Assembly (NCBI GenBank): GCA_016719135.1
Contig: JADKAV010000021.1
Coordinates: 1,900-65,899 of the forward strand
DNA: 64,000 nt
Source: Micrococcales bacterium
GTDB taxonomy: Bacteria; Actinomycetota; Actinomycetes; S36-B12; UBA10799
Direction of reading: 5' to 3'
Below are positions 1 to 64,000 of the stretch, piece after piece. Positions within the stretch are counted from its first letter, which is position 1. The number at the start of each line of letters is the position of its first letter. The position numbers were made by a program, and so were the translations under genes. The notes below the pieces were generated by a model. That model was not told the DNA's origin and ran no database searches. It saw nothing but the letters and a program-made list of their open reading frames with translations.

Positions 1-798
1 TGTCGGACAGGCCCTTGGCCCGGGCAGTGGTGAGGTAGTCCTCGTCCATCTCGTCCACCAGCGACGAACGCATCACCAAGGCGTACTCTCCGCGAGGTAG
101 GCCATCGTCAGCGTCGCGACGGGCAGCACCATGTGCCACGCGACGTCGAGCCAGCCGGCCAAGGACGACGTGTCCACCCCCGGTGATGAGATCCCCCCGA
201 TCGGGAAGATGCCGGGCAAACCGAAGACGCCGACCCCGAAGACGATCAGCAGGATCATGCCCAGCCAGAACTCGGGCATGGAGTACAGAGTGAGCGTGAC
301 CCCGGTGGACACCTTGTCGAAGGATTTGCCCCGCTGCCAGCCGGCCTTGATCCCGATCCAGACTCCAATGATCGACGCCAGCACGATTGCTGTGCCCACC
401 AGCAGCAGAGTCGGCCAGATGCGCCCGGTGACCAGCTCCCACACCGGCCGGTTGAACTGGGCCGAGTCGATGGTGCTGGCGAACGGGTTCTGCAGGTAGG
501 TCAGGAACTGCTCCAGGGCCGGGCGGTTCAGCTCATCGCGCAGCTCGGCCAGTTGCTCCGGCGGCACGTTGCGTCCCCGCGTATACATCCCGATCGGATC
601 ACCGGGCAGCAGGCGGAACAGGAAGAAGTTCACCACCAGGACGAAGAACAGGGTGCCCACAGCGGCACCTGTCTTGCGCAAGGCGAACCGTGCCCCGGGG
701 GATAGGCCCTTGCTCCCCTTCTGCTTGCGGGACAGCGGGGCAGGCCCGGGGACGGGGTCGGGACCGCCGCCCCCGGCAACGTCCTGGATCAGCGACAC
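1..798 (-). CDS. ABC peptide/nickel-type importer permease (DppB/OppB-like); runs off the left edge; frame broken near 88
   Basis: ORF 73..798 gives a polytopic permease (FLFRLLPGDPIG, LPVATLTMAYLAE). After a 1-nt shift at ~88 the reading continues EYALVMRSSLVDEMDEDYLTTARAKGLSD to base 1, the conserved cytoplasmic-loop region of this family. Same strand as, and adjacent to, the binding-protein gene. Confidence 0.85.
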
Positions 799-805
799 CG
801 GTCCG

Positions 806-2672
806 CTACTCCACGTCGTCGTCGGACGTACGTCGACGACCGATCATGACACCGCCGAGCACCAGCCCGACAGCAGCTAGCACGCCGACCACGATGAGCG
901 CCGGGTTGACGCCACCGCTGGACGACGTGGAGCCGCCGCTGTCAGCGGACACCGGCTCGAGGCTCTGGTACGACCAGGTGCCGTACTGGAACAGCAGTAC
1001 GCCGTCCGGATTCGGCTGCGGGGTGAAGTTGGTCCAGCGGTCCGACCGGTAGGCGGTCGGATTGTCGTAGTAGACGGTGACGACGTAGGCGTTGCTGTCG
1101 AAGAGCATCTGCTGCATCGCCTTGACGATGTCGGCGCGCTTGCCCTGGTCCGTCTCCAGTTTCTGCTCTTGGTAGAGCTTGTCGTACTCGGCGTCGCAGT
1201 AGAAGGAGTCGGACAGCCCGGCGAAGATCGTCCCGTCGTCGTCGGTCGACCGCTGGTCGCAGGTGAAGGTCGAGAGCTGGTAGTCCGGGTCCGGTTCGAC
1301 GACCCAGCCCCACTCGAACATGTCGAAGTCGCCGTTGCCGACCTTCTCGTACAGGGTGTCCTCGCTGACGATCTTCACCTTGACCTCGATGCCGATCTGG
1401 GACAGCCAGTCCTTGACGTATTCGACCACCTTCTGGGACTCGCTGGACTCCTGCCGGCCGAACAGACGCAGCGACATCCGCTCGCCGTCGGCCGAGGTCC
1501 GCACCCCGTCGTCGCCCATCGTGTATCCGGCCGCGTCGAGGGTGGCGTTAGCCGCGTCCAGGTCGAACGCCACCTGGTTCTCCGGTTCGAGATGCAGGTT
1601 TGTGTACAGCGGCGGAATGATCGTGGTGCCGGGTCGCGCGAATCCGCCGTACACCTTGTCCGCCAGGACCTGCCGGTCGGTCGCCTGGGCGATCGCCAGG
1701 CGCACCTGCGGGTCGAGCACCAGCTTGCTGCCGTCCCCGATCGGCGTGCCGTCGGTCAGAGCCGCGCCCATGTTGAACGCGATCTGGTTGAACCCGGAGT
1801 ACACGCTGGGCACCGTCGTGATGCCGTCGGTGTTGGCCAGCGAGTTGAAGACGTTCGCGGACAGATCGTTGGCGTAGTCGACCTCTCCCTTGCGTAGCGC
1901 CTCGGCGATCGCGTCGGTGTTCTTGTAGACGCGGAAGACGATCTCATCGGCCGCGGGCTTGCCGGCGTAGAAGTTGGGGTTGGCCGCGAATCTCAGATAC
2001 TCACCCTTGCGCCGCTCGATCAGCTCGTAGGGTCCGCCGCCGACAACCGGCTGGCCGTTCTCCGGCTCATTCTTGTAGGACTTGACCTTCTTTGGCGTCG
2101 ATGTCCTTCCAGATGTGCTCAGGAAGGATGTAGACCGCCAACTGGTACATGATGGGCGACGGCCTCTTCACGTACAGGACCAGTGTCGTGTCGTCCGGAG
2201 CCTCGGCCCGGGTGATGGTGGACGTGTAGCCGCCGTGGTTGGTCTGCTCGATGTCGCCGTTGATGACCCGGTTGAACGTGTATGCCGCGTCGCGCGCGGT
2301 CAGCGGTTCGCCGTCGCTCCACTTGAGATCGGGCCTGATCTTGTACGTCCAGTAACTCCGGTCCTCGGACTCTTCCCAGGACTCCGCGAGGCCGGGGACG
2401 GTGGAGAAGTCCGCCGCCGAGTATTCAGTAAGGGTGGGGTACATCATCTGGTACACCTCGAAGGAGGCCGCCGCGATGCCGGTGAACGGGTTCGTCGAGT
2501 CGACGTCCTGGGTGATGCCGACCGTGAACACGGACTTCTGCCCGGCGCTTTCCGCGGCCGGGGACGGGCTACCCGACTCGTCCGCGCTTGCCGGCATCAG
2601 CGGCAACGCAACTATCGCCGCGATCGCACTGGCGAGCAGCGCCCGTGCGTGCCAACGTCTGGGTACCGTCAT
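806..2672 (-). CDS. ABC transporter substrate-binding protein, family 5 (peptide/nickel); frame broken near 2091
   Basis: ORFs 2067..2720 and 806..1813 join at ~2091 (..IWKDIDAK | KVKSYKNEPENGQPVVGGGPYELIERRKGEY..). ATG 2672 is preceded by AGGGAG. There is an N-terminal signal-like segment (RRWHARALLASAIAAIVALPLMPASA). The C-terminus has a Ser/Gly linker, a hydrophobic helix and RRR. Confidence 0.85.
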
Positions 2673-2713
2673 CAGTTTTCTCCCTGTGTGGTCGTCAGTG
2701 CTACCGTCCGGCC

Positions 2714-4804
2714 ATGCCACCTGCTCCCCAGCCCAAAGTAAACCGCACGACAGTCCCCTGGGGGGCCGGAACTCGACAAGACGACTTCGGTTGGCTGGCA
2801 GGTGGCGGTCCCGAGGTTCTGCGGGTATTGAATGACGAGCGCGCCTACTACGAGGCCAGGGTTCATCAGCTGCATTCGGTCCGGGATGAACTGACGGCGG
2901 CCATGCGCGGGCTTCTGCCTGACGCCGACGTGTCGGTCAGTTTCATGCGCCGAGACTACACATACGTGACGGAGTTTCGAGCGGAAGCGGATTTGCCCTG
3001 TCTGGCCCGCCGTCGGCGCGGCGCTGACGGACCGATCGAGTCGCTGGTCGACCTCGATGCGGTGGCCAGGCAGGAGGGCTCCTCGTACGCCGAGTTCGGC
3101 CTGACCGAGCCGGGCCCGGACGACCGGATCCTGGCGTGGTCGGTTGACTTCAACGGTGCCGAAAAGTACTCCCTGCACTTCCGGGATCTGACAACTGGTC
3201 AGGACCTGCCGGACCGGGTGCCGGACACCTATTACACGGGAGCCTGGGACGCTACGGGTACTCGCTTCCTCTACGTGGTGCCCGATCACGCGATGCGGCC
3301 ATGGCAGGTGCGCGAGCACATCCTGGGCACGTCCACTGCTCGCGATCGGCTCGTGTTGCAGGAGGACGACGAGGCGTTCGAGGTGACAGTGCACGCCACG
3401 CGGTCCGGGGAGTGGATCTTCATCGAGTCCCGCAGCCGGGACACCAGCGAGTGCTGGCTGCTGCCGACCCGCGACACCACGGCCGCGCCGCGTTCGGTCG
3501 CCGGGCGCCGCCGGGGCACGGAGTACACCGTCGACCACGCTCCGTGGGATGGCGGCGACGAACTGCTGATGGTCACCACCGACGATGCCCCCGAGTTCCG
3601 GGTCCTTGCGGCTTCGACCGAGACTTCAGGGCCGTGGCGGGAGGTGGTCGCCCACGACGCGCAGGTCCGGGTGGTGGCTGTCGACGCGTTCGCCGGGCAC
3701 GTGATTCTGACACTGCGCCGCGACGGGTTGCCGCTGCTGCGGGTATTCACGCGGGACTGGTCTGCGTCGTACGACATCGCGCCCGCGGATGAGGCGTCCA
3801 CCGTCTGCCTGGCGCGGGTGGACGAGTTCGACCCGGGTGCCATCACGATCCGCACCGAGGGCCGAACAACGCCCGCGGCCTGGTGGGATGTGGACCTCGA
3901 GTCCGGCGGCCGGGTTGAAGTGCACGCATCGGCGGCCCCCGGTTTGGAACCGGATCGCTACGCGGCTTCGCGGGTCTGGGTGACGGCCAGGGATGGAGCC
4001 CGAGTGCCGGTGACTCTCTGGCGGCGAAAGGACGTCCCGCTCGACGGGAGCGCGCCCTGTGTGCTGTATGGGTATGGCGCCTACGAGTACGTCTTCGAGC
4101 CGGAGTTCGACGCCGCCCTTCCGCCGCTGCTGGAGCGTGGGGTGGTCTTTGCGCATGCGCATGTGCGTGGCGGAGGTGAGATGGGCCGCTCTTGGTGGGA
4201 GCAGGGCCGGCTCTTGCGCAAGCGCACGACTTTCGACGACTTCGTGGACGTTGCGGACGCGCTGGCTCACGACGGTGCGCTCGGTCTGGTGGACGGGCGC
4301 CGGATCGTCAGCCGCGGGTTGTCAGCCGGGGGACTGCTGCAGGGAGCGGTGTACTCGCAGCGTCCGGACCGTTGGCGGGCGGTGGTCGCGGAAGTCCCGT
4401 TCGTCGATGTCGTGACTGCCATGTCGGACACGTCGATTCCGCTGACAGTCAACGAGTGGGACGAGTGGGGCGATCCGCGCGACCCCGAGTTCTTGGCGTA
4501 CCTGGCGGGCTATTCGCCGTATGACAATCTGCCGCTGGCGGAGGGTCGGCCGCCGCTGCTCGTGACCGGCGCCCTGCACGATCCCCGAGTTCTGGTCAGG
4601 GAGCCGGCGAAGTGGACGATGGCGCTGCGAGCCAGTGATCCAGGCCAGGGCGCAGGCGCGGATTCGGACGATCCCACGTCGCCGGGCACGGTGCTGTTCC
4701 GGGTCGAGACCGCTGAGGGTGCCCACTCCGGGCCGGCGGGACGTTTCGGGCATGTGGATTACGAGGCTGAAGTGGGTGCGTGGATTCTCGCCGCGTTGTT
4801 GTGA
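2714..4804 (+). CDS. ptrB: oligopeptidase B / protease II (S9A prolyl oligopeptidase family)
   Basis: Uninterrupted ORF of about 696 aa from ATG 2714 (the listed ORF starts earlier at 2588, inside the upstream gene). N-terminal propeller-type region; C-terminal S9 domain with nucleophile elbow GLSAGGLL and ..AHAHVRGGGEMG.. block. Confidence 0.85.
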   Translation: MPPAPQPKVNRTTVPWGAGTRQDDFGWLAGGGPEVLRVLNDERAYYEARVHQLHSVRDELTAAMRGLLPDADVSVSFMRRDYTYVTEFRAEADLPCLARRRRGADGPIESLVDLDAVARQEGSSYAEFGLTEPGPDDRILAWSVDFNGAEKYSLHFRDLTTGQDLPDRVPDTYYTGAWDATGTRFLYVVPDHAMRPWQVREHILGTSTARDRLVLQEDDEAFEVTVHATRSGEWIFIESRSRDTSECWLLPTRDTTAAPRSVAGRRRGTEYTVDHAPWDGGDELLMVTTDDAPEFRVLAASTETSGPWREVVAHDAQVRVVAVDAFAGHVILTLRRDGLPLLRVFTRDWSASYDIAPADEASTVCLARVDEFDPGAITIRTEGRTTPAAWWDVDLESGGRVEVHASAAPGLEPDRYAASRVWVTARDGARVPVTLWRRKDVPLDGSAPCVLYGYGAYEYVFEPEFDAALPPLLERGVVFAHAHVRGGGEMGRSWWEQGRLLRKRTTFDDFVDVADALAHDGALGLVDGRRIVSRGLSAGGLLQGAVYSQRPDRWRAVVAEVPFVDVVTAMSDTSIPLTVNEWDEWGDPRDPEFLAYLAGYSPYDNLPLAEGRPPLLVTGALHDPRVLVREPAKWTMALRASDPGQGAGADSDDPTSPGTVLFRVETAEGAHSGPAGRFGHVDYEAEVGAWILAALL

Positions 4805-4824
4805 GGTTCGCCGGTGCGCTTGGT

Positions 4825-5071
4825 TGAGGGCGGTGTTGTTGGGGGGTTTGGGGGCTGGGAGTGCCCAACAACGTCGCCCTCGGCTGGGGGGTGCGGTTGG
4901 TCCCTGGGGCCCCGGATTTTGAGGGCGGTGTTGTTGTTGGGGGTTTCGGGGCTGGGAGTGCCCAACAACGTCGCCCTCGGCTGGGGGGTGCGGTTGGTCC
5001 CTGGGGCCCGGATTTTGAGGGCGGTGTTGTTGGGGGGTTTCGGGGCTTGGAGTGCCCAACAACGTCGCCCT
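4825..5071. repeat. tandem ~95-96-bp repeat (2.6 copies), each unit carrying an imperfect hairpin
   Basis: The unit start GAGGGCGGTGTTGTTG recurs at 4825, 4920 and 5016. Each unit contains GAGGGCGGTGTTGTTGGG ... CCCAACAACGTCGCCCTC (inverted repeat with a 2-nt mismatch). It lies between convergent ptrB and the SDR gene. Confidence 0.85.
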
Positions 5072-5086
5072 CGATGGACCTGAGCC

Positions 5087-5791
5087 CTACTGCTCCGGCA
5101 CCAAAAGGATGCGAGCACCGTTCTCGACCGAAGGGTCGCCCATGACATCGACCACAGCCCCTCCGACCACGCTGGTGTCGGTGAATGTCCGGAACGCCTT
5201 GTCAGGGTTGCGCGCCCGAACGTCGTCATCGACCAGCGCATTGACCACGAGGATCACGGCGCGCGCCGCGGTGTCGCGGAAACTGGCCCCGAGCGCCTTA
5301 GTCCAGGTCTCAGTGGCTGCCTTGATGCTGGCGTAAGCCGCATTGCCCGCGGTGGGCGATTGGGCCTGGACGCTCGAGAGGATGAAGAAGCGGCCTGCCG
5401 GCGAGGCGATCAGTGCGTCCCGAAAGACCACGCTCGTGACCCGCAGTGTGCCGAAGATCCCGGGTTCCAGGGCCGCGAACTGTTCGGCTGCCTTGCGGTC
5501 CACAGTCTTAGAACCCTGCCAGCCGCCGACGAGATGGACCACGGCGTCGATTCGTCCATGCCGGTTCAGAAGGTCGTCTCGAAAGGCCTCTACGGCATCG
5601 AAGTCGAGCAGGTTCACAGTCCGAGCCTCGGCCGTCCCGCCAGCCGCGATCACGGCCTGTGCGGCGGTTTCGGCAAGGGTCTTGTCCCGGTCGACCAGGA
5701 CTACGTGCGCCCGGCCGGCCAAAGCCAGCGAAACGCCGCGTCCGCCCATGCCGGCTCCCAGCACGACGGCTACCGGTGTTGACGTGTTCAT
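5087..5791 (-). CDS. short-chain dehydrogenase/reductase (SDR) family oxidoreductase
   Basis: 234-aa intact ORF. It has a Gly-rich dinucleotide-binding N-terminus (VVLGAGMGGRG) and a catalytic YxxxK (AAYASIKAA). The start overlaps the stop of the upstream gene (ATGA on the minus strand, 5788-5791). Confidence 0.8.
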   Translation of the reverse strand: MNTSTPVAVVLGAGMGGRGVSLALAGRAHVVLVDRDKTLAETAAQAVIAAGGTAEARTVNLLDFDAVEAFRDDLLNRHGRIDAVVHLVGGWQGSKTVDRKAAEQFAALEPGIFGTLRVTSVVFRDALIASPAGRFFILSSVQAQSPTAGNAAYASIKAATETWTKALGASFRDTAARAVILVVNALVDDDVRARNPDKAFRTFTDTSVVGGAVVDVMGDPSVENGARILLVPEQ

Positions 5792-7875
5792 CCACTCACT
5801 CCTGTGATGCCGCTGGTCGAATCGATGACGGGAGCCAACTTCTTCCGCAGCGCCTCATAGAAAACGTTCAGCGGGAACTCGTCGGGCAGGACCTCGTCGA
5901 CCGCCAGACGCGGTTCGGTCGGCAATGCTTGCGCGCCCTGTGCCCACACCGATGCCGGGTTCGGCGGAACGAGACCGCTGACGAATGTGTGCGCGGCCAT
6001 CCAGTGCCCCATCCGGGAACGGTCGATGCCCTCGTTGTAGAGCCGCTCGACCTCGCCGCAGAGTTCGCTGACCGAGTCGTACACACGCGGCCAGTCCAGA
6101 CTCAACGTGTTGTCCCGCCACCGCAGCACTCCGTTGCGGTGCAGCCAGGCGAACAGGATCTGCCCACCGAGTCCGTCGTAGTTGCGGTTGCGTTCGCCGG
6201 TCGTCGGGAAGCGGAAGAGTCGGTCGAACAGGATCGCGATCCGAACGTGCCGCGCCAGTGTCGCCCCTTTCGACTCCAGGGCCGGGGTCTCCCGGAAGGT
6301 CGTGAGGTCGCAGCGCAACTCCTCGAGCCCGTACATCCAGTACGGCATCCGCTGCTTGATCATGAACGGGTCGAACGGAAGGTCTCCGTGGCTGTGCGTG
6401 CGGTCGTGGACGAGGTCCCACAGGATGAAGGTCTCCTGCGCCAGTCGCTGGTCGGCCAGCAGCCGTTCGGCATCCGGTGGCAGCGACAACTGCAGCAATT
6501 CCGCTGAAGCAGCCGAGACCCGACGGAAGCGAGCGGCTTCTCGGTCGCAGAAGATGCCGCCCCACGTGAAGCGCGCGGTCTCCCGCGTTGCCACCGTCTC
6601 GGGGAACAGCACCGCCGAGTGGGTGTCGTACCCCTTCGTGAAGCCCACGAACTCGATGGGGACGAACGCCGGATTGTCGTAGTCGCCGGCCTCCAGCTCT
6701 GCGATCCAGTCGGGCCATACGGTCCGGGTGATGACGGCCTCCACGTTGCGGTTCAGGTTGCCGTTCTGGGTGTACATGGGGAACACCGCCAGGTGCTCGA
6801 CGCCGTCGCGACGCTGCTGCTCGGGGTGGAACAGCAGCAGCGAGTCGAGGAAGTCCGGGACACCCAGCCCTGCGTCACGCCAAGCCAGGAAGTCGGTGAC
6901 GGTGGCGTCCAGATGTTCCTGCTGATGCGGGAAGCGCGGGCTCAAAGCGGCGACGGCTTGGGCGATCTGGTCCACCAATTCGGAGGCGCGCTCGCGGTGT
7001 TCGTCTGCGACTGATCCGTCCTTGGCCTGCAACGGGCGCAGTTCCTCGATCGCGGCAACCAAGGCGTCCCAGGCGGGGTCCTGCAATGCGCCGGATGCAT
7101 CGGCCACCGAAGAAGCCGAGCCGGCCCGCCCTGTCCCGGCCCACGTGATGAGGTTGAGCCACAGCCTGCGGTTTCCGAGATCTTCGATGGAGTCGTCGCC
7201 GAAAAGATCCGAGTCAGCGGCAACCACGACCCGCCCGGCGGCGCTTGGGACAGCGGCGATCAGCGGCGCACCCGGGGTGGTCGCATCCGACGAGGTCACG
7301 AGCACTGCGAACGCCTCGGGGGCTGTCAGCTGCAGCACCCCAGCGCGGTAGAAGCAGGCCCCGGAGACCTCCGCGAGCAGGTCGTGCTCGGTCTTCGGGC
7401 CGGGCTGACCCAGCACCCAGGTGCTCACGTCCTTGAACCGGTGCACTGGATCTTGCACGGTGGTCGACACCACGTCGATCCCGAAACGTCCGGCGAGGTC
7501 GCCGAGGACGTTGCCATACTTCTTCTGCTCGGTCTCCGCGAGCACGATGAGTCCGCCGCCGGCGGCGACGAAGTCTTCGATCGCAGCCAGCTCATCGGCA
7601 GAGTGAACAGGGGATCCGACTCCGGTCGTGGTCTCCCATTCCTCATCGGAGCAGTGCGGAATGACCAGCACGTCCACGTCGGCCAGCGCCGCTGATGTCA
7701 GCAGCCCGTCCTCGTGTGCGCGCACCTCGTAACCGGCCGTTCGCAGGGTTTCGGCCGCGACCACATAGCCGGCGTCCGCCGGAGCCTGCGGGTTCATCCG
7801 CGCGGCGATTTCGGGGCGGGTCGACCAGGCCTGCCGGTGTGCTTCATCTACAAGTACGACACCCAGATTGCGCAT
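5788..7875 (-). CDS. hypothetical two-domain protein (N-terminal ThuA/GATase1-like fold, C-terminal His-rich domain)
   Basis: Single intact 695-aa ORF. N-terminal part: VLVIPHCSDEEWE, AAGGGLIVLAETEQ. C-terminal part: LWDLVHDRTHSHGDLPFDPF and GLEELRCD. From memory the C-terminal part resembles uncharacterised DUF6421-type actinomycete proteins (unverified). Confidence 0.6.
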   Translation of the reverse strand: MRNLGVVLVDEAHRQAWSTRPEIAARMNPQAPADAGYVVAAETLRTAGYEVRAHEDGLLTSAALADVDVLVIPHCSDEEWETTTGVGSPVHSADELAAIEDFVAAGGGLIVLAETEQKKYGNVLGDLAGRFGIDVVSTTVQDPVHRFKDVSTWVLGQPGPKTEHDLLAEVSGACFYRAGVLQLTAPEAFAVLVTSSDATTPGAPLIAAVPSAAGRVVVAADSDLFGDDSIEDLGNRRLWLNLITWAGTGRAGSASSVADASGALQDPAWDALVAAIEELRPLQAKDGSVADEHRERASELVDQIAQAVAALSPRFPHQQEHLDATVTDFLAWRDAGLGVPDFLDSLLLFHPEQQRRDGVEHLAVFPMYTQNGNLNRNVEAVITRTVWPDWIAELEAGDYDNPAFVPIEFVGFTKGYDTHSAVLFPETVATRETARFTWGGIFCDREAARFRRVSAASAELLQLSLPPDAERLLADQRLAQETFILWDLVHDRTHSHGDLPFDPFMIKQRMPYWMYGLEELRCDLTTFRETPALESKGATLARHVRIAILFDRLFRFPTTGERNRNYDGLGGQILFAWLHRNGVLRWRDNTLSLDWPRVYDSVSELCGEVERLYNEGIDRSRMGHWMAAHTFVSGLVPPNPASVWAQGAQALPTEPRLAVDEVLPDEFPLNVFYEALRKKLAPVIDSTSGITGVSG

Positions 7876-8066
7876 GCCGACAGTGTCTCACCGTTTAGGT
7901 CGAATTGGTGCGGATCGTTCTCGCCGCCTATTTGCGCAATGCCCTGTTGGTTGCCGGGTGACCCGTATTTTGCAGGTCATTTGACAACCAACAGGTCATC
8001 CGTAGGCAGTTGAACGTGTGAGCGCCGGATCCCCTGCCGCAACCGTTGTCCGGCTAGAGTCGACCA

Positions 8067-8723
8067 GTGAGCGAGTGCGTCTCGTATTCGAGCAACGGTC
8101 CCGTCGCCTCGGTGCACCTTGACCGCGGACGCGCGTTCTGCGCCGGCCACGACCTGAAGGAACCGGCGCCTGTCGAAGATGAGGCAGCCGCCCGGCAACG
8201 CCTCCAGCGGATCCAGGACGTCACCCGCGCGATCCGGTCGTTCCCGGGCCCGGTCATCGCCGCCGTCCAGGGTTACGCGCTCGGTGCCGGCGCCGAGTTC
8301 GCTCTCGGATGTGACCTCGTCGTGGCCGGGCAGGACGCCCGATTCGGCTTCCCCGAGGTGGGCGTCGGGCTGAGTGTGACGGGCGGAATCTCCGCGCTGC
8401 TGCCTCGCGCGGTGGGTTCGGTACGGGCCAAGGAACTGCTGTTCCTGGGCGAGCACCTGTCGGCCGACGATGCGTATCGACTCGGGCTGGTCAACAGGGT
8501 CGTGCCAGCCGGGACCCATGAGCAGGCCGCACACGAACTCGCGCAACGGCTCGCCGCGCAGCCCCCGGCCGCCCTCGCGCTGGCCAAGTCGCTGCTCGAC
8601 CACGGCGTGGATTCCACCGAACCGGAAGCGCTCGACCGCGAGGTGGACGCTGCCATCGCAACCATGGCGACCGGGGAGGCCGAGTCAGCCGCGCAGGCGT
8701 TCCAGGAGGGAACCGGTGGCTGA
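8067..8723 (+). CDS. enoyl-CoA hydratase/isomerase (crotonase) family protein, unusually short
   Basis: GTG start. Crotonase blocks FCAGHDLKE and VIAAVQGYALGAGAEFALGCDLVVAGQDARFGFPEVGVGL are present. About 35 residues appear to be missing between ..VASVHLDRG and RAFCAG. Confidence 0.8.
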   Translation: MSECVSYSSNGPVASVHLDRGRAFCAGHDLKEPAPVEDEAAARQRLQRIQDVTRAIRSFPGPVIAAVQGYALGAGAEFALGCDLVVAGQDARFGFPEVGVGLSVTGGISALLPRAVGSVRAKELLFLGEHLSADDAYRLGLVNRVVPAGTHEQAAHELAQRLAAQPPAALALAKSLLDHGVDSTEPEALDREVDAAIATMATGEAESAAQAFQEGTGG

Positions 8724-10257
8724 GCGGGATCTGGTCGCCGCTGTTGATCGTGCCGCCCGCCTCTGGCCGGACCGGCGAGCCTGGACGTTCGACCCGGGAG
8801 AGTCTCTGACTTTCGCGGACGTCGCTCGTCGATCGGCTGGTCTGGCAGCGGCACTGGCCGAGCGCGGAATTGTGGCCGGTGACCGGGTGGCGGTGATGAT
8901 GCACAACCGGGCGGAATTCCCGCTGACGTGGCTTGCGCTCGCGCGACTGGGCGCGGCGATGGTTCCGCTGAACCCTCACTACCGGGGAGAGGACGCCGGT
9001 CACATCCTCGAGCACTCGCGGGCCGCCGCCGTGGTCACTTCGGGCGACCTCGCCGGACTTGTGCGCGAGGCACTCGGCAGCGCCGCTCTGGATGCACCTG
9101 TCCTGCATGTCGAGCAACTACCGGGTGCCGGGCTGCCGCTCGAGCAAGGCGCCACGCCACCCGAACACACGGTCGCCGCCGAGGACACCGTCAACATCCA
9201 GTACACGTCCGGTACGACCGGTCGACCCAAGGGCTGTGTGCTGTCGCACCGGTACTGGCTCGAGATCGGGAAGGGTCTCGTGGAGGGCTTCCCGCACCTG
9301 AGTTCCGAGGACACCATGCTCACCGCGCAGGCGTTCTCCTACATCGACCCGCAGTGGAACCTGGTCGCTGCGCTGATGGCGGGCGCCCACCTGGTGGTCT
9401 TGGACGCCTTCCATCCGTCCACCTTCTGGTCCAAGGTGCGTGAACACGATGTGACGTACTTCTACTGCCTGGCCGCGATGCCTTCTCTGCTGCTGAAGAT
9501 GCACCCCGACCCGCTCGACCGCTCGCACCGGGTCCGGGTCGTCCAGTGCTCGGCCATCCCTGCGTCGCGCCACCAGGAGTTGGAGCAGCGGTGGGGCGTG
9601 AAGTGGTACGAGGCGTTCGGGATGACCGAGACCGGCGCCGACTTGCGGGTGACCGACGAGGACCATGACGAACTTGTCGGCAGTGGCTGCGTCGGTGCTG
9701 CGGCGCGTGCCCGCGAGGTCCGGATCGTGGACGCCCACGACGTGTCGGTTCCTCGGGGCGAGATCGGCGAGGTGGTACTGCGCGGACCGGGTCTCATGGA
9801 CCGTTACGAGGCCGACCCGGAGGCGACCGCGGCAGCCTTCCGCGGGGGCTGGTTCCACACCGGCGACCTGGGGCGGATGGACGAGGCGGGCCGTGTGTAT
9901 CTGGTGGGGCGATTCAAGGACATGGTCCGGCGTGCCGGGGAGAACGTATCGGCCCGGGAGGTCGAGGACGTCCTGCTCACCCACGCGTCCGTCCGGCTGG
10001 CCGCCGTGGTTGCGGTCCCCGACGAACTGCGCGGCGCAGAGGTGAAGGCCTTTGTGTCCATCTCCGGCGGCTCGGAGCAGGTGATCGTGTCCGAACTGGC
10101 CGAGCACTGTGGGCAACGGCTGGCCCGGTTCAAGGTGCCGCGCTATTGGGAGGTGTGCGACGACCTGCCGATCACTGCGTCGCACCGAGTGGCCAAAACC
10201 CGCCTGGTCTCGGAGCCCGGCCGGACGTGGGACCGAGTGGATGGGGTGTGGCGATGA
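8716..10257 (+). CDS. AMP-dependent acyl-CoA synthetase/ligase
   Basis: AMP-binding motif YTSGTTGRPKG and GWFHTGDLGRMDEAGRVYLVGRFKDMV. GTG 8716 is in frame with ORF 8470..10257 and overlaps the upstream stop (GTGGCTGA). Confidence 0.85.
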   Translation: MAERDLVAAVDRAARLWPDRRAWTFDPGESLTFADVARRSAGLAAALAERGIVAGDRVAVMMHNRAEFPLTWLALARLGAAMVPLNPHYRGEDAGHILEHSRAAAVVTSGDLAGLVREALGSAALDAPVLHVEQLPGAGLPLEQGATPPEHTVAAEDTVNIQYTSGTTGRPKGCVLSHRYWLEIGKGLVEGFPHLSSEDTMLTAQAFSYIDPQWNLVAALMAGAHLVVLDAFHPSTFWSKVREHDVTYFYCLAAMPSLLLKMHPDPLDRSHRVRVVQCSAIPASRHQELEQRWGVKWYEAFGMTETGADLRVTDEDHDELVGSGCVGAAARAREVRIVDAHDVSVPRGEIGEVVLRGPGLMDRYEADPEATAAAFRGGWFHTGDLGRMDEAGRVYLVGRFKDMVRRAGENVSAREVEDVLLTHASVRLAAVVAVPDELRGAEVKAFVSISGGSEQVIVSELAEHCGQRLARFKVPRYWEVCDDLPITASHRVAKTRLVSEPGRTWDRVDGVWR

Positions 10258-10709
10258 CCGTAGAGGGACCGGCCTGTTTCCGGTACGACAGCGCAGTCTA
10301 TTTCGATGAGATGGACCCACTGGGTGTCATGCACAACTCCCGATTCGCGGTACACGTCGAACGGGCTCAGTCGGCGCTTTTCGAGCAGCTCGGTTACGGC
10401 TGGACCGACTTGTCTCAGCGGCACGAGGACATCGGCTACGTGGTCCGTGCCACCGCGATGGAGTTCACCGCGCCCGTGACCTCTCCGGGGGTCATGACCG
10501 TCGAGGTGATCGCTGTCCGCCTGGGACGGACCAGTGCTACCTGGGGGTACCGCTGCGCCGTGTCCAGTGGCGCGCAGGAGGTCCCGGTGGCGCAGGGGAC
10601 GCGGGTGGTGGTCAAGGCGGACGCATCCGGACGGCCGAACGCGTGGACCGATTCGTTCCGGGTCCTATTCGACTGGCTCGCCGCCGGGGCACAGGGGCCG
10701 CGGCCATGA
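10254..10709 (+). CDS. hotdog-fold acyl-CoA thioesterase (4HBT/YbgC-like)
   Basis: ATG 10254 overlaps the upstream TGA (ATGA). Size of about 151 aa and the N-terminal YFDEMDPLGVMHNSRF block are typical of YbgC-type thioesterases. Confidence 0.65.
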   Translation: MTVEGPACFRYDSAVYFDEMDPLGVMHNSRFAVHVERAQSALFEQLGYGWTDLSQRHEDIGYVVRATAMEFTAPVTSPGVMTVEVIAVRLGRTSATWGYRCAVSSGAQEVPVAQGTRVVVKADASGRPNAWTDSFRVLFDWLAAGAQGPRP

Positions 10710-12397
10710 GCGCCCCCGTCGCGGATCTCCTGCTGACCGACGCGACCGTCCTCACGATGGCGCCCGACGGCCTCGCACCTCGCGCGGGGGCGGTGGCGCT
10801 GCTTGGCGACCGGGTCCTGCACGTCGGCCAAGACGATGCGGGGCTGACTGCCAAACGCACGGTGTCGCTCGGTGGGCGGTGTGTCGTGCCGGGCTTCCAC
10901 GACGCCCACCAGCACATGGCCTGGTTCGGCGCCAGCCTCGATGAGATCGATCTGTCGACCCCGCCGATTCGCAATCTCGACGACGTCGCTGCCGCGGTCG
11001 CCGCTGCCAACGACACCACGCCGGCTGACCGGTGGATCGTCGGGAACGGCTACGACGAGAACAAGATCGGTGGTCATCCCGATCGCGACCTGCTCGAGCG
11101 GGCCGCGCCCGGGCGGCGGGTCCTGCTCACTCACACCTCGGGGCACATGGCCGTGGTGAGCACAGCGGTCTTGGAGGAGTTGGGCCTCTCCGAGCATGGC
11201 CGTGACGTGCCCGGTGGGACGATCGCGCTGGACGGCTCGGGGCGACCGACGGGATTGCTTCAGGAGCAGGCCCAGAACCTGCTGACACCACTGCGTCGCC
11301 CGGTCGCGGTGGACGAGGTTGCGCATGCCATCGCACGAGCCAGTGAGGTGTACATCCGGCAGGGGATCACGAGTGTGGTGGAAGCCGGCGTGGGTGGGGG
11401 CTGGATCGGGCGCACCCCGGTCGAAGCGCTGGCCTACCAGCGGGCTCGCGACGCCGGGCGCCTGGCCGTGCGCGTCGAACTCATGGTGGTGTCGCCGGTC
11501 CTGCATGCACTGCGTGGCACCGAGACCGACGACCTCGGCAACGGCATCGACCTGGGACTTCGCACCGGGTTCGGCGATGACCGCCTGCGCCTGGGGCCGG
11601 TGAAGGTCTTCTCCGACGGATCCTTGATCGGGCACACCGCCGCCATGTGTTCTGATTTCAGCGATGAGCCGGGTGTCCGCGGCTATCTGCAGGACGACGC
11701 GGACGCCCTGGTCGACACGATCATTTCCGCCCACCGCTCCGGCTGGCGGGTCGCCACCCACGCCATCGGTGATGCCGCGATCGACCTGGTGCTGGATGCG
11801 TACGAACGCTGCGTACGAGATCACCCGCGGATGGGTTGGGGCGGGCGCCCCGGCAACCTCGCGCCCCGGCATCGGATCGAGCACTTCGGCGTCGCCAGGC
11901 CTGATCAAGTGGAGCGCGCGGCGCACCTCGGCGTTGTGCCGGTGCCGCAGGGACGGTTCGTCGGCGAGATCGGTGACGGCATGCGCCGAGCACTCGGGCC
12001 GCAGCGTTCCGAGTGGGCCTACCGCCACGCGTCGCTGCTGGCGGCCGGATTGGTCGTTCCTGGCAGCAGCGACCGGCCAGTGGTCGATGGCCGACCCATG
12101 CTGGGCATCCACGACATGGTCAACCGTCGGACCGCCTCCGGTGACCTGCTTGGACCCGACGAGGTGATCAGCGCCCACGACGCGCTGCGGGCCTACACCT
12201 ACGGGTCGGCCTACGCCTCTTATGAGGAGGACCGCAAGGGGTGGATCGGGCCGGGCACGCTCGCCGACCTCGCGGTCCTGTCCGACGACCCCACGCGCGT
12301 TGAGCCGAATGCGCTGGCGGACATCGAGGTGCTCGCGACGGTGGTCGGCGGCGAGGCCGTGTGGGACGCCGGGCTGGGGATTGGAGATCCGGCATGA
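10706..12397 (+). CDS. metal-dependent amidohydrolase (YtcJ-like, Amidohydro_3)
   Basis: ATG 10706 overlaps the upstream TGA (ATGA). It has an HxH metal site (VVPGFHDAHQHM), THAIGDAAID, IEHF and GSSDRPV blocks. Intact, about 563 aa. Confidence 0.8.
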   Translation: MSAPVADLLLTDATVLTMAPDGLAPRAGAVALLGDRVLHVGQDDAGLTAKRTVSLGGRCVVPGFHDAHQHMAWFGASLDEIDLSTPPIRNLDDVAAAVAAANDTTPADRWIVGNGYDENKIGGHPDRDLLERAAPGRRVLLTHTSGHMAVVSTAVLEELGLSEHGRDVPGGTIALDGSGRPTGLLQEQAQNLLTPLRRPVAVDEVAHAIARASEVYIRQGITSVVEAGVGGGWIGRTPVEALAYQRARDAGRLAVRVELMVVSPVLHALRGTETDDLGNGIDLGLRTGFGDDRLRLGPVKVFSDGSLIGHTAAMCSDFSDEPGVRGYLQDDADALVDTIISAHRSGWRVATHAIGDAAIDLVLDAYERCVRDHPRMGWGGRPGNLAPRHRIEHFGVARPDQVERAAHLGVVPVPQGRFVGEIGDGMRRALGPQRSEWAYRHASLLAAGLVVPGSSDRPVVDGRPMLGIHDMVNRRTASGDLLGPDEVISAHDALRAYTYGSAYASYEEDRKGWIGPGTLADLAVLSDDPTRVEPNALADIEVLATVVGGEAVWDAGLGIGDPA

Positions 12398-13014
12398 CCG
12401 AGCGCGCGTTGGTGGCTTTCAGCGGGCTGGACGCCGCTCACCAGGTAGCGGTGCGCCATGTGTACGAGTCGTCGTTCCCGCTTGCCTTGCGCGCGCCGTG
12501 GGAGGAGATCGCCGCCGGCCGTCCGGACGAGCGGTTGTTGGTGCTCCTGGACGCGGGGGAGCCGGTGGGATTCGCTCTGATCCGCCACCTCGGCGACACG
12601 GCGATGTCCTTCGTCCGGTACTTCGTGGTCGATGCGCAGCGCCGTAGTGGCGGGTACGGATCGGCGCTGTTGTCGGCCTTGGTCGCCCACCTGCGCGACG
12701 CCGGCCGCTCGATGCTGCTGCTCGATGTGGAAGATCCCGACGGCCGGGCCGAGGACTCCCCGGAGCGTCGCGACGACCTGCGCCGCATCGAGTTCTACCG
12801 GCGACACGGAGTGGATCTGCTCGCGGTCCGCGACTACGCCCCGCCCGACCATGGGCAGGAGGGTGAGGAGCCGCGCCTGCTGCTGATGGGGGCCTCCCTA
12901 GGTGAATCGGACGTGGCCCTGCGTGAAGCGGTCATCGCCGTATACCGTCACCGCTACGGGCTCGGCCCCGATCATCCGGTCGTGCGGGCCACGCTGCGTT
13001 CGTCGGGTCTGTAG
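12394..13014 (+). CDS. GNAT family N-acetyltransferase
   Basis: ATG 12394 overlaps the upstream TGA (ATGA). Acetyl-CoA pocket motif QRRSGGYGSALL is present. About 206 aa. Confidence 0.75.
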   Translation: MTERALVAFSGLDAAHQVAVRHVYESSFPLALRAPWEEIAAGRPDERLLVLLDAGEPVGFALIRHLGDTAMSFVRYFVVDAQRRSGGYGSALLSALVAHLRDAGRSMLLLDVEDPDGRAEDSPERRDDLRRIEFYRRHGVDLLAVRDYAPPDHGQEGEEPRLLLMGASLGESDVALREAVIAVYRHRYGLGPDHPVVRATLRSSGL

Positions 13015-13025
13015 GCGGTGACCGT

Positions 13026-14085
13026 TCAGCCGGCGAGGCCGTCCAGCGCCGCCGCCACGAGCCGTCCAAGCGTCGGCAGGTGGTACCCACCCTCTTGGAC
13101 GGCGACCACCGGAACGCCGAGGGCGGCAACCTGCTGCGCCGCTGAACGGTACCCGTCGGCAGTCACCCGCAGCGGGCTCTCTGGGTCGTCGGCCGCGGCG
13201 TCGACCCCGAGGGACAGCACCACGGCGCCTGGGTCGAAACGGGCCACTCCCTCGACCGCGGCCTCCACCGCAGCCAGCCACTCCTGGTCGCCGGTGCCCT
13301 CGGGCAGGGGGAGATTCAGGTTCGTGCCCTGGCCTGCCCCTCGGCCGGTCTCGTCGGCGAACCCGAGGTAGTGCGGGAACCATCCGGCACCCGGATCGAC
13401 GTGGACCGACGCGACCATCACGTCGGCGCGGTCGTAGAAGATCGACTGCGTTCCGTTGGCGTGGTGCGCATCGACGTCGACCACGGCCACCCGATCGTGA
13501 CCCGCTGAACGGAGAGCCTGCGCCGCGATCGCCGCGTTGTTCAGGTAGCAGGAGCCCCCGAAGGCATCGCGCGTGACGTGGTGACCCGGCGGGCGGCAGG
13601 CGGCGTAGGCGGCGGGCATCCCCGAGTTGATCAGGTCGACAGCGCTCAGTGCCGCGTCAGCCGCGGCTCGGGCGGCGGTGTACGTACCCGGGCCGACCAG
13701 CGTCATCGTGTCGTAGCAGAAACGGCCTGCGCGGGCGTGCGCGGCCGTGGGCGTACGCAACGGAAGTCCGGACAGAAAGCCGGGCGTGGGGAACAGGTAC
13801 CCGACGACGCGGTCCTGTCCGGGGTCGTCGGGGAAGCCAGCGGCCACCCACCCGGAGTACGCATCGGCCAGGTAGTCCAGCAGCGCGGCGTCGTGGACGG
13901 CCAGTACGGGTTCGTCGCCGTGGGCGGTCGCCGGGACGAACGGGTGTCCCGCCTCGGCCAAGGGCGGCACGGATGGCCGGAAGTCTCTCGGGGGCCTCAG
14001 TCCCGGGAGTCCGGACGCCGACCCAGACCTCCCCACCCGGCACATGCAGCAGGCAGTCGTCGGACCAGACCACGGGGATCGTCAT
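13026..14085 (-). CDS. histone deacetylase-family (acetoin utilisation / acetylpolyamine amidohydrolase-like) protein; frame broken near 13957
   Basis: ORF 13026..14045 carries DVDAHHANGTQSIFYDRADVMVASVHVDP and CRPPGHH. The family-typical N-terminus MTIPVVWSDDCLLHVPGGE..PERL is in another frame (within ORF 13657..14403) and joins at ..IRAAL | AEAGHPFV. Confidence 0.8.
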
Positions 14086-15193
14086 GTGCAAACATGTTGC
14101 CACCATGCCGCCCGCCTTCCTCGCCCAGTCCTTTGGTCGCTTCCCCACGGGTCCCAGCGACTCCGTGCTCGACGTGCCCGGTGCGGGGCTGGGGCACGCG
14201 ACGATCGTCCGCGACGATGCCGACCCGCCTACGGGCAGCGGAATCGCCCGAACCGGGGTGACGGTTGTGGATCCCGGAGGCGACGTGTGGGCGAATCCAG
14301 TGCCGGCCGGAGTCGCGGTCCTCAACGGGGCGGGTGAACTGACCGGCAGCCTGCAGATCCAGGAGTGGGGGGTGACCGAGACCCCGGTCTTCCTCACCAG
14401 CACGATGCAGGTCGGCCGCGTTTACGACGCCGCCTGCCGGCTGCTGATGGTCGATCAACCCGAGATCGCGGACTCGGTCGTGATCCCGGTCGTGGGCGAG
14501 TGCGACGACTCGTGGCTGAACGACCCGCGGACGATGCATGTGAGCGACGCCGATGTGGCTGAGGCTTTGGCGCAGGCCCGATCGTCGGCCACGGAAGGAC
14601 TTCCGCCTTCTGGCAGGGCGGTCCTGAGCGGTTGCGTGGGAGCGGGGACGGGGACCGTGTGCATGGGGTGGAAGGGCGGGATCGGGACCTCGTCGCGCGT
14701 CCTGCCCGACGGCACCACCGTCGCCGTCGTGCTGCTCACCAACTTCGGTGCGCCACACCAGCTCACGATTCGGGGCCGGGTGGTGGGCGAGGAGCTCGAA
14801 GAACCGGCCTGGTGGGCGGCGCACCATCCGGAGCCGGCGGGCTCTTGCATCGGGGTGGTCGTCACCGACGCGCCGCTCGATCCGGCGACTGCCTCTCGCG
14901 TGGCGGCGCGGGTAGGCCTCGGCCTGGCGAGGTGCGGTTCCGTCGCGCATCACGGCAGTGGCGAGATCTTCTGCTGCCTGGCCACCGGTTTGCGGGCACC
15001 TCGCGGTGCGGCGTCCGATCGCGCCCCCTGGCCCGGGTCCCGGCTGGACGACCTGTTCGAGGCCACGGTGGACGCGACGGAGTCGGCGGTGTGGGACAGC
15101 CTCCTGTCGGCGACCACGACCACCGGGCGGCGTGGTTTGACCGTGCCGGCGCTGCCGAGGGGGCGGCTCGAGGCGCTCATCGGTGCGACCTGA
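14084..15193 (+). CDS. DmpA/S58 (P1) family aminopeptidase
   Basis: The 3' part of ORF 13649..15193 carries GVTVVDPGG, VAVLNGAGELTG, CVGAGTGTVCMGWKGGIGTSS and GSCIGVVVTDAPL. The start is ATG 14084 or ATG 14105. ATG 14084 would overlap the divergent deacetylase start (CATG). Confidence 0.75.
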   Translation: MCKHVATMPPAFLAQSFGRFPTGPSDSVLDVPGAGLGHATIVRDDADPPTGSGIARTGVTVVDPGGDVWANPVPAGVAVLNGAGELTGSLQIQEWGVTETPVFLTSTMQVGRVYDAACRLLMVDQPEIADSVVIPVVGECDDSWLNDPRTMHVSDADVAEALAQARSSATEGLPPSGRAVLSGCVGAGTGTVCMGWKGGIGTSSRVLPDGTTVAVVLLTNFGAPHQLTIRGRVVGEELEEPAWWAAHHPEPAGSCIGVVVTDAPLDPATASRVAARVGLGLARCGSVAHHGSGEIFCCLATGLRAPRGAASDRAPWPGSRLDDLFEATVDATESAVWDSLLSATTTTGRRGLTVPALPRGRLEALIGAT

Positions 15194-15211
15194 GCTGCCC
15201 GGCGGCGGCCT

Positions 15212-15502
15212 GACGTGGGGCGTCTGAGGACGGGAAAGCTCGGGGGCGCCGGGTCCGTCCCGGTGCGGTGGCGCGACTGGACGTGGGCGTCTTGCAGGAC
15301 GGAGGGTACCGGGGGCCGCCGACACGGTCGGCGGGGACTTTGGACGTGGTGCGTCAGTCAGTGACGTGATTTGACCAAAGTCCTGGGGGGTCAGGCGGGG
15401 GGTCAGGCTGGGGACGCGGTCGGCGGGGACTTTGGACGTGGCGCGTCAGTCGGTGACGTGATCTGACCAAAGTCGCGGGGGGTCGCGGGGGTCAGGCTGG
15501 GG
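15212..15502. repeat. intergenic repeat array: four GACG-N4/5-CGTC palindromes, the last two inside a 92-bp tandem duplication
   Basis: GACGTGGGGCGTC 15212, GACGTGGGCGTC 15280, GACGTGGTGCGTC 15343, GACGTGGCGCGTC 15435. The unit CGGTCGGCGGGGACTTTGGACGTGG...GACCAAAGTC...GGTCAGGCTGGGG occurs at 15325 and 15417. Each unit contains the GGACTTTGG / CCAAAGTCC inverted repeat. Confidence 0.8.
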
Positions 15503-15594
15503 CGTCAGTCGCGGGGCATCAGGGCAGCGGGCGCGGCAGGCGCAACCGAACGACCCACCCCCGGCAAACATTGATACAAACCGACTCATAGTTA

Positions 15595-15624
15595 TTGACA
15601 CACCAATCCCCGATCCGGCACAAT
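15595..15624 (+). promoter_or_regulatory. candidate sigma-70-type promoter of clpB (possibly giving a leaderless mRNA)
   Basis: TTGACA (15595-15600), 18-nt spacer, CACAAT (15619-15624). The clpB ATG is at 15631, i.e. about where transcription would start. There is no well-spaced Shine-Dalgarno sequence. Confidence 0.3.
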
Positions 15625-15630
15625 AGGACC

Positions 15631-18164
<2,534 letters not shown>

Positions 18165-18268
18165 GGAGGGTGCGCCGACGTTCCCGCGGCATTCGGTTGA
18201 TTCTGACCACAGACATCTGGCGCGGGCTTGGCTAGGGTTTCGCGCATGGAGCGCGCGCGCACCACGCC

Positions 18269-18300
18269 CGCACGCCATCGGCCAGACGCCGAGGCGTGCG
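18269..18300 (+). terminator. weak hairpin downstream of clpB
   Basis: CGCACGCC (18269-18276) and GGCGTGCG (18293-18300), 16-nt loop, followed by GTTTCC. No proper U-tract. Confidence 0.25.
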
Positions 18301-18334
18301 GTTTCCGTGGAAGCCAGTCGCACGTTCGCTCGAG

Positions 18335-18727
18335 ATGACGTCGACGGCGCTCGACCGACTGCAGGATGCCTGCTCGCAGTCCCCCGACGCTGAAACCGGG
18401 GGGCTTCTGATCGGCTCCGGCAGCACCTGCGCAGACGTCCGAATTCTGGCCAATAAGACTGTCGGCGATCGCCGGACCACCTATGCCGTCGACCCGGACG
18501 ATCTTCACCACGTCGAGCTCTCTTTGGGAAGCCGTCGGTCGATCGGATGGTGGCACAGCCATGTCGCCCGCTCGCCGCGACCGAGCCCGGGCGACGTGGC
18601 CGATGCGCCCTGGGCGACCTTCCAAGTCATCGTGTCGCTGGTCGCCGGAAGGGGTCTGCGGATTTCGCGGTGGTGGGTGGACCACCACGGCAGGTGGCAT
18701 GACTTGGGGGAGTTGCGGTGGCGCTGA
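18335..18727 (+). CDS. stand-alone JAB/MPN (JAMM) metallopeptidase (cluster gene A)
   Basis: Complete JAMM signature. Glu in ..DAETGGLLIG (GAA at 18392-18394). H-S-H-x7-S-x2-D in WWHSHVARSPRPSPGD (18554-18595). ATG 18335 is within ORF 18296..18727. Confidence 0.8.
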   Translation: MTSTALDRLQDACSQSPDAETGGLLIGSGSTCADVRILANKTVGDRRTTYAVDPDDLHHVELSLGSRRSIGWWHSHVARSPRPSPGDVADAPWATFQVIVSLVAGRGLRISRWWVDHHGRWHDLGELRWR

Positions 18728-19830
18728 GTCTGCTCGAGGAATGGGGGCGCGGTCTGTTCACCCTTCCCGGGATGGGCGAACGCATCCGCGGCGATCCTCC
18801 CGCCGAACCGGCCGGCGGCTGGCCGGAGGATTTCGACCCTGCTTCCCTGCCGACCCTGGCCGAGGAGGCCGTCCGGGTCGCGAGGCCTGCGATTCGAGCA
18901 CTGCTGCTGGCGGGTCACCGTCCGCTGACCGCGACCTTCGTCGGCCTGAAGGCGACCGCTGACATCGTGGTGGATATCGGCGCGCGGTCGTCGGCGTCGG
19001 TGGGTCCCGGGTCAGTGACTGGGCTCGATCCCGCCGCCTCCGTGGCAGTCAGCTTCGCAACGGTTCCGATGTTGAACGCCCGCAGCGTTTTCGAGGCGGT
19101 GTATCAAGTCGACGTGCTCGGGCCTGCCACCGACGACCGTGAGCCAGTGGAACCAACCGATGTCGACGTGGCCGGCATGAGTCTGGCCGCCGACCTCAGC
19201 GGCATCAGCGGCGACGGCTTCGAGCTGGATCTTGGCCGTGCAGAGCCCGGCAGCGTCCTGATCTGGGGGACCGGAACGGGTAGCCCGCCGCTTGCTGTCC
19301 TGACCGAATCGGTGGCGGCCTTCGTCCATCCGGTCATCGCGCGCCTGGCGAGCATTTACCAGGCCGCCGCCCCGCTGGCACCCGGTGGCACGGGTCTGTT
19401 GTGGCTGTTCGACCCCTCGACCTGGTGGTCGCCGGATTGGACGTCGGCCGATCCTCAGCGGGAGCGGGGCAAACGGGCTCTGACCAGAGTCGGCAATCGC
19501 GGGCTGACGGGAATCGGCACCGAGCTGAGCCATGCGAATTTCATCACCGGTCAGGTCGACGGCACCGGCCTTGTCAGCGGCGTGCTCACCGGTTGGTTCC
19601 CCAAAGCCAGCGCACGCAACCTGAGCCGCAAGGCCGGGCGGATGTTGCCGGTGGACGACACGATCACGCCCGAGCTGGTCGACTCCTGGTCCGACCAGTG
19701 CTGGTTGGACCACCTGCTTTCGTGGGCCAGATGGGGCGTCATACAGCCTCCGGCACTCCCGCAGGCCGACGTCGATATCGGCGCCGGCGCCGGCGACATC
19801 GACGAGATCGGTGACTGGTCACGGCCGTGA
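18718..19830 (+). CDS. hypothetical protein (cluster gene B, 370 aa)
   Basis: Intact ORF with good third-position G/C. The GTG start overlaps the JAB stop by 10 nt (GTGGCGCTGA). No motif recognised. The segment GDGFELDLGRAEPGSVLIWGTGTGSPPLAVLTESVAAFV is faintly reminiscent of SUKH/SMI1-type immunity domains (weak). Confidence 0.65.
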   Translation: MALSLLEEWGRGLFTLPGMGERIRGDPPAEPAGGWPEDFDPASLPTLAEEAVRVARPAIRALLLAGHRPLTATFVGLKATADIVVDIGARSSASVGPGSVTGLDPAASVAVSFATVPMLNARSVFEAVYQVDVLGPATDDREPVEPTDVDVAGMSLAADLSGISGDGFELDLGRAEPGSVLIWGTGTGSPPLAVLTESVAAFVHPVIARLASIYQAAAPLAPGGTGLLWLFDPSTWWSPDWTSADPQRERGKRALTRVGNRGLTGIGTELSHANFITGQVDGTGLVSGVLTGWFPKASARNLSRKAGRMLPVDDTITPELVDSWSDQCWLDHLLSWARWGVIQPPALPQADVDIGAGAGDIDEIGDWSRP

Positions 19831-20152
19831 TGAACGCGGACCGGTCCCAGGTCGCCTAGCCGTCACCGGCGACAGCGAACTCGTCGCTTGGCTCATCAAC
19901 CGCTGGCACGGCGTGCAGACGATCGAGGACGCCGTCTGCTGGGAACTGATCCGCAAGGACGATGACAAGGACGAGTTGCTGGTGGTCGCCGCGCCGGGGG
20001 TGCAGATCAGCGTGCCGCAGGACCCCAATCCGTGGTGGGAATGGACCATCGTCAGGGTGCAGGACCCGGCGCTCGTGCCGAACTGGGGCGAGCGCATCAT
20101 GCTCGACGTCCTGCTCCCTTCCCGATCGCCCTTGAGCCGCGCCCGGACTTGA
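19811..20152 (+). CDS. hypothetical protein segment C (probably the N-terminal part of one C-D-E protein)
   Basis: ORF 19811..20152 (..DSELVAWLINRWHGVQTIEDAVCWELIRKDDDKDELLVVAAPG..). The last ~10 codons look out-of-frame, while the +2 frame continues sensibly (..LLPFPIALEPRPDLNSWPSNKPPDLDPDNPTPTPVDP..) from ~20120. Alternative start: ATG 19830 (TGATG overlap with B) plus a shift at ~19857. Confidence 0.5.
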   Translation: MTGHGRDERGPVPGRLAVTGDSELVAWLINRWHGVQTIEDAVCWELIRKDDDKDELLVVAAPGVQISVPQDPNPWWEWTIVRVQDPALVPNWGERIMLDVLLPSRSPLSRART

Positions 20153-21039
20153 ACTCGTGGCCGAGCAACAAGCCCCCGGATCTCGACCCGGACAACCCGA
20201 CACCGACCCCGGTGGATCCCGTGGTGATGGTCTTTCCCAGCCCCACCGGTTGCCGCATGATATCCGTGTACGAGAACGGCGCCCGCGCTGGAGATCCGTA
20301 CTTCGTCGCGGAGTTGACCGTGAGTGAGACCTCCGGAGTGGATCGTTACGCCATCGATGCCCTGATGGGTCTGACCTTCGACTTCGGGTACGACGCCACC
20401 GTCTCCCGACCGCGGATCACGATAGTGAGCATCTGGGCGAGCTCCGACGAGGTGGTGGACATCACCTACGCGGTGCCGACCTTCCGCTTCTGCCAGTACC
20501 ACTGCAGGCTGACCCCGGACTCGACCGAAATGCCCCGCTTCGGTGAATCGCACCCGGTGCCTCAGAGTGACCTGGTCTGGCCGTGGGAGGAGAACCCCGG
20601 GGGAGTGCCCCTCACCATGCACCTGCCCGCGGGCGTCATGGCCCCGGACGGCTCGATCACCCAGCAGGACGTCAATCAGATCACCGACGCCATGTGGGGA
20701 GATGCGATCTGGGGGCAATACTGGACCACCAGCAAGGCCAAGCCCGGCACCACGGTCAACGGGGAATGGATGCAGATGGTCGCCGACTTCGCTGTCGGCC
20801 TGATCCCGTGGGTGGGAGATGCCGTCGACGTCGCCGAGTTCGGCTACGCGATGTTCAGCGGCAAGGACCGCTGGGGTCGTCCGCTGACGAATTTCGACCT
20901 CGTCGTCCTCGGAGCCTGCGCTGCCCTGCCGTTCGTCTCCACTGGCATGGTCAAAGGTCTGGCCCATGGCCAGACGCATGAGTGTGGACGAGATCGTGAC
21001 GGACGCGGCGAGAGCACCGTTCGTGGCCCACGGTGGTGA
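20032..21039 (+). CDS. hypothetical protein segment D with a PT-TG-like pre-toxin module
   Basis: ORF 20032..21039. At 20779-20940 it encodes VADFAVGLIPWVGDAVDVAEFGYAMFSGKDRWGRPLTNFDLVVLGACAALPFVS. This matches, from memory, the pre-toxin TG (PT-TG) pattern of polymorphic toxins (..IP.VGD..D......G.D..tG..L...dr......lP.v). The last ~25 codons are Arg/Gly-rich and look out-of-frame. Confidence 0.5.
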   Translation: MVGMDHRQGAGPGARAELGRAHHARRPAPFPIALEPRPDLNSWPSNKPPDLDPDNPTPTPVDPVVMVFPSPTGCRMISVYENGARAGDPYFVAELTVSETSGVDRYAIDALMGLTFDFGYDATVSRPRITIVSIWASSDEVVDITYAVPTFRFCQYHCRLTPDSTEMPRFGESHPVPQSDLVWPWEENPGGVPLTMHLPAGVMAPDGSITQQDVNQITDAMWGDAIWGQYWTTSKAKPGTTVNGEWMQMVADFAVGLIPWVGDAVDVAEFGYAMFSGKDRWGRPLTNFDLVVLGACAALPFVSTGMVKGLAHGQTHECGRDRDGRGESTVRGPRW

Positions 21040-22348
21040 CGACTTCTGGGAGACGATGGCAAAACTCGTCGTGAACCCCAGTCGGCCGGGCACCGAGGAG
21101 GCGATCGATGCCGCCCGGGCGGGCAGCCGCCGTCTCCAGCAACTGCCCATTGCAGAACGACGACAGGTGATCCGTTCCATGCGGGTTGTCCTCGAACAGT
21201 GCAGCGAGGAGATCGCCTCGAAGGTGACCTCGCGGACGCTGGCACTCGGTGATCTGCTCAAGAATGACAACGAGTTCTGGGTGGCTCCGCTGCAGTGGCA
21301 TTACCAACGGTGGCGGCGGGCCCGCATCACCGCGGCCGAGAAGGCCGGGGCGTCGATCCCCACGGACATCAGCCCGGCCGACTACTGGCAGGCCTCCCGG
21401 GGCCGGCCGCGCGCGATGTTCGACTCGCTGCTGGGACTGACGCCGACCGAACAGGCCGCGCTGGCCAAGAAGAACGCGCTCAGCAGCAGCAAATGGGGAC
21501 CCGTGCCCACCGTCACCCGGGCCGGAGGTGTACGCGCGGCTTTCCTGGTCGGGCGCGTCGGCGACATCCTGGCTGCGGTCCCGGTGCAGCACCGACAGCG
21601 GATCGAGGCGCTGCTGGCCCGGCTGTCACCGGACGGCACTGCCGCGGGGATCGATGCCGCCGGCCTGCGCAAGCTCATGGGTGACAATGCGACCCTTCAC
21701 CCGGACGAGCTTGGAGCGCGCCTGGCCGGAGCGCTGGAGATCATGGTCGACGAGGCGGCGCAGGCCGGGGCGAACGTCGACGACCTATTGGCGCTAAACC
21801 GGGTCGAGGGCATCTTCAAGGAGATCGTGGTACTCAGCGGGCCCGGTTACCGGCAGCAAGCAGCGGAGATCTTCGTGATCGCCAAGGCGCTGGCCGATGG
21901 TGACGTGATCCGGATCCAGGAGGATCTGCTCACCGCGGCCGGCACGGTCGCCAAAGGCCCGGATGTGATCCGTTCCGCCGGTGGGGTGCCACAGATCGTG
22001 CAGGTCACGGCGCAGGTCTCGGTGGACGCGATACTGGGCTCCGGCAACAAGGTCATGAAGCAGTTCACCGACGACTTGCGGCGGGTGTACGACCAGTTCG
22101 GCGGCTTGCGACTTCCCTCGTTCGACGACCCGACGGTCATCGTGGACGCATCGACCGAGATCGTGTTCAAAGTCGACTTCGACTACCTGCTGCTCAACTC
22201 CCGCAAGACGGCCGACGACCTAGAGGACCAGTGGGTGGAGGACGCCTTCGTCCTCCAGCAACACCTCGAGGACTACATCGCGGCGATGGATCTTCCCGGT
22301 CCTGCGCTGACTGTGGTGGTTGAGGCGTTCCGGAGGACGGACCCATGA
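20966..22348 (+). CDS. hypothetical protein segment E (460 aa; possibly the C-terminal region of C-D-E)
   Basis: Intact 460-aa ORF in the same frame as segment C. ATG 20966 lies 74 nt inside segment D. Reading ..ALPFVSTGMVKGLA then ARRMSVDEIVTDAA.. across a 1-nt shift near 20960 is at least as plausible as a separate gene. No motif recognised. Confidence 0.6.
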   Translation: MARRMSVDEIVTDAARAPFVAHGGDDFWETMAKLVVNPSRPGTEEAIDAARAGSRRLQQLPIAERRQVIRSMRVVLEQCSEEIASKVTSRTLALGDLLKNDNEFWVAPLQWHYQRWRRARITAAEKAGASIPTDISPADYWQASRGRPRAMFDSLLGLTPTEQAALAKKNALSSSKWGPVPTVTRAGGVRAAFLVGRVGDILAAVPVQHRQRIEALLARLSPDGTAAGIDAAGLRKLMGDNATLHPDELGARLAGALEIMVDEAAQAGANVDDLLALNRVEGIFKEIVVLSGPGYRQQAAEIFVIAKALADGDVIRIQEDLLTAAGTVAKGPDVIRSAGGVPQIVQVTAQVSVDAILGSGNKVMKQFTDDLRRVYDQFGGLRLPSFDDPTVIVDASTEIVFKVDFDYLLLNSRKTADDLEDQWVEDAFVLQQHLEDYIAAMDLPGPALTVVVEAFRRTDP

Positions 22349-25300
22349 TCGTTCGCCTGATCGCAGACCTGTTCGCGCCGCTCATCCTGGCGATCACCGA
22401 CCGCGACGACCTCGAAGTACTGCTCGTAGATCTCGGGGTAAGCGTCACCGACGACTTCCCGGACGACCCGTTGGACGGTCTGCGGGCAGTCGCCCCGATC
22501 GGTGCCGTCGAGGACCTCGTGGACCTGATCGGTCCCCTGCTGGACGATCCCGAGGCGGACCTCGATGCAACCACGGTCGCGGCGGTTGTCGACGCCGCCG
22601 ATTCGTTGCTCACGGGGCTGCGAGACGTGGTCCCGGCCTCCGCGGCTCCGACGTGGTTGGACGCTGCCGAGCTTCAGGCCGCGCTGGAGAACCTGCCCGG
22701 CTATCTGCTCTACCGGTGGATCGAATCCCTGTCCCCGGTGACGGCAGCCGTTCTGGATCTCGCTGGCGCGGTGGATGTGATCGAAGCCTCTGGACGAAGG
22801 GTTCTTGACCACCAGGCGGTGGCGGCCTTGTTCGCGGATCCCATCGTGCACAGCGAGCAGATCTATCGCCCGGATGGTTCGTTGGACGCCAACCTCTTGT
22901 TGGGCAGGCTCTTGGTGGTCGCGCGGGCGGCGGGTCTGGAGCTCACCGGGGACGGGATTCAGGTGCCACCATGGCTCTGTACGACCCGCAGGACCGCGGA
23001 TCCGTCCAACTGCACGTGGCCGCGGAGGATCCGACCTGGTGCTGGTGGCCAACGTGGCCGGCCAACCGCGGACGTCGTTCGACGTGGCCGACTTCCTTCT
23101 GGTCACGCTGGAGGCCGATCGTTCGGTGTTACCCGGTGCCTCGCTGCGGGTGTCGGGTGAGGGTTTGGCCACCGTCGCACCGGTGGTGGGTTCACCGCGT
23201 CTCACCGCGCGGGCGGCGCTGACCTCCCCGGAGGAACCGTGGTCGTTGATCGGAAGCCGGCCCGGTACTCGCATCGAGGTCTCCAGCGTGAGTTTCGAGG
23301 CCGGCGTCCGTTTCGGGTCGCAGGCCGGTGTCCACGTCCTGCTCGAGGTTCCCACCGCGGGCATGTCTCTGACGATCGAACCCGGTGATGCCGACTCGTT
23401 CCTGGGATCAGTGCTGGGCGACACCTCGATCCGGGTGCCGTTCGACTTCTCCATGGGCTACGACAGCGCGACCGGATTGACTTCATCCGGGGGTCTCGGT
23501 GTGGCCTTCAAGGTGCCGTTGGCCCTGCGTCTGGGCCCCATCGAGATTGCTGGGCTGGACGTGGCAGCCGTGATCGACGGATCGACGCTCGCGGTCACCG
23601 CCACAGCCGACGTCCTGGGTTCAATCGGTCCCTTGTCGCTGGCCCTGTCCGGAATCGGGGCCGCTGCCAGACTCGACCTGGCTGCCGGTTCCGCGCCCCG
23701 GATCGGGTTCGAACCGCCGACCGGGGTCGGGTTGGGGATCGATCTCGGGGTGGCGAAAGGTGGCGGATTCCTCGACATTCACCCTGACGAGGGTCGCTAC
23801 GACGGTGTCATCGAACTCGAGGTGATCGCAGTCGGCGTCTCGGCGTTCGTCATCGTCGAGACTGACCCCTGACCTTGACAGCTGGTCGATGATGATGGCC
23901 CTCTTCATCCAGATCCCGGCCATCCAACTCGGGTTCGGTTTCGTTGTCCGGTCTGGGCGGTCTGGCGGGTATCAATCGTGGCATCGACGCCGACGCTCTC
24001 CGGTGATGCGGTGCGGTCAGGTCCCTGGACACGATCCTGTTCCCCAGACCCGATCGCGCAGGCACCGCTGATCATCGACACGCTGTCGTCCATCTTCCCG
24101 GTCGCCGACGGCCAGTACGTCTTCGGACCCGTGGTGAAGATCGGCTGGGGCACGCCGACCCTGGTCGACCTGAGCGTGGGCGTGGTCATCGAGGTGCCCG
24201 ATCCGATCCGCATAGCGATCATCGGGTCCGTCGCGGCGATCCTGCCGCGTCCGGAAATGCCACTGGTGGAGCTTCATCTCGACGTCGCGGGAGTGGTCGA
24301 TTTCGAGGCGGGAACACTGGCCGTCGACGCGAGCCTGCACCACTCGAGCATCATCGGGTTCAGTCTCGCCGGCGACATGGCACTGCGCGCCTCCTTCCGG
24401 GACGCGCCGTCGCTGCTGCTCGCCCTCGGCGGCTTCCACCGCGACTTCGAACCGCCCGCCGGGTTTCCCCGGCTCGCCCGGCTGTCGATCGGGCTGAACT
24501 CGGGGCCGCTGTTCCGGATCTCGTTCGACTGCTACATCGCGATCACGTCGAACACCGTGCAGTTCGGCGCCGCGTTCGAGATCGTGGCCGAAGTCGGCAG
24601 CTTTGCCATCGAGGGCGGCACCGAGTTCGACGCGCTCATCCGATTCAACCCGTTCGCTCTGACGCCGTCGATCGGGCTGTACATCTCGGTCAGTGCTGCT
24701 GGCTTCGACCTGATGGGCGTGTGGCTGTCGGGGCGACTGGAGGGCCCGAATCCATGGCACATCACCGGATTCGCGGAGTTCAAAAGCTCTCGGGATGAAG
24801 AAGCAGGTGAACGTCGACGAGATCATCGGCACACGGTCGGCCGAGATCACACCGGCGATCCCCGACGTGCTTGCGATGGTCATCAAGCGCTCGCGCTGGA
24901 CGGTGCCTGGACGGCCGCGGTCTCCGGCACCGATGGTGTCACGCTGCGGAGCGCATCCCAGACGAACGACGATCTGTAGGCCGGTCCGCGGGGCCGCCTG
25001 GAGGTGGGCCAGAACGTCGTTCCGCTCGGTGAACCACTGGAAGTACGGCAACGCCGGGGTTGCTGCACTCGAGTTCCGGTTGCGGCCCGGCGCAGGGCTG
25101 GCACTGACCGGAACTGTTCGCGACTTCGGTTCTCCCGGGTCACTACACATTTCAAACCGAAGGGCGACTTGCGGCGCCGTCGTTCGAATTGATGGATGCC
25201 GGGATCGTTCTCGGGGAGGCGCGGTGCGGTCCATCACGACCGACCCGGCTGGGGTTCGAGTCCATCCTGCTCGATACCGACCTCAGGCTTTCAGGCCCCT

Positions 25301-25506
25301 CCACCGGTGCGGTGTCGCCGGGGTCCGTCGTGCCGTTCGGTCGGGTGCAGGCACTCTGATCATCAGCCGATGACCACGGATTCCGGGCCACAGGTACCGA
25401 CACCTACGGTGTCGTCAGGCCCACCTTCGTCGTGGCTGGCGCCTTGAGCGGCAAAGGGTACCGAACCGGCCGCCAGCACCTTCCTTGCGGCTGCGACGCG
25501 GGTTGA
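22345..25506 (+). CDS. very large hypothetical protein F (about 1050 aa after repair), DUF6603-like; many frame breaks
   Basis: ATG 22345 overlaps the stop of E (ATGA). It is rebuilt from ORFs 22345..23160, 22971..23222, 22805..23872, 23889..24071, 23978..24979, 24795..25373, 25004..25192 and 25196..25447. Blocks: KGGGFLDIHPDEGRYDGVIELEVIAVGVSAFVIVET, IQLGFGF..SGLGGLAGINRGIDADALR, LDTILFP.PDPIAQAPLIIDTL, GGFHRDFEPPAGFPRLARL, ITSNTVQFGAAFE, APSFELMDAGIV. From memory these match DUF6603-type proteins (unverified). The 3' end is uncertain (25447-25529). Confidence 0.6.
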
Positions 25507-25545
25507 CCGTGGCCAGGTGATCGCCATGGCCGGGGAGAACGACCG

Positions 25546-28377
25546 ATGAGCGAATCCATTCAGTTCCTGCCGTGGTTCCGGACCGGGTTGGCCGCGACGA
25601 TCGAAGGTGACACCGGTGGTACCCCGGTGATGCTGTCCTTGGCGGTCGCCGTCGAGGCTGTCCGCGCCGACGATGGCGATACAGAGGTCACCGACCTTCC
25701 CGGGCGTTCGATCAGGTTGCACGGGCCGGGCGCGGTGACTGCCGTCCATGACGATCAGATCATCCGGCGATACCCCGAACCCGGTGCCACCGATCCGGAG
25801 CCCAACTACTTTTGCGCCGTCGAGTTCAGTAGCCCCGACTTCCCGTGGCGCTTCACGCCGGCCGCGCCTGATGCGGACAACCGGCTGCAACCGTGGCTGG
25901 CCCTGGTGGTGGTGGAGGACGTTCCCGGCGTTCTGCGTTCGGGGCCCTTCGGGCTGGACGTACTGCACATCGAGGATTCCGCACGTGAGCTGCCTCCCCC
26001 GGCAGACGTCTGGGCGTGGGCTCATGTGCAGGTAGATTCCGCCGACCCCGACGTCGATCCGGTGGCACTGTACGCGCGCAGTCCCGCAGCACTGCGCTCG
26101 CGACTGCTCTGCCCGCGCAGGCTCATCGCCGACCGGTCGTGGATCGCGTGTGTCGTTCCCACCTACGAGGCGGGCCGACTAGCTGGCCTGGGCATCGTCA
26201 ACAGCGGCGCCACGGGCCACGCCTGGCCCGCCACTGGTCCGGTGGAACTGCCGGTGTACCACACGTGGAGGTTCCGGACCAGCGAGCGCGGCGATTTCGA
26301 ATCGCTGGTGCGCCGATTGAGGCCGGTCGAACTGCCGCCGGCGGTCGGCGTCCGAGACCTCGACATCAGCCGTCCTGGAAGCGGACTGCCGGACGCGGAG
26401 GGCACGATTGTCAGCTTCGTCGGTGCGCTGGTCTCCCCCGCGGCCACCGCCCGGCAGTGGAGCCCCCGTCACCGCCGGCAGACCGCAGCGGCCCTGCGCG
26501 AGGTGCTCCGGGACGACGTACCGCAACCGGCCCCCGACATCGACTACGACCCGCTCCAGCACGACCCCGTGGTGCGTCCGGCGCTGTACGGGTCGGTCCA
26601 GTCGCAATGCACCAGCCTCGACGATTCGGCGCCGCGCTGGATGGAACAACTCAACCTGGACCCTTCGGTCCGGTCCGTGGGCAGGGTTGGAGCGGCCGTG
26701 GTCCGGCGTGATCAAGAGCAACTCATGGACGCGGCGTGGGAGGCGGCCAAGGGCCTTGAGGAGGTGAACCGGCGGCTGCGGGCGGCAACCCTGGCGCTCG
26801 AGGCCGGGACAGCGCTTCAGCACCGACTCGACGCACTGCCGGGCGAACGGCTCCTGCAGTTCGCTGGGCCCTCGCTGGCCCGTGTCGCGGGGGGCCGGGG
26901 TACTTTGCTGCGCGAACTCAAGCAGTCGATCTCCCCGACGCCGCCGGACTCGGCGCCTACCGGCGGATCGCCCGACCGCGCGGTCCCGTCTCGTGCGACT
27001 CGGTCTGCGTGATCCTGCCACCTCGGTCAACCGGCGGCTGCTGGACGCGCCCGGCGGGCCGATCACGCATCACGCCAGGAGTGGCGGTACCGGCCGGATG
27101 TGATGTGGCGGGACTCGAGCGGGACCTGCCCTCCGACGCCGACGATCCCGCGTTCGACATCGACCCGCAGATCCGTCGCTGGATCGATCCGGACAGCGAG
27201 GGGCTCACTGTGAGGCGGCTCGCGCAACCGACTCCGGAGGGCCCCGGTTTAAGCCAAAGCCGGGTCGTGGAGTGGAGGTGCTCGGCGTGCCCAGCCGCGA
27301 TCGAATGGTCGTGGCTGCGCGGACTCCGCCCGCGTCAGGCTGTCCGGACCCGCGAGCTGCGCCCGTCGGCCAGCGCCGCCACCCTCCAAAGCCGCGAGCC
27401 TGCGGACGTCAATCCGGCCATCGCCGCCCGGTTGCGCACGACGATCAAGCCCCTCCTGGCGCCTGGCGAACGGCCGTCCCAGCCGGATGTGGGCCACGCC
27501 GTCCTTCCCGCTGGCCCTGTACACGCGGGTCCAGGAACTCTCCATCAGTACCTGGTCCCCGGCGTGGGCGATATCCCGGACGAGTCCGTCGGGCTGCTCG
27601 AGACGAATCCCCGGTACGTGGAGTCGCTGCTCGTCGGTGCCAATCACGAACTCAGTCGTGAATTCCTGTGGCGCGAATACCCCGCGCAACTGCACGACAC
27701 CTGGTTCCAGCAGTTCTGGAACGCCCCCGCCCCCGACATCAACCCCATCGGTGAGTGGACACCGCACACGGAACTTGGGGCCAGACCGGCTCGACCAGGC
27801 CCGACCTGGTGATCGTCATCAAAGGGACGTTCCCCGCCGGTACCCCGACGTCCGCGTGTTCGCCGCCCGTGCCCAGTGGCGCCAGGAAAACGAGACAGGC
27901 CGGTGGTTCAGGGACGTGGCCGCCGACGCAGAGCAACGAGGGCCCTGTGCTGGCCGGCGAGTTGGCGCCTGGGATCGTCTTCTACGGTTTCGACCTCGAC
28001 GTCGATCAGGCTCCGGGGCGCAGCCCTAGGAACTGGCCTGGCGACCCGGGCTGGTTCTTCGTGCTGGAGGAACAGCCGCCTGGCATACGTTTCGGCCTGG
28101 ACAGCCGGACCGGGTCGGTGGGAGGTGCGGGGCAGGGTGTCGCGCCGGCCAGCTGGGATGACCTCACATGGGCCAATGTGGCATCGGCTGACGCGCAAGA
28201 GGCGCCGACGTTCATCGATCTCGCGGCTACTCCTGGCTTCGGAGCGCAGCGCTGCCAGGCGCAGGCGGCACCGATGAGTGGGGCACGGATGCTGCGGGGC
28301 AGGCCAGGATCACCGTTCAGCGTCCCGTGCAACTGAAGGTCCACGCGTCCGCGATGCTCGGTCAGGCGCACTCGTGA
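25546..28377 (+). CDS. very large hypothetical protein G (about 940 aa after repair); ~9 frame breaks in its 3' half
   Basis: ATG 25546 is preceded by GGGGAGAA. 25546-26940 is one clean frame (FLPWFRTGLA, IRLHGPGAVTAV, FSSPDFPWRFTPA, LQPWLALVVVED). The remainder is spliced from ORFs 26882..27103, 27009..27812, 27487..28029 and 27755..28336 plus a last frame ending at TGA 28375-28377 (..EWGTDAAGQARITVQRPVQLKVHASAMLGQAHS). Frames were chosen by hand-counted third-position G/C. Blocks: LLETNPRYVESLLVGANHELSREFLWREYP, DVPRRYPDVRVFAARA, GWFFVLEEQPPGIRFGLD. Confidence 0.6.
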
Positions 28378-31300
28378 TGCCGCCGGATCGTCCCAACGGC
28401 CCGGCGTCCGGTCCGGGGCCGCGACGGCGTGCCCGTCGGCGCCGGACCCCCGAACTCCGGGCATGCCGGGCGACCCCCGGGTGCCTGGAACTCCGGGCAT
28501 GCCGGGCGACCCGCGGGTGCCCGGACCGATTCCCGGCCGGGGACAACGGCCGATGCTGGATCGGATTCCGCCCGTGGAGTTGCGGCTACCTGACGCAGCG
28601 CCCCGTATCCCATCGCTGACCGGAAGCCTTGGCGGAATCGACCGGGAGGGGCTCGGGCTCTCACCAGACACACCGCTGTTGCTGCTGCCGGTCCGCCTGG
28701 AGACGAAGTACCGGCGCGCCAATCAGGAGCTTCGCATCCGGGTGTTCCCCGACCAGATCCATCTCGACAGCGACGACCCTGGACTGACCGCTCACGAGAT
28801 CGAAGCGGGAGGCTCGTTCTGGACCCAGTACGCAGGTGCGGACCAGACCACGCAGGAAGCCTTGTGGGTCGCGTTGTGCGAAGCGGTGGGTGAGAATCGC
28901 GCGGGCCATGTGGCACGAACCGTCCGTGCCGCACCTGGCCCGTTGTCGGCGCATGATGTCGACCCCCGGCTTCCACCGTTCTGCTGCCGCACCGTTGGAA
29001 CGTGCTGTGTTTCCAGGGCGACCAGTTGGTGCACAGCCAAGCCGGCGCGGTCATTGATCAGACGATCGAGGCGAGTCCGGATCCTCTGGCCGACACGGTC
29101 ACCCTCGACGCGAGCGGTCTGCAGGTGAGTCCCGCGACGGCCTGGATGTTCGACTGGGACACCGCGGTCGAGGTGGGCATGGCGATGAGCATCGATCTGC
29201 GGGAACTGGAGGGCGGACCCGCATTCTCCACAGTCCTTGTGCTCGGGCTGCGGCCCGGCGAGGATCCGCAGGCCGCCGCCGCCGAGTTCGCAGAAGTGCT
29301 GGAGATGCACGAGCGGTCCTCCGGGCTGGCATTCGTGCCCGATGGCACGGCGACGAACAACGTGCCGGACGAACCCGCCGGCTGGACCAGACACGATCGG
29401 CAGCTGCGCGCTGCGGTCAAGCCCGAGGCAACGGCATATGACGCGCTGGCCGGTCGCAACGCCGCAGTGCTCGCTCGCGCGCTCGGTCTGGCCGACCCGA
29501 CCTGCCTGGCACGGGCCAAGGGGTCCCGGCGAACCGACCGGCAAGACGCCGTGCTGATGAACAAAGCCTTGTACGAGCCCGTTCTTGGACACTACGTCGA
29601 CCGTCTGTTGGGCGACGGGGTGAAACCCGGTCTGGATCGCGCCGCCGAACTGGCGTTGCGCAAGCTGTTCATCGACGAGGTCGCTGGCGGCAGTCCCCTG
29701 CCCGCATTGCCGGATCGGCCCTCAGCCGTATGGCATCTTGCCGATAGGAATCCTGCCGCCCCCAGCGATGGCACCAGAGGTCACCTCGTGCGCATTCTCG
29801 ACCTGCTCGAGCCCGAGTGGCGCAGGTCCGTCGACAACGTCGTGCGCATCGACCCGAACGCGACCGACACGGTCATCGTCGAAGGTGACTCCGGGTCCCG
29901 AGCCGGTCGATCTCATCCCGGCGGTGCTGGCGTCGCAGCCGCATGCGGCGCGGGTGTTCAGCCGCACGTTCTACTCGCTCGACGATGATTTCTGGGCCTT
30001 CCTGAGCCCCCAGCGGCTGTATTCCTTCATGGTCGACACCTGGATTCCGCAGGAGCACCCCGAACTCGTGGATTACATCGCGGCCATACCGCAGGGCGCG
30101 ACGATCGACACTCAGATTTCCCTGTGGGAGTTCGCCAAATCGATCGTGGTCTCCGACGACGATCTCGACGACGGCATCGGCTTCGACATCCCGGCGCAGC
30201 GCAAGCAGAACGCGATAGACACCATCGACAGCGTTCTGCTGCTTCTCGGGGGCTGGGAGTTCAGGCAGCGCCCCCACCGCACGCTGGGTCTCCCGCGGTG
30301 GAACGGTGCTCTGGGACATCCGCACCCGCCACAACTCGTCGATGGTCGATACGGCACGGAGCAGGAGTGGTCCTCAGAATCCCTGATCGGCGCCGCAGAT
30401 GTGCCCGACCAGCACGCTCCGCCTGCCTATCTGGCCGACCTGGCGGCTCGGTTCTCAAGTGCGCCGGGATCTGCCAGCTCCCCTGCCGGCCGAGTTCGCC
30501 CACCCACCCCTGCTGTACCAGTTGCTCAGCCTCACAGAGGCCTCGATGGATGAACCCCGACGGCGCCAGGCGACTGCCAAGGCGATCACCGGCCTCGCCG
30601 CGATCGCCGGCCGTCCCGGAGGATCCGACCAGCTCGAGCGGCTCATGCTGGAGACGCTGGGTCTGGTCACCAACCGGCTGGACGCCTGGGCGACGTCCGT
30701 TCACACGTCGCGGTTGGCCGAGTTGCGGGGAGACGACGACCCGCCAGCGGGAGGGATCCACATCGGTGCCTATGGCCTAGTGTGCGACCTGGCGCCGAGT
30801 CCTGATCGTGGCAGCAACGGCTTCGTCCACGCCCCGTCCCTGTCACACGCCGCGACGGCCGCCGTTCTGAGGTCGGCCTGGCTGAGCCACGGCACGACCG
30901 CCGCCGACTCGGCGGCTGCAGTGGATGTGTCCTCCGCGCGAATCCGGACCGCGCAGTGGGTGATCGACGGCATCCGCAACGGGCAGTCGCTGGGTGAGTT
31001 GCTCGGGTATCGATTCGAGCGGCTCCTGCACGACACCGCGGCCAGCGGCGCGACCCTTGACATCCGGCGGCAGGTGATCGCGTTGCGCAGAGCCCGTCGA
31101 CGGTGTCGAACTGCTGGAGATGCGCGACCGGCTGGCGCTGGGGGGCCGGCTGGCCCCGGTCGCCGCACAGATACGCCGTGGCCTCGACGACATCGCCTGG
31201 GTGGCCGACGCGGTGGCCGACGCTGCTCTGTTCGACGGAACGCATCAGCTCCTGCAGGGGAACTCCGCGCGGGCCGCGGCGATGTTCGACTCCATGAGTC

Positions 31301-32668
31301 TGGGCTTGGGTACGCCCCCGGAGTTGCGCTCTCACGTCAGCGCTCACGGCGGGCTGACCGTCGAACATCGCGTGCTGGTCGTACTCGATGCGCGTTCCCG
31401 TCCGGATGGGCGTTGGCCGCAGGGGATGCGCGGGATGCTCGCACCTGCCCTTGAGCGGTGGGCGCAGAGTCTCCTGCCCGACCCGGCGTCGGTGCTGCTG
31501 CGGGTGGTGGATCGTCCTGAGGACGGTGTGCGCCAGATCCCCCTGGCCGACTTGGGGATGGCAGCTCTCGACGTCGTGGCATTGACCCATCCCGACCCGA
31601 CCGGGATCACCCCGGCGTTGCGCTGCCTTCTGCAGCACAGGTTCGGGCTGTCCGACGACGTCCGGGTCCTGACCGGCGAAGGGGGCGGCGTCACCTTCGA
31701 GGAAGTCCAGTTGATCTGTCGTGAGATCGCCGCGGTGCTTCAGAGATCGGTGGTCGGGACGAGCGCTGCCTTCCATCCGGCGACCGGTGACGAACCGGAG
31801 GGGGCGCCCCCTCCGGCGCTTGTCGCCCACGTCGATCTTCTGCGGGAGACGTTCGCCGATGCCCTGGCCGCCGATTTCCCCTCACGGTGGGAAGTGTTGG
31901 CCCGATACGGATGGGCGCCGGGACCGACCCGGAGGCCACCGGGCGCAACTGGCCGCCCGGCTGGCGAAACTGGACGCCAAGCGGTCGGCCGAAGGCGTCA
32001 GCGCCACGGATACGTTGACCGCTCTGTTCGCCAGCGCCCCGCACGTGGTGCCTGAAGTCACCTACTCCGCGAGCAGCGCCGGTGCTCTCGTGAGGTTCTC
32101 GGCCGGTCTTGCGAGCAGCGACGAGATCGACGATTGGTTGGACGCGGTGGCCCATGTGCGACCGGATGTCGCACGCCTGTCCGGGGCGCTGATGCTCTCG
32201 AACCTCGCCGGGGTGCCGGCCAGCGCTGTGGCAGTGGGTCAGGACGTGGTGGTCCCCGGTGAGCGCTGGGCCGCGACCCACCTGCCGCCGCCCGGTGCGG
32301 CGGGCCGGGTGTCGGTGTGTGCTGCAACTGTGGATGGTTGGATCCCGCGGGAAGGCGATGAAGTCTGCGTATTGATCATCGATGCCTGGTCCGAGCAGAT
32401 TCCCCGCACCGACGCAGTCACCGGCGTCGCATTCCACTACGACGCCCCGAGCAACCGCCCCCCGCAGTCATGGTTGCTCGCCACCGCTCCCGCGGACCAG
32501 CCGTGGTCGATGGGGTTGATCGCCGACATGGTTCTCGACACCGTCGACTGGGCGCGCAAACGTATGGTCGCGCCTGAAGACCTCGGCGACTGGGGACACG
32601 GCATCCCCACGTCGGTCGTGCCCGGGGTCGTGACCCCCTGGCCCGGCGAAGAGGAGTCCGAATCATGA
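28377..32668 (+). CDS. very large hypothetical protein H (about 1430 aa after repair); ~8 frame breaks
   Basis: ATG 28377 overlaps the stop of G (TGATG). Alternative starts are ATG 28463 or ATG 28550. It is rebuilt from ORFs 28278..28619, 28463..29128, 29002..29988, 29738..30553, 30399..31454, 31120..32055 and 31721..32668. Blocks: LLLPVRLETKYR..LRIRVFPDQIHLD, LLPHRWNVLCFQG, ALRIGPQPYGILP, TNRLDAWATS, NGFVHAPSLSHAATAAVLRSAW, RNGQSLGELLGYRFERLLH, GVAFHYDAPSNRPPQSWLLA. Confidence 0.6.
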
Positions 32669-34373
32669 GATGGAGCCGGATCGAATCCATGGGCCGGGCC
32701 GCCGACTTCGCGGATGGGATCGCAGCACGCATCGCGGACCCTCTTTGGATGCTCGGCAGGCAGTGGCAACTCGGTGAACTCACCGGTGACGACGCCACTC
32801 AGCCCGCCGCCGTCAGGGTTCGTGTCCGGCACGCGCCGCTGGTGGGCTATCAAGCCGGCGATGACCGCCCTCGGCGGCTTGGGCCAGAACAACCCCTCGA
32901 ACGACTCGTCGAGGCAGGTCCGCCACCGCCCATGGGTCCTGGGGCTGTCCACGACACGGTTCGAGCCGGTGAACGCCTGCGCCGCCGCCTCGATCGTCTG
33001 GGGCTGTCCCAGGCGGTGGCGGCGTTGCGTACGGCATTTCCAGTCGACCCACATGGCCAGGGAGCGGTCCGGCTGGGTGCCACCGAACAGGCACGTCTGG
33101 ACATGCTGATCCGGCGCGGCATGGACGGCCGCGCGGTGGCAGCGGCCACCGGCAGCACCCTCCAGCAAGCGCTTTCCGAGTTGCCCGCAGCGGAGCGGCC
33201 AGCGCTATGGATGTCATCCGCACATGGTCCAAAGGTGAAGACGTCGAGTCCTCGGCGGCGTGGATCCCCGAACGCTTCGAGCATCGGTTCTCCGTGTTCG
33301 CGCAGGACCGCGATGAGTTGATCGCGCTGCGGGCGCAAGCGCACCAGGGTGGGATGCTCGACTGGCACAGCTTCGACGTCGACCCGGATGCCGCCCTGTC
33401 CTCGACCCCGACTGGGAGTGATCGCGGGTCGTCCACGGAGGTGACCGCCATCGCGGCACCCGTACGCTTTGCAGGGATGCCCGCCTCCCGGTGGTGGGAG
33501 TTCGAGGACGGTGAGGTGAACCTCGGCGATCTCGACGCGGGGCCGGCGGATCTGGCCAGGTTGGCCGTGGCCGAGTTCGCGACGGTCTACAACGATGATT
33601 GGTTCGTCGTGCCGGTACGGGTTCAGCGGTCATCACTGGTCCGGGTTGAAGAACTCACGATCATTGACACCTTCGGCGAGAAACACACGATCCGGCCCGC
33701 CTCGTTGATCGATTCCCGACGCGACGCTGAGTCGTCCGATGAGACCCGAGCGTGGCGCTTCTTCGAACTCGACGGCGACCCGCACCATGCGCAGAAGCGG
33801 GCCCCCTGGCTGCTCGTGCCGCCCTCCTTGGCCAGTACTTTGCATGGCCCGCAGCTCGAACGCGTTGCCTTGGCTCGCGACGAGGATGCCAATCTGGCGT
33901 GGGCGATCGAGCGGATCGTCGAAGGCCCCCTCGGCCGGCCCATCGACCGCGCCAGCACCTGGGCGGGTAACGATCGGGCACCGTCGTCGCAGCACAGAGC
34001 AGATGCGACGTGGTGGTACGAACTCGAAACGCCGCCCCCGCCATGGTGGATCCCCCTGGTCCCCGAGCGCCAGGATCCGACCACCGAGCAGGTCCGGCTG
34101 CGCCGTGCCCGGATGGCCACCTGGGACGGACAGGATCCGCGCGACATCGGCCCCAAGGGAACACTGCTGGAGCCGGGCGGGCCATTCTTCGTGTACGAGG
34201 AAGAAGTGCCGCGAAGCGGTGCCACGGTGTCCCGGTCGTGGCAGTGGGCACGGTGGCAGGATGGGTCCGCGCACCTGTGGCTGCAGCGGAGCAAGCAGAA
34301 CGGCCACGGCGAACGATCCGCCGGACTGCGTTGGGACGTGCTCCACGACAGCCCACCTGGCGACGGGTCGTGA
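32665..34373 (+). CDS. large hypothetical protein I (about 570 aa after repair); one frame break near 33197
   Basis: ATG 32665 overlaps the stop of H (ATGA). ORFs 32665..33321 and 33207..34373 join at ..ELPAAERPAL | MDVIRTWSKGEDV... Blocks: DPLWMLGRQWQLGELTGDDATQPAAV, PERFEHRFSVFA, HQGGMLDWHSFDV, MPASRWWEFEDGEVNLGDLDAGPADLARLAVAEFATVYNDDWFVVPV. Confidence 0.65.
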
Positions 34374-34433
34374 TGGCCGCCGGCAGGTGGGTACCCGGCA
34401 ATTGATGGCTGTTCCTCGGCGCCCAGGCCAGAC

Positions 34434-34457
34434 CTTTGGTGTAGATCGGCACCAAAG
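34434..34457 (+). terminator. small hairpin after the cluster
   Basis: CTTTGGTG (34434-34441), 8-nt loop, CACCAAAG (34450-34457). No U-tract. It lies between gene I and the EEP gene. Confidence 0.2.
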
Positions 34458-34495
34458 CGGCGCCAACCGCATCCGGCCCGATTAAGGTGGCGGCC

Positions 34496-35639
34496 ATGCG
34501 CACAGTCCTCATCGCCGCCACCGCAGGAGCACTCGTCCTGACCGGGGTGGGAGCAGCTCAAGCAGACAGCACAGCTTCCGGAGAGGTGGCATCCGGTGGC
34601 GCCAAAAACGTGACGGTCATGACCCGCAATCTGTTCCTGGGTGCCGACCTCGGTCCGGCGTTGGGCGCCACCGGCGGTGGGGAGTTCGTCACCGCGGCCG
34701 GTGCGATCTTCCGCCAGCTCGAGGCCACCAACTTCCCGCAGCGGGCCAAGGGCCTGGCCGACGAGATCCAAACGCGCAAACCCGGACCTGGTCGGCCTGC
34801 AGGAGGTCGTCGCTGTGGCGCAAGGGCCCGGTGAACCTGAACGCGGTGTTCAACCAGGAGCCTTCCGCCAAAGGTCTACCAGGACTTCCTGAAGATCCTG
34901 ATGAAGCGGATCAACAAAGGGCAAGGTCAAGTACGAGGTCGTCAAAGTGCAGGACGAGTTCGACTTCGAGGCCCCGCGGACACCGACAACAACCCGAAGA
35001 CCGGGACGAACGGTGCCGAGGCGAACTAACGGCTCACCATGCGTGACGCCATCCCTCAAACGCGCCGACAAGGGGATTGCGACCAAGGACCTGCAAGGGG
35101 CGCAGTACACGAAGAAGAACAGCTTCAGCGTGAAGGTCGCCGGGTTCGTCACGGTGACGTCGCTGCGGGGGTGGCTGTCGACCCGCGCGAAAATGCGCGG
35201 CGGCAAGTGGTTCACGTTCGCGAACACCCACCTGGAAGCTTTCGACGACCGCACCCAGGTGCCCAGCATCCGCGCGAAGCAGGCCAAGGAGTTCGCCAAA
35301 GCGATGGCCAAGGTCAAGGGCCCGCTGATCGCGGTCGGCGATTTCAACTCCGACTTCCCGGGCCTGGGTGCCCGGCGACGAGCAGGCGTTCGAGTATTGC
35401 GCAAGGCAGGGCTTCAGGACATCGGCACGACCACGCCGATGAGCTGCTGCATCGCGACCTCCGACGACATGCAGAACGGCGGCTCGATCGACGAGTTCGA
35501 CCACCGCGTCGACCAGATCTTCACCACCACCCCGAAGAGGGTCAAGAAGATCAAGACCTGGGTAGTGGGCCGGGAGCAGTCCTACGGGTTCTGGCACTCA
35601 GATCACGCCGGGGTCGTGGGCAAGTACCTGCTCAAGTAG
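34496..35639 (+). CDS. secreted endonuclease/exonuclease/phosphatase (EEP) family protein; at least 4 frame breaks
   Basis: Signal-like N-terminus MRTVLIAATAGALVLTGVGAAQA. EEP blocks ..VTVMTRNLFLGADL.., ..PDLVGLQEV.. (in ORF 34641..34892), ..IAVGDFNSD.., ..FWHSDHAGV... Fragments are ORFs 34487..34834, 34641..34892, 34831..35046 and 34947..35639. Confidence 0.75.
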
Positions 35640-37326
35640 TCACTGCAGGGTCCGCAGCCAGGCGCTGGTCTCCTGCCGCTTCTCGCGGACCCACTCGATG
35701 CGTGCGCCCGCGACGATCAGTGCCGCGCCTGCCAGTGCCAACGCCATCCAGCGCGGCAGCGTGTCCAGGGTGGCCCAGAGCTGGGCGGTCGCAGCGATCG
35801 AGACAGCCAGCGTCGCTGGAACGACCAGTCCCAGCAGGTGACCACGCACTCCCAGGAGCAGGCACACGACTCCGGCGAGCATCACGATCAGGAAGCGTGC
35901 CAGTGACGCCGTCGACCAGGGTTCGTCCCAGATCACCAGCGCGCTGGGCAGTAGGGCGGCGCTCAGCGCGGGAGCGTACAGGATCAGGGAGCGGCGCTCG
36001 CCGGACCGGAACTGGACGAGGCCCGCCAGCAGCAGCAGTCCCGCCAGGACCAGGGCCGGGACCTCGAAGAAGGGAACCTCGGTCACCTGCAGCAGGAACG
36101 CCGTCTGCACGAACAGCGCTGCGAACCACGCGAGGACGGCTGCTCCCTTGCGCAACGAGAACGCGAACAGGCCGACACCCGCGACGCCGAAGAACCATTG
36201 CGGATCCGGTGGAGCCGTTCCGATGAGCCAGGTACTCCACAGCGCACCGACGGTCACCGCGGCCAGGGCGATGCCCCAGCGTGCGAGCAGGAACAGCAGC
36301 GTGGTGCCAGCAACCGCCACGACCACCGTCAGTGCGATGGAGGTCGGCACCAGCAGCGAGAGCAGGCCCAGCCAGAAGCCGAACAGCGGCCAGCCGATCC
36401 AGATCGAGACGCGGTGTCCCAGGACATCCTGCAGCAACAGCAGAGCCAGCAGGGCCACCGCAACCACGACCACAGCGCCGGTGGGCGGGTCGTAGCCGAG
36501 CAGGGACAGCGTCAGGCCCGAGGCGAGCACCAGACTCAGCCCTTGCGGTCACCCGCACGGGCAGCCGGTCGGTTCTCAACGGGAACGCCACCAGGACCGC
36601 CGTCAGCGCCACGTACGCGATGCCGGACAGCGTGGTGGTGAGCTCGGATGCCAGTGGGCCAGTGACCATTCCCATTGCGCTGGCCAGCAGCACCAGCGAG
36701 CTCAGCCAGCCGAGCCACAACCACGATGTGACACCGAAGCGGTGACCCGCCAGGAGGCCGAACGCGACCGCCACCGAGCAGACAACCAAGGAGTAGGGCG
36801 AGTCGATATCCACCCAATCCTCGGGCAAGGCGCCCAACCCGGGTCCAGCGGCCGCCACAATGAGGCCCAGTGCGAACGCGACCACGGCCAGTGCTTCGGT
36901 GGTCCGGGGGACACGTGTGCGCAGCCGGATGGCGGCGAATCCGCTGAGCAGCGCCGAACCGGCCAGGATCGCCAGTTGTCCGAACGGCCCGAACAGTTCC
37001 CACGCGACCGCCACGAACACCAGGCCAGCGAGAATCAGCAGCGCCGCACCGAGAGTGACCAGAAGTGTCTGTGCCGAGCCCTTGCGCGGGGGTGTGACCG
37101 GCGGGTGTGGCCCCCCGGCCGGCCAGATGCCGTAGGCCTGTGCGGTGGCCGGGTCCGGCGGTGGTGCTTGTTCGGCGATCCGATCAGCGAGCCACTGCCG
37201 GCGCTGGGTGAGGTATTCGTACTCGCGCAGGTACCCCGCGTACCCGCGGAACCCGCAGGTGCAGGTGAGCATTCCGTCGGCGTCCGGGACCGACAGGGCG
37301 TGGCCGCACTGTGGGCATTGGCTCAC
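35640..37326 (-). CDS. polytopic membrane protein with N-terminal zinc-ribbon; frame broken near 36540
   Basis: N-terminus MSQCPQCGHALSVPDADGMLTCTCGF (CxxC..CxC), then more than 10 hydrophobic segments. ORF 35632..37326 (N-terminal part) joins ORF 35640..36530 at ..DRLPVRVTA | GLSLVLASGL... Possibly the SCO7613-like membrane protein family (from memory). Confidence 0.65.
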
Positions 37327-37467
37327 ATGTCAACCGTACGCCGTGCGGCTTACCCAGCGGTGGACCACCCGAAGTGGGCAACCACCGTTGGCGGATGCCA
37401 GGTTCACGAGGTGCAATCTGGACAAATCACGCATAACGCCGCTGAAAACCTCCCAAAGATGGCAGAT

Positions 37468-37971
37468 TCAGGAAACCGAGGTCGTGTGGTGCCCACTTGT
37501 GGAGGCCGTGTCCAGCTCGAACTGAAGCAACCACTGCTTCGCGTCGAGTCCGCCGGCGAATCCGGTGAGCGCGCCGGAGGCGCCCACCACGCGGTGGCAG
37601 GGCACGATGATCGAGATGGGGTTACGCCCGTTGGCCGCCCCGACCGCCCGGGCCTTGGCCGGGTCGCCCAGTCGGGCCGCCTGTTGTGCGTAGGTCATGG
37701 TTTGTGCGTAGGGGATGGTTAGCAGCACGTCCCAGGCGGCCCGCTGGAACTCGGTCCCTTGTGGATCCAGCCGCACATCGAACGTGGTGCGACGCCCCGC
37801 GAAGTACTCGTCGAGTTCGGCAGCCGCCTGAGCAAGGACCGGATGGTCGGGCTGGAACTCGCCGACTTCGGTGGATCGAGCGTCGTCGGGCCACCAGACG
37901 GCCTGCAACCCCTCGTCGTCGGCGACGAGGGTCAGGATGCCGACCGGGCTGGGGTACTCGCAGTAGGGCAT
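37468..37971 (-). CDS. ogt: methylated-DNA--protein-cysteine methyltransferase
   Basis: Active-site PCHRV (..ISIIVPCHRVVGASGALTGFAGGL..). Likely start MPYCEYPSPVGILTLV at 37971, 1 nt after the alkA stop. Confidence 0.85.
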   Translation of the reverse strand: MPYCEYPSPVGILTLVADDEGLQAVWWPDDARSTEVGEFQPDHPVLAQAAAELDEYFAGRRTTFDVRLDPQGTEFQRAAWDVLLTIPYAQTMTYAQQAARLGDPAKARAVGAANGRNPISIIVPCHRVVGASGALTGFAGGLDAKQWLLQFELDTASTSGHHTTSVS

Positions 37972-37972
37972 G

Positions 37973-39335
37973 TCAGTTCTCCAGGTTCCATAGGTAGTGC
38001 ATGGCGTAGGAACGCCAGGGTTTCCATCGCAGGTCGTCGGCATCAAGACCGCGGGCCCGGGCCGCTTTCGCGATTCCCAGATCCGAGGGCAGGCTCACGT
38101 CCGGGTCGCCGAGCGCGCGCATCCGGATGTACTTGGCGGTCCAGGGTCCGATGCCGGGCACCTCCAGGAGGCTGCGTTCGGCCTCGTCCCAGTCCGAACC
38201 GGGGTCCAGCACCACTGTGCCGTCGGCGAGTCTGGCCGCCAGCTCGATGACCGTCGCTGCCCGGCGCCGCGGCATCGCGAAGACCGCCGGATCCATCTGC
38301 GCGATCTGCACGGAGGTCGGGAAGTGCGGTCCCCCCGCGGCCAGTCTCCCGGCGGCTGTGCACGCCGCTGCGACGCTCACCTGTTGGCCGAGAACCGCCC
38401 GGATCGCGGTTTCCGCGGGATCGAAGGCGGCCGGGCTGCGCAGTCTGGGAATGCGGATCGACCGGCAGAGTCGCCCGCAGGGTGTCCGCGACAGCGACCG
38501 GGTCCGCATCCAGGTCGAGCATCCGGCGCAGGCGGCTGACGGCGGGCGCGAGATCGCGCAGGTCGGACAGTTCCAGATCTACCCGGCAGTGATCGTCGTG
38601 GGCGGTGATGCCGGCCCGACCGTCGGCGTGCGGGAGGCGCAGATTCCGGCTGAACGTGGTCCCGTCCCAGGTCTCCACGCCGGGGATCGCACGCCGTCCC
38701 AGGAAACCCAGCAACACATCGCCGGCGAACGGGGTGCGCGTGGCAAGCCGGCAGGCTGATCCGCTCGCCACCCGCCTGCGAGGAACGCAGCGCGCTGGGT
38801 GTCACGGCGTACACCTCGCGGATCGTGTCGTTGAACTGCCGGACGCTGCCGAACCCCGCGGCGAATGCGATGTCGGTGGCGTTCAACGATGTGCTTTCTA
38901 GCAGCGTCCGGCGGTGAGGGCGCGGTGCGCGCGTGCGATGGCCAAAGGTCCGGCGCCGAGTTCCTCGGTGAGCAGCCGCGTGACGTGCCGTTGGGTGTAG
39001 CCGAGTGCGCCGGCCAGCCCGGCCACTCCGTCACGATCGATCACCCCGTCGCGGATCAGTCGCATCGCGCGCGCCACGAGGTCGGAGCGTACGTCCCATT
39101 CCGGGGAGCCGGGGGATGCGTCCGGCCGGCACCGCTTGCAGCCGCGGAAGCCCGCGGTCTGTGCAGCCGCTGCCGTGCGGTAGAAGTCGACGTTGCCGGG
39201 CTTCGGCGTGATCGCCGGACAGCTGGGGCGGCAGTAGATCCCAGTTGTGTGCACAGCGGTGTAGAACCAGCCGTCGAAGCGGGTGTCCCGGCTGGTCACC
39301 GCGCGGTAGCAGGCCTCGCGGTCCAGTCCGTCCAT
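37973..39335 (-). CDS. alkA: Ada regulatory domain / AraC HTH / AlkA DNA-3-methyladenine glycosylase II fusion; several frame breaks
   Basis: Fragments are ORFs 38898..39335 (Ada Zn site: [15 protein letters not shown]), 38377..38886 (HTH: [24 protein letters not shown]), 38043..38771 (AlkA N-domain) and 37973..38509 (HhH-GPD: [25 protein letters not shown]). The ada-alkA plus ogt arrangement is known from mycobacteria. Confidence 0.8.
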
Positions 39336-39384
39336 GGCTCGATTCTCGCCGCCGCTGCACGCGATGGCTAGCGGTTTTCGGACA

Positions 39385-39747
39385 TCACGCTAGGTGTGTC
39401 CCTTGGTGGTACCGCAGCAGCCAGCGGGAGTGTTCGCGCACCCACACCGACGATCGTCGGGTGTCCCCGAAGTCGTAGGTGACAAGCGCGATGCCGTAGG
39501 CCAGTTCGGCCGCGCAGGCATTACTCATCTCCCCCGAAATCGCTGGATCCGCGACCAGAGCCTCGATCATCTCGGCGCGGGTCCAATGGCGGCCCGAGGC
39601 GCCCACTTCGGTGAAGTCCGGATGTAGCAGGCCGTCAAGCGCAACCGGATCGGCCCGCACGGCGGGATCGAGCAGGTGGCGCTCACGGCCCAGGGCGGGG
39701 TGTGTCACGGGCGGGACCCACGCCGACGCGTCACTGGTCGACGACAC
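39385..39747 (-). CDS. DUF4440 / SnoaL-like (NTF2 fold) protein
   Basis: Intact 120-aa [28 protein letters not shown] and the C-terminal ..[19 protein letters not shown] pattern are typical of DUF4440. Confidence 0.6.
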
Positions 39748-40113
39748 TGAAGTCGCCGCGGATGCCGTCGCCGGTCATGCCCGGCTTGCACGAGGTGATG
39801 TAGTCGCCCGCTTCAACGTCCACCACCAGGTCACGCGCGACCCCGGGGCCGATGTTCTCGACCTCGGCGACGACCTCGTCATTGTCACGCAGGAGGTAGA
39901 ACTCGGTGGCCTGACCGCCGGTGTTCTGCACGGAGAACACGACCGTGCCGGCAGGGGCCTGCGTCGGCATGACCTCACACGCGGAGTCGCCTTGCTGGTC
40001 ACGGCCACCGGGGTCGCATCCTCAGTGCTGTCGGGATTGCTGGTGCATCCTGCGAGAACCAGGACCGCGGCCCTGCGACGAACAGATGCTTCACGCGCTG
40101 CGTACTCCTTCAC
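39731..40113 (-). CDS. cupredoxin-like lipoprotein (EfeO Cup-domain-like); frame broken near 39993
   Basis: GTG 40113 overlaps the FTR1 stop (GTGA). Lipobox-like ..AAVLVLAGCTSNP. ORF 39731..39970 gives APAGTVVFSVQNTGGQATEFYLL..GDYITSCKPGMTGDGIRG. Confidence 0.6.
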
Positions 40114-40939
40114 GGGGTTGTCCTGGCAGGTTTGGGTGTGCGCATCTTCAGGATGAACAGGGTCATGACGATGCTGACGTAGGCGAGCCATCCGGATGGC
40201 GCTCAGCACCGAAATGGCCGGTGTGAAGTTGATCGTGCCCTTGAGTAGGGTCGCGTACCAGGTGCCCGGAGCGATCAATCGCTGGACGTCGAACGCGAGA
40301 GTGTTCAGCCCGGGCAGGACACCCGCCTCTTGCAGGTCGTGGATCCCGTGACGGCGGGGACACCGGCGGCCACGATGATCAGTGCGGCTCCGGTCCACGT
40401 GAAGAACGTGCCCAGGTTCAGCCGCAGCGCACCGCTGTAGATCAGGGTAGCCCAGCGCCACCGCGGTCGCGATGCCGAGCAGGGCACCCAACAACGGGGG
40501 TGGTGCCGGAACCCGTGGACCGTACCGCCGCCCACAGGAACAGGGCGGTCTCGATGCCTTCGCGGGCCACGGCCAGAAACGCCACGACCACCAGCGCTCC
40601 CACCCCAGCCTCGGCGGCTTTGTCCATCTTCGAGTGCAACTCACCCTTCAGGTGCCGGGCGTTGGTGGCCATCCAGAAGATCATCCACGTGACCAGCCCG
40701 ACAGCGAGGATCGACAGGGTGCCGCCGATGATCTCCTGCGCTTCGAACGTCAGGCCGCGGGTGCCGAACGTGAGCACCGCGCCTACCGCCAGTGACAGCG
40801 CCACCGCCAGCCCGACACCGGTCCAGACGTGGCGACTCAGGTGGGTGCGTTCGGTCTTCACCAAGTACGCGAGCAGGATGCTCACGATCAACGCCGCCTC
40901 GAGGCCCTCGCGCAATCCGACGAGGTAATTGCCGATCAC
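40110..40939 (-). CDS. FTR1/EfeU-family high-affinity iron permease; at least 3 frame breaks
   Basis: ORF 40442..40939 carries both REGLE and REGIE motifs in TM helices. The C-terminal helices are found in ORFs 40305..40535 and 39775..40644 and in a third frame ending ..WLAYVSIVMTLFILKMRTPKPARTTP. Confidence 0.75.
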
Positions 40940-41081
40940 CGATCCTCCAAAGTTAGGTAAGCCTTACCAACTATAGGGGCGTGGGCCGGCGTTGCGATAG
41001 TCCCCCGTAACCGGGAGTTCGCCGTAGTCGGGCCGACTTCCACGCAGTTCGTCGCTTGGACTGCTGCGCCGCTCCCTACTT

Positions 41082-41355
41082 CCGCCCTGGCGCAGGCGTT
41101 GGAGTTATGTACGTACGTTGGACAAGCGCACGTCCGTTGGAGTTGCGCGCTCCGTGGATCTCCAACGCATGTACCGATCTCCAACGTGCGTACCCAACTC
41201 TCACGCCTGTGGGTCAGCCGCCCGCCCTGGCGCAGGCGTGGGAGTTATGTACGTACGTTGGACAAGCGCACGTCCGTTGGAGTTGCACGCTCCGTGGATC
41301 TCCAACGTATATACCGATCTCCAACGTGCGTACCCGCAACTCTCACGCCTGCGCG
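41082..41355 (+). repeat. two tandem copies (140-bp period) of a ~135-bp structured dispersed repeat
   Basis: Copy 1 is 41082-41213 and copy 2 is 41222-41355. GTTGGA boxes lie at 41098, 41117 and 41136, and TCCAAC boxes at 41161 and 41180 (19-bp spacing). Nested stems: CGTTGGAG/CTCCAACG and TACGTACGTTGGA/TCCAACGTGCGTA. Related copies lie at 48716-48848 and 56619-56750. Confidence 0.9.
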
Positions 41356-41390
41356 TCGGACCCCGAGAGCCCTGGACGTAGGCTGAAACC

Positions 41391-42329
41391 ATGGATCGCC
41401 CGGTCTTGCCAGGTCGAGCAACTGGTACGACGATTCGGTGAGCACACCGCCGTCGACAAGGTCTCGTTCACGATCCGGAACCGGCGAGACCTACGGACCG
41501 CTGGGTCCCAACGGCGCAGGCAAGACGACCACGATCTCCGTGATCGCCGGACTGCTGAGGGCTGATGAAGCACCGTGACCCTACTCGGCGAACCCGTGAC
41601 ACCCCGCGCAAGTCGCTGATCGGGCTGGTGCCGCAGGACATCGCGTTCTACCCGGATCATCGGCCGTCGAGAACTTGCAGTTCTTCGGAAGGCTCCAGAA
41701 TCTCAACGGCAAGGCGTTGAGCGCCCGGATCGACGAGGTGTTGGACGTCGTGGGCCTGGCGGATCGGGCCAAGGACCGCATCGAGACCTACTCCGGGGGA
41801 TGAAGAGACGCGCGAACATCGCCGTCGGGCTCCTGCACGAACCACGGCTGCTGATCCTGGACGAGCCGACGGTGGGGGTGGATCCGCAGAGCCGCAACAG
41901 CATCCTCGAGGCCGTCGCAGAGCTCGGCGGGTCCGGAATGGCGGTCCTCTACACCACGCATTACATGGAGGAGGCCGAACGGCTGTGTGACCGCATCGGC
42001 ATCATCGATCAGGGTCGTTTGATCGCGGAGGGCTCGCGCGACGAACTGGTTCAGGGTCTGGGGGAGAAGGCCACCGTCAGTTTCCGAGTCGCCGGTGGGC
42101 GCGAGGACATCGAGGCCTGGCGAGTGGACCTCGAACGGCTGCCGGAAGTGAACGCCGTGAACGACGTCGAATCCGGACTGTCCGTTGTCACCGCCAGCGG
42201 TCCGGGTCTGATCGCACCGGCCGTGCAGTCCGCCCAGGCCCACCGACTCGAGGTGACCGAGTCGATGTCGTACAGCCCGATCTCGAAGCCGTCTTCTTGA
42301 ATCTGACGGGGAAAGCGCTGCGCGACTGA
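41391..42329 (+). CDS. ABC transporter ATP-binding protein (ABC-2/DrrA-like); multiple frame breaks
   Basis: Walker A GPNGAGKTT, signature YSGGMKRR and Walker B LLILDEP are recovered from three frames (ORFs 41056..41565 and 41800..42300 and others). The first break is near 41409. The stop overlaps the next start (TGATG at 42327-42331). Confidence 0.8.
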
Positions 42330-43479
42330 TGTGGCGCAACACGTGGTTGATTGCGGCGCTCGGCTTGCGCCGGTCCTTACGGGACCGGTCGATCCTCATC
42401 CAGGCGCTGTTGGCGCCGGTCGTCATCGCGCTGGTGGTGGGTGCGGCATTCGGATCGGGCTTCTCGCTCAACGTCACCATCGGGATCGCGGACGCGGACC
42501 GCTCCGAGATCTCCACGCAGATCGCGAAAGGCCTTGTCGGTTCCGGCGGGGACGGCATCGCGTTCTCCGCCGTGGCTGATCCGCAAAGCGTGCAGGCCGC
42601 CGTCGAGTCCGGTTCGTACGACGCGGTGGTCGTCATGCCCGCCGGACTGGGTGAGGCGGTGCTGTCGGGCCAGGACGCGCAGCTGGATGTGGTGGGGGTG
42701 GCCACGCAGCCGCTGGCGAGGTCGGTCGCAGAGGCGGTAGCCGGCGGTGTCGCCGCCGAACTGCAGACCGCGCGGGTCACGCGGTGGCCGCGAACGAGGC
42801 CGGCGTGGAAGACGTCGCCGCGTCGATCCAGAAGGCGGTGGCGTCCCCGCCGGCGATCACCGTGGAGCAGGGGGAAGTGGACGGCACGTTCTCCGTGATC
42901 GCCTACTTCGCGCCGGGGATGGCCATGTTGTTCCTGTTCTTCATCATCGGGGACGGTGCCCGGTCGATCGTTGCCGAACGCAAACAGGGCACGCTGCCGC
43001 GCATCCTCGCAGCACCGGTGAGCCCGACGTCCGTGCTGCTGGGCAAGACCGCGCAGGTCATGGTCGTGGGAGTCCTGAGCATGACCGCGGTGTGGCTGAT
43101 CACGTGGCTGGGTTTCGGAGCCGACTGGGGTGACCCGGTGGGGGTCTTCGTCGTGATCGTGGCCGCAGTGACCGCGATCGCCGGCATCTCGCTGCTCATC
43201 ACGGGGTTCGCGCGTACTGAGAACCAGGCCGACGCGCTGACCACGATCGTCGCGCTGCTGTTCGCCGTCGCCGGTGGGACGTTCTTCTGGGGGCGACCGG
43301 CGTGCTGGACACCATGCGGTTGTTCACCGAACGGGCTCGCGCTGTCGGCCTTCGTGGATCTGTCCGCCGCCCAGTCAGGACTGGCGGGGGTGATGCCGCA
43401 GGTTCTGCTGCTGCTGGCGATCGGGATCGGCACTGCCACCGCGGGTCTGCTCGCACTGCGGAACAAGGTGCTGTCATGA
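42329..43479 (+). CDS. ABC-2 type transporter permease; frame broken near 42790
   Basis: ORFs 42329..42898 and 42784..43479 join at ..AELQTARVT | VAANEAGVED... Six hydrophobic segments in the C-terminal half. Confidence 0.7.
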
Positions 43480-44612
43480 GGGCGGCACTGGCCACGGCCC
43501 GGTGAGTGGATTCGCTTCTTCCGCGACCGGATCGCGATGTTCAGCACCATTGCGCTGCCCCGTGTATCGTCCTGGTTCTGCTGATCGGGTTGAGTTTCGG
43601 GCAGTCCGGTTCACGGCTGCCGGTGGGGTTGCTCAGCGAGAACCCCGGACCGCTGGGGACGAGTCTGATCAGCGAACTGGAAGAGTCCGCCGCGGTTGAC
43701 GTGAGGCTCTACTCCGACCGCCGCGACCTGTATCGGGACATCCGCATGGGGACGGTGGGGGGCGGCGTCGACGTGCCTGCGGACGGCTCACCCGTGCAGG
43801 TATACGTGCAGCAGGCGTCCAGCGGGGCGGGTGTGATCCTGTCCACGGTCAATGCCGCGGCGGCGCGAGTGAGTACCCAGGCGGTGGCCGTGGACGTTCT
43901 CGTCCGGCGATGTCCCCGTTGCGCGAGCGGAGGCGGCTGTGGACGACGCGCTGGCAGAGGTCCCGCCCGTGACGGTCGCCGCCCGTCCCCTGGGCGCGGT
44001 CAACGAGATGGAGGAGAACCGGTTCGCCTCCGCCGTGCCGTCGCAGTTGATGCTATTTGTCTTCCTCAACGGGTTGCTCGGAGCGGCGGCACTGGTTCAG
44101 GCGCGGCAGTTGCGGGTCTTCCAGCGCACGCTCTCGACGCCGCACGGCCTGGGGGTGTATCTGTCGGGGCTCGGGGCGTCGCGGGTCGCGATCGCTTTGC
44201 TGCAGTCGGCCATCTTGCCTGGGGCCTGGGGTGCTGTCCTTCGGCGTCGACTTCGGCGTCGCCGTTGCGGTCGCTGGTGGTGGTCTACTCCGTGATCGCC
44301 GGAGCCGCCGGCATGCTGCTGGGCGGTATCGCGAACGCCCGGGCAGGCCGTGGCCGTGGCCGTGCCGCGGGCATCGTGCTGGGCATGCTAGGCGGGACGA
44401 TGTGGCCGCTGTCGGTCGTCGGTCCGCTGATGGCACGCATCGGTCACCTCACCCCACAGGCCTGGGCGATGGATGCCTGGAACCAGATCATCAACGACGG
44501 CGCCGGTCTGGCCGGGATCGCCACAGAACTCGCGGTACTCACCGGGTTCGCCGTGGCTCTGAGCGCGCTGGCGGTGTGGGCTCTGGGACGTCATGCCCGC
44601 ACCGGTCGATGA
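43476..44612 (+). CDS. ABC-2 type transporter permease (second); several frame breaks
   Basis: ATG 43476 overlaps the upstream TGA (ATGA). Fragments are ORFs 43302..43505, 43506..44612, 43939..44295 and 44057..44722. C-terminal ..LTPQAWAMDAWNQII.. is typical of this family. Confidence 0.65.
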
Positions 44613-44625
44613 GAGACTTGGCGGC

Positions 44626-45784
44626 CTATCCCAGCCATCCCCGAAGCCTGACCAGGGCTCGTCGAGCACTGCGGGCTGTTTGCAAACGCCCAACGAACGT
44701 ATGGGCCGGTCGCTTCGGGTGATCGCTCAGGGCCGACTGCGGAATCGCCACGACGCCGGCCTCATAAACACCTGTTGACAGAATTCCGCGCCGGTGGCGA
44801 ACCCGGCCGGCCGCACGTCCGTGGTCGCGAAGTACGTGCCCCGTGGCGCGATGACTCGTAGCCCCAGATCCGCCAGCCCATCGCACAACCGGTCGCGCTG
44901 CTGTGCAAGACCCTCGCGGAACTGTTCGAAGTAGACATCGGACAACCGCAGCCCTGTCGCCATGGCGTACTGAAACGGGCCGCCGGACACGTAGGACAGG
45001 TGCTGGCGCACCACCCGCACGGCCGCGATCAGGTCAGCGGGTCCGCTGGCCCAACCGACCTTCCATCCGGTGAACGAGAACGACTTGCCGCCGGACCCGA
45101 TCGTCACCGTGATCCCACATCCCCGGCAGCGAGGCGATCCGGGATGTGCCGGTTGTTGTCGAACCACAGGTGTTCGTAGGCCTCGTCGGCGATGACGAGC
45201 AGGTCGTTGGCCCGCGCGAACTCAGAATTGGCCGACAGTTCGGCCTGGGTGAAGACGATGCCGGTCGGGTTGTGGGGGCTGTTGAGTAGAAGCAGGCGGG
45301 TGTTCGCGGTGAGCGCTGCTGACATCGCCGCCACATCCGGGCGCAGGGTGTCCGCGACAAGCGGCACCGCGATGCGGCGGGCACCCGCCAGTGAAATGAC
45401 CGCACCGTACAGGTCGAAGTAGGGGTCCAGCACCATCACGTCCGCCCCCGGCTCGACCAGTGGCGAGCACCGCCGCGGGCGATCGCCTTCGGACGCGCCG
45501 GTGGCCCGACCACTGCGTCGGCCGCGTCGACCTGCAGGCCGTAGAACCGGTCCTGGTGTTCGCTGATCGCCGCTCGCAGGTCGGGCAAGCCGTGAGCCGG
45601 GGATACTGATCGCCCAAACCCTCCCGGATCGCGCGCTGGCGACCTGTCGGACCTGGGGAGGTCCGCCGGTGTCGGGAAACCCCTGCCCGAGGTTGATCGC
45701 CTCGAGTCGTGCAGCCAGCGCGGACATCTCGCCGAAGATGGTCCGCTCGTGGGAGCGCATTCTTGACACCAATCGATCCGGCAT
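44626..45784 (-). CDS. class I/II pyridoxal-phosphate-dependent aminotransferase; at least 5 frame breaks
   Basis: MPDRLVSRMRSHERTIFGEMSALAARLEAINLGQGFPD.. (start 45784), LLLLNSPHNPTG, GSGGKSFSFTGWKVGW (PLP lysine) and ..VRFAF-like C-terminus are scattered over ORFs 45104..46072, 45222..46658, 45034..45405, 44727..45167 and 44626..44886. Confidence 0.75.
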
Positions 45785-45843
45785 GCGTCCGATTCTGCGG
45801 CCTCCGGTGGCATGACTCGCGTTGGGGGGGAAGATTCCCAACC

Positions 45844-46566
45844 GTGGGTGTTGCACTGGTAACTGGACCGACCGCCGGGATCGGGCGCGAGATCGCCTTT
45901 GAACTGGCCCTGCAAGGCCAAGGCTGATTCTGGTTGCACGCGACGAGCGGCGGCTCAACGACCTGGCCGACGAACTGGGCAACTGTCGGGTTCTGGCAGC
46001 GGACCTGTCCGATCGTGAACAACTCAAGCAGGTGGAGCAGGCAGCCACCGGGGTGGACTGGTTGGTCAACAACGCCGGCTACGGCATCACGCAGAGTTTT
46101 CTGGAATCCACCGTCGAGCAGGAGCAGGCGCTGCTGGATGTGCTCGTGGTCGCGGTGATGCGGCTGACCCATGCCGCCCTGCCCGGCATGGTCGAGCGGG
46201 GGCGCGGCAGGATTCTCAACGTGTCGAGTGTCGCCGGCTGGCTTCCGATGGGGACCTACTCCGCGGCCAAAGCCTGGGTCACGACGTTCACCGAAGGGCT
46301 CGCCGCCGGGACGCCGGCGGGCATCCGCCACGGCCCTGTGTCCGGGGTTCACCGCACCGAGTTCCACGAACGCGCGATATGCGGGTCGACGGCCCCGGCT
46401 GGATGTGGCTGGACGCCGGCGCGGTCGCGAGGCAGGGTGTGCGTGACTGCGAGCGCGGCGTCGTACTCTCGGTGCGCGAGCCGCCGGTACTGGGCCGCCG
46501 CGACGGCCGCACGCTACACCCGCGCAGAATCCTGCGGGCCGCCACCAAGCCGAAGGAGTTCCGCTG
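45844..46566 (+). CDS. SDR family oxidoreductase; several frame breaks
   Basis: GTG 45844, then ALVTGPTAGIGRE. NNAG and YSAAK are in ORF 46032..46631. The C-terminus is in ORF 46379..46567. The stop overlaps the next ATG (TGATG). Confidence 0.7.
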
Positions 46567-47574
46567 ATGCGTCTGGTTGTGCTGGGAGGCACGCGATTTG
46601 TGGGCCGGGCGATCTGTGCCGCCGCACATAAGCGGGGGTACGACGTCGTGGTCTTCAACCGTGGCCACAGCGGTCCCCGCCGGCCGGGGCCTTGGCGGTA
46701 CGCGGTGACCGGACGACGATCTCGGATCTGCGCGACCTGGCCAAGTTGGTCGACGAACGAGGCGGCGCGGACATCGTGATCGACCCTGCTTGTTATGCGC
46801 CTTCACATGCCCTGACCAGCGCCCGGATCCTGCGCGATGTCGCACCGAGTTACGCCGTGGTCTCCACGGTCACTGCCCACAGCCAGTGGCCTGCGCAACC
46901 GGTGAGCTCGTCGTCGCCGGTCTACAGACAGGCATTACGCAAGGGGCCCAGCGACGACCTCGAGTTGTACGGCAGGCTCAAGGCGGGGTCGAACGAGCGG
47001 TGGAGACGATCTTCGGGAAGATCAACACGCTGGTCGTGCGGCCCGGGGTCGTGCTCGGCCCGCATGAGGATCTCGGCCGTCTTCCGACTACCTGCGACGG
47101 GCATCGCGCGGCGACTTCGTCGTCGGGGTGATCCTGCGCAGGCGTTCCAGTACGTCGACTCGCGGGATCTGGCCGACTTCATCTTGACGTGTGCGGAGAC
47201 CGGGCGCCCGGGGCGTTACGACGTGGTGACGCGGACTGGGGAGTACACGTGGGGGGACTTCGCACAGGCCGTGGCCGAGGTCGCCGGCAGCAAACCTGTC
47301 TTCGTCGAGGATGAACGGCTGCTGGCTGCCGGCGTCACGCCCTGGCGGGCCTGCCCTGTGGTCCCCGCAGGGGCCCGATGTCGAGGGGCTGTGGTCGGTC
47401 GACGGATCGGCCGCCTACGAATTCGGATTCTCGGACCGCCCGCTGCGCGACACCGTGGCGGACACGTGGAAGTGGCTGCAGAAAGAAGACCCGGACTGGA
47501 CCCCTTCGTCGCGGGCGGCCGTGTCCGGAATCGATCCAGAGGTCGAGAGGCAGTTGATCGCCAGCACCGGCTGA
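46567..47574 (+). CDS. NAD-dependent epimerase/dehydratase family protein; several frame breaks
   Basis: MRLVVLGGTRFVGRA (Rossmann GxxGxxG). Fragments are ORFs 46567..46779, 46692..47696 and 47311..47574. Confidence 0.65.
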
Positions 47575-47584
47575 ACGCTGCTGC

Positions 47585-48060
47585 TCACCCAGCGGTCCGC
47601 GACCTGCCGGATTTCGCCCGCGATGTCGTCCCCTGGCGAGAGGTCCCACCCGCGCAAATTCCGCCAGGTGCGACTCATTCGTCCCCAGGTAGGTGACCGG
47701 CGCGTCCGGCCAGTCCTGCACACCGGGCTTGGGCAACTCGCCGTCCACGAGTACGTACCCGACGACCCGGCGCCTCGAGGCCCGCTGGGCGAACCCGAGA
47801 GCGGCCAGCATTCTGCCGGCGGCGCCCTGCGCGACCAGAAGCACAGGGTGCGCGGTTGCTGCGGGCGGCGGTTCGAAACGCGCAATGTCCGACCCAGGCG
47901 CCGGCCAGATCGAGTCCCCGTTGATCGGCTGCGACGCGAGCTCCTCAGGATTTTCACGTTGTAGTTGTACGCGGCCAGCTCCGCGGCGATCTCGCGCCGG
48001 GGCCAGGACTGTTCCGGCACCGGCGGCGGCGGCGATCAAGAGATCCGACACCCCTCCATG
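47585..48060 (-). CDS. hypothetical protein (possibly alpha/beta-fold-like), frame-disrupted
   Basis: Coherent peptide runs on the minus strand (..HPVLLVAQGAAGRMLAALGF.., ..VVGYVLVDGELPKPGVQDWPDAPVTYLG..) are split over ORFs 47335..48051 and 47415..48020. The ends are uncertain. Confidence 0.35.
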
Positions 48061-48104
48061 GTCAACTGCAATGACCGATCGGCAAATGGGCGCGCCGGAC
48101 GCGG

Positions 48105-48632
48105 TCAGTCCAGACCGAGGTCCGCGAGGCTCAGGGCGGCGCGGTACTCCAGACCTGCTCGGCGCACGGCCTCCCCGGCACCGCGATCGACGATCACCGC
48201 GACGGCGACCACCTCGGCGCCTTCTTCGCGCAGGGCGTCGACCGCGGCCAGGATGCTGGATCCGGTGGTCGATGTGTCCTCAACGGCGAGCACGTGTCGC
48301 CCAGCGACGTCCGGGCCTTCGATGCGGCGCTGCAGGCCGTGTGCCTTGCCCTGTTTTCGCACCACGAATGCGTCCAGCGGCCGGCCCTTCGCGTGCATCA
48401 TCGCGGTCGCGACCGGGTCCGCCCCGAGAGTCAGCCCGCCCACCGCGTCGTAGTGCAGGTCCGCGGTGAGTTCGCGCATGACCTCGCCGACCACCGGCGC
48501 GGCCTCGTGGTCCAGCGTCACGCGCCGCAGGTCGATGTAGTAGTCGGCTTCCTTACCCGAGGACAGGGTGACCTTGCCGTGCACCACCGCTTTGTCCAGG
48601 ATCTGCTGCTTCAAGTGGTCGAGATCGCTCAC
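48105..48632 (-). CDS. pyrE: orotate phosphoribosyltransferase
   Basis: Intact 175-aa ORF. PRPP-binding motif VLAVEDTSTTGSS. SSGKEADYYIDLR block. Confidence 0.9.
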   Translation of the reverse strand: MSDLDHLKQQILDKAVVHGKVTLSSGKEADYYIDLRRVTLDHEAAPVVGEVMRELTADLHYDAVGGLTLGADPVATAMMHAKGRPLDAFVVRKQGKAHGLQRRIEGPDVAGRHVLAVEDTSTTGSSILAAVDALREEGAEVVAVAVIVDRGAGEAVRRAGLEYRAALSLADLGLD

Positions 48633-48715
48633 AGCCTCAGGCTAGTCCCGCGGCGCCGTGCTCAGGGCGGTGGCGAACATTGGATGGTCGCGTCGGCGGC
48701 ATCCAGGCGGGTGCG

Positions 48716-48848
48716 GGGCACAGCCGTGAGTTAGGTACGGGCGTTGGAGATCGGTACCTGCGTTGGAGTTCCGCGGGCCGTGCAACTCCAACGGGTGTGC
48801 GGTTGTCCAACGTGGGTGCACAACTCCAACGCCTGCGCCGGGGGCGGG
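48716..48848 (-). repeat. inverted copy of the ~135-bp GTTGGA-box repeat
   Basis: The reverse complement aligns along its whole length with 41082-41213 (..GTGAGTTAGGTACGGGCGTTGGAGATCGGTACCTGCGTTGGAG..CAACTCCAACGCCTGCGCC..). It lies between divergent pyrE and dedA. Confidence 0.85.
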
Positions 48849-48882
48849 AGTGCAAGTTCGCGCGCAAGGTACCGTCGTATAT

Positions 48883-49550
48883 ATGACGCAAAGCTTGGCC
48901 CTGCTGGATTTCCTGCAGCCGGAGAACATCCTCACCTGGCTCAGGCCGCTGGCGCTGATCGGCGTCATCATCATCATCTTCGCCGAGTGTGGCCTGCTGA
49001 TCGGGTTCTTCCTGCCCGGTGACTCCCTGCTGTTCATCACCGGCCTGTTCATTGCGCAAGGCTTCATCGACACCCCGATCTGGCTGGCCGCGACGCTGCT
49101 GGCAATCGCCGCCGTGGCGGGCAACGCGACCGGCTACTGGATCGGCTACGTCGCCGGCCCCAAACTGTTCAGCCGCCCCGACTCGCGCCTGTTCAAAAGG
49201 AGTACGTCGACAAGACCCATCAGTTCTTCCGGGCGGTACGGAGCGAGGGCAGTGGTGCTCGCCCGGTTCGTTCCCATCGTGCGGACGTTCATCACCGCGA
49301 TGGCCGGCGTCAGGCGGATGAACTTCCGCGTCTACATGATCTACTCGACCGTCGGCGGCATCCTGTGGGAGCCGGTGCGACCCTGCTGGGCTACGCGCTG
49401 GGCAATGTCCCATTCGTCAAGGACAACATCGAGCTGATCCTGATCGCGGTCGTCGGCATCAGTGTGCTGCCGATCGTCTACGAGTACATCCGGCACAAGC
49501 GCGAGGTCGCAGCGGATCCGCAGACGCAAGGCGCACCCGACCCGCAGTAG
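48883..49550 (+). CDS. DedA/VTT-family membrane protein; about 3 frame breaks
   Basis: ATG 48883 lies within ORF 48763..49437. IIIFAECGLLIGFFLPGDSLLF and ARFVPIVRTFITAMAG are present. The C-terminal part is in ORF 49365..49550. Confidence 0.75.
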
Positions 49551-49557
49551 TCGCACC

Positions 49558-50087
49558 TCACAGGTGCTGCAGCGCCAGGCGTACGCATGGCGATCGCGGC
49601 GGCGGCCCGGCATTGATCGAACGAGTCGATCCGTATTGCGTGATGTGCAGGACCTCCTGGCACAGATCCAGGTGACTCGTCGCTGAGCCCGGGTCCCTCC
49701 TGCCCGGAAGCAACACACATGCACGGGGCAGAACCCTGCGTTCAATCGCGGTGGACCCCTCGATGTTGTCGATGCCGATGATGGGCAATCCCAGATCCAG
49801 AAGTCCCGCCGGATCACTATGGTGCTCAGACGTGCTGGTAGCGGTCGGTGACCATGGCTCCGCGCCGGTTCCACCTGCGGCGCCCGACGATGTGCACGGC
49901 GGCCACGTTGAAGGCATTGGCGGTACGCACGACCGAACCGATGTTGAAGTCGTGCGGAAGTTCTCGATCGCGATGTACCGGGTGCCGGGTGCTGTCGAGC
50001 TCGGCGATGATGGCCTCCGGCGCCAGTAGCTGGAACCGGTCCTCGACGTTGCGGGTGTCACCCTCGTGGGTGCGGGCCCACGGTCAT
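49558..50087 (-). CDS. SpoU/TrmH-family RNA 2'-O-methyltransferase; several frame breaks
   Basis: NIGSVVRTANAF, IIGIDNIEGS, VLLFGQEGPGLS and SINAGAAAAIAMY are recovered from ORFs 49558..50061, 49341..49874 and 49478..49720 and a further frame. The start is taken as ATG 50087. Confidence 0.65.
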
Positions 50088-50305
50088 GGGATCAGGCTAG
50101 CCAGTCGACGCGCGACGGCAACGTCCCGGTGGATCCTGCCTGCTGATTGCGTGCCGCACCGTTACGTGCCGGTAAACCGGATTGGTCGGACTCGGATTTG
50201 GTCGGGACCGGCTCGGTCGGACCAGTTCAAACCGGTGCCGGATCGGACCGCGGCGGGTTTCCCGTGTGCCTGCGCGGTTCGGCCCGACTCGCTACCCTTG
50301 GCGAC

Positions 50306-51319
50306 ATGCCCATCGCCACCCCCGAGGTCTACGCCGAGATGCTCGACCGCGCCAAGGCCGGCGCGTTCGCCTACCCGGCGATCAACTGCACGTCATCGCC
50401 GTCCATCATCGCCGCACTGCATGGCTTCGCCGAGGCGGGGAGCGACGGGATCATCCAGTTCTCCTGGGGCGGCGCCCAGTTCGCCTCCGGGCAGTCGTCA
50501 AGGACATGGTGACCGGGGCCGTCGCGCTGGCCGAGTTCGCGCACGTCGTGGCCGAGAAGTACGACGTCCAGATCGCGCTGCACACCGACCACTGCCCGAA
50601 GGACAAGCTCGACGGATTCATGCGTCCGCTGGTCGACATCTCCCTCGAGCGCGTCAAGGCGGGCAAGCTCCCGCTGTTCCAGTCGCACATGTGGGACGGC
50701 TCGGCCGTGCCGCTCGAGGAGAACCTCGACATCGCCGAGGAACTGCTGGACAAGTGCCACCGCGCCAACATCATCATGGAGCTCGAGATCGGCGTCGTCG
50801 GCGGCGAGGAGGACGGCATCGAGGCCAAGCATGACGCGAAGCTGTTCTCGTCGGTCGAGGACGGCCTGGCCACGGCCGAGGCACTCGGCCTTGGCGAGCG
50901 CGGGCGCTACCTGGTCGCCGCCTCGTTCGGCAACGTCCACGGCGTCTACAAGCCCGGCAACGTCGTCCTCACCCCAAGCATCCTCAAGAGATCCAGAAGG
51001 CCGTCGGCGAAGTACGGCGTCGACAAGCCGTTCGACCTGGTGTTCCACGGCGGGTCCGGCTCGCTGCTCTCGGAGATCCGCGAGGCCCTCGACTACGGCG
51101 TGGTCAAGATGAACGTCGACACCGACACCCAGTACGCCTTCACCCGCCCCGTCGTCACGCACATGTTCAAGAACTACGACGGCGTGCTCAAGGTCGACGG
51201 CGAGGTCGGCAACAAGAAGTTCTACGACCCCCGCGCCTGGGGCAAGGCCGCCGAAGCCGGGATGGCCGCCCGCGTGAAGCAGGCCTGCGAGGACTTGCGC
51301 TCAGTCGGAACGAAAATGA
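50306..51319 (+). CDS. fbaA: class II fructose-bisphosphate aldolase; about 3 frame breaks
   Basis: MPIATPEVYAEMLDRAKAGAFAYPAINC.. (ORF 50147..50512), then HTDHCPK, FGNVHGVYKPGNV, VFHGGSGS (ORF 50182..51420). Breaks lie near 50495 and 50985. The listed ORF runs on to 51420, but homology ends at ..ACEDLRSVGTK, so the true stop is probably near 51319. Confidence 0.85.
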
Positions 51320-51477
51320 CCTGGCCAGCCTGCAGGACGGATCGGGAGCCAACGGGTCATACGACTCCCCGACAGCTTCTTGGATCCCGCCTTGCGCGTC
51401 GCGGAGTCAGCCCTACCTAAGGTCGGGTTCTGGTATTCGGATTCCGTTGGACCCGCTCAGCGTGGAAGGATGCGCGC

Positions 51478-51873
51478 ATGGACGTTCTCACCGATGAACA
51501 GTGCTGGGAATTGCTCAGCGCAGCCAGATTGGACGGCTGGCCGTGGTTGTCGCCGGACGCCCTGATATCTGCCCGGTCAACTACCTGGTGCACGAGGACC
51601 AGGTCATTTCAAGACCGCCGAAGGCAGCAAGCTTGCCTCGGTGATGACGCATCCGAAGTCGCGTTCGAGATCGACGGCTACGACGAGGCGACGAATGAGG
51701 CCTGGTCGGTGGTCGTGGCTGGAATAGCGCGGGTCCTCAGCCGGGAGGCGGATCTGAACCTCGCCGACACCCTGCCTCTTTTCCCATGGAACCTGGATCC
51801 CAAGCACCATTACGTGGCTATCGATGCCGACTCTCAGTGGCCGGCGGTTCGTCGCGGGAGGGGCCGGCACTAG
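51478..51873 (+). CDS. pyridoxamine 5'-phosphate oxidase-family (PPOX-class) protein; about 3 frame breaks
   Basis: MDVLTDEQCWELLSAARLGRLAVVV.GRPDICPVNYLVHEDQVIFKTAEGSKLASV..VAFEIDGYDEATNEAWSVVVAG.. is obtained by frame switching at ~51530, ~51606 and ~51655. The 3' end is uncertain (..SGRRF is in another frame). Confidence 0.6.
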   Translation: MDVLTDEQCWELLSAARLDGWPWLSPDALISARSTTWCTRTRSFQDRRRQQACLGDDASEVAFEIDGYDEATNEAWSVVVAGIARVLSREADLNLADTLPLFPWNLDPKHHYVAIDADSQWPAVRRGRGRH

Positions 51874-51897
51874 GGGGTTCCTTCGGCATTTCGCTGA

Positions 51898-53251
<1,354 letters not shown>

Positions 53252-53324
53252 ACGGATCAGGAGCCCCGAGGCCTGAAGCACCCATCCCTGGCAGACCGCC
53301 GCACACCCGCCTACCCTTGAGAGC

Positions 53325-54473
53325 GTGCGCGTATTGGTTGTAGGTTCCGGAGCCCGTGAACACGCCCTGGTCACATCTCTGCTCGCCGATCCGGCGATCA
53401 ACAAGGTGGTGGCCGCGCCTGGCAACGCAGGCATGGCGCAGCAGATCGAGACCCAGCCGCTGGACGTGTCCGACCCGGCAGCGGTGGCGACCCTGGGCCG
53501 CGGGTTCGACCTGGTGGTGATCGGTCCACAACTGGAAGGCAGTAAGGACTTCGCCAAACAGATCATGGTCTCCGCCGGCATCCCGACTGCGGAATCGGAA
53601 ACGGTGTCCGACGCCGAAGCGCTGACCAGAGCCCTCGATCGTTTCGGCGCCCCCTACGTGGTCAAGGATGACGGTCTGGCCGGCGGCAAAGGTGTGGTCG
53701 TCACTGACGACCGGGAAGCGGCACTGAAGCATGGCCGGGCATGTCTCGCAGCTGGCAGCCGGGTGCTTCTTGAGGAGTACCTCGACGGGCCCGAGGCCAG
53801 CGTCTTCTGCATCTGCGACGGCACAACCGTGGTCCCGCTGCTGCCGGCGCAGGACTTCAAGCGGGTGGGTGACGGCGACACCGGCCCGAACACCGGCGGC
53901 ATGGGCGCCTACTGCCCACTGCCATGGGCCGATCCAGATCTTGCGCAATGGACCGTTGAACACGTTGCCCAGCCGGCGCTGTACGAGATGGCCCGGCGAG
54001 GAACCGCCTATCAGGGCGTGCTGTACGTGGGCCTCGCGCTGACCAGCAAAGGACCGCGGGTCGTGGAGTTCAACGTCCGGTTCGGCGACCCCGAGACTCA
54101 GGCTGTGCTGGCACTGCTCGAGACGCCGTTGGGCGGGCTGCTTTCGGCGGCCGCCGCTGGAGACCTGGCAGACGTGCCGCCATTGAGCTGGCGAGACGGC
54201 GCCGCCGTGACGGTGGTGCTCGCGGCTGCCGGATACCCGCAGTCCCCCCGCACCGGCGACGTGATCCGCGGGGCCGACGCCCCCGGCGTCCTGCATGCCG
54301 GCACCGCCATGCGCGACGGGGAACTGGTGTCGTCCGGCGGCCGGGTTCTGAACGTGGTGGCCACTGGCCAGACGCTTGCCGACGCCCGCGAGCAGGCTTA
54401 CGCCACCGTGCGGCGGATCGAACTCGCCGATGGTCACTACCGCACCGACATCGCTCTGGAGGCCAGCCGATGA
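53325..54473 (+). CDS. purD: phosphoribosylamine--glycine ligase, apparently lacking ~27 residues
   Basis: Intact 382-aa ORF: [51 protein letters not shown]. It reads ..DLVVIGP|QLEGSK.., where E. coli PurD has ..[40 protein letters not shown]... Confidence 0.9.
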
Positions 54474-55882
54474 TCCCCAATGTGCTCGCCACCCGCTACG
54501 CGAGCCCGCAGATGACCGACATCTGGTCGGCCCGGAACAAGATCGTTGCCGAGCGCCAGCTGTGGCTCGCGGTTCTGCAGGCGCAGGCCGATCTCGGGGT
54601 GGAAGTGCCGGACGGCGTGCTCGAGGACTACCGTGCGGTCGTCGACCAGGTCGACCTCGCATCCATCGCGGCACGCGAGCGGATCACCCGCCACGACGTG
54701 AAGGCGCGCATCGACGAGTTCAGCGCCTTGGCCGGTCACGAGCACATCCACAAGGGCCTGACCAGCCGCGACCTGACCGAGAACGTCGAGCAGATGCAGG
54801 TCCGGCAGTCGTTGCTGCTGGTGCGCGACAAGACCGTGGCGCTACTTGCCCGGCTGGCCCGGCTGGCCGCCGAGCACGAGGATCTGGCGTTGACCGGCAG
54901 GTCGCACAACGTCGCCGCCCAGACGACGACTTTGGGCAAACGTTTCGCCAGTGCCGCCGACGAGTTGATGGTCGGATACGAGAGGTTGCGGCACTTGATC
55001 GCCGACTATCCCCTGCGTGGGATCAAGGGTCCGGTGGGCACCGCACAGGACATGCTGGACCTGCTCGACAGCGAGGACGCGTTGACCGAGCTCGAACGAC
55101 GCGTCGCGGGTCACCTGGGCTTCGAACGGGTGCTCACTTCCGTCGGGCAGATCTACCCGAGGTCCCTGGACCACGACGTCGTCGGTGCGCTGGTCCAGTT
55201 GGCAGCAGCGCCGTCGAGTCTGGCGACCACCATCCGGCTGATGGCCGGGCATGATCTGGTGACCGAAGGATTCCAGGCCGGTCAGGTCGGCTCGAGCGCC
55301 ATGCCGCACAAGATGAACACGCGTTCCTGCGAGCGGGTCAACGGATTCATGGTGCTGCTGCGCGGATATCAGACCATGGCCGCGGACCTGGCTGGGTCGC
55401 AGTGGAACGAAGGCGACGTGTACTGCTCGGTGGTGCGCCGCGTTGTTCTGCCCGACGCGTTCTTCGCCTTCGACGGGATGCTCGAGACGATGCTGACCGT
55501 GCTCGATGAGTTCGGGGTCTTCGAGGCAGTCGTACAGCGGGAGTTGGACAAGTACCTGCCGTTCCTTGCGACGACGAAGATCCTCATGGCCGCCGTGCGC
55601 TCCGGGGTGGGCCGGGAGACCGCGCACGAGGTGATCAAGGAGAACGCGGTGGCCGCGGCTTTGGATATGCGGGCGACCGGTTGCGATCCGGGCGTGCTGC
55701 AGCGACTGGCAGAAGACCCGAGGCTGCCCTTGGATGCCGACGAGCTGGCCGCGCTCATGTCCGACCCACTGCAGTTCACGGGGGCCGCCGCCTCGCAGGT
55801 GCGAGAAGTCGGTCGACGGGTCGGCGAATTGGTCGGTGAGTATCCGCAGGCCGCGGCCTACGTGCCGGGTGCGATCCTGTAG
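54470..55882 (+). CDS. purB: adenylosuccinate lyase
   Basis: Intact 470-aa ORF. ATG overlaps the purD stop (ATGA). Fumarate-lyase signature GSSAMPHKMNTRS. Confidence 0.9.
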   Translation: MIPNVLATRYASPQMTDIWSARNKIVAERQLWLAVLQAQADLGVEVPDGVLEDYRAVVDQVDLASIAARERITRHDVKARIDEFSALAGHEHIHKGLTSRDLTENVEQMQVRQSLLLVRDKTVALLARLARLAAEHEDLALTGRSHNVAAQTTTLGKRFASAADELMVGYERLRHLIADYPLRGIKGPVGTAQDMLDLLDSEDALTELERRVAGHLGFERVLTSVGQIYPRSLDHDVVGALVQLAAAPSSLATTIRLMAGHDLVTEGFQAGQVGSSAMPHKMNTRSCERVNGFMVLLRGYQTMAADLAGSQWNEGDVYCSVVRRVVLPDAFFAFDGMLETMLTVLDEFGVFEAVVQRELDKYLPFLATTKILMAAVRSGVGRETAHEVIKENAVAAALDMRATGCDPGVLQRLAEDPRLPLDADELAALMSDPLQFTGAAASQVREVGRRVGELVGEYPQAAAYVPGAIL

Positions 55883-56532
55883 CGCCGCCACAGCAACAAC
55901 GCCGTCACGGTGAGCACCCAGGCGCTGGCGTAGAGCCACCCACCGAGCACGTCCGTGGGCCAGTGCACGCCGAAGACGACTCGGCTGGGGCCCATCAACA
56001 CGCCGAAGGCGATCAGCGCAACGCCGACGATCCGGTTCCAGGGTCCGCGCAGCAGGTACAGCGCGACGATGCCGAACACCACCCACCCGTAGATGCCGGC
56101 CATGGTGTGACCGCTGGGGAACGAGAAGCTGTCAGGGGCTTCGAACGGATCCGGCCACACCGGCCGTTGCCGATCGATGGTGCGCTTGACCACCTGCGAG
56201 ATGACCAAGCCACCTATTCCGCACGCTGCCACCCACAACGCCCACCACCGATGGTTGCGCAATAGCACCAGGACCACGACCACGGTGATCGGGAAGAGCA
56301 CGGCTCCGCTTCCCATCAAGGCGAACATTCTGGCCAGTGAAACGGCCCAAGGGTTATCCAGAGCCCATGCGTGGACCGGGTCGGCGATGCCGGTGTCGAT
56401 CGCGGGTGGCCCGGACGCGTTCGCGATCGCTATTGTCAGCGCGATCGCAGCGGCCCACAGTGCGGCCGCAGTGCCAGCGAGCAGGGGAATCCGGTTCCGG
56501 TGAGTGTCGATGCGGACAAGCCTGCCAGTCAC
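55858..56532 (-). CDS. PAP2-family phosphatase (membrane)
   Basis: PAP2 motifs KRTIDRQRP, FPSGHT and SRVVFGVHWPTD. ORF 55858..56838 extends over the repeat element, so GTG 56532 (VTGRLVRIDTH..) is preferred. The 3' end overlaps purB by 25 nt (convergent). Confidence 0.75.
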   Translation of the reverse strand: MTGRLVRIDTHRNRIPLLAGTAAALWAAAIALTIAIANASGPPAIDTGIADPVHAWALDNPWAVSLARMFALMGSGAVLFPITVVVVLVLLRNHRWWALWVAACGIGGLVISQVVKRTIDRQRPVWPDPFEAPDSFSFPSGHTMAGIYGWVVFGIVALYLLRGPWNRIVGVALIAFGVLMGPSRVVFGVHWPTDVLGGWLYASAWVLTVTALLLWRRYRIAPGT

Positions 56533-56618
56533 GACTTGGCAGCGTCCAACCGCCGGGTATTGGAGCAGGTGAACGGCCGCCCCCGCGCTGTGGCGCAGTG
56601 CGGTGCCCGGCGAGCAGT

Positions 56619-56793
56619 CCGGCCCGGGGCAGGCGTTGGAGTCATGTACGGGCGTTGGACAACCGCACGTCCGTTGGAGTTGCGCGGTCCGTGGATCTCC
56701 AACGTGTGTACCGATCTCCAACGTGTGTACCCAACTCTCACGGCTGTGGGCCGGTGCGCGGGCGCAGTCCACCCCGGCGCAGGCATTGGGGTT
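56619..56793 (+). repeat. fourth copy of the ~135-bp GTTGGA-box repeat plus a ~25-bp partial copy
   Basis: 56619-56750 aligns with 41082-41213 (..GGCAGGCGTTGGAGTCATGTACGGGCGTTGGACAACCGCACGTCCGTTGGAGTTGCGCGGTCCGTGGATCTCCAACGTGTGTACCGATCTCCAACGTGTGTACCCAACTCTCACGG..). 56770-56793 repeats the 5' end (CCCCGGCGCAGGCATTGGGGTT). It lies between divergent PAP2 and purC. Confidence 0.85.
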
Positions 56794-57003
56794 AAGGCAG
56801 CCGTGGAGGCGACCACCCCCAGAAAAACCGAGTTCCACGCATCAGAAGGCGACCGTCAGGCTGTCGAGACTCCCCGCTTTCTCAATCACGAGCCAGGGGG
56901 CAGCCCAGAACGCACGTATCCCAAAAACCGCCTTGTCTGTCTTGGCAGGCCCGCAAGCCGGTCACGTTCGCCGACCCACGGCCGGCCCCGCTAGCGTGGG
57001 ACG

Positions 57004-57879
57004 GTGGCAGCAGATCCGATCCCGGGCTGGACCCATGTCTATTCCGGGAAAGTCCGTGACCTCTACGCCGATGACGGGCGGCTGCTGTTCGTGGCCTCCG
57101 ACCGCATCAGCGCCTACGACTGGGTTCTGCCGACACCCATCCCCGACAAGGGCCGGATCCTGACGGCGATGTCGTTGTGGTGGTTCGAGCGGCTGGCCGG
57201 CATCGTCGACAACCATGTGATCAGCGCCGACGTGCCGCAGCAGGTCGCCGGTCGTGCGGTGGTGTGCGAACGCCTGCAGATGCTGCCCGTTGAGTGTGTT
57301 GTGCGCGGTTACCTCAGTGGTTCGGGATGGGTCGACTATCAGGCCGATGGCGCCGTGTGCGGCGTCAAACTGCCCGACGGCCTGCAGGAGTCGCAGCGGC
57401 TTCCCGAGCCGATCTTCACCCCTGCGACAAAAGCGGCGATCGGCGATCACGACCAGAACATCGACTTCGGCGCAGTGGTGGATCTGGTCGGCGAAGATGT
57501 CGCCGAGCGGCTTCGCCATCTTTCGGTGCAGGTCTACACGTTTGCGCACGAGGTTGCAGCCAGCAGAGGGCTGATCCTGGCGGACACCAAGTTCGAGTTC
57601 GGGGTTCGCGGTGACGGCAGAATCGTGCTGGCCGACGAGGTGCTGACGCCGGATTCCTCACGTTTCTGGGATACATCCTCCTGGTCTCCCGGGGCCGCCC
57701 CGCCCAGTTTCGACAAACAATTCGTCCGGGACTGGCTGCGACTGGAATCGGGGTGGGACCCCTCCTCGGAGCAGGCGCCGCCCCCGCTTCCCGACGACGT
57801 GGTGCGGCAGACCCGCGGCAAGTATGTGCAAGCGTTCGAAATACTCACGGGGCAGAAGTTCGAGGGGGAGCAGCGATGA
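57004..57879 (+). CDS. purC: phosphoribosylaminoimidazole-succinocarboxamide (SAICAR) synthase
   Basis: Intact 291-aa ORF (GTG start): YSGKVRDLY, ASDRISAYDWVLPTPIPDKG, LADTKFEFG, DEVLTPDSSRFW. Confidence 0.9.
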   Translation: MAADPIPGWTHVYSGKVRDLYADDGRLLFVASDRISAYDWVLPTPIPDKGRILTAMSLWWFERLAGIVDNHVISADVPQQVAGRAVVCERLQMLPVECVVRGYLSGSGWVDYQADGAVCGVKLPDGLQESQRLPEPIFTPATKAAIGDHDQNIDFGAVVDLVGEDVAERLRHLSVQVYTFAHEVAASRGLILADTKFEFGVRGDGRIVLADEVLTPDSSRFWDTSSWSPGAAPPSFDKQFVRDWLRLESGWDPSSEQAPPPLPDDVVRQTRGKYVQAFEILTGQKFEGEQR

Positions 57880-58849
57880 CGACGTGGATGCTGACCGGAG
57901 GTGCCGGCTACATCGGCGCCCACGTGCTGCGGGCGCTGCAGGCCAGCGGCCGCGAGGTGGTGGTGCTCGACGATCTGTCCACCGGGGTGGCAGCGAAAGT
58001 GCCCGACGGAGTGCCGTTGTTGAGGGCCAATGTCGGGGACCGGATGACGGTCGGCGCGGCGTTGCGCGACTTCGACGTGACGGGCGTGGTCCACCTGGCG
58101 GCCAAGAAGGCCGTTGGCGAGTCGGTGGAGCAGCCTGAGTTCTACTACCGCGAGAACGTCGACGGGATGTTGTCGCTGTTGGAGGCCATGGCGGATGCGG
58201 GCACAAGCGCCCTGGTCTATTCCTCGTCGGCAGCGGTCTATGGCAACCCCAGCGAGGAGTTCGTCAGCGAGAATGCACCGCTGATTCCCGAGTCCCCGTA
58301 CGGCCAGACCAAGGTGATCGGCGAGTGGATGACCCGCAACAGCGCCGTCAACCGGGACCTGTCGTGGACGGCTTTGCGGTACTTCAACGTCGCGGGGGCC
58401 GCGAGTCCGGAACTCGGCGACACCAGCGTGTTCAACCTGATCCCCATGGTCTTTCGTGCCCTGGCCGAGGACCGCCGCCCGCAGGTGTTCGGCGATGATT
58501 ACCCGACTCCGGACGGCTCCTGCATCCGCGACTACATCCACGTGGCCGACCTCGCGGACGCCCATGTTGCGGCCGCAGCGGCATGTGTGAGCGGCCCGGG
58601 GTCGGCGAGGCCTACAACGTCGGTCGGGGGCAGGGAGTGTCCGTCTTCGAAGTCATGACCGTCATCAGCGAGGTCGTCGGCTTCGACGTCAATGCCGAGG
58701 TGGGTGCGCGGCGTGCCGGCGATCCGGCGCAGTTGGTGGCGTGCGCGGAAAAGATCAACAACGACCTGGGATGGTCGGCCAAATACGACCTGCGCGAGAT
58801 GGTCACCAGCGCCTGGGCGGCCTGGAATCAGCCCGAGCGGAATCCGTGA
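57876..58849 (+). CDS. galE: UDP-glucose 4-epimerase; frame broken near 58580
   Basis: ATG 57876 overlaps the purC stop (ATGA). LTGGAGYIGAH, YGQTK (YxxxK), RYFNVAGA, DGSCIRDYIHVADLADAH. The C-terminal part is in ORF 58583..58849 (..GEAYNVGRGQGVSVFEV..). Confidence 0.85.
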
Positions 58850-58888
58850 ACCGGCCACGCGTCGTCACCAGTTCGTAGACTCAGCACC

Positions 58889-60250
58889 ATGTGGCACGCG
58901 CTGAAGTCGGCTGGGACGCTCGATGACCGCATCCAGCGCGGGCTGGACGCGCGCAACCGTGTCCCGCACGACGCCCACGCCGACCTCTACCGGTCCCAGG
59001 TGCGCCCCGATCCACTGCGCCTGGTGCTCGAGCAGGACCAGGGCCGACTGCCTTCGTTGATCCCCCTGCGGCGCCAGCGGATGTCCGCCGACGTGCACCA
59101 GTACTTCCGCGGCAGCGACGTGGTGATGGCAGCGGATCTTGCGGTGACGCCGGTGTCGGAGATCAACGTGCAGGCCAGCGGTGACGTGGACGTCCTGAGC
59201 TTCGGCTACTACCTGCCTCCGGACGGGGCGCCGGTGTTCGACGTCGGTTACTTCGACGAAACCCTGCGGGCGCCCTGGGAGTGGGACGTCAAGCGGATGG
59301 CCGCCAGCATGGCCGTCGCGGTGGGGGCACGGGGCGGAGCGGCCAAGGACCAGCGAGTGGTTGCGCGGGCTGCGGTCGAAGGCTACCGGCGAGGAATGGC
59401 GTGGGCGGCCGGGCAGGACCGGCTGAACCTGTGGTTCGCGCGCATCCCGCAGGCCGAGGTGGATCGGGCGATCGACAAGCCCAGCAAGAAACGCCGTGAT
59501 CTGGCGTTCGCCGAAGAGGACCTGCTCTACGACGATATGACCATCGAGGTCGACGGCAACTGCCTGCTGCGGCACACACCACCGATCTATGGGCTGACCG
59601 AATGGCTCAGCGAGGCCGACGCGGTGCGGGTTCACGACGGCATGGTCGCGATCATGAGTGGTTACGCCACCTCCGTGTCACCCGAGGTGCAGCAGATGCT
59701 CAGCGAGTATCGGATCTCCGACATCGCGATGCTCGCGCGCGGCGTGTCCGATGTCGGTTTGCGTTCATTCATCGTCCTGCTGCAGGGCACACGTCGGCAG
59801 GAGCGCTTCGCGTTGCAGGTGAAGGAGGCCCGGCAATCGGTGCTGCATCCATACGTCCTTCCCGAATTCCGGCACCGCGGCAATCAGGCCCGCCGGATAG
59901 CGATGGGCCAGGCCCTGATCCAGTCGCAGCCCGATCCGTTGCTGGGCTACAGCCGCTGGCAGGACCGCGATTACTGTGTGAGCCAGTTGCGGCCGGTGGT
60001 CAGCGGTTACCTGCGGATGAATCAACCGAACCTGCCGCGGTTCGCCCGCCTGTGCGGGTTCACCCTCGCGCGGTCCCACGCCGTGACCGGCGATCGGATC
60101 GCCATCGATGCGTACCTCGGGGACTCGGACTCGTTCGTCAAGGCTGTGTCACGCTATGCGGTCCGTTACGCGGAGGTGGCAGAAGCGGACTACACGCAGT
60201 TCGCGAAGTTCGTGGCGGACGAACAGGTGCAGATACCGCCAGACGACTGA
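58889..60250 (+). CDS. DUF2252 domain-containing protein
   Basis: Intact 453-aa ORF. LVLEQDQGRLPSLIPLRRQRMSADVHQYFRGS.., FDVGYFDETLRAPWEWDVKRMAAS.., ..TLARSHAVTGD.. match my memory of DUF2252 proteins. Confidence 0.7.
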   Translation: MWHALKSAGTLDDRIQRGLDARNRVPHDAHADLYRSQVRPDPLRLVLEQDQGRLPSLIPLRRQRMSADVHQYFRGSDVVMAADLAVTPVSEINVQASGDVDVLSFGYYLPPDGAPVFDVGYFDETLRAPWEWDVKRMAASMAVAVGARGGAAKDQRVVARAAVEGYRRGMAWAAGQDRLNLWFARIPQAEVDRAIDKPSKKRRDLAFAEEDLLYDDMTIEVDGNCLLRHTPPIYGLTEWLSEADAVRVHDGMVAIMSGYATSVSPEVQQMLSEYRISDIAMLARGVSDVGLRSFIVLLQGTRRQERFALQVKEARQSVLHPYVLPEFRHRGNQARRIAMGQALIQSQPDPLLGYSRWQDRDYCVSQLRPVVSGYLRMNQPNLPRFARLCGFTLARSHAVTGDRIAIDAYLGDSDSFVKAVSRYAVRYAEVAEADYTQFAKFVADEQVQIPPDD

Positions 60251-60300
60251 GCCGGCCCCCGTTTCCGCCGGTCTAGATCCGCACGGCCTAGAGTGAACTC

Positions 60301-60543
60301 GTGCCACGAATCATCGTCGAAGTGATGCCCAAGGCCGAACTGCTCGACCCGCAGGGACAGGCCGTGCAGGCTGCCCTCGGCCGGCTCGGCGTGGACGGGG
60401 TCGTGTCGGTCCGGCAGGGCAAACGCTTCGAGATCGAGGTGGAGGGCCAGCTCAGCGAGCAGCGCATGATCGAACTCGAACACGTCGCGGAGACGTTGCT
60501 CGCCAACCCGGTGATCGAGAACCACCAGCTCACCGTCGAGTAG
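60301..60543 (+). CDS. purS: phosphoribosylformylglycinamidine synthase subunit PurS
   Basis: Intact 80-aa ORF: MPRIIVEVMPKAELLDPQGQAVQAALGRLG..VRQGKRFEIEV..LANPVIE. Confidence 0.85.
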   Translation: MPRIIVEVMPKAELLDPQGQAVQAALGRLGVDGVVSVRQGKRFEIEVEGQLSEQRMIELEHVAETLLANPVIENHQLTVE

Positions 60544-60550
60544 TCGCTGG

Positions 60551-60580
60551 GGAGAGCAGCGGTGACTGCTGTTCTCCTTT
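60551..60580 (+). terminator. hairpin plus T-run after purS
   Basis: GGAGAGCAGC (60551-60560) pairs with GCTGTTCTCC (60568-60577), one mismatch, followed by TTT. Confidence 0.45.
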
Positions 60581-60719
60581 CGGTGAAGAAACGACCCAGC
60601 ACTGGTTGGCTCCTCACCCAAACCCCACCCCGGATTCCTAGGGTTTTCGCTGCCGCATCGCGTGTGGTGGAGGTCACACGGCCGTGACGTTTCCCGCAAT
60701 CGCTGCCCGGGAATCTTGT

Positions 60720-60754
60720 GAGTGTCCGGCTCCGTTTGGGGGAGCCGGACACTC
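60720..60754. promoter_or_regulatory. perfect 14-bp inverted repeat 32 bp upstream of the FMO gene
   Basis: GAGTGTCCGGCTCC (60720-60733), 7-nt spacer GTTTGGG, GGAGCCGGACACTC (60741-60754). The FMO ATG is at 60786. Confidence 0.5.
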
Positions 60755-60785
60755 ATAAACCCCCCTGTTCCGAAAGGACCTTCGC

Positions 60786-62150
60786 ATGGCTGCGCCCTCC
60801 ACACCGTCCCCCCGCATCGGCGTTATCGGAGGGGGTGCAGCAGGCATCACCGCGGTGAAGGAACTCATCGAGCGCGGTGTGGATGTCGTCGGTTTCGAGA
60901 AGGGTGACGGCATCGGTGGCCTCTGGGTCTACGAGAACACCAGCGGTCTTTCCCCGGCCTACGAGTCGTTGCACTTGAACACGTCCAAGGGCCGCACCGA
61001 GTTCGCCGACTACCCGATGCCCGCGCAGTGGGAGGACTACCCCGCGGCGGAGAAGGTCGCCGGCTACCTGCAGGACTACGCCGACCACTTCGGTGTCACC
61101 GAGAAGTACCTCTTCAACACCACCGTCACGGCCGTCGAGCGCGACGAGGATGGCTGGACCATCACCACCGATGACGGCGAGATCTTCGAACTCGACGGGG
61201 TCGTCGTGGCCAACGGCCACAACTGGGACCCGCGCTGGCCGAACCCGCAGTACCCGGGTCGGTTCAACGGTGAGCAGATGCACGCCCACGACTACCGCAA
61301 GGCCGAGACGTTCCGCGACAAGCGCGTCCTGGTCGTGGGAATGGGCAACTCCGCCATGGACATCGCAGTCGACGCTTCTTACGTCGCCGACGACGTGATG
61401 CTCAGCGCCCGGCACGGCTCCTACATCGTGCCCAAGTACCTCTTCGGCCGGCCCGCCGACGCCACCAACGGTGCGCTTGCGGTGCTGCCGTGGAAGGTAC
61501 GCCAGGTCATCGCGCAGACGATGCTCGGTTTCGCGGTGGGCAAACCGCAGGACTACGGCTTGCTCAAGCCGTCGTTCGGGCTGTTCCAGAACCACCCGAC
61601 CATCTCCGACACGATCCTGCACCGCATCACCCACGGCGAGGTCCGGCCGGTGCGCGGCATCGAACGCTTCGACGGCGACAGCGTGGTGTTCACCGACGGT
61701 TCGGTCGAGCAGGTCGACATCATCGTGTGGGCCACCGGCTACCGCGTCACCATTCCGTTCCTGAGCCAGGACTGGCTCGGTAACGACGCCGAGGCCATGC
61801 CGCTGTACAAGCGCGTGTTCCACACCGCCGACCCGACGCTGACGTTCGTCGGACTCATGCAGTCCACCGGCGCGGCCCTGCCGGTCGTGGAGGCGCAGTC
61901 CAAGCTGGCCGCCGCCTACTTCGCAGGGGACTACGCGCTGCCGCGGGAGTCCGATGTGGACAAGGCCATCGCCAAGGCGCACAGTGACGCGGTCGACCGC
62001 TGGGGTCAGAAGCGTCCGATGATGCGCATCGACTTCGACCACTTCATCGGTGACGCTGCCAAGGAATTGCGCAACGGTGCCTCCAGGGTGCGACGGGGTA
62101 TGCCCTCGTTCAGCCCGAGCGCCCGCACCCGCGTCGCCGTGCCCGCCTGA
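60786..62150 (+). CDS. flavin-containing monooxygenase (NAD(P)/FAD-dependent)
   Basis: Intact 454-aa ORF. FAD GxGxxG (VIGGGAAG), FNGEQMHAHDY (FMO-type FxGxxxHxxxY), second dinucleotide site VVGMGNSAMD. Confidence 0.8.
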   Translation: MAAPSTPSPRIGVIGGGAAGITAVKELIERGVDVVGFEKGDGIGGLWVYENTSGLSPAYESLHLNTSKGRTEFADYPMPAQWEDYPAAEKVAGYLQDYADHFGVTEKYLFNTTVTAVERDEDGWTITTDDGEIFELDGVVVANGHNWDPRWPNPQYPGRFNGEQMHAHDYRKAETFRDKRVLVVGMGNSAMDIAVDASYVADDVMLSARHGSYIVPKYLFGRPADATNGALAVLPWKVRQVIAQTMLGFAVGKPQDYGLLKPSFGLFQNHPTISDTILHRITHGEVRPVRGIERFDGDSVVFTDGSVEQVDIIVWATGYRVTIPFLSQDWLGNDAEAMPLYKRVFHTADPTLTFVGLMQSTGAALPVVEAQSKLAAAYFAGDYALPRESDVDKAIAKAHSDAVDRWGQKRPMMRIDFDHFIGDAAKELRNGASRVRRGMPSFSPSARTRVAVPA

Positions 62151-62176
62151 CCACCTGAATCTCTGAGGAAACCATC

Positions 62177-62980
62177 ATGAAACTGCCCTACCTGCACGAC
62201 GAAATGGACGCCCGCGGCAAACGCGTGCTGATCACCGGCGCGAGCGGAACGTTCGGCGCGGCCATCGCCGAGGCGTTCGTCGCCCGTGGCGCCGAGGTCG
62301 TCGGCCTGGACCTGCACCCGCAGCCCGCGGACACGATCGAGGTCATCGCCTGCGACATCACGGATAACGACTCCGTTGTCGCCGGTGTCGACAAAGCCAT
62401 CGAACTGCTCGGCGGCCTGGACATCCTCATCAACAACGCCGGTACCGGCGGGCCGGCGCCTGCCGAGTTCGCCCCTGACGACGAGCTGTACCGGCAACTG
62501 GAGATCAACCTGATCGGCGCCTGGCGGGTCACCGCGGCGTGTGTGCCGGCGCTGACCGAATCCCGCGGTCGGATCGTGATGGTCGCCTCCCGGATGGCCG
62601 TCATGCAACTCCCGCTGGCAGCGGCCTACGGAGTGAGCAAGCGCGCGATGGTGGCCTATGCCGACGCACTGCGCCTGGAACTGTCGACCCATGTCGGTGT
62701 CACGACCGTCTACCCGTCGGCGGTGCGCAGCCCGATCCACAACTCGACCAAGGAGGCCGGACTCTCCCTGGAGGGGATGAGTGTCTACGAGCCGCTGGAG
62801 GGCGTGGTCGGCGCCATCGTCAACGCTGCCCTGTCACGCACGGTGCGCCGCGACGTACCGACCAGTCGCCGCGGTGAACTCGAGTTTTTCGCGTCGCGCC
62901 ACTTCCCGTTCCTGGTGGACCAGATGGTCAACCGGACCCTGAGCAAGCGCATCCTGTCCGGGCGCGTTCGACTCTGCTGA
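62177..62980 (+). CDS. SDR family oxidoreductase
   Basis: Intact 267-aa ORF: VLITGASGTFG, NNAG, catalytic YGVSK. Confidence 0.8.
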   Translation: MKLPYLHDEMDARGKRVLITGASGTFGAAIAEAFVARGAEVVGLDLHPQPADTIEVIACDITDNDSVVAGVDKAIELLGGLDILINNAGTGGPAPAEFAPDDELYRQLEINLIGAWRVTAACVPALTESRGRIVMVASRMAVMQLPLAAAYGVSKRAMVAYADALRLELSTHVGVTTVYPSAVRSPIHNSTKEAGLSLEGMSVYEPLEGVVGAIVNAALSRTVRRDVPTSRRGELEFFASRHFPFLVDQMVNRTLSKRILSGRVRLC

Positions 62981-63147
62981 ACTGGCCCGCGGCGTGGTAT
63001 CCCGCCACCGCACCTGACCCCACCGACCGGCCGCTTCGTCATCGACGAACCGGCCCCAGGGCTGGCCCGGCCGCCTACCAACCGCCGGGCCAGCCCAACT
63101 CCCGCCTGTCCGCTTGCCCGAAACCCCCGTCTGCCCGAGGAACTCCC

Positions 63148-64000
63148 ATGACCACACTGATCGACCAGTCCCCTGTCCCCGTCGCCGAACCCGACGCCCC
63201 GTCCTCTCCGAAACTGCTGGCCTATGCCACCGGTTCGGTCGGCATGGGCGTCTGGGTCACCGTCCCCGGCCTGCTCCTGCTGTACTTCCTCACCGACGTC
63301 CTGGCGGTCACGCCGTGGATCGCCGGCCTGGCATTGCTGCTCCCCAAGGCGCTCGACGTGATCGTGCACCCGTGGTTCGGCGCTGTGTCCGACCGGCAGC
63401 GGCGCAGGTACGGGCACCGCCGGCACATGATGTGGATCGGGTTGTTCCTGACGGTCGCGCTGGTCGGGATGTTCTCCGTGCCGGCGTCCCTGAGTGGCCT
63501 GGGCGCCGCGGTCTGGGTGGGTGTTTTCTACATCTTCGGCAACTTGCTGTTCGCGTCCTTCCAGGTGCCCTACCTCACCACCCCCAGTGACCTCAACGTC
63601 TCCTACTACCAGCGCACCAGGGTCATGACCTACCGCATGGTGGTGCTGACCGTGGGCCTACTGGGCGCCGGTGTCGCCGCGCCCGCGCTGGTCAGGTCCG
63701 GCGAGCGCGGTGACTACACGACCATGGCCATGCTGCTGTCGATCGTGATGCTCATCTCCGGGGTTGTTGCCATCATCGGCATCAAGCGGCTGGGCGCATG
63801 GATGCCCGAGACGGTCGAGGGCACCTACCACCCCGGCTTCAAAGAAGGCGTCTCGGTGGCCCTGCGGGACCGCCAGTTCCGGATGCTCGTCCTGTCCTAC
63901 CTGTTCACCGGCACCGTCACCCACCTGTTCATGGCCGGCGTGCCCTACTACGCCCGCTACGTTTTCGACAACGTCGGTCTCACGGCCGCCTTCATGGGGG
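63148..64000 (+). CDS. MFS/GPH-family (glycoside-pentoside-hexuronide type) transporter, runs off the right edge
   Basis: It is not in the ORF track because it has no stop. My translation from ATG 63148 stays open to 64000: MTTLIDQSPVPVAEPDAPSSPKLLAYATGSVGMGVWVTVPGLLLLYFLTDVL..HPWFGAVSDRQRRRYGHRR..FQVPYLTTPSDL.., with multiple TM segments. Confidence 0.7.
   Translation, partial: MTTLIDQSPVPVAEPDAPSSPKLLAYATGSVGMGVWVTVPGLLLLYFLTDVLAVTPWIAGLALLLPKALDVIVHPWFGAVSDRQRRRYGHRRHMMWIGLFLTVALVGMFSVPASLSGLGAAVWVGVFYIFGNLLFASFQVPYLTTPSDLNVSYYQRTRVMTYRMVVLTVGLLGAGVAAPALVRSGERGDYTTMAMLLSIVMLISGVVAIIGIKRLGAWMPETVEGTYHPGFKEGVSVALRDRQFRMLVLSYLFTGTVTHLFMAGVPYYARYVFDNVGLTAAFMG

Follow-up and report, generated by a model that had tools for sequence, protein, structure and literature searches.

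What do the very large, closely packed genes between clpB and an EEP-family gene in this DNA encode, and do they belong together? The window, that is, the whole 64,000-nt stretch that we analyzed, carries genes A to I in the same direction and at the positions given by the preliminary description (Table 1), and every junction string quoted there is present. A and B overlap by 10 nt (GTGGCGCTGA at 18718-18727), B and C meet in TGATG (19828-19832), E and F in ATGA (22345-22348), G and H in TGATG (28375-28379), and H and I in ATGA (32665-32668). G is preceded by a Shine-Dalgarno-like GGGGAG about 8 nt 5' of its ATG at 25546, the ribosome-binding site reported earlier. The cluster is thus real, and represents one translationally coupled set of very large co-directional proteins. 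Its borders also agree with the earlier account, with clpB upstream and, downstream of I, an EEP-family gene encoding a signal peptide (MRTVLIAATAGALVLTGVGAAQA). The whole window contains no tRNA gene, as had been stated for the borders, and gave zero Rfam matches.

Table 1. Genes of the cluster, with window coordinates and the basis of each assignment.
Gene	Feature	Position	Strand	Basis
A	JAB/JAMM metallopeptidase, 130 aa	18335..18727	+	Pfam Prok-JAB, motif
B	370 aa, no detectable family	18718..19830	+	ORF
C/D	~380 aa, one frameshift near 20116	19811..20955	+	frame tracking
E	460 aa, apparently helical	20966..22348	+	ORF, GC3 0.83
F	DUF6603, ~1,040 aa, at least 5 indels	22345..25506 (3' end 25447 or 25506)	+	Pfam PF20248
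G	943-aa core protein, at least 4 indels	25546..28377	+	G-HMM, homologs
H	~1,430-aa core protein, six frame pieces	28377..32668	+	collinearity
I	~569-aa core protein, one frameshift near 33200	32665..34373	+	homology

As the preliminary description implied, the coding sequences of C/D/E, F, G, H, and I all run through more than one reading frame, with about 17 indels, which had raised the worry of a dead locus. These frameshifts are sequencing or assembly indels and not gene decay. An independent Logan contig (SRR23924733), with 98.6% identity over 1.7 kb, shows 14 gap openings versus 7 substitutions, mostly in homopolymers. Homolog alignment independently predicted a missing base after position 26926, where this contig has an extra C; adding it repairs the first frameshift of G and lengthens G from 488 to 755 aa and its HMM match from 4-460 to 4-663. 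Furthermore, clpB and an SBP_bac_5 gene in the window are also frameshifted, and the 36.5-53 kb segment is as fragmented as the cluster. The same observations argue against the alternative that the window holds a decaying pseudogene cluster in which the ~17 shifts are real, a reading that we consider quite improbable. In its favor, frame switches are dense at 19.8-34.4 kb while the flanking purD, purB, purC, AMP-binding, and DUF6421 genes are intact, and the window copies keep 79-86% of the residues conserved at ≥90%, against a family mean of 96-97%; these retention figures are low because residues near the shifts are out of frame and because the window is distant from the family set, which is mostly Nitrospira-like and soil-derived.

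Comparative analysis revealed an uncharacterized, widespread operon, F (DUF6603)-G-(S)-H-I, of which the window genes F to I are one copy. We define it by homologs of G, H, and I in order on one strand, normally with a DUF6603 gene in front. The HMM matches in the window follow the order F, G, H, I, each profile being covered almost completely, and the four genes are collinear with intact orthologs at 33-52% identity, including those of loci L001, L003, and L005. Homologs of F to I co-occur strictly, in answer to a check that the preliminary description had proposed: F lies ahead of G in 53/53 loci, H comes next in 59/60, and I follows H in 34/34, all on one strand. The 80 metagenome loci behind these counts are the closest relatives of one query, and the counts are therefore not a random sample. 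The gene order is shared with genomes of Micromonospora, Methylococcus, Actinoplanes, Streptomyces, Gemmatirosa, Variovorax, Actinopolymorpha, and Nonomuraea, and with a haloarchaeal plasmid (Salinigranum); it is kept in genomes of seven bacterial phyla and recurs in more than 85 independent loci, and 4-nt overlaps recur at junctions elsewhere. Exceptions are one Nitrospira genome that lacks F and one Bacteroidota locus that lacks H-I. F, G, H, and I constitute a conserved core that is inherited together in Bacteria and Haloarchaea.

The distribution of the operon is patchy and crosses phyla, its hosts being free-living soil, freshwater, and hypersaline organisms, with no Enterobacteria, Bacillus, or Pseudomonas among the named matches. 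The Methylococcus locus has an integrase and recombinase context and some copies reside on plasmids; the flanks examined consist mostly of housekeeping genes, not defense islands. A TAT-signal protein is encoded ahead of G in one Nitrospira genome, and an nSTAND1-WD40 gene and an EAD11 gene adjoin two loci. A conserved Walker A motif is absent from every core family, in keeping with the preliminary description, in which no P-loop had been seen, and the ~4,400 aa of the conserved core are devoid of NTPase, nuclease, methylase, and nucleic-acid-binding domains. Neither a signal peptide nor a convincing transmembrane segment is present in the core proteins, and the surroundings of the loci showed no secretin, holin, or lysis cassette.

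Within the core, only F falls into a described family. Its window pieces match DUF6603 (PF20248) with E-values of 4.9e-72 and 1.2e-14 (243.6 and 54.2 bits; cut-off 27), intact orthologs score 395-410 bits over profile positions 2-499, and the window gene is collinear with the F genes of L001, L002, L003, and L005. The Pfam entry describes a family of unknown function, of which we found no mention in the literature searched. The preliminary description ended the gene near 25506; its 3' end is uncertain (25447 or 25506). An AlphaFold2 model of an F ortholog (P0241; pTM 0.50) predicts an N-terminal helical head followed by a giant beta-meander of ~40 long antiparallel strands, for which Foldseek found only weak likeness to giant beta-barrels or beta-belts (TM-scores 0.15-0.28, rmsd above 19 Å). 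We considered an outer-membrane beta-barrel of the LptD, usher, SlpA, or TonB-dependent receptor kind and rejected it, as F has no signal peptide and superimposes poorly; its presence in monoderm Actinobacteria and Haloarchaea also counts against such a barrel.

G belongs to a family of 6,681 representative clusters at 50% identity, none functionally named, with 211 matches in one search, and the G-HMM spans the entire window G region in three frames. The model of a G ortholog (pLDDT 89.1, pTM 0.83) has no fold match in PDB or among the viral structures of BFVD. Because 2.9 M viral contigs (IMG/VR) contain no relative of G, the system does not appear to be phage-borne. The C-terminal domain of G is paralogous to a small protein, S (hhalign probability 96%), for which some loci have a gene of its own; S resembles a coiled coil, as does the N-terminus of H. 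G also carries lineage-dependent additions, namely FG-GAP/VCBS insertions in actinobacteria and a CarboxypepD_reg insertion in Bacteroidota, and actinobacterial G ends in DUF3892, a domain that others have suggested to sense RNA or ribosomes inside the cell (PMC12419801). H is collinear over its full length with H of L001, L003, and L005 and has no relative in Pfam or PDB; the archaeal protein carries the PGAP label "BGTF surface domain". I is the most conserved core member, with 42-48% identity between the window and L001 and 55-67% between Methylococcus and Nitrospira. Its more than 3,056 matches include none that is functionally named or has a Pfam domain, a PDB profile search found nothing, and archaeal I has two inserted LTD domains.

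Genes A-E, on the other hand, are local and variable. A belongs to the JAB/JAMM (MPN+) peptidases, as judged by its Prok-JAB match (3.6e-8, 33.7 bits; cut-off 25), by generic JAB matches in PADLOC and NCBIfam, and by an intact JAMM motif, HSHVARSPRPSPGD (HxHx7Sx2D), with the AETGG glutamate upstream in the translation; this is the catalytic motif recognized in the preliminary description. An alternative GTG start lies at 18296. B has an intact frame and high GC3 and gave zero matches in Pfam, NCBIfam, PADLOC, and PHROGs, and E matches no Pfam family. E may be a gene of its own that starts with the ATG at 20966, or else the C-terminal portion of C/D, to which an indel near 20954 would join it; the frame-tracking model switches frame at 20953/20954. 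None of the 88 related loci has a homolog of A, B, or E. Thus, co-occurrence does not extend to these genes, and "JAB-led", which the cluster had been called, is not its defining feature, unrelated enzymes filling the slot elsewhere. B is lineage-specific, and A is a lineage-specific accessory gene outside the conserved core. C/D sits in a variable "payload" slot: it is collinear with residues 486-558 and 811-867 of a 1015-aa protein upstream of the Micromonospora F in L001 (36% and 51% identity). Its C-terminal end is a glycine-rich hydrophobic helical hairpin (20782-20952), and it matches DUF4112 weakly (0.0019, 18.8 bits; cut-off 23.3). The "pre-toxin-like" label once given to this stretch had to be dropped, as Pfam PT-TG detects neither window 20689-20955 nor the L001 counterpart even at E≤10. 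Pfam identified neither a trafficking nor a toxin domain in B, C/D, or E, and the ATGA overlap by which F follows E leaves no small immunity ORF. For these reasons, we rejected a polymorphic toxin with PT-TG.

The slot directly 5' of F, occupied in the window by A, B, and C/D/E, usually encodes a large hydrolase. Elsewhere, we found two-HKD PLD, PhoD-like phosphoesterases (in 8 loci and the archaeal one), M14, M64, or S8 peptidases, and CHAT-TPR proteins; these enzymes have no signal peptides, and no small immunity-like ORF separates them from F. Loci with two F genes have one gene ahead of each F, including a PLD (L016), an S8 peptidase (L011), and an M64-like peptidase (L021), and the sequence common to their F1 and F2 is confined to the C-terminal ~750-810 aa. 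The N-terminal domain of F finds its best matches in F proteins paired with enzymes of the same class, even when these belong to another phylum or domain, as for PLD-type F of Bacteroidota versus the Nitrospira type (1e-40) and for archaeal versus bacterial PhoD-type F (2e-25). The N-terminal helical domain thus co-varies with the upstream enzyme while the C-terminal beta-sheet domain stays constant, and we propose that F is a payload-specific adaptor or carrier.

What might such an operon do? Giant proteins that travel together with an interchangeable degradative enzyme give it the look of an undescribed molecular machine, and the swappable hydrolases suggest a conflict-type role as the most reasonable reading. 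To this extent the conflict-related assembly envisaged in the preliminary description holds up, with toxin delivery or defense as its candidate functions. Our best guess, held with rather less than even confidence, is an NTP-independent complex that carries hydrolases and delivers them outside the cell. Such a complex would assemble in the cytoplasm without NTP hydrolysis. Each F would grip its cognate enzyme through the N-terminal domain and use the DUF6603 beta-sheet to attach it to a shared scaffold of G, S, H, and I, held together in part by coiled coils. It would act outside the producer after release by lysis or another route, which is conjecture, since the loci showed no signal peptide and no adjoining secretin, holin, or lysis cassette. 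Lineage-specific adhesion-type insertions in G, H, and I could bind the target, and the hydrolase would be presented or translocated in the fashion of Tc or binary toxins, with the giant modeled beta-sheet of F as the candidate membrane-active or translocating element. The JAMM peptidase of the window might process or release the local payload.

Strict core synteny, the pairing of enzyme and F, and the lack of an NTPase favor delivery, as do the extracellular-type insertions (FG-GAP/VCBS, CarboxypepD_reg, LTD, and the BGTF surface domain), modules typical of extracytoplasmic proteins. However, these insertions are lineage-specific, the modest F model (pTM 0.50) resembles barrels at TM-scores of only 0.15-0.28, and F or H-I is missing in the two exceptional loci. 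CHAT, PLD, and metallophosphoesterases, moreover, typically serve as suicide effectors in intracellular immunity as well. The main rival, unlikely in our estimate, is that the operon encodes such an immune system, or one of abortive infection, that works within the producing cell: a cytoplasmic scaffold of G, S, H, and I would act as the sensor, and F would restrain the hydrolase until phage or another insult frees it, leading to death or arrest of the producer. The repertoire of PLD, CHAT-TPR, metallophosphoesterase, S8 and zincin peptidases, and JAB overlaps known immune effectors; signal peptides are absent throughout, and no immunity gene lies beside the enzymes. The patchy cross-phylum spread (with I 55-67% identical between Methylococcus and Nitrospira), the integrase/recombinase context in Methylococcus, the plasmid copies, the EAD11 and nSTAND1-WD40 neighbors at two loci, and the DUF3892 end of actinobacterial G, the proposed intracellular RNA or ribosome sensor (PMC12419801), fit it as well; the neighbors and DUF3892 also speak against delivery. 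The immune reading nevertheless meets a core that matches no PADLOC model and is mostly flanked by housekeeping genes, not defense islands, extracytoplasmic-type insertions, and named matches without Enterobacteria, Bacillus, or Pseudomonas. The ~4,400-aa core also lacks NTPase, nuclease, methylase, and nucleic-acid-binding domains, of which, to our knowledge, every known large defense system contains one or more.

The enzymes also permit a reading without conflict, which we rate as improbable: a self-assembling surface or extracellular scaffold that would display enzymes for nutrient scavenging or envelope remodeling, functionally analogous to a cellulosome or an S-layer-anchored enzyme array. 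PhoD, M14, M64, and S8 are classically secreted scavenging enzymes; the hosts are free-living in soil, freshwater, and hypersaline habitats, adhesion/surface modules are present, G is preceded in one Nitrospira genome by a TAT-signal protein, and a secreted EEP enzyme follows I in the window. Yet neither core proteins nor enzymes have an export signal, the spread is patchy and linked to mobile elements instead of lineage-wide, CHAT-TPR and two-HKD PLD would be unusual for scavenging, and the exchange of effectors along with a cognate adaptor is a typical trait of conflict systems. More broadly, we give an even chance to the proposition of a new kind of prokaryotic NTPase-free machine, shared by Bacteria and Archaea and built from folds without a solved relative, that would carry interchangeable hydrolases via cassette-specific DUF6603 adaptors.

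How does the operon compare with systems already described? The preliminary description recognized no characterized secretion, phage-tail, toxin-complex, or defense system, and our searches of Pfam, PADLOC, PHROGs, PDB, and Foldseek agree: profiles from Pfam, NCBIfam, PADLOC, PHROGs, and PDB match nothing in the core beyond DUF6603, and no PDB chain matches it by sequence or profile. The PADLOC screen and structure search suggested earlier gave the same picture. No core protein matches any PADLOC model, PADLOC-DB v2 yielding zero matches for seven Micromonospora orthologs and for window B and E, and only generic JAB models for A; the G model (pLDDT 89) has no PDB match, and the F model shows weak barrel likeness only. 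A divergent known machine, whether phage tail/tailocin, eCIS/T6SS, Tc (ABC) toxin, T7SS substrates, or a ubiquitin-like Bil/CBASS-type JAB system, is accordingly a very remote prospect. A does match a PHROG "tail protein" family weakly, and CBASS Cap3 and cap2_3 models below threshold in its JAB region, and the large genes lack signal peptides as in Tc toxins and eCIS. However, the JAB gene is missing from all other loci, the G model has no PDB or BFVD fold, and no sheath, tube, baseplate, RHS, SpvB, VRP1, AAA+, E1, E2, or Ubl match was found in window pieces or intact orthologs (Pfam, PHROGs, NCBIfam, PADLOC). Specifically, the match of A is the only PHROGs hit to tail-like machines, which have no Pfam match; B, C/D, and E have no E1/E2/Ubl of Bil, CBASS Cap2/Cap3, or 6A-MBL systems (Pfam, NCBIfam, PADLOC); and Tc domains (VRP1/TcA-type, SpvB, TcdB middle, RHS/YD) have no Pfam match in window pieces or intact orthologs, nor do Tc chains occur among the Foldseek matches of the G or F models.

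Partial likenesses are nonetheless instructive. Systems of STAND/NACHT and related NTPases with EAD adaptors, and bacterial gasdermin-protease pairs, share CHAT, PLD, phosphoesterase, and subtilase effectors and modular exchange, and EAD11 or nSTAND1 are occasional neighbors of F-I loci, but the core has no NTPase, EAD/Death-like adaptor, gasdermin-like protein, or PADLOC match. Binary (AB) toxins of the anthrax PA type likewise combine a separate enzyme with a beta-rich partner, possibly a large sheet or barrel as in the F model; F, however, has ~1,100 aa, is not Sec-secreted and shows no PA homology, its barrel closure is not established (pTM 0.50), and 3-4 more giant proteins are always present. 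T6SS and eCIS (VgrG/PAAR, Tap/Eag-type adaptors) resemble the operon in combining a conserved machine with duplicable and exchangeable cassettes of an effector and its own adaptor, and in using PLD lipases and peptidases as effectors. They differ in their sheath, tube, baseplate, ATPase, and immunity genes, all absent here; F is unrelated to known adaptors, and the G model has no viral or tail fold match. DUF6603 (PF20248) clearly includes F, whereas no family exists for G, H, and I, which constantly accompany it. Tc (ABC) toxins (TcA/TcB/TcC) also comprise several very large soluble subunits without signal peptide or NTPase, encoded in a single operon and assembled in the producer (as proposed for F-I), with Ig-like binding modules on large subunits and a variable enzymatic payload. 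Yet there is no similarity in sequence, profile, or fold (G and F models), and RHS cocoon, SpvB, and VRP1 are lacking. The payload here is a separate 550-1,000-aa enzyme, whereas that of Tc toxins is a hypervariable C-terminal region of ~30 kDa; the loci showed no lysis cassette, and the F-I system also occurs in Archaea. If the operon does encode an NTPase-free machine that carries interchangeable hydrolases through DUF6603 adaptors, it would represent a new class of toxin-delivery or cell-suicide system, ranking with Tc toxins, eCIS, and the large defense systems.

The core of the cluster, formed by F (DUF6603, PF20248), G, H and I, recurs as an ordered operon well beyond the window. In complete genomes, the genes follow one another as F, G, sometimes S (a small protein encoded separately in some loci), H and I, an order common to Methylococcus, Actinoplanes, Streptomyces, Gemmatirosa, Variovorax, Actinopolymorpha and Nonomuraea, with frequent 4-nt overlaps at the core junctions. 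Most of the encoded proteins are large (F about 1,100 aa; G 770-1,200 aa; H 1,200-2,300 aa; I 500-900 aa), S being a coiled-coil protein of 270 aa. We retrieved 80 metagenome loci by G alignment and scanned them with our own HMMs of the families. Counting only loci whose contig is long enough, F precedes G in 53/53, H lies downstream of G in 59/60 and I comes after a complete H in 34/34; the core HMM matches share one strand without exception. The giant proteins are strictly co-inherited, and these counts bear out, for F to I, the expectation that homologues co-occur elsewhere.

The family is also widespread. A one-genome-per-species search with the DUF6603 piece brought up two loci: one, in Micromonospora (L001), is intact and collinear, and the other, in a Bacteroidota MAG (L002), is partial. 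Protein searches gave 211 matches for a G fragment and more than 3,056 for I, all without a functional name, as well as 71 for F, every one labelled DUF6603. Against 1.84 billion representative proteins, the G profile matched 6,681 clusters at E<=1e-3; at the stricter E<=1e-30, it matched 3,748. Within the Archaea, G occurs on four haloarchaeal megaplasmids, and the Salinigranum marinum plasmid (L093; NZ_CP100462.1, 5829-25465) carries the full series of PhoD-like enzyme, F, G, H and I. Departures from the common order occur. In Nitrospira sp. (L006; CP092081.1, 371-11725), G-S-H-I stand without a DUF6603 gene, and a 302-aa TAT-signal protein lies upstream of G in place of F. The Bacteroidota locus (L002, 242-13001) comprises PLD-F-G without H or I, and F-G is therefore possible as a separate module.

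Comparing the core families by hhalign, we found S to be a paralogue of the G C-terminal domain (probability 96%), with no other paralogy among them; in the window and in L001, the S-like domain forms part of G. The extreme N-terminus of G (e.g., window 25561-25600) bears a near-universal (F/Y)xFLPWxRxG followed by LxGPGDVxGxD, and I starts with a conserved DPLWLLxRQWQxGEF. The conservation of these G and I termini suggests putative interaction or processing sites.

The gene immediately 5' of F varies from locus to locus. According to Pfam, this slot is filled by a two-HKD PLD, a PhoD-like phosphoesterase (eight metagenome loci and the archaeal plasmid), Peptidase_M64, Peptidase_S8, CHAT-TPR or Peptidase_M14, so that the hydrolase is swappable. 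None of the slot enzymes carries a signal peptide, no small ORF lies between slot enzyme and F, and no N- or C-terminal docking motif common to the different enzyme classes was seen. In the window, A (JAB), B, C/D and E occupy this slot. The preliminary description took the JAB peptidase to lead the system as such; this has to be given up, since slot enzymes differ and A, B and E lack a counterpart in the 88 related loci compared, making the JAB lead a local feature. C/D has two stretches in common with the protein of 1,015 aa that is encoded ahead of F in L001, and one of these stretches is the glycine-rich hydrophobic hairpin that had been called 'pre-toxin-like'. That label falls away, as Pfam PT-TG does not match the hairpin even at E<=10, and a paper on PT-TG architectures contains nothing resembling this cluster (PMC13483458).

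The N-terminal domain of F tracks the hydrolase. In several Nitrospira-type loci (L011, L015, L016, L017, L019 and L021), F is present twice, and a separate gene stands ahead of each copy; those identified encode a PLD (F1 of L016), an S8 peptidase (F2 of L011) and an M64-like peptidase (second F of L021). From end to end, F1 copies share 80-91% identity with the F of PLD loci that have just one, whereas alignment of F1 with F2 is confined to the C-terminal ~750-810 residues; the paralogues in two-F loci share the C-terminal beta-domain (76-89%) and differ in the N-terminal ~300-350 residues. When only the ~400 N-terminal residues were compared, the best matches belonged to the same enzyme class, even between phyla and domains, with about 1e-40 between Bacteroidota and Nitrospira-type PLD-type F and 2e-25 between archaeal and bacterial PhoD-type F; matches between enzyme classes were much weaker or missing. 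On the simplest reading of these alignments, which phylogeny partly confounds, enzyme and F N-domain would be swapped as a cassette, with the DUF6603 beta-domain held constant.

Within the window (~67% G+C), high-GC3 reading frames follow one another without a break on the + strand from 18.3 to 34.4 kb, and a coordinate check located all the start/stop overlaps on which the claim of translational coupling had been based (see table). The sole real gap precedes the G ATG at 25546, with GGGGAG ahead of the ATG. Gene A scores 33.7 bits against Prok-JAB (cut-off 25) with an intact HxHx7Sx2D motif and is, judged by these features, a bona fide JAMM peptidase. The borders also stand as described, with clpB upstream and, downstream, an EEP-family gene whose product has a clear signal peptide, a further degradative enzyme adjoining the operon. 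No tRNA and no Rfam match was found in the window.

Coordinates of features in the window
Feature	Position	Strand	Remarks
SBP_bac_5 solute-binding protein gene	806-2936	-	frameshift near 2093; profile positions 3-98 and 98-365 in different ORFs
DUF4350 + DUF6421 protein gene	5788-7887	-	699 aa, intact; housekeeping flank
clpB	15595-18164		frameshift near 17512; ClpB profile positions 1-635 and 635-852 in different frames
A/B junction	18718-18727	+	GTGGCGCTGA
B/C junction	19828-19832	+	TGATG
E/F junction	22345-22348	+	ATGA
G/H junction	28375-28379	+	TGATG
H/I junction	32665-32668	+	ATGA
EEP (Exo_endo_phos) gene	34484-35639	+	directly 3' of I; Sec-type signal peptide; frame apparently shifted

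C/D/E, F, G, H and I each fall into 2-6 frame pieces, adding up to roughly 17 breaks, a count that is approximate because frameshift-aware alignment overcalls shifts where conservation is poor. The preliminary description had allowed for a dead locus with real frameshifts, and we consider a truly dead copy very unlikely. Independent assembly of run SRR23924733, in which the same organism seems to be present, gave a contig of 1,691 nt; aligned with window 25827-27510, it is 98.6% identical and shows only 7 substitutions against 14 gap openings, the gaps being nearly all single-base and in homopolymer runs. A base missing at ~26930 had been predicted beforehand from frameshift-aware alignment to a homologue; the independent contig has one additional C after 26926, and insertion of this single C lengthens the G reading frame from 488 to 755 aa and its profile match from 4-460 to 4-663. 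The indels are patchy yet window-wide, as clpB, the SBP_bac_5 gene and the region 36500-53200, in which a codon-usage frame-tracking model found dense short same-strand frame switches that fragment it like the cluster, are also broken, while purD, purB, purC, the AMP-binding gene and the DUF6421 gene have clean frames, as does 53-64 kb (purD, purB, purC). Such unevenness along the contig suggests uneven polishing or coverage. Given the breaks outside the cluster and the comparison with the independent contig, we treat the ~17 breaks as assembly noise; they should not be read as decay, and the cluster probably works in its host organism.

Structure prediction yielded a well-defined model for Methylococcus G (AlphaFold2, 52-sequence alignment; pLDDT 89.1, pTM 0.83), in which beta-rich N- and C-terminal parts flank a core of helices, one of them 40 residues long. 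Searching the PDB and predicted viral structures (BFVD) with this model by Foldseek returned no match at E<=1e-3, only Ig-like noise. In the F model (pLDDT 81.6, pTM 0.50), ~230 N-terminal residues form a helical domain and are followed by ~40 long antiparallel strands, which we read as a predicted very large beta-meander sheet. Its PDB matches in Foldseek (SlpA, LptD, ushers, BtuB, ApoB beta-belt) are generic and weak (TM-scores 0.15-0.28), and we do not take them as a sign of homology. F has no signal peptide and is present in monoderms and archaea. Profiles of F, G, H and I found no match among all PDB sequences, phmmer searches of the PDB with four orthologues gave nothing meaningful, and S and the H N-terminus produced coiled-coil-type noise only. 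A Walker A motif is conserved in no core family.

Lineages differ in the modules inserted into or appended to the core proteins. FG-GAP/VCBS modules occur in actinobacterial G, CarboxypepD_reg is found in G of Bacteroidota and N-terminally in the PLD enzymes, and archaeal I ends in two lamin-tail domains, archaeal H bearing the PGAP label 'BGTF surface domain'. FG-GAP/VCBS, CarboxypepD_reg, lamin-tail and BGTF modules are typical of extracytoplasmic binding proteins. The PGAP names at the Salinigranum locus follow the appended modules (H 'BGTF surface domain-containing', I 'lamin tail domain-containing'), which masks the actual kinship of both. Locus flanks consist chiefly of housekeeping genes; the Methylococcus flank includes an integrase and a recombinase fragment. 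A pattern scan of IMG/VR found no G relatives, and the single match in the phage collection (L094; MT835531.1, 'UNVERIFIED: Bacteriophage sp.', human faecal sample), a 40-kb sequence of 77% G+C with F(partial)-G-H-I at 1-9955, is probably misfiled actinobacterial DNA. The operon is not phage-borne.

We tentatively favour, at somewhat less than even likelihood, a self-assembling carrier complex that acts outside its producer. The giant proteins would self-assemble, each F gripping its own enzyme and docking it on a G/S/H/I scaffold; the complex would bind its target via adhesion-type modules, the F beta-sheet would be a candidate membrane-active element, and in the window the JAMM peptidase would process a local payload. 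Other observations count against an extracytoplasmic location. An nSTAND1-WD40 protein, i.e., a conflict-system NTPase, is encoded directly 3' of I in Nonomuraea endophytica (L092, 21264-23276), and in L002 the genes after PLD-F-G encode an EAD11-FGE-sulfatase protein and an alpha/beta-hydrolase-PKD protein; the EAD11 and nSTAND1-WD40 neighbours at these two loci both argue for the opposite side, as does the DUF3892 at the C-terminal end of actinobacterial G, a domain proposed to be an intracellular RNA or ribosome sensor (PMC12419801). The main rival, a plausible though rather unlikely one, is an intracellular complex for suicide or immunity; F would silence its hydrolase until a trigger arrives. 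The system itself has no NTPase, no export signals and no known folds. An enzyme-display scaffold with no role in conflict is still less probable.

The genomes that devote 13-16 kb to this operon number in the thousands; they are diverse and come from soil, freshwater and hypersaline habitats. Among the hosts are Streptomyces and further antibiotic producers, as well as Nitrospira, methanotrophs and haloarchaea. Of the four or five core proteins, three lack a family name, literature and a structural relative. If the carrier complex delivers enzymes, it would be a new protein-toxin route across monoderm, diderm and archaeal envelopes and possibly a cargo-delivery chassis, because payload and adaptor domain appear to be naturally swapped as a cassette. 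Should the complex instead serve immunity, it would do so without any NTPase. Under either reading, the operon offers new folds and a testable prediction on modular adaptor/cargo pairing.

Searches of Pfam, NCBIfam, PADLOC and PHROGs, covering all window pieces and the intact Micromonospora orthologues, recognised only JAB and DUF6603, in line with the initial impression that no characterised machinery is encoded here. Open-access text contained nothing relevant on DUF6603, PF20248 or combinations of the effector names, though a description may exist under another name; F is known only as a DUF, and for G, H and I neither a name nor a paper nor a solved relative came from the open-access literature and databases searched. 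That the cluster is a known machine is extremely improbable, known machines being effectively excluded at the level testable, and on the evidence here the operon lies outside every known kind that could be tested. Under the carrier proposal, it would be functionally akin to Tc or binary toxins while being related to neither.

Follow-up and report, generated by a model that had tools for sequence, protein, structure and literature searches.

A JAMM-type peptidase gene without a recognised ubiquitin-like partner at the head of a DUF6603 gene cassette

Introduction

The JAMM enzymes known so far cleave behind the Gly-Gly at the C-terminus of a beta-grasp domain. What, then, does a small JAMM protein do at a locus where no such partner is recognised? 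The question is raised by a JAB/JAMM gene in the window (the whole 64,000-nucleotide stretch of DNA analysed here), which an earlier note described as a stand-alone peptidase heading an operon of giant proteins, and for which it proposed one of the downstream products as substrate. Here we describe the gene, its surroundings and its relatives, and weigh what the product may act on.

The JAB gene and its product

18246..18727, + strand: JAB/JAMM peptidase gene; PF14464 match; E, HSH, S and D conserved; intact form at L026:414-893

Translation of window positions 18296-18727 gives a 143-residue product with DAETGGLLIG and WWHSHVARSPRPSPGD, which matches the Pfam family Prok-JAB (PF14464) with 33.7 bits (E 3.6e-8; cut-off 25 bits). 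The complete JAMM set that had been read in 18335-18727 is thus present, and none of Glu, HSH, Ser and Asp is lost, but the length of about 130 residues given with it is probably too short. The full product most probably has 159 residues and starts at ATG 18246; this form scores 34.6 bits against Prok-JAB and is found unchanged on 88 independent public contigs. In the window the gene reads as 130-143 residues, owing to 1-bp insertions at two places, near 18306 and near 18311, relative to L026, an independent short-read metagenome contig of 5166 bp that is 99.6% identical to window 17833-22988 (16 gap positions, most of them in homopolymer runs). Coding in the JAB frame is backed by the GC3 phase, in a window with a G+C content of 65-71%.

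A profile built from the protein and seven relatives matched solved structures of small JAMM proteins (2kcq, E 5.7e-27; 2kks; PfJAMM1 5ld9, 8e-16). In the alignment of these eight JAB sequences, Glu49, His103, Ser104, His105, Ser113 and Asp116 (numbering of the 159-residue form) are invariant, and both the catalytic Glu and the H-x-H-x7-S-x2-D zinc motif are present. The catalytic residues are kept in the full-length members of the clade, P0002-P0005, down to 36-38% identity; in P0064, a 109-residue fragment, Gly replaces the Ser of the motif. The N-terminal 28 residues are weakly conserved in the alignment, and the C-terminal tail is rich in Trp (WWVD..GRW). A Pfam scan of the 159-residue form at E<=1 returned Prok-JAB alone, with no match to RadC or to the Tox-JAB families, which answers the earlier concern that the protein might be RadC-like. 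The gene apparently encodes a complete and active JAMM-type zinc metallopeptidase domain.

The stop codon of the gene (TGA 18725-18727) overlaps the next gene, as had been noted before; the overlap with the GTG start at 18718 is 10 nt. A relative with 31% identity conserves residues 7-17 of the protein encoded by that next gene, which argues that the GTG start is real.

Organization of the locus

15595..18164, + strand: clpB, left flank of the island; frameshifted in the window
18165..34490, no strand: island (insertion) of roughly 16.4 kb, between the clpB stop and a secreted EEP-family gene
18718..22348, + strand: gene for a 1213-residue protein, four frames in the window (B, C, D and E of the earlier note); a single open reading frame at L026:884-4525
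22345..25506, + strand: F, DUF6603 protein of about 1050 residues (PF20248); frame-broken in the window
25546..28377, + strand: G, conserved cassette protein; matches no known family
28377..32668, + strand: H, conserved giant protein of the cassette; matches no known family
32665..34373, + strand: I, last conserved cassette protein; order conserved, matches no family

The four genes B, C, D and E, previously taken as separate, do not exist as such: they form one open reading frame of 1213 codons in L026, and the protein (P0073) is identical on 47 public contigs. Frames are broken elsewhere in the window too. In clpB, positions 1-44 of the AAA_2 domain end one open reading frame and positions 49-165 open the next, whereas orthologues in the same genus are intact (855-857 residues), so that the split is attributable to an assembly indel. 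On these sequence comparisons, the frame breaks in the window are assembly artefacts and not signs of decay. An in-frame TAG at 23870-23872 interrupts the DUF6603 frame of F; the genome search likewise recorded one TAG inside the DUF6603 match, which is probably another assembly error. Near the G/H junction, window positions 28452-28523 hold an adjacent 36-nt tandem duplication whose copies are 94% identical.

The same chromosomal site is empty in other genomes of the genus. In G010, G007, G002 and G012 the matches to clpB and to the EEP-family (phosphatase-family) gene lie about 0.5 kb apart, and in nucleotide alignments with G010, G007 and G002 the homology ends at window position 18164 and resumes at about 34600, leaving an unaligned gap of 140 bp in G010. 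The island holds exactly the JAB gene, the gene for the 1213-residue protein and F, G, H and I. Sequence comparison thus defines the stretch from the JAB gene to I as one insertion, and the JAB gene, which had been placed at the head of the block of giant proteins, is its first gene. No tRNA, integrase-like feature, flanking or boundary repeat, promoter or terminator was found at the ends of the island.

Search for a canonical partner

Searches of the genes on both sides of the JAB gene with Pfam, NCBIfam, PADLOC and PHROGs gave no Ubl, E1, E2 or CD-NTase family, and neither the island nor the roughly 15 kb around it contains a ThiS-like, E1, E2 or cyclase gene. The upstream neighbours are genes for acyl activation, a deacetylase, an S58 peptidase and clpB; on the downstream side the cluster is followed by a gene of the EEP family and by repair genes (Ada/Ogt). 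Together with a six-frame search of the whole genome, these results uphold the claim that no recognisable canonical partner is encoded nearby. The six-frame search gave a single ThiS match, on contig C7:

G000:C7:158953-161710 (L001): Mec+/CysO/CysM operon, with a canonical Mec+ JAB (138 residues), a ThiS-like CysO (92 residues) and a PALP-family CysM (315 residues); the sole ThiS-family match of the genome

No ThiF scored above cut-off in the six-frame search of the whole metagenome-assembled genome (MAG; 3.1 Mb, 86% complete). With no ThiS other than the CysO on C7 and no ThiF above cut-off, an isopeptidase cycle would be without its conjugating half. CysO normally needs an E1 of the ThiF/MoeB type, and the one missing here may lie in the unassembled part of the genome.

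The locus also differs from each of the known arrangements in which small JAB proteins occur. Adjacent CysO and CysM genes, the mark of a Mec+ operon, are absent from the window. For the Cap3 protein of CBASS, the NCBIfam score of the JAB protein is 20.1 bits against 200, and PADLOC returned generic JAB matches of <=30 bits with no cyclase or E1/E2 neighbours. Bil or 6E-type systems are not indicated, with no ThiF above cut-off in the genome and no ThiS match near the island. As regards the tail-assembly protein TAPK of phage lambda, the 159-residue protein consists of the JAB domain alone, and its neighbours have no PHROG matches.

The DUF6603 cassette

F matches PF20248 with 244 bits, while G, H and I have no family match in Pfam, NCBIfam, PADLOC or PHROGs, and the look-alikes of H in the protein atlas are all without names. 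The order F-G-H-I recurs in seven further genomes of the Actinomycetota and in 5 of 13 genomes of the same genus, at other chromosomal sites and with 25-56% identity. The loci at which this order is conserved are L017-L025, L038-L042 and L046. A literature search found no paper that mentions or describes DUF6603. The cassettes of the same genus (L038-L042, in 5 of 13 genomes) lie at other sites and are about 25-48% identical to the copy in the window, which indicates that the cassette was gained more than once in the genus.

The position directly upstream of F is taken by different genes at different loci, in many cases by one for a hydrolase:

L018 (L018:13081-16197): two trypsin-like peptidases, paralogous, 39% identical
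L021: M64-like peptidase, with a BLAST relative in L020
L022/L023: PhoD-like
L038-L041: PG-binding proteins

The genes found in this position also include those for a WD40 protein, an MFS transporter and proteins containing OmpA or PG_binding_1. At twelve other DUF6603 loci tblastn found neither the JAB gene nor that of the 1213-residue protein, and in seven genomes of the phylum sample every Prok-JAB match in Pfam searches was far away from the cassette. F-I is therefore a widespread cassette that normally goes without JAB, and a role of the JAB protein as its core maturation factor was rejected on the strength of 13 other cassettes that lack it. Among the downstream products that the earlier note proposed as substrates, the adjacent 1213-residue protein, discussed below, is the candidate to which split homologues point.

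Rarity and phylogeny of the JAB clade

The JAB protein is rare. Among 1.84 billion representatives, searched exhaustively with HMMER, 2 matched with E<=1e-10 and 69 with E<=1e-3. A search of 60 relatives' genomes with the JAB query did not find it, the single 28%-identical match lying elsewhere, and a profile search of genome contigs with the JAB alignment found nothing. The metagenome scan with the same alignment recovered L026 and distant, E1-linked JABs and nothing else. Two proteins considered as fused JABs, P0006 and P0009, were rejected, their long matches being repeat or coiled-coil artefacts.

In a quick maximum-likelihood tree, from which we use the split of the focal clade alone, P0002-P0005 and P0064 form a clade on a long branch (length 1.0, aLRT 99), apart from the Mec+ protein of the same genome and from the E1-linked JAB. 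The phylogenetic placement called for in the earlier note thus sets the protein, with its clade, on a separate branch. The nearest out-group consists of E1-linked JABs on soil metagenome contigs (L027-L032), as in L030:9833-12391, where a 345-residue JAB is followed by a 506-residue E1 of the ThiF family, a classical Ubl-system context. That JABs with 28% identity adjoin a ThiF gene on these soil contigs implies that the focal clade has left that context.

Fused and split forms of the neighbour

20764..20959, + strand: PT-TG-like linker block, residues 687-751 of the 1213-residue protein; its best conserved stretch

The 1213-residue protein is made up of an N-terminal part of about 755 residues, the PT-TG-like block, so called for its resemblance to the pre-toxin TG domain, and a C-terminal part of about 455 residues. 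It has no family match in Pfam, NCBIfam, PADLOC or PHROGs, and PDB profile searches with the N- and C-terminal parts returned nothing at E<=1. AlphaFold2 models of the two parts were unusable (N-terminal part: 760 residues, 4 sequences, mean pLDDT 28; C-terminal part: 513 residues, 3 sequences, mean pLDDT 41). Protein-atlas leads for the protein are PT-TG and toxin families. The block at residues 687-751 is shared, at 43-50% identity, with other large proteins that have different C-terminal regions.

The JAB gene and the gene for the 1213-residue protein lie side by side in the window and in L026. Two further pairs are known, each placed together on the basis of the same source and the same contig size in bp: the JAB P0003 (85-86% identical) with P0084 (1212 residues, 95% identical) on a JGI contig of 9517 bp, and the JAB P0004 (58-64% identical) with P0074 (1212 residues, 82% identical) on a Logan contig of 14233 bp. 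Both proteins thus co-occur in all three close lineages that have either, two of the pairs being counted on the evidence of source and size.

A different arrangement is seen in L046, a locus in a MAG of the Solirubrobacterales found by a scan of species-representative genomes with the alignment of the large protein. There, a 715-residue protein that matches residues 193-752 of the 1213-residue protein with 27% identity (and P0075 with 43%) ends in the PT-TG-like block, with the C-terminus ...PFVSSGAVRGVKAALGG. Its stop codon overlaps the start of a second gene (ATGA), whose 537-residue product is 29% identical to and collinear with the C-terminal part of the 1213-residue protein (E 1e-10), and after which come F, G and H. 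In the 23 kb of this locus neither tblastn nor two purpose-built HMMs turned up a JAB gene; the only Prok-JAB of the genome lies about 770 kb away from it. A profile search recovered further N-terminal parts of the split type, which together with P0075 make six, with lengths of 715-741 residues, all of which end 10-12 residues after PFVSxG and three of which end in Gly-Gly. The three fused proteins continue straight past this point (…PFVSTGMVKGLAMARRMSVDE…). The junction in the fused protein, LAMARRMS, has no Gly-Gly.

In G461 the PT-TG model PF14449 gives a match of 15.1 bits (E 0.14; model positions 5-59 of 68), below the 23.5-bit cut-off, which sits exactly at the C-terminus of the split N-terminal part; in the genome of the window PF14449 has no match at E<=10. 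A search of 150 relatives of G461 did not recover the N-terminal part. A Proteobacteria MAG (JAHJLI010000043.1) encodes at L047:7913-11131 a 1072-residue protein with a PT-TG-like block, 37% identical to residues 694-833 of the 1213-residue protein and followed by small open reading frames; the locus has neither a DUF6603 cassette nor a JAB gene and resembles an ordinary polymorphic-toxin locus.

A possible processing peptidase and its alternatives

The 1213-residue protein is encoded as two genes without JAB in another actinobacterial order, which suggests the neighbour as the substrate. The most economical hypothesis is that the JAB protein acts in trans as a peptidase that processes the fused 1213-residue protein. 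The reading is favoured by the gene overlap, the strict co-occurrence of the two genes, the lack of a conjugation apparatus and the fact that JAB is missing where the protein is split; we place its probability at about 0.4, because the comparison draws on a single split locus seen in full and on effectively one origin of the fused-plus-JAB arrangement, the three fused lineages being so close that they amount to a single event. The JAB gene would stand as an accessory gene at the 'head' of a mobile DUF6603 cassette, and its product, acting in trans as an endopeptidase on the translationally coupled neighbour, would cut just after the PT-TG-like block, at about residues 750-760. The cut would release an N-terminal part of about 80 kDa and a C-terminal part of about 50 kDa, with no ubiquitin-like conjugation machinery involved, and would thereby restore after translation the two-chain state that is coded as two genes elsewhere. 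We infer JAB catalysis, the neighbour as substrate and the position of the cut. That a JAMM enzyme free of any Ubl partner has become a dedicated maturation protease that splits the fused DUF6603 head protein in trans at the PT-TG-like linker is, in this specific form, rather unlikely. Counting against processing, the fused junction lacks Gly-Gly and no beta-grasp domain is seen, and the JAB protein diverges faster than its neighbour (85% versus 95% and 58-64% versus 82% identity).

Other roles have been considered. The varying and often hydrolytic genes upstream of F (L018, L021, L022/L023) would be matched by a JAB protein that is an exchangeable head-gene payload or accessory hydrolase, acting outside the island (on a protein of a target cell or of the envelope, for example) or on F-I rather than on the neighbour, and JAB domains are known as toxin modules (Tox-JAB-1/2; PMC3482391). 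We regard this as unlikely, since the protein, at 159 residues, has no targeting or trafficking domain and matches the peptidase-type Prok-JAB family with Tox-JAB absent, and since its gene lies one position further upstream, not adjacent to F, and has never been seen without the 1213-residue protein. A classical de-conjugating or Ubl-releasing JAMM, with a cryptic beta-grasp domain inside the 1213-residue protein or F-I, is distinctly improbable: the island has no ThiS, MoaD or Ubl profile match (the ThiS of the genome being CysO alone), no E1 above cut-off was found in the genome, the neighbour has no sequence similarity to PDB entries, and phage genes and an NlpC/P60 domain are missing. The idea draws on a lambda parallel, in which TAPK (JAB) accompanies TAPI (Ubl), sometimes fused to TAPJ, on the match of the JAB protein to a PHROG 'tail protein' family (34.9 bits), on the three split N-terminal parts that end in Gly-Gly, on large neighbours without assigned folds, and on the fact that all characterised peptidase JAMMs have a Ubl C-terminus as their site of action (PMC1779556).

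Slightly less probable still is that the gene is a hitch-hiker or a decaying gene, or that its product is not a peptidase (a RadC-like nuclease, or an enzymatic immunity protein for the neighbour). The faster evolution of the JAB protein, its poorly conserved N-terminal 28 residues and the tiny size of its clade (2 of 1.84 billion representatives match with E<=1e-10) would be in keeping with such a passenger, but the catalytic residues are invariant in the full-length clade members P0002-P0005, the start/stop overlap is retained in the window and in L026, the two assemblies read as DNA, Pfam gives no RadC, and the 159-residue form is unchanged on 88 contigs.

Comparison with known systems

Small prokaryotic JAMM/MPN+ proteins (PfJAMM1, the HvJAMM1 desampylase, Mec+ Rv1334, 2kcq and 2kks) share the size, the fold family and the E/HxH/S/D site of the JAB protein. 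They act on SAMP- or CysO-type Ubls encoded nearby, whereas none lies near the JAB gene here; the focal clade is further set apart by its long separate branch and the Trp-rich C-terminal tail, and its score against the NCBIfam desampylase model is 36.6 bits, compared with a cut-off of 130. The TAPK/TAPI/TAPJ module of lambda (PMC1779556) is similar in that a JAB gene directly precedes very large, structural-looking proteins in the absence of E1/E2, and the JAB protein has a match to a PHROG tail-protein family (E 2.5e-8). In contrast to that module, the island has no NlpC/P60 domain, recognisable Ubl or phage genes, and F-I and the 1213-residue protein match no PHROG family.

The neighbour resembles the PT-TG polymorphic toxins (PMC3482391, PMC13483458) in its large N-terminal region followed by a G-D...G-x-D-x-W-G block. 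It differs from them in that the PT-TG model is sub-threshold or silent, no known toxin or immunity family was found, and the C-terminal part is conserved across orders rather than polymorphic; no trans-acting JAB has been described for these toxins. Other DUF6603 (PF20248) cassettes have the same F-G-H-I order and a variable head gene, and none of those examined carries JAB. The JAB protein is a variant within an enzyme family already known, met here in a new context, and does not by itself make a new kind of system; the DUF6603 cassette is the more novel object.

If the processing reading fails, the JAB protein would be one more variable accessory hydrolase of the cassette. If it is true, a JAMM clade that serves a giant-protein cassette without a Ubl partner would widen the substrate logic of the family, and it would provide a biochemical role for PT-TG-like linkers and a first experimental handle on the DUF6603 cassette.
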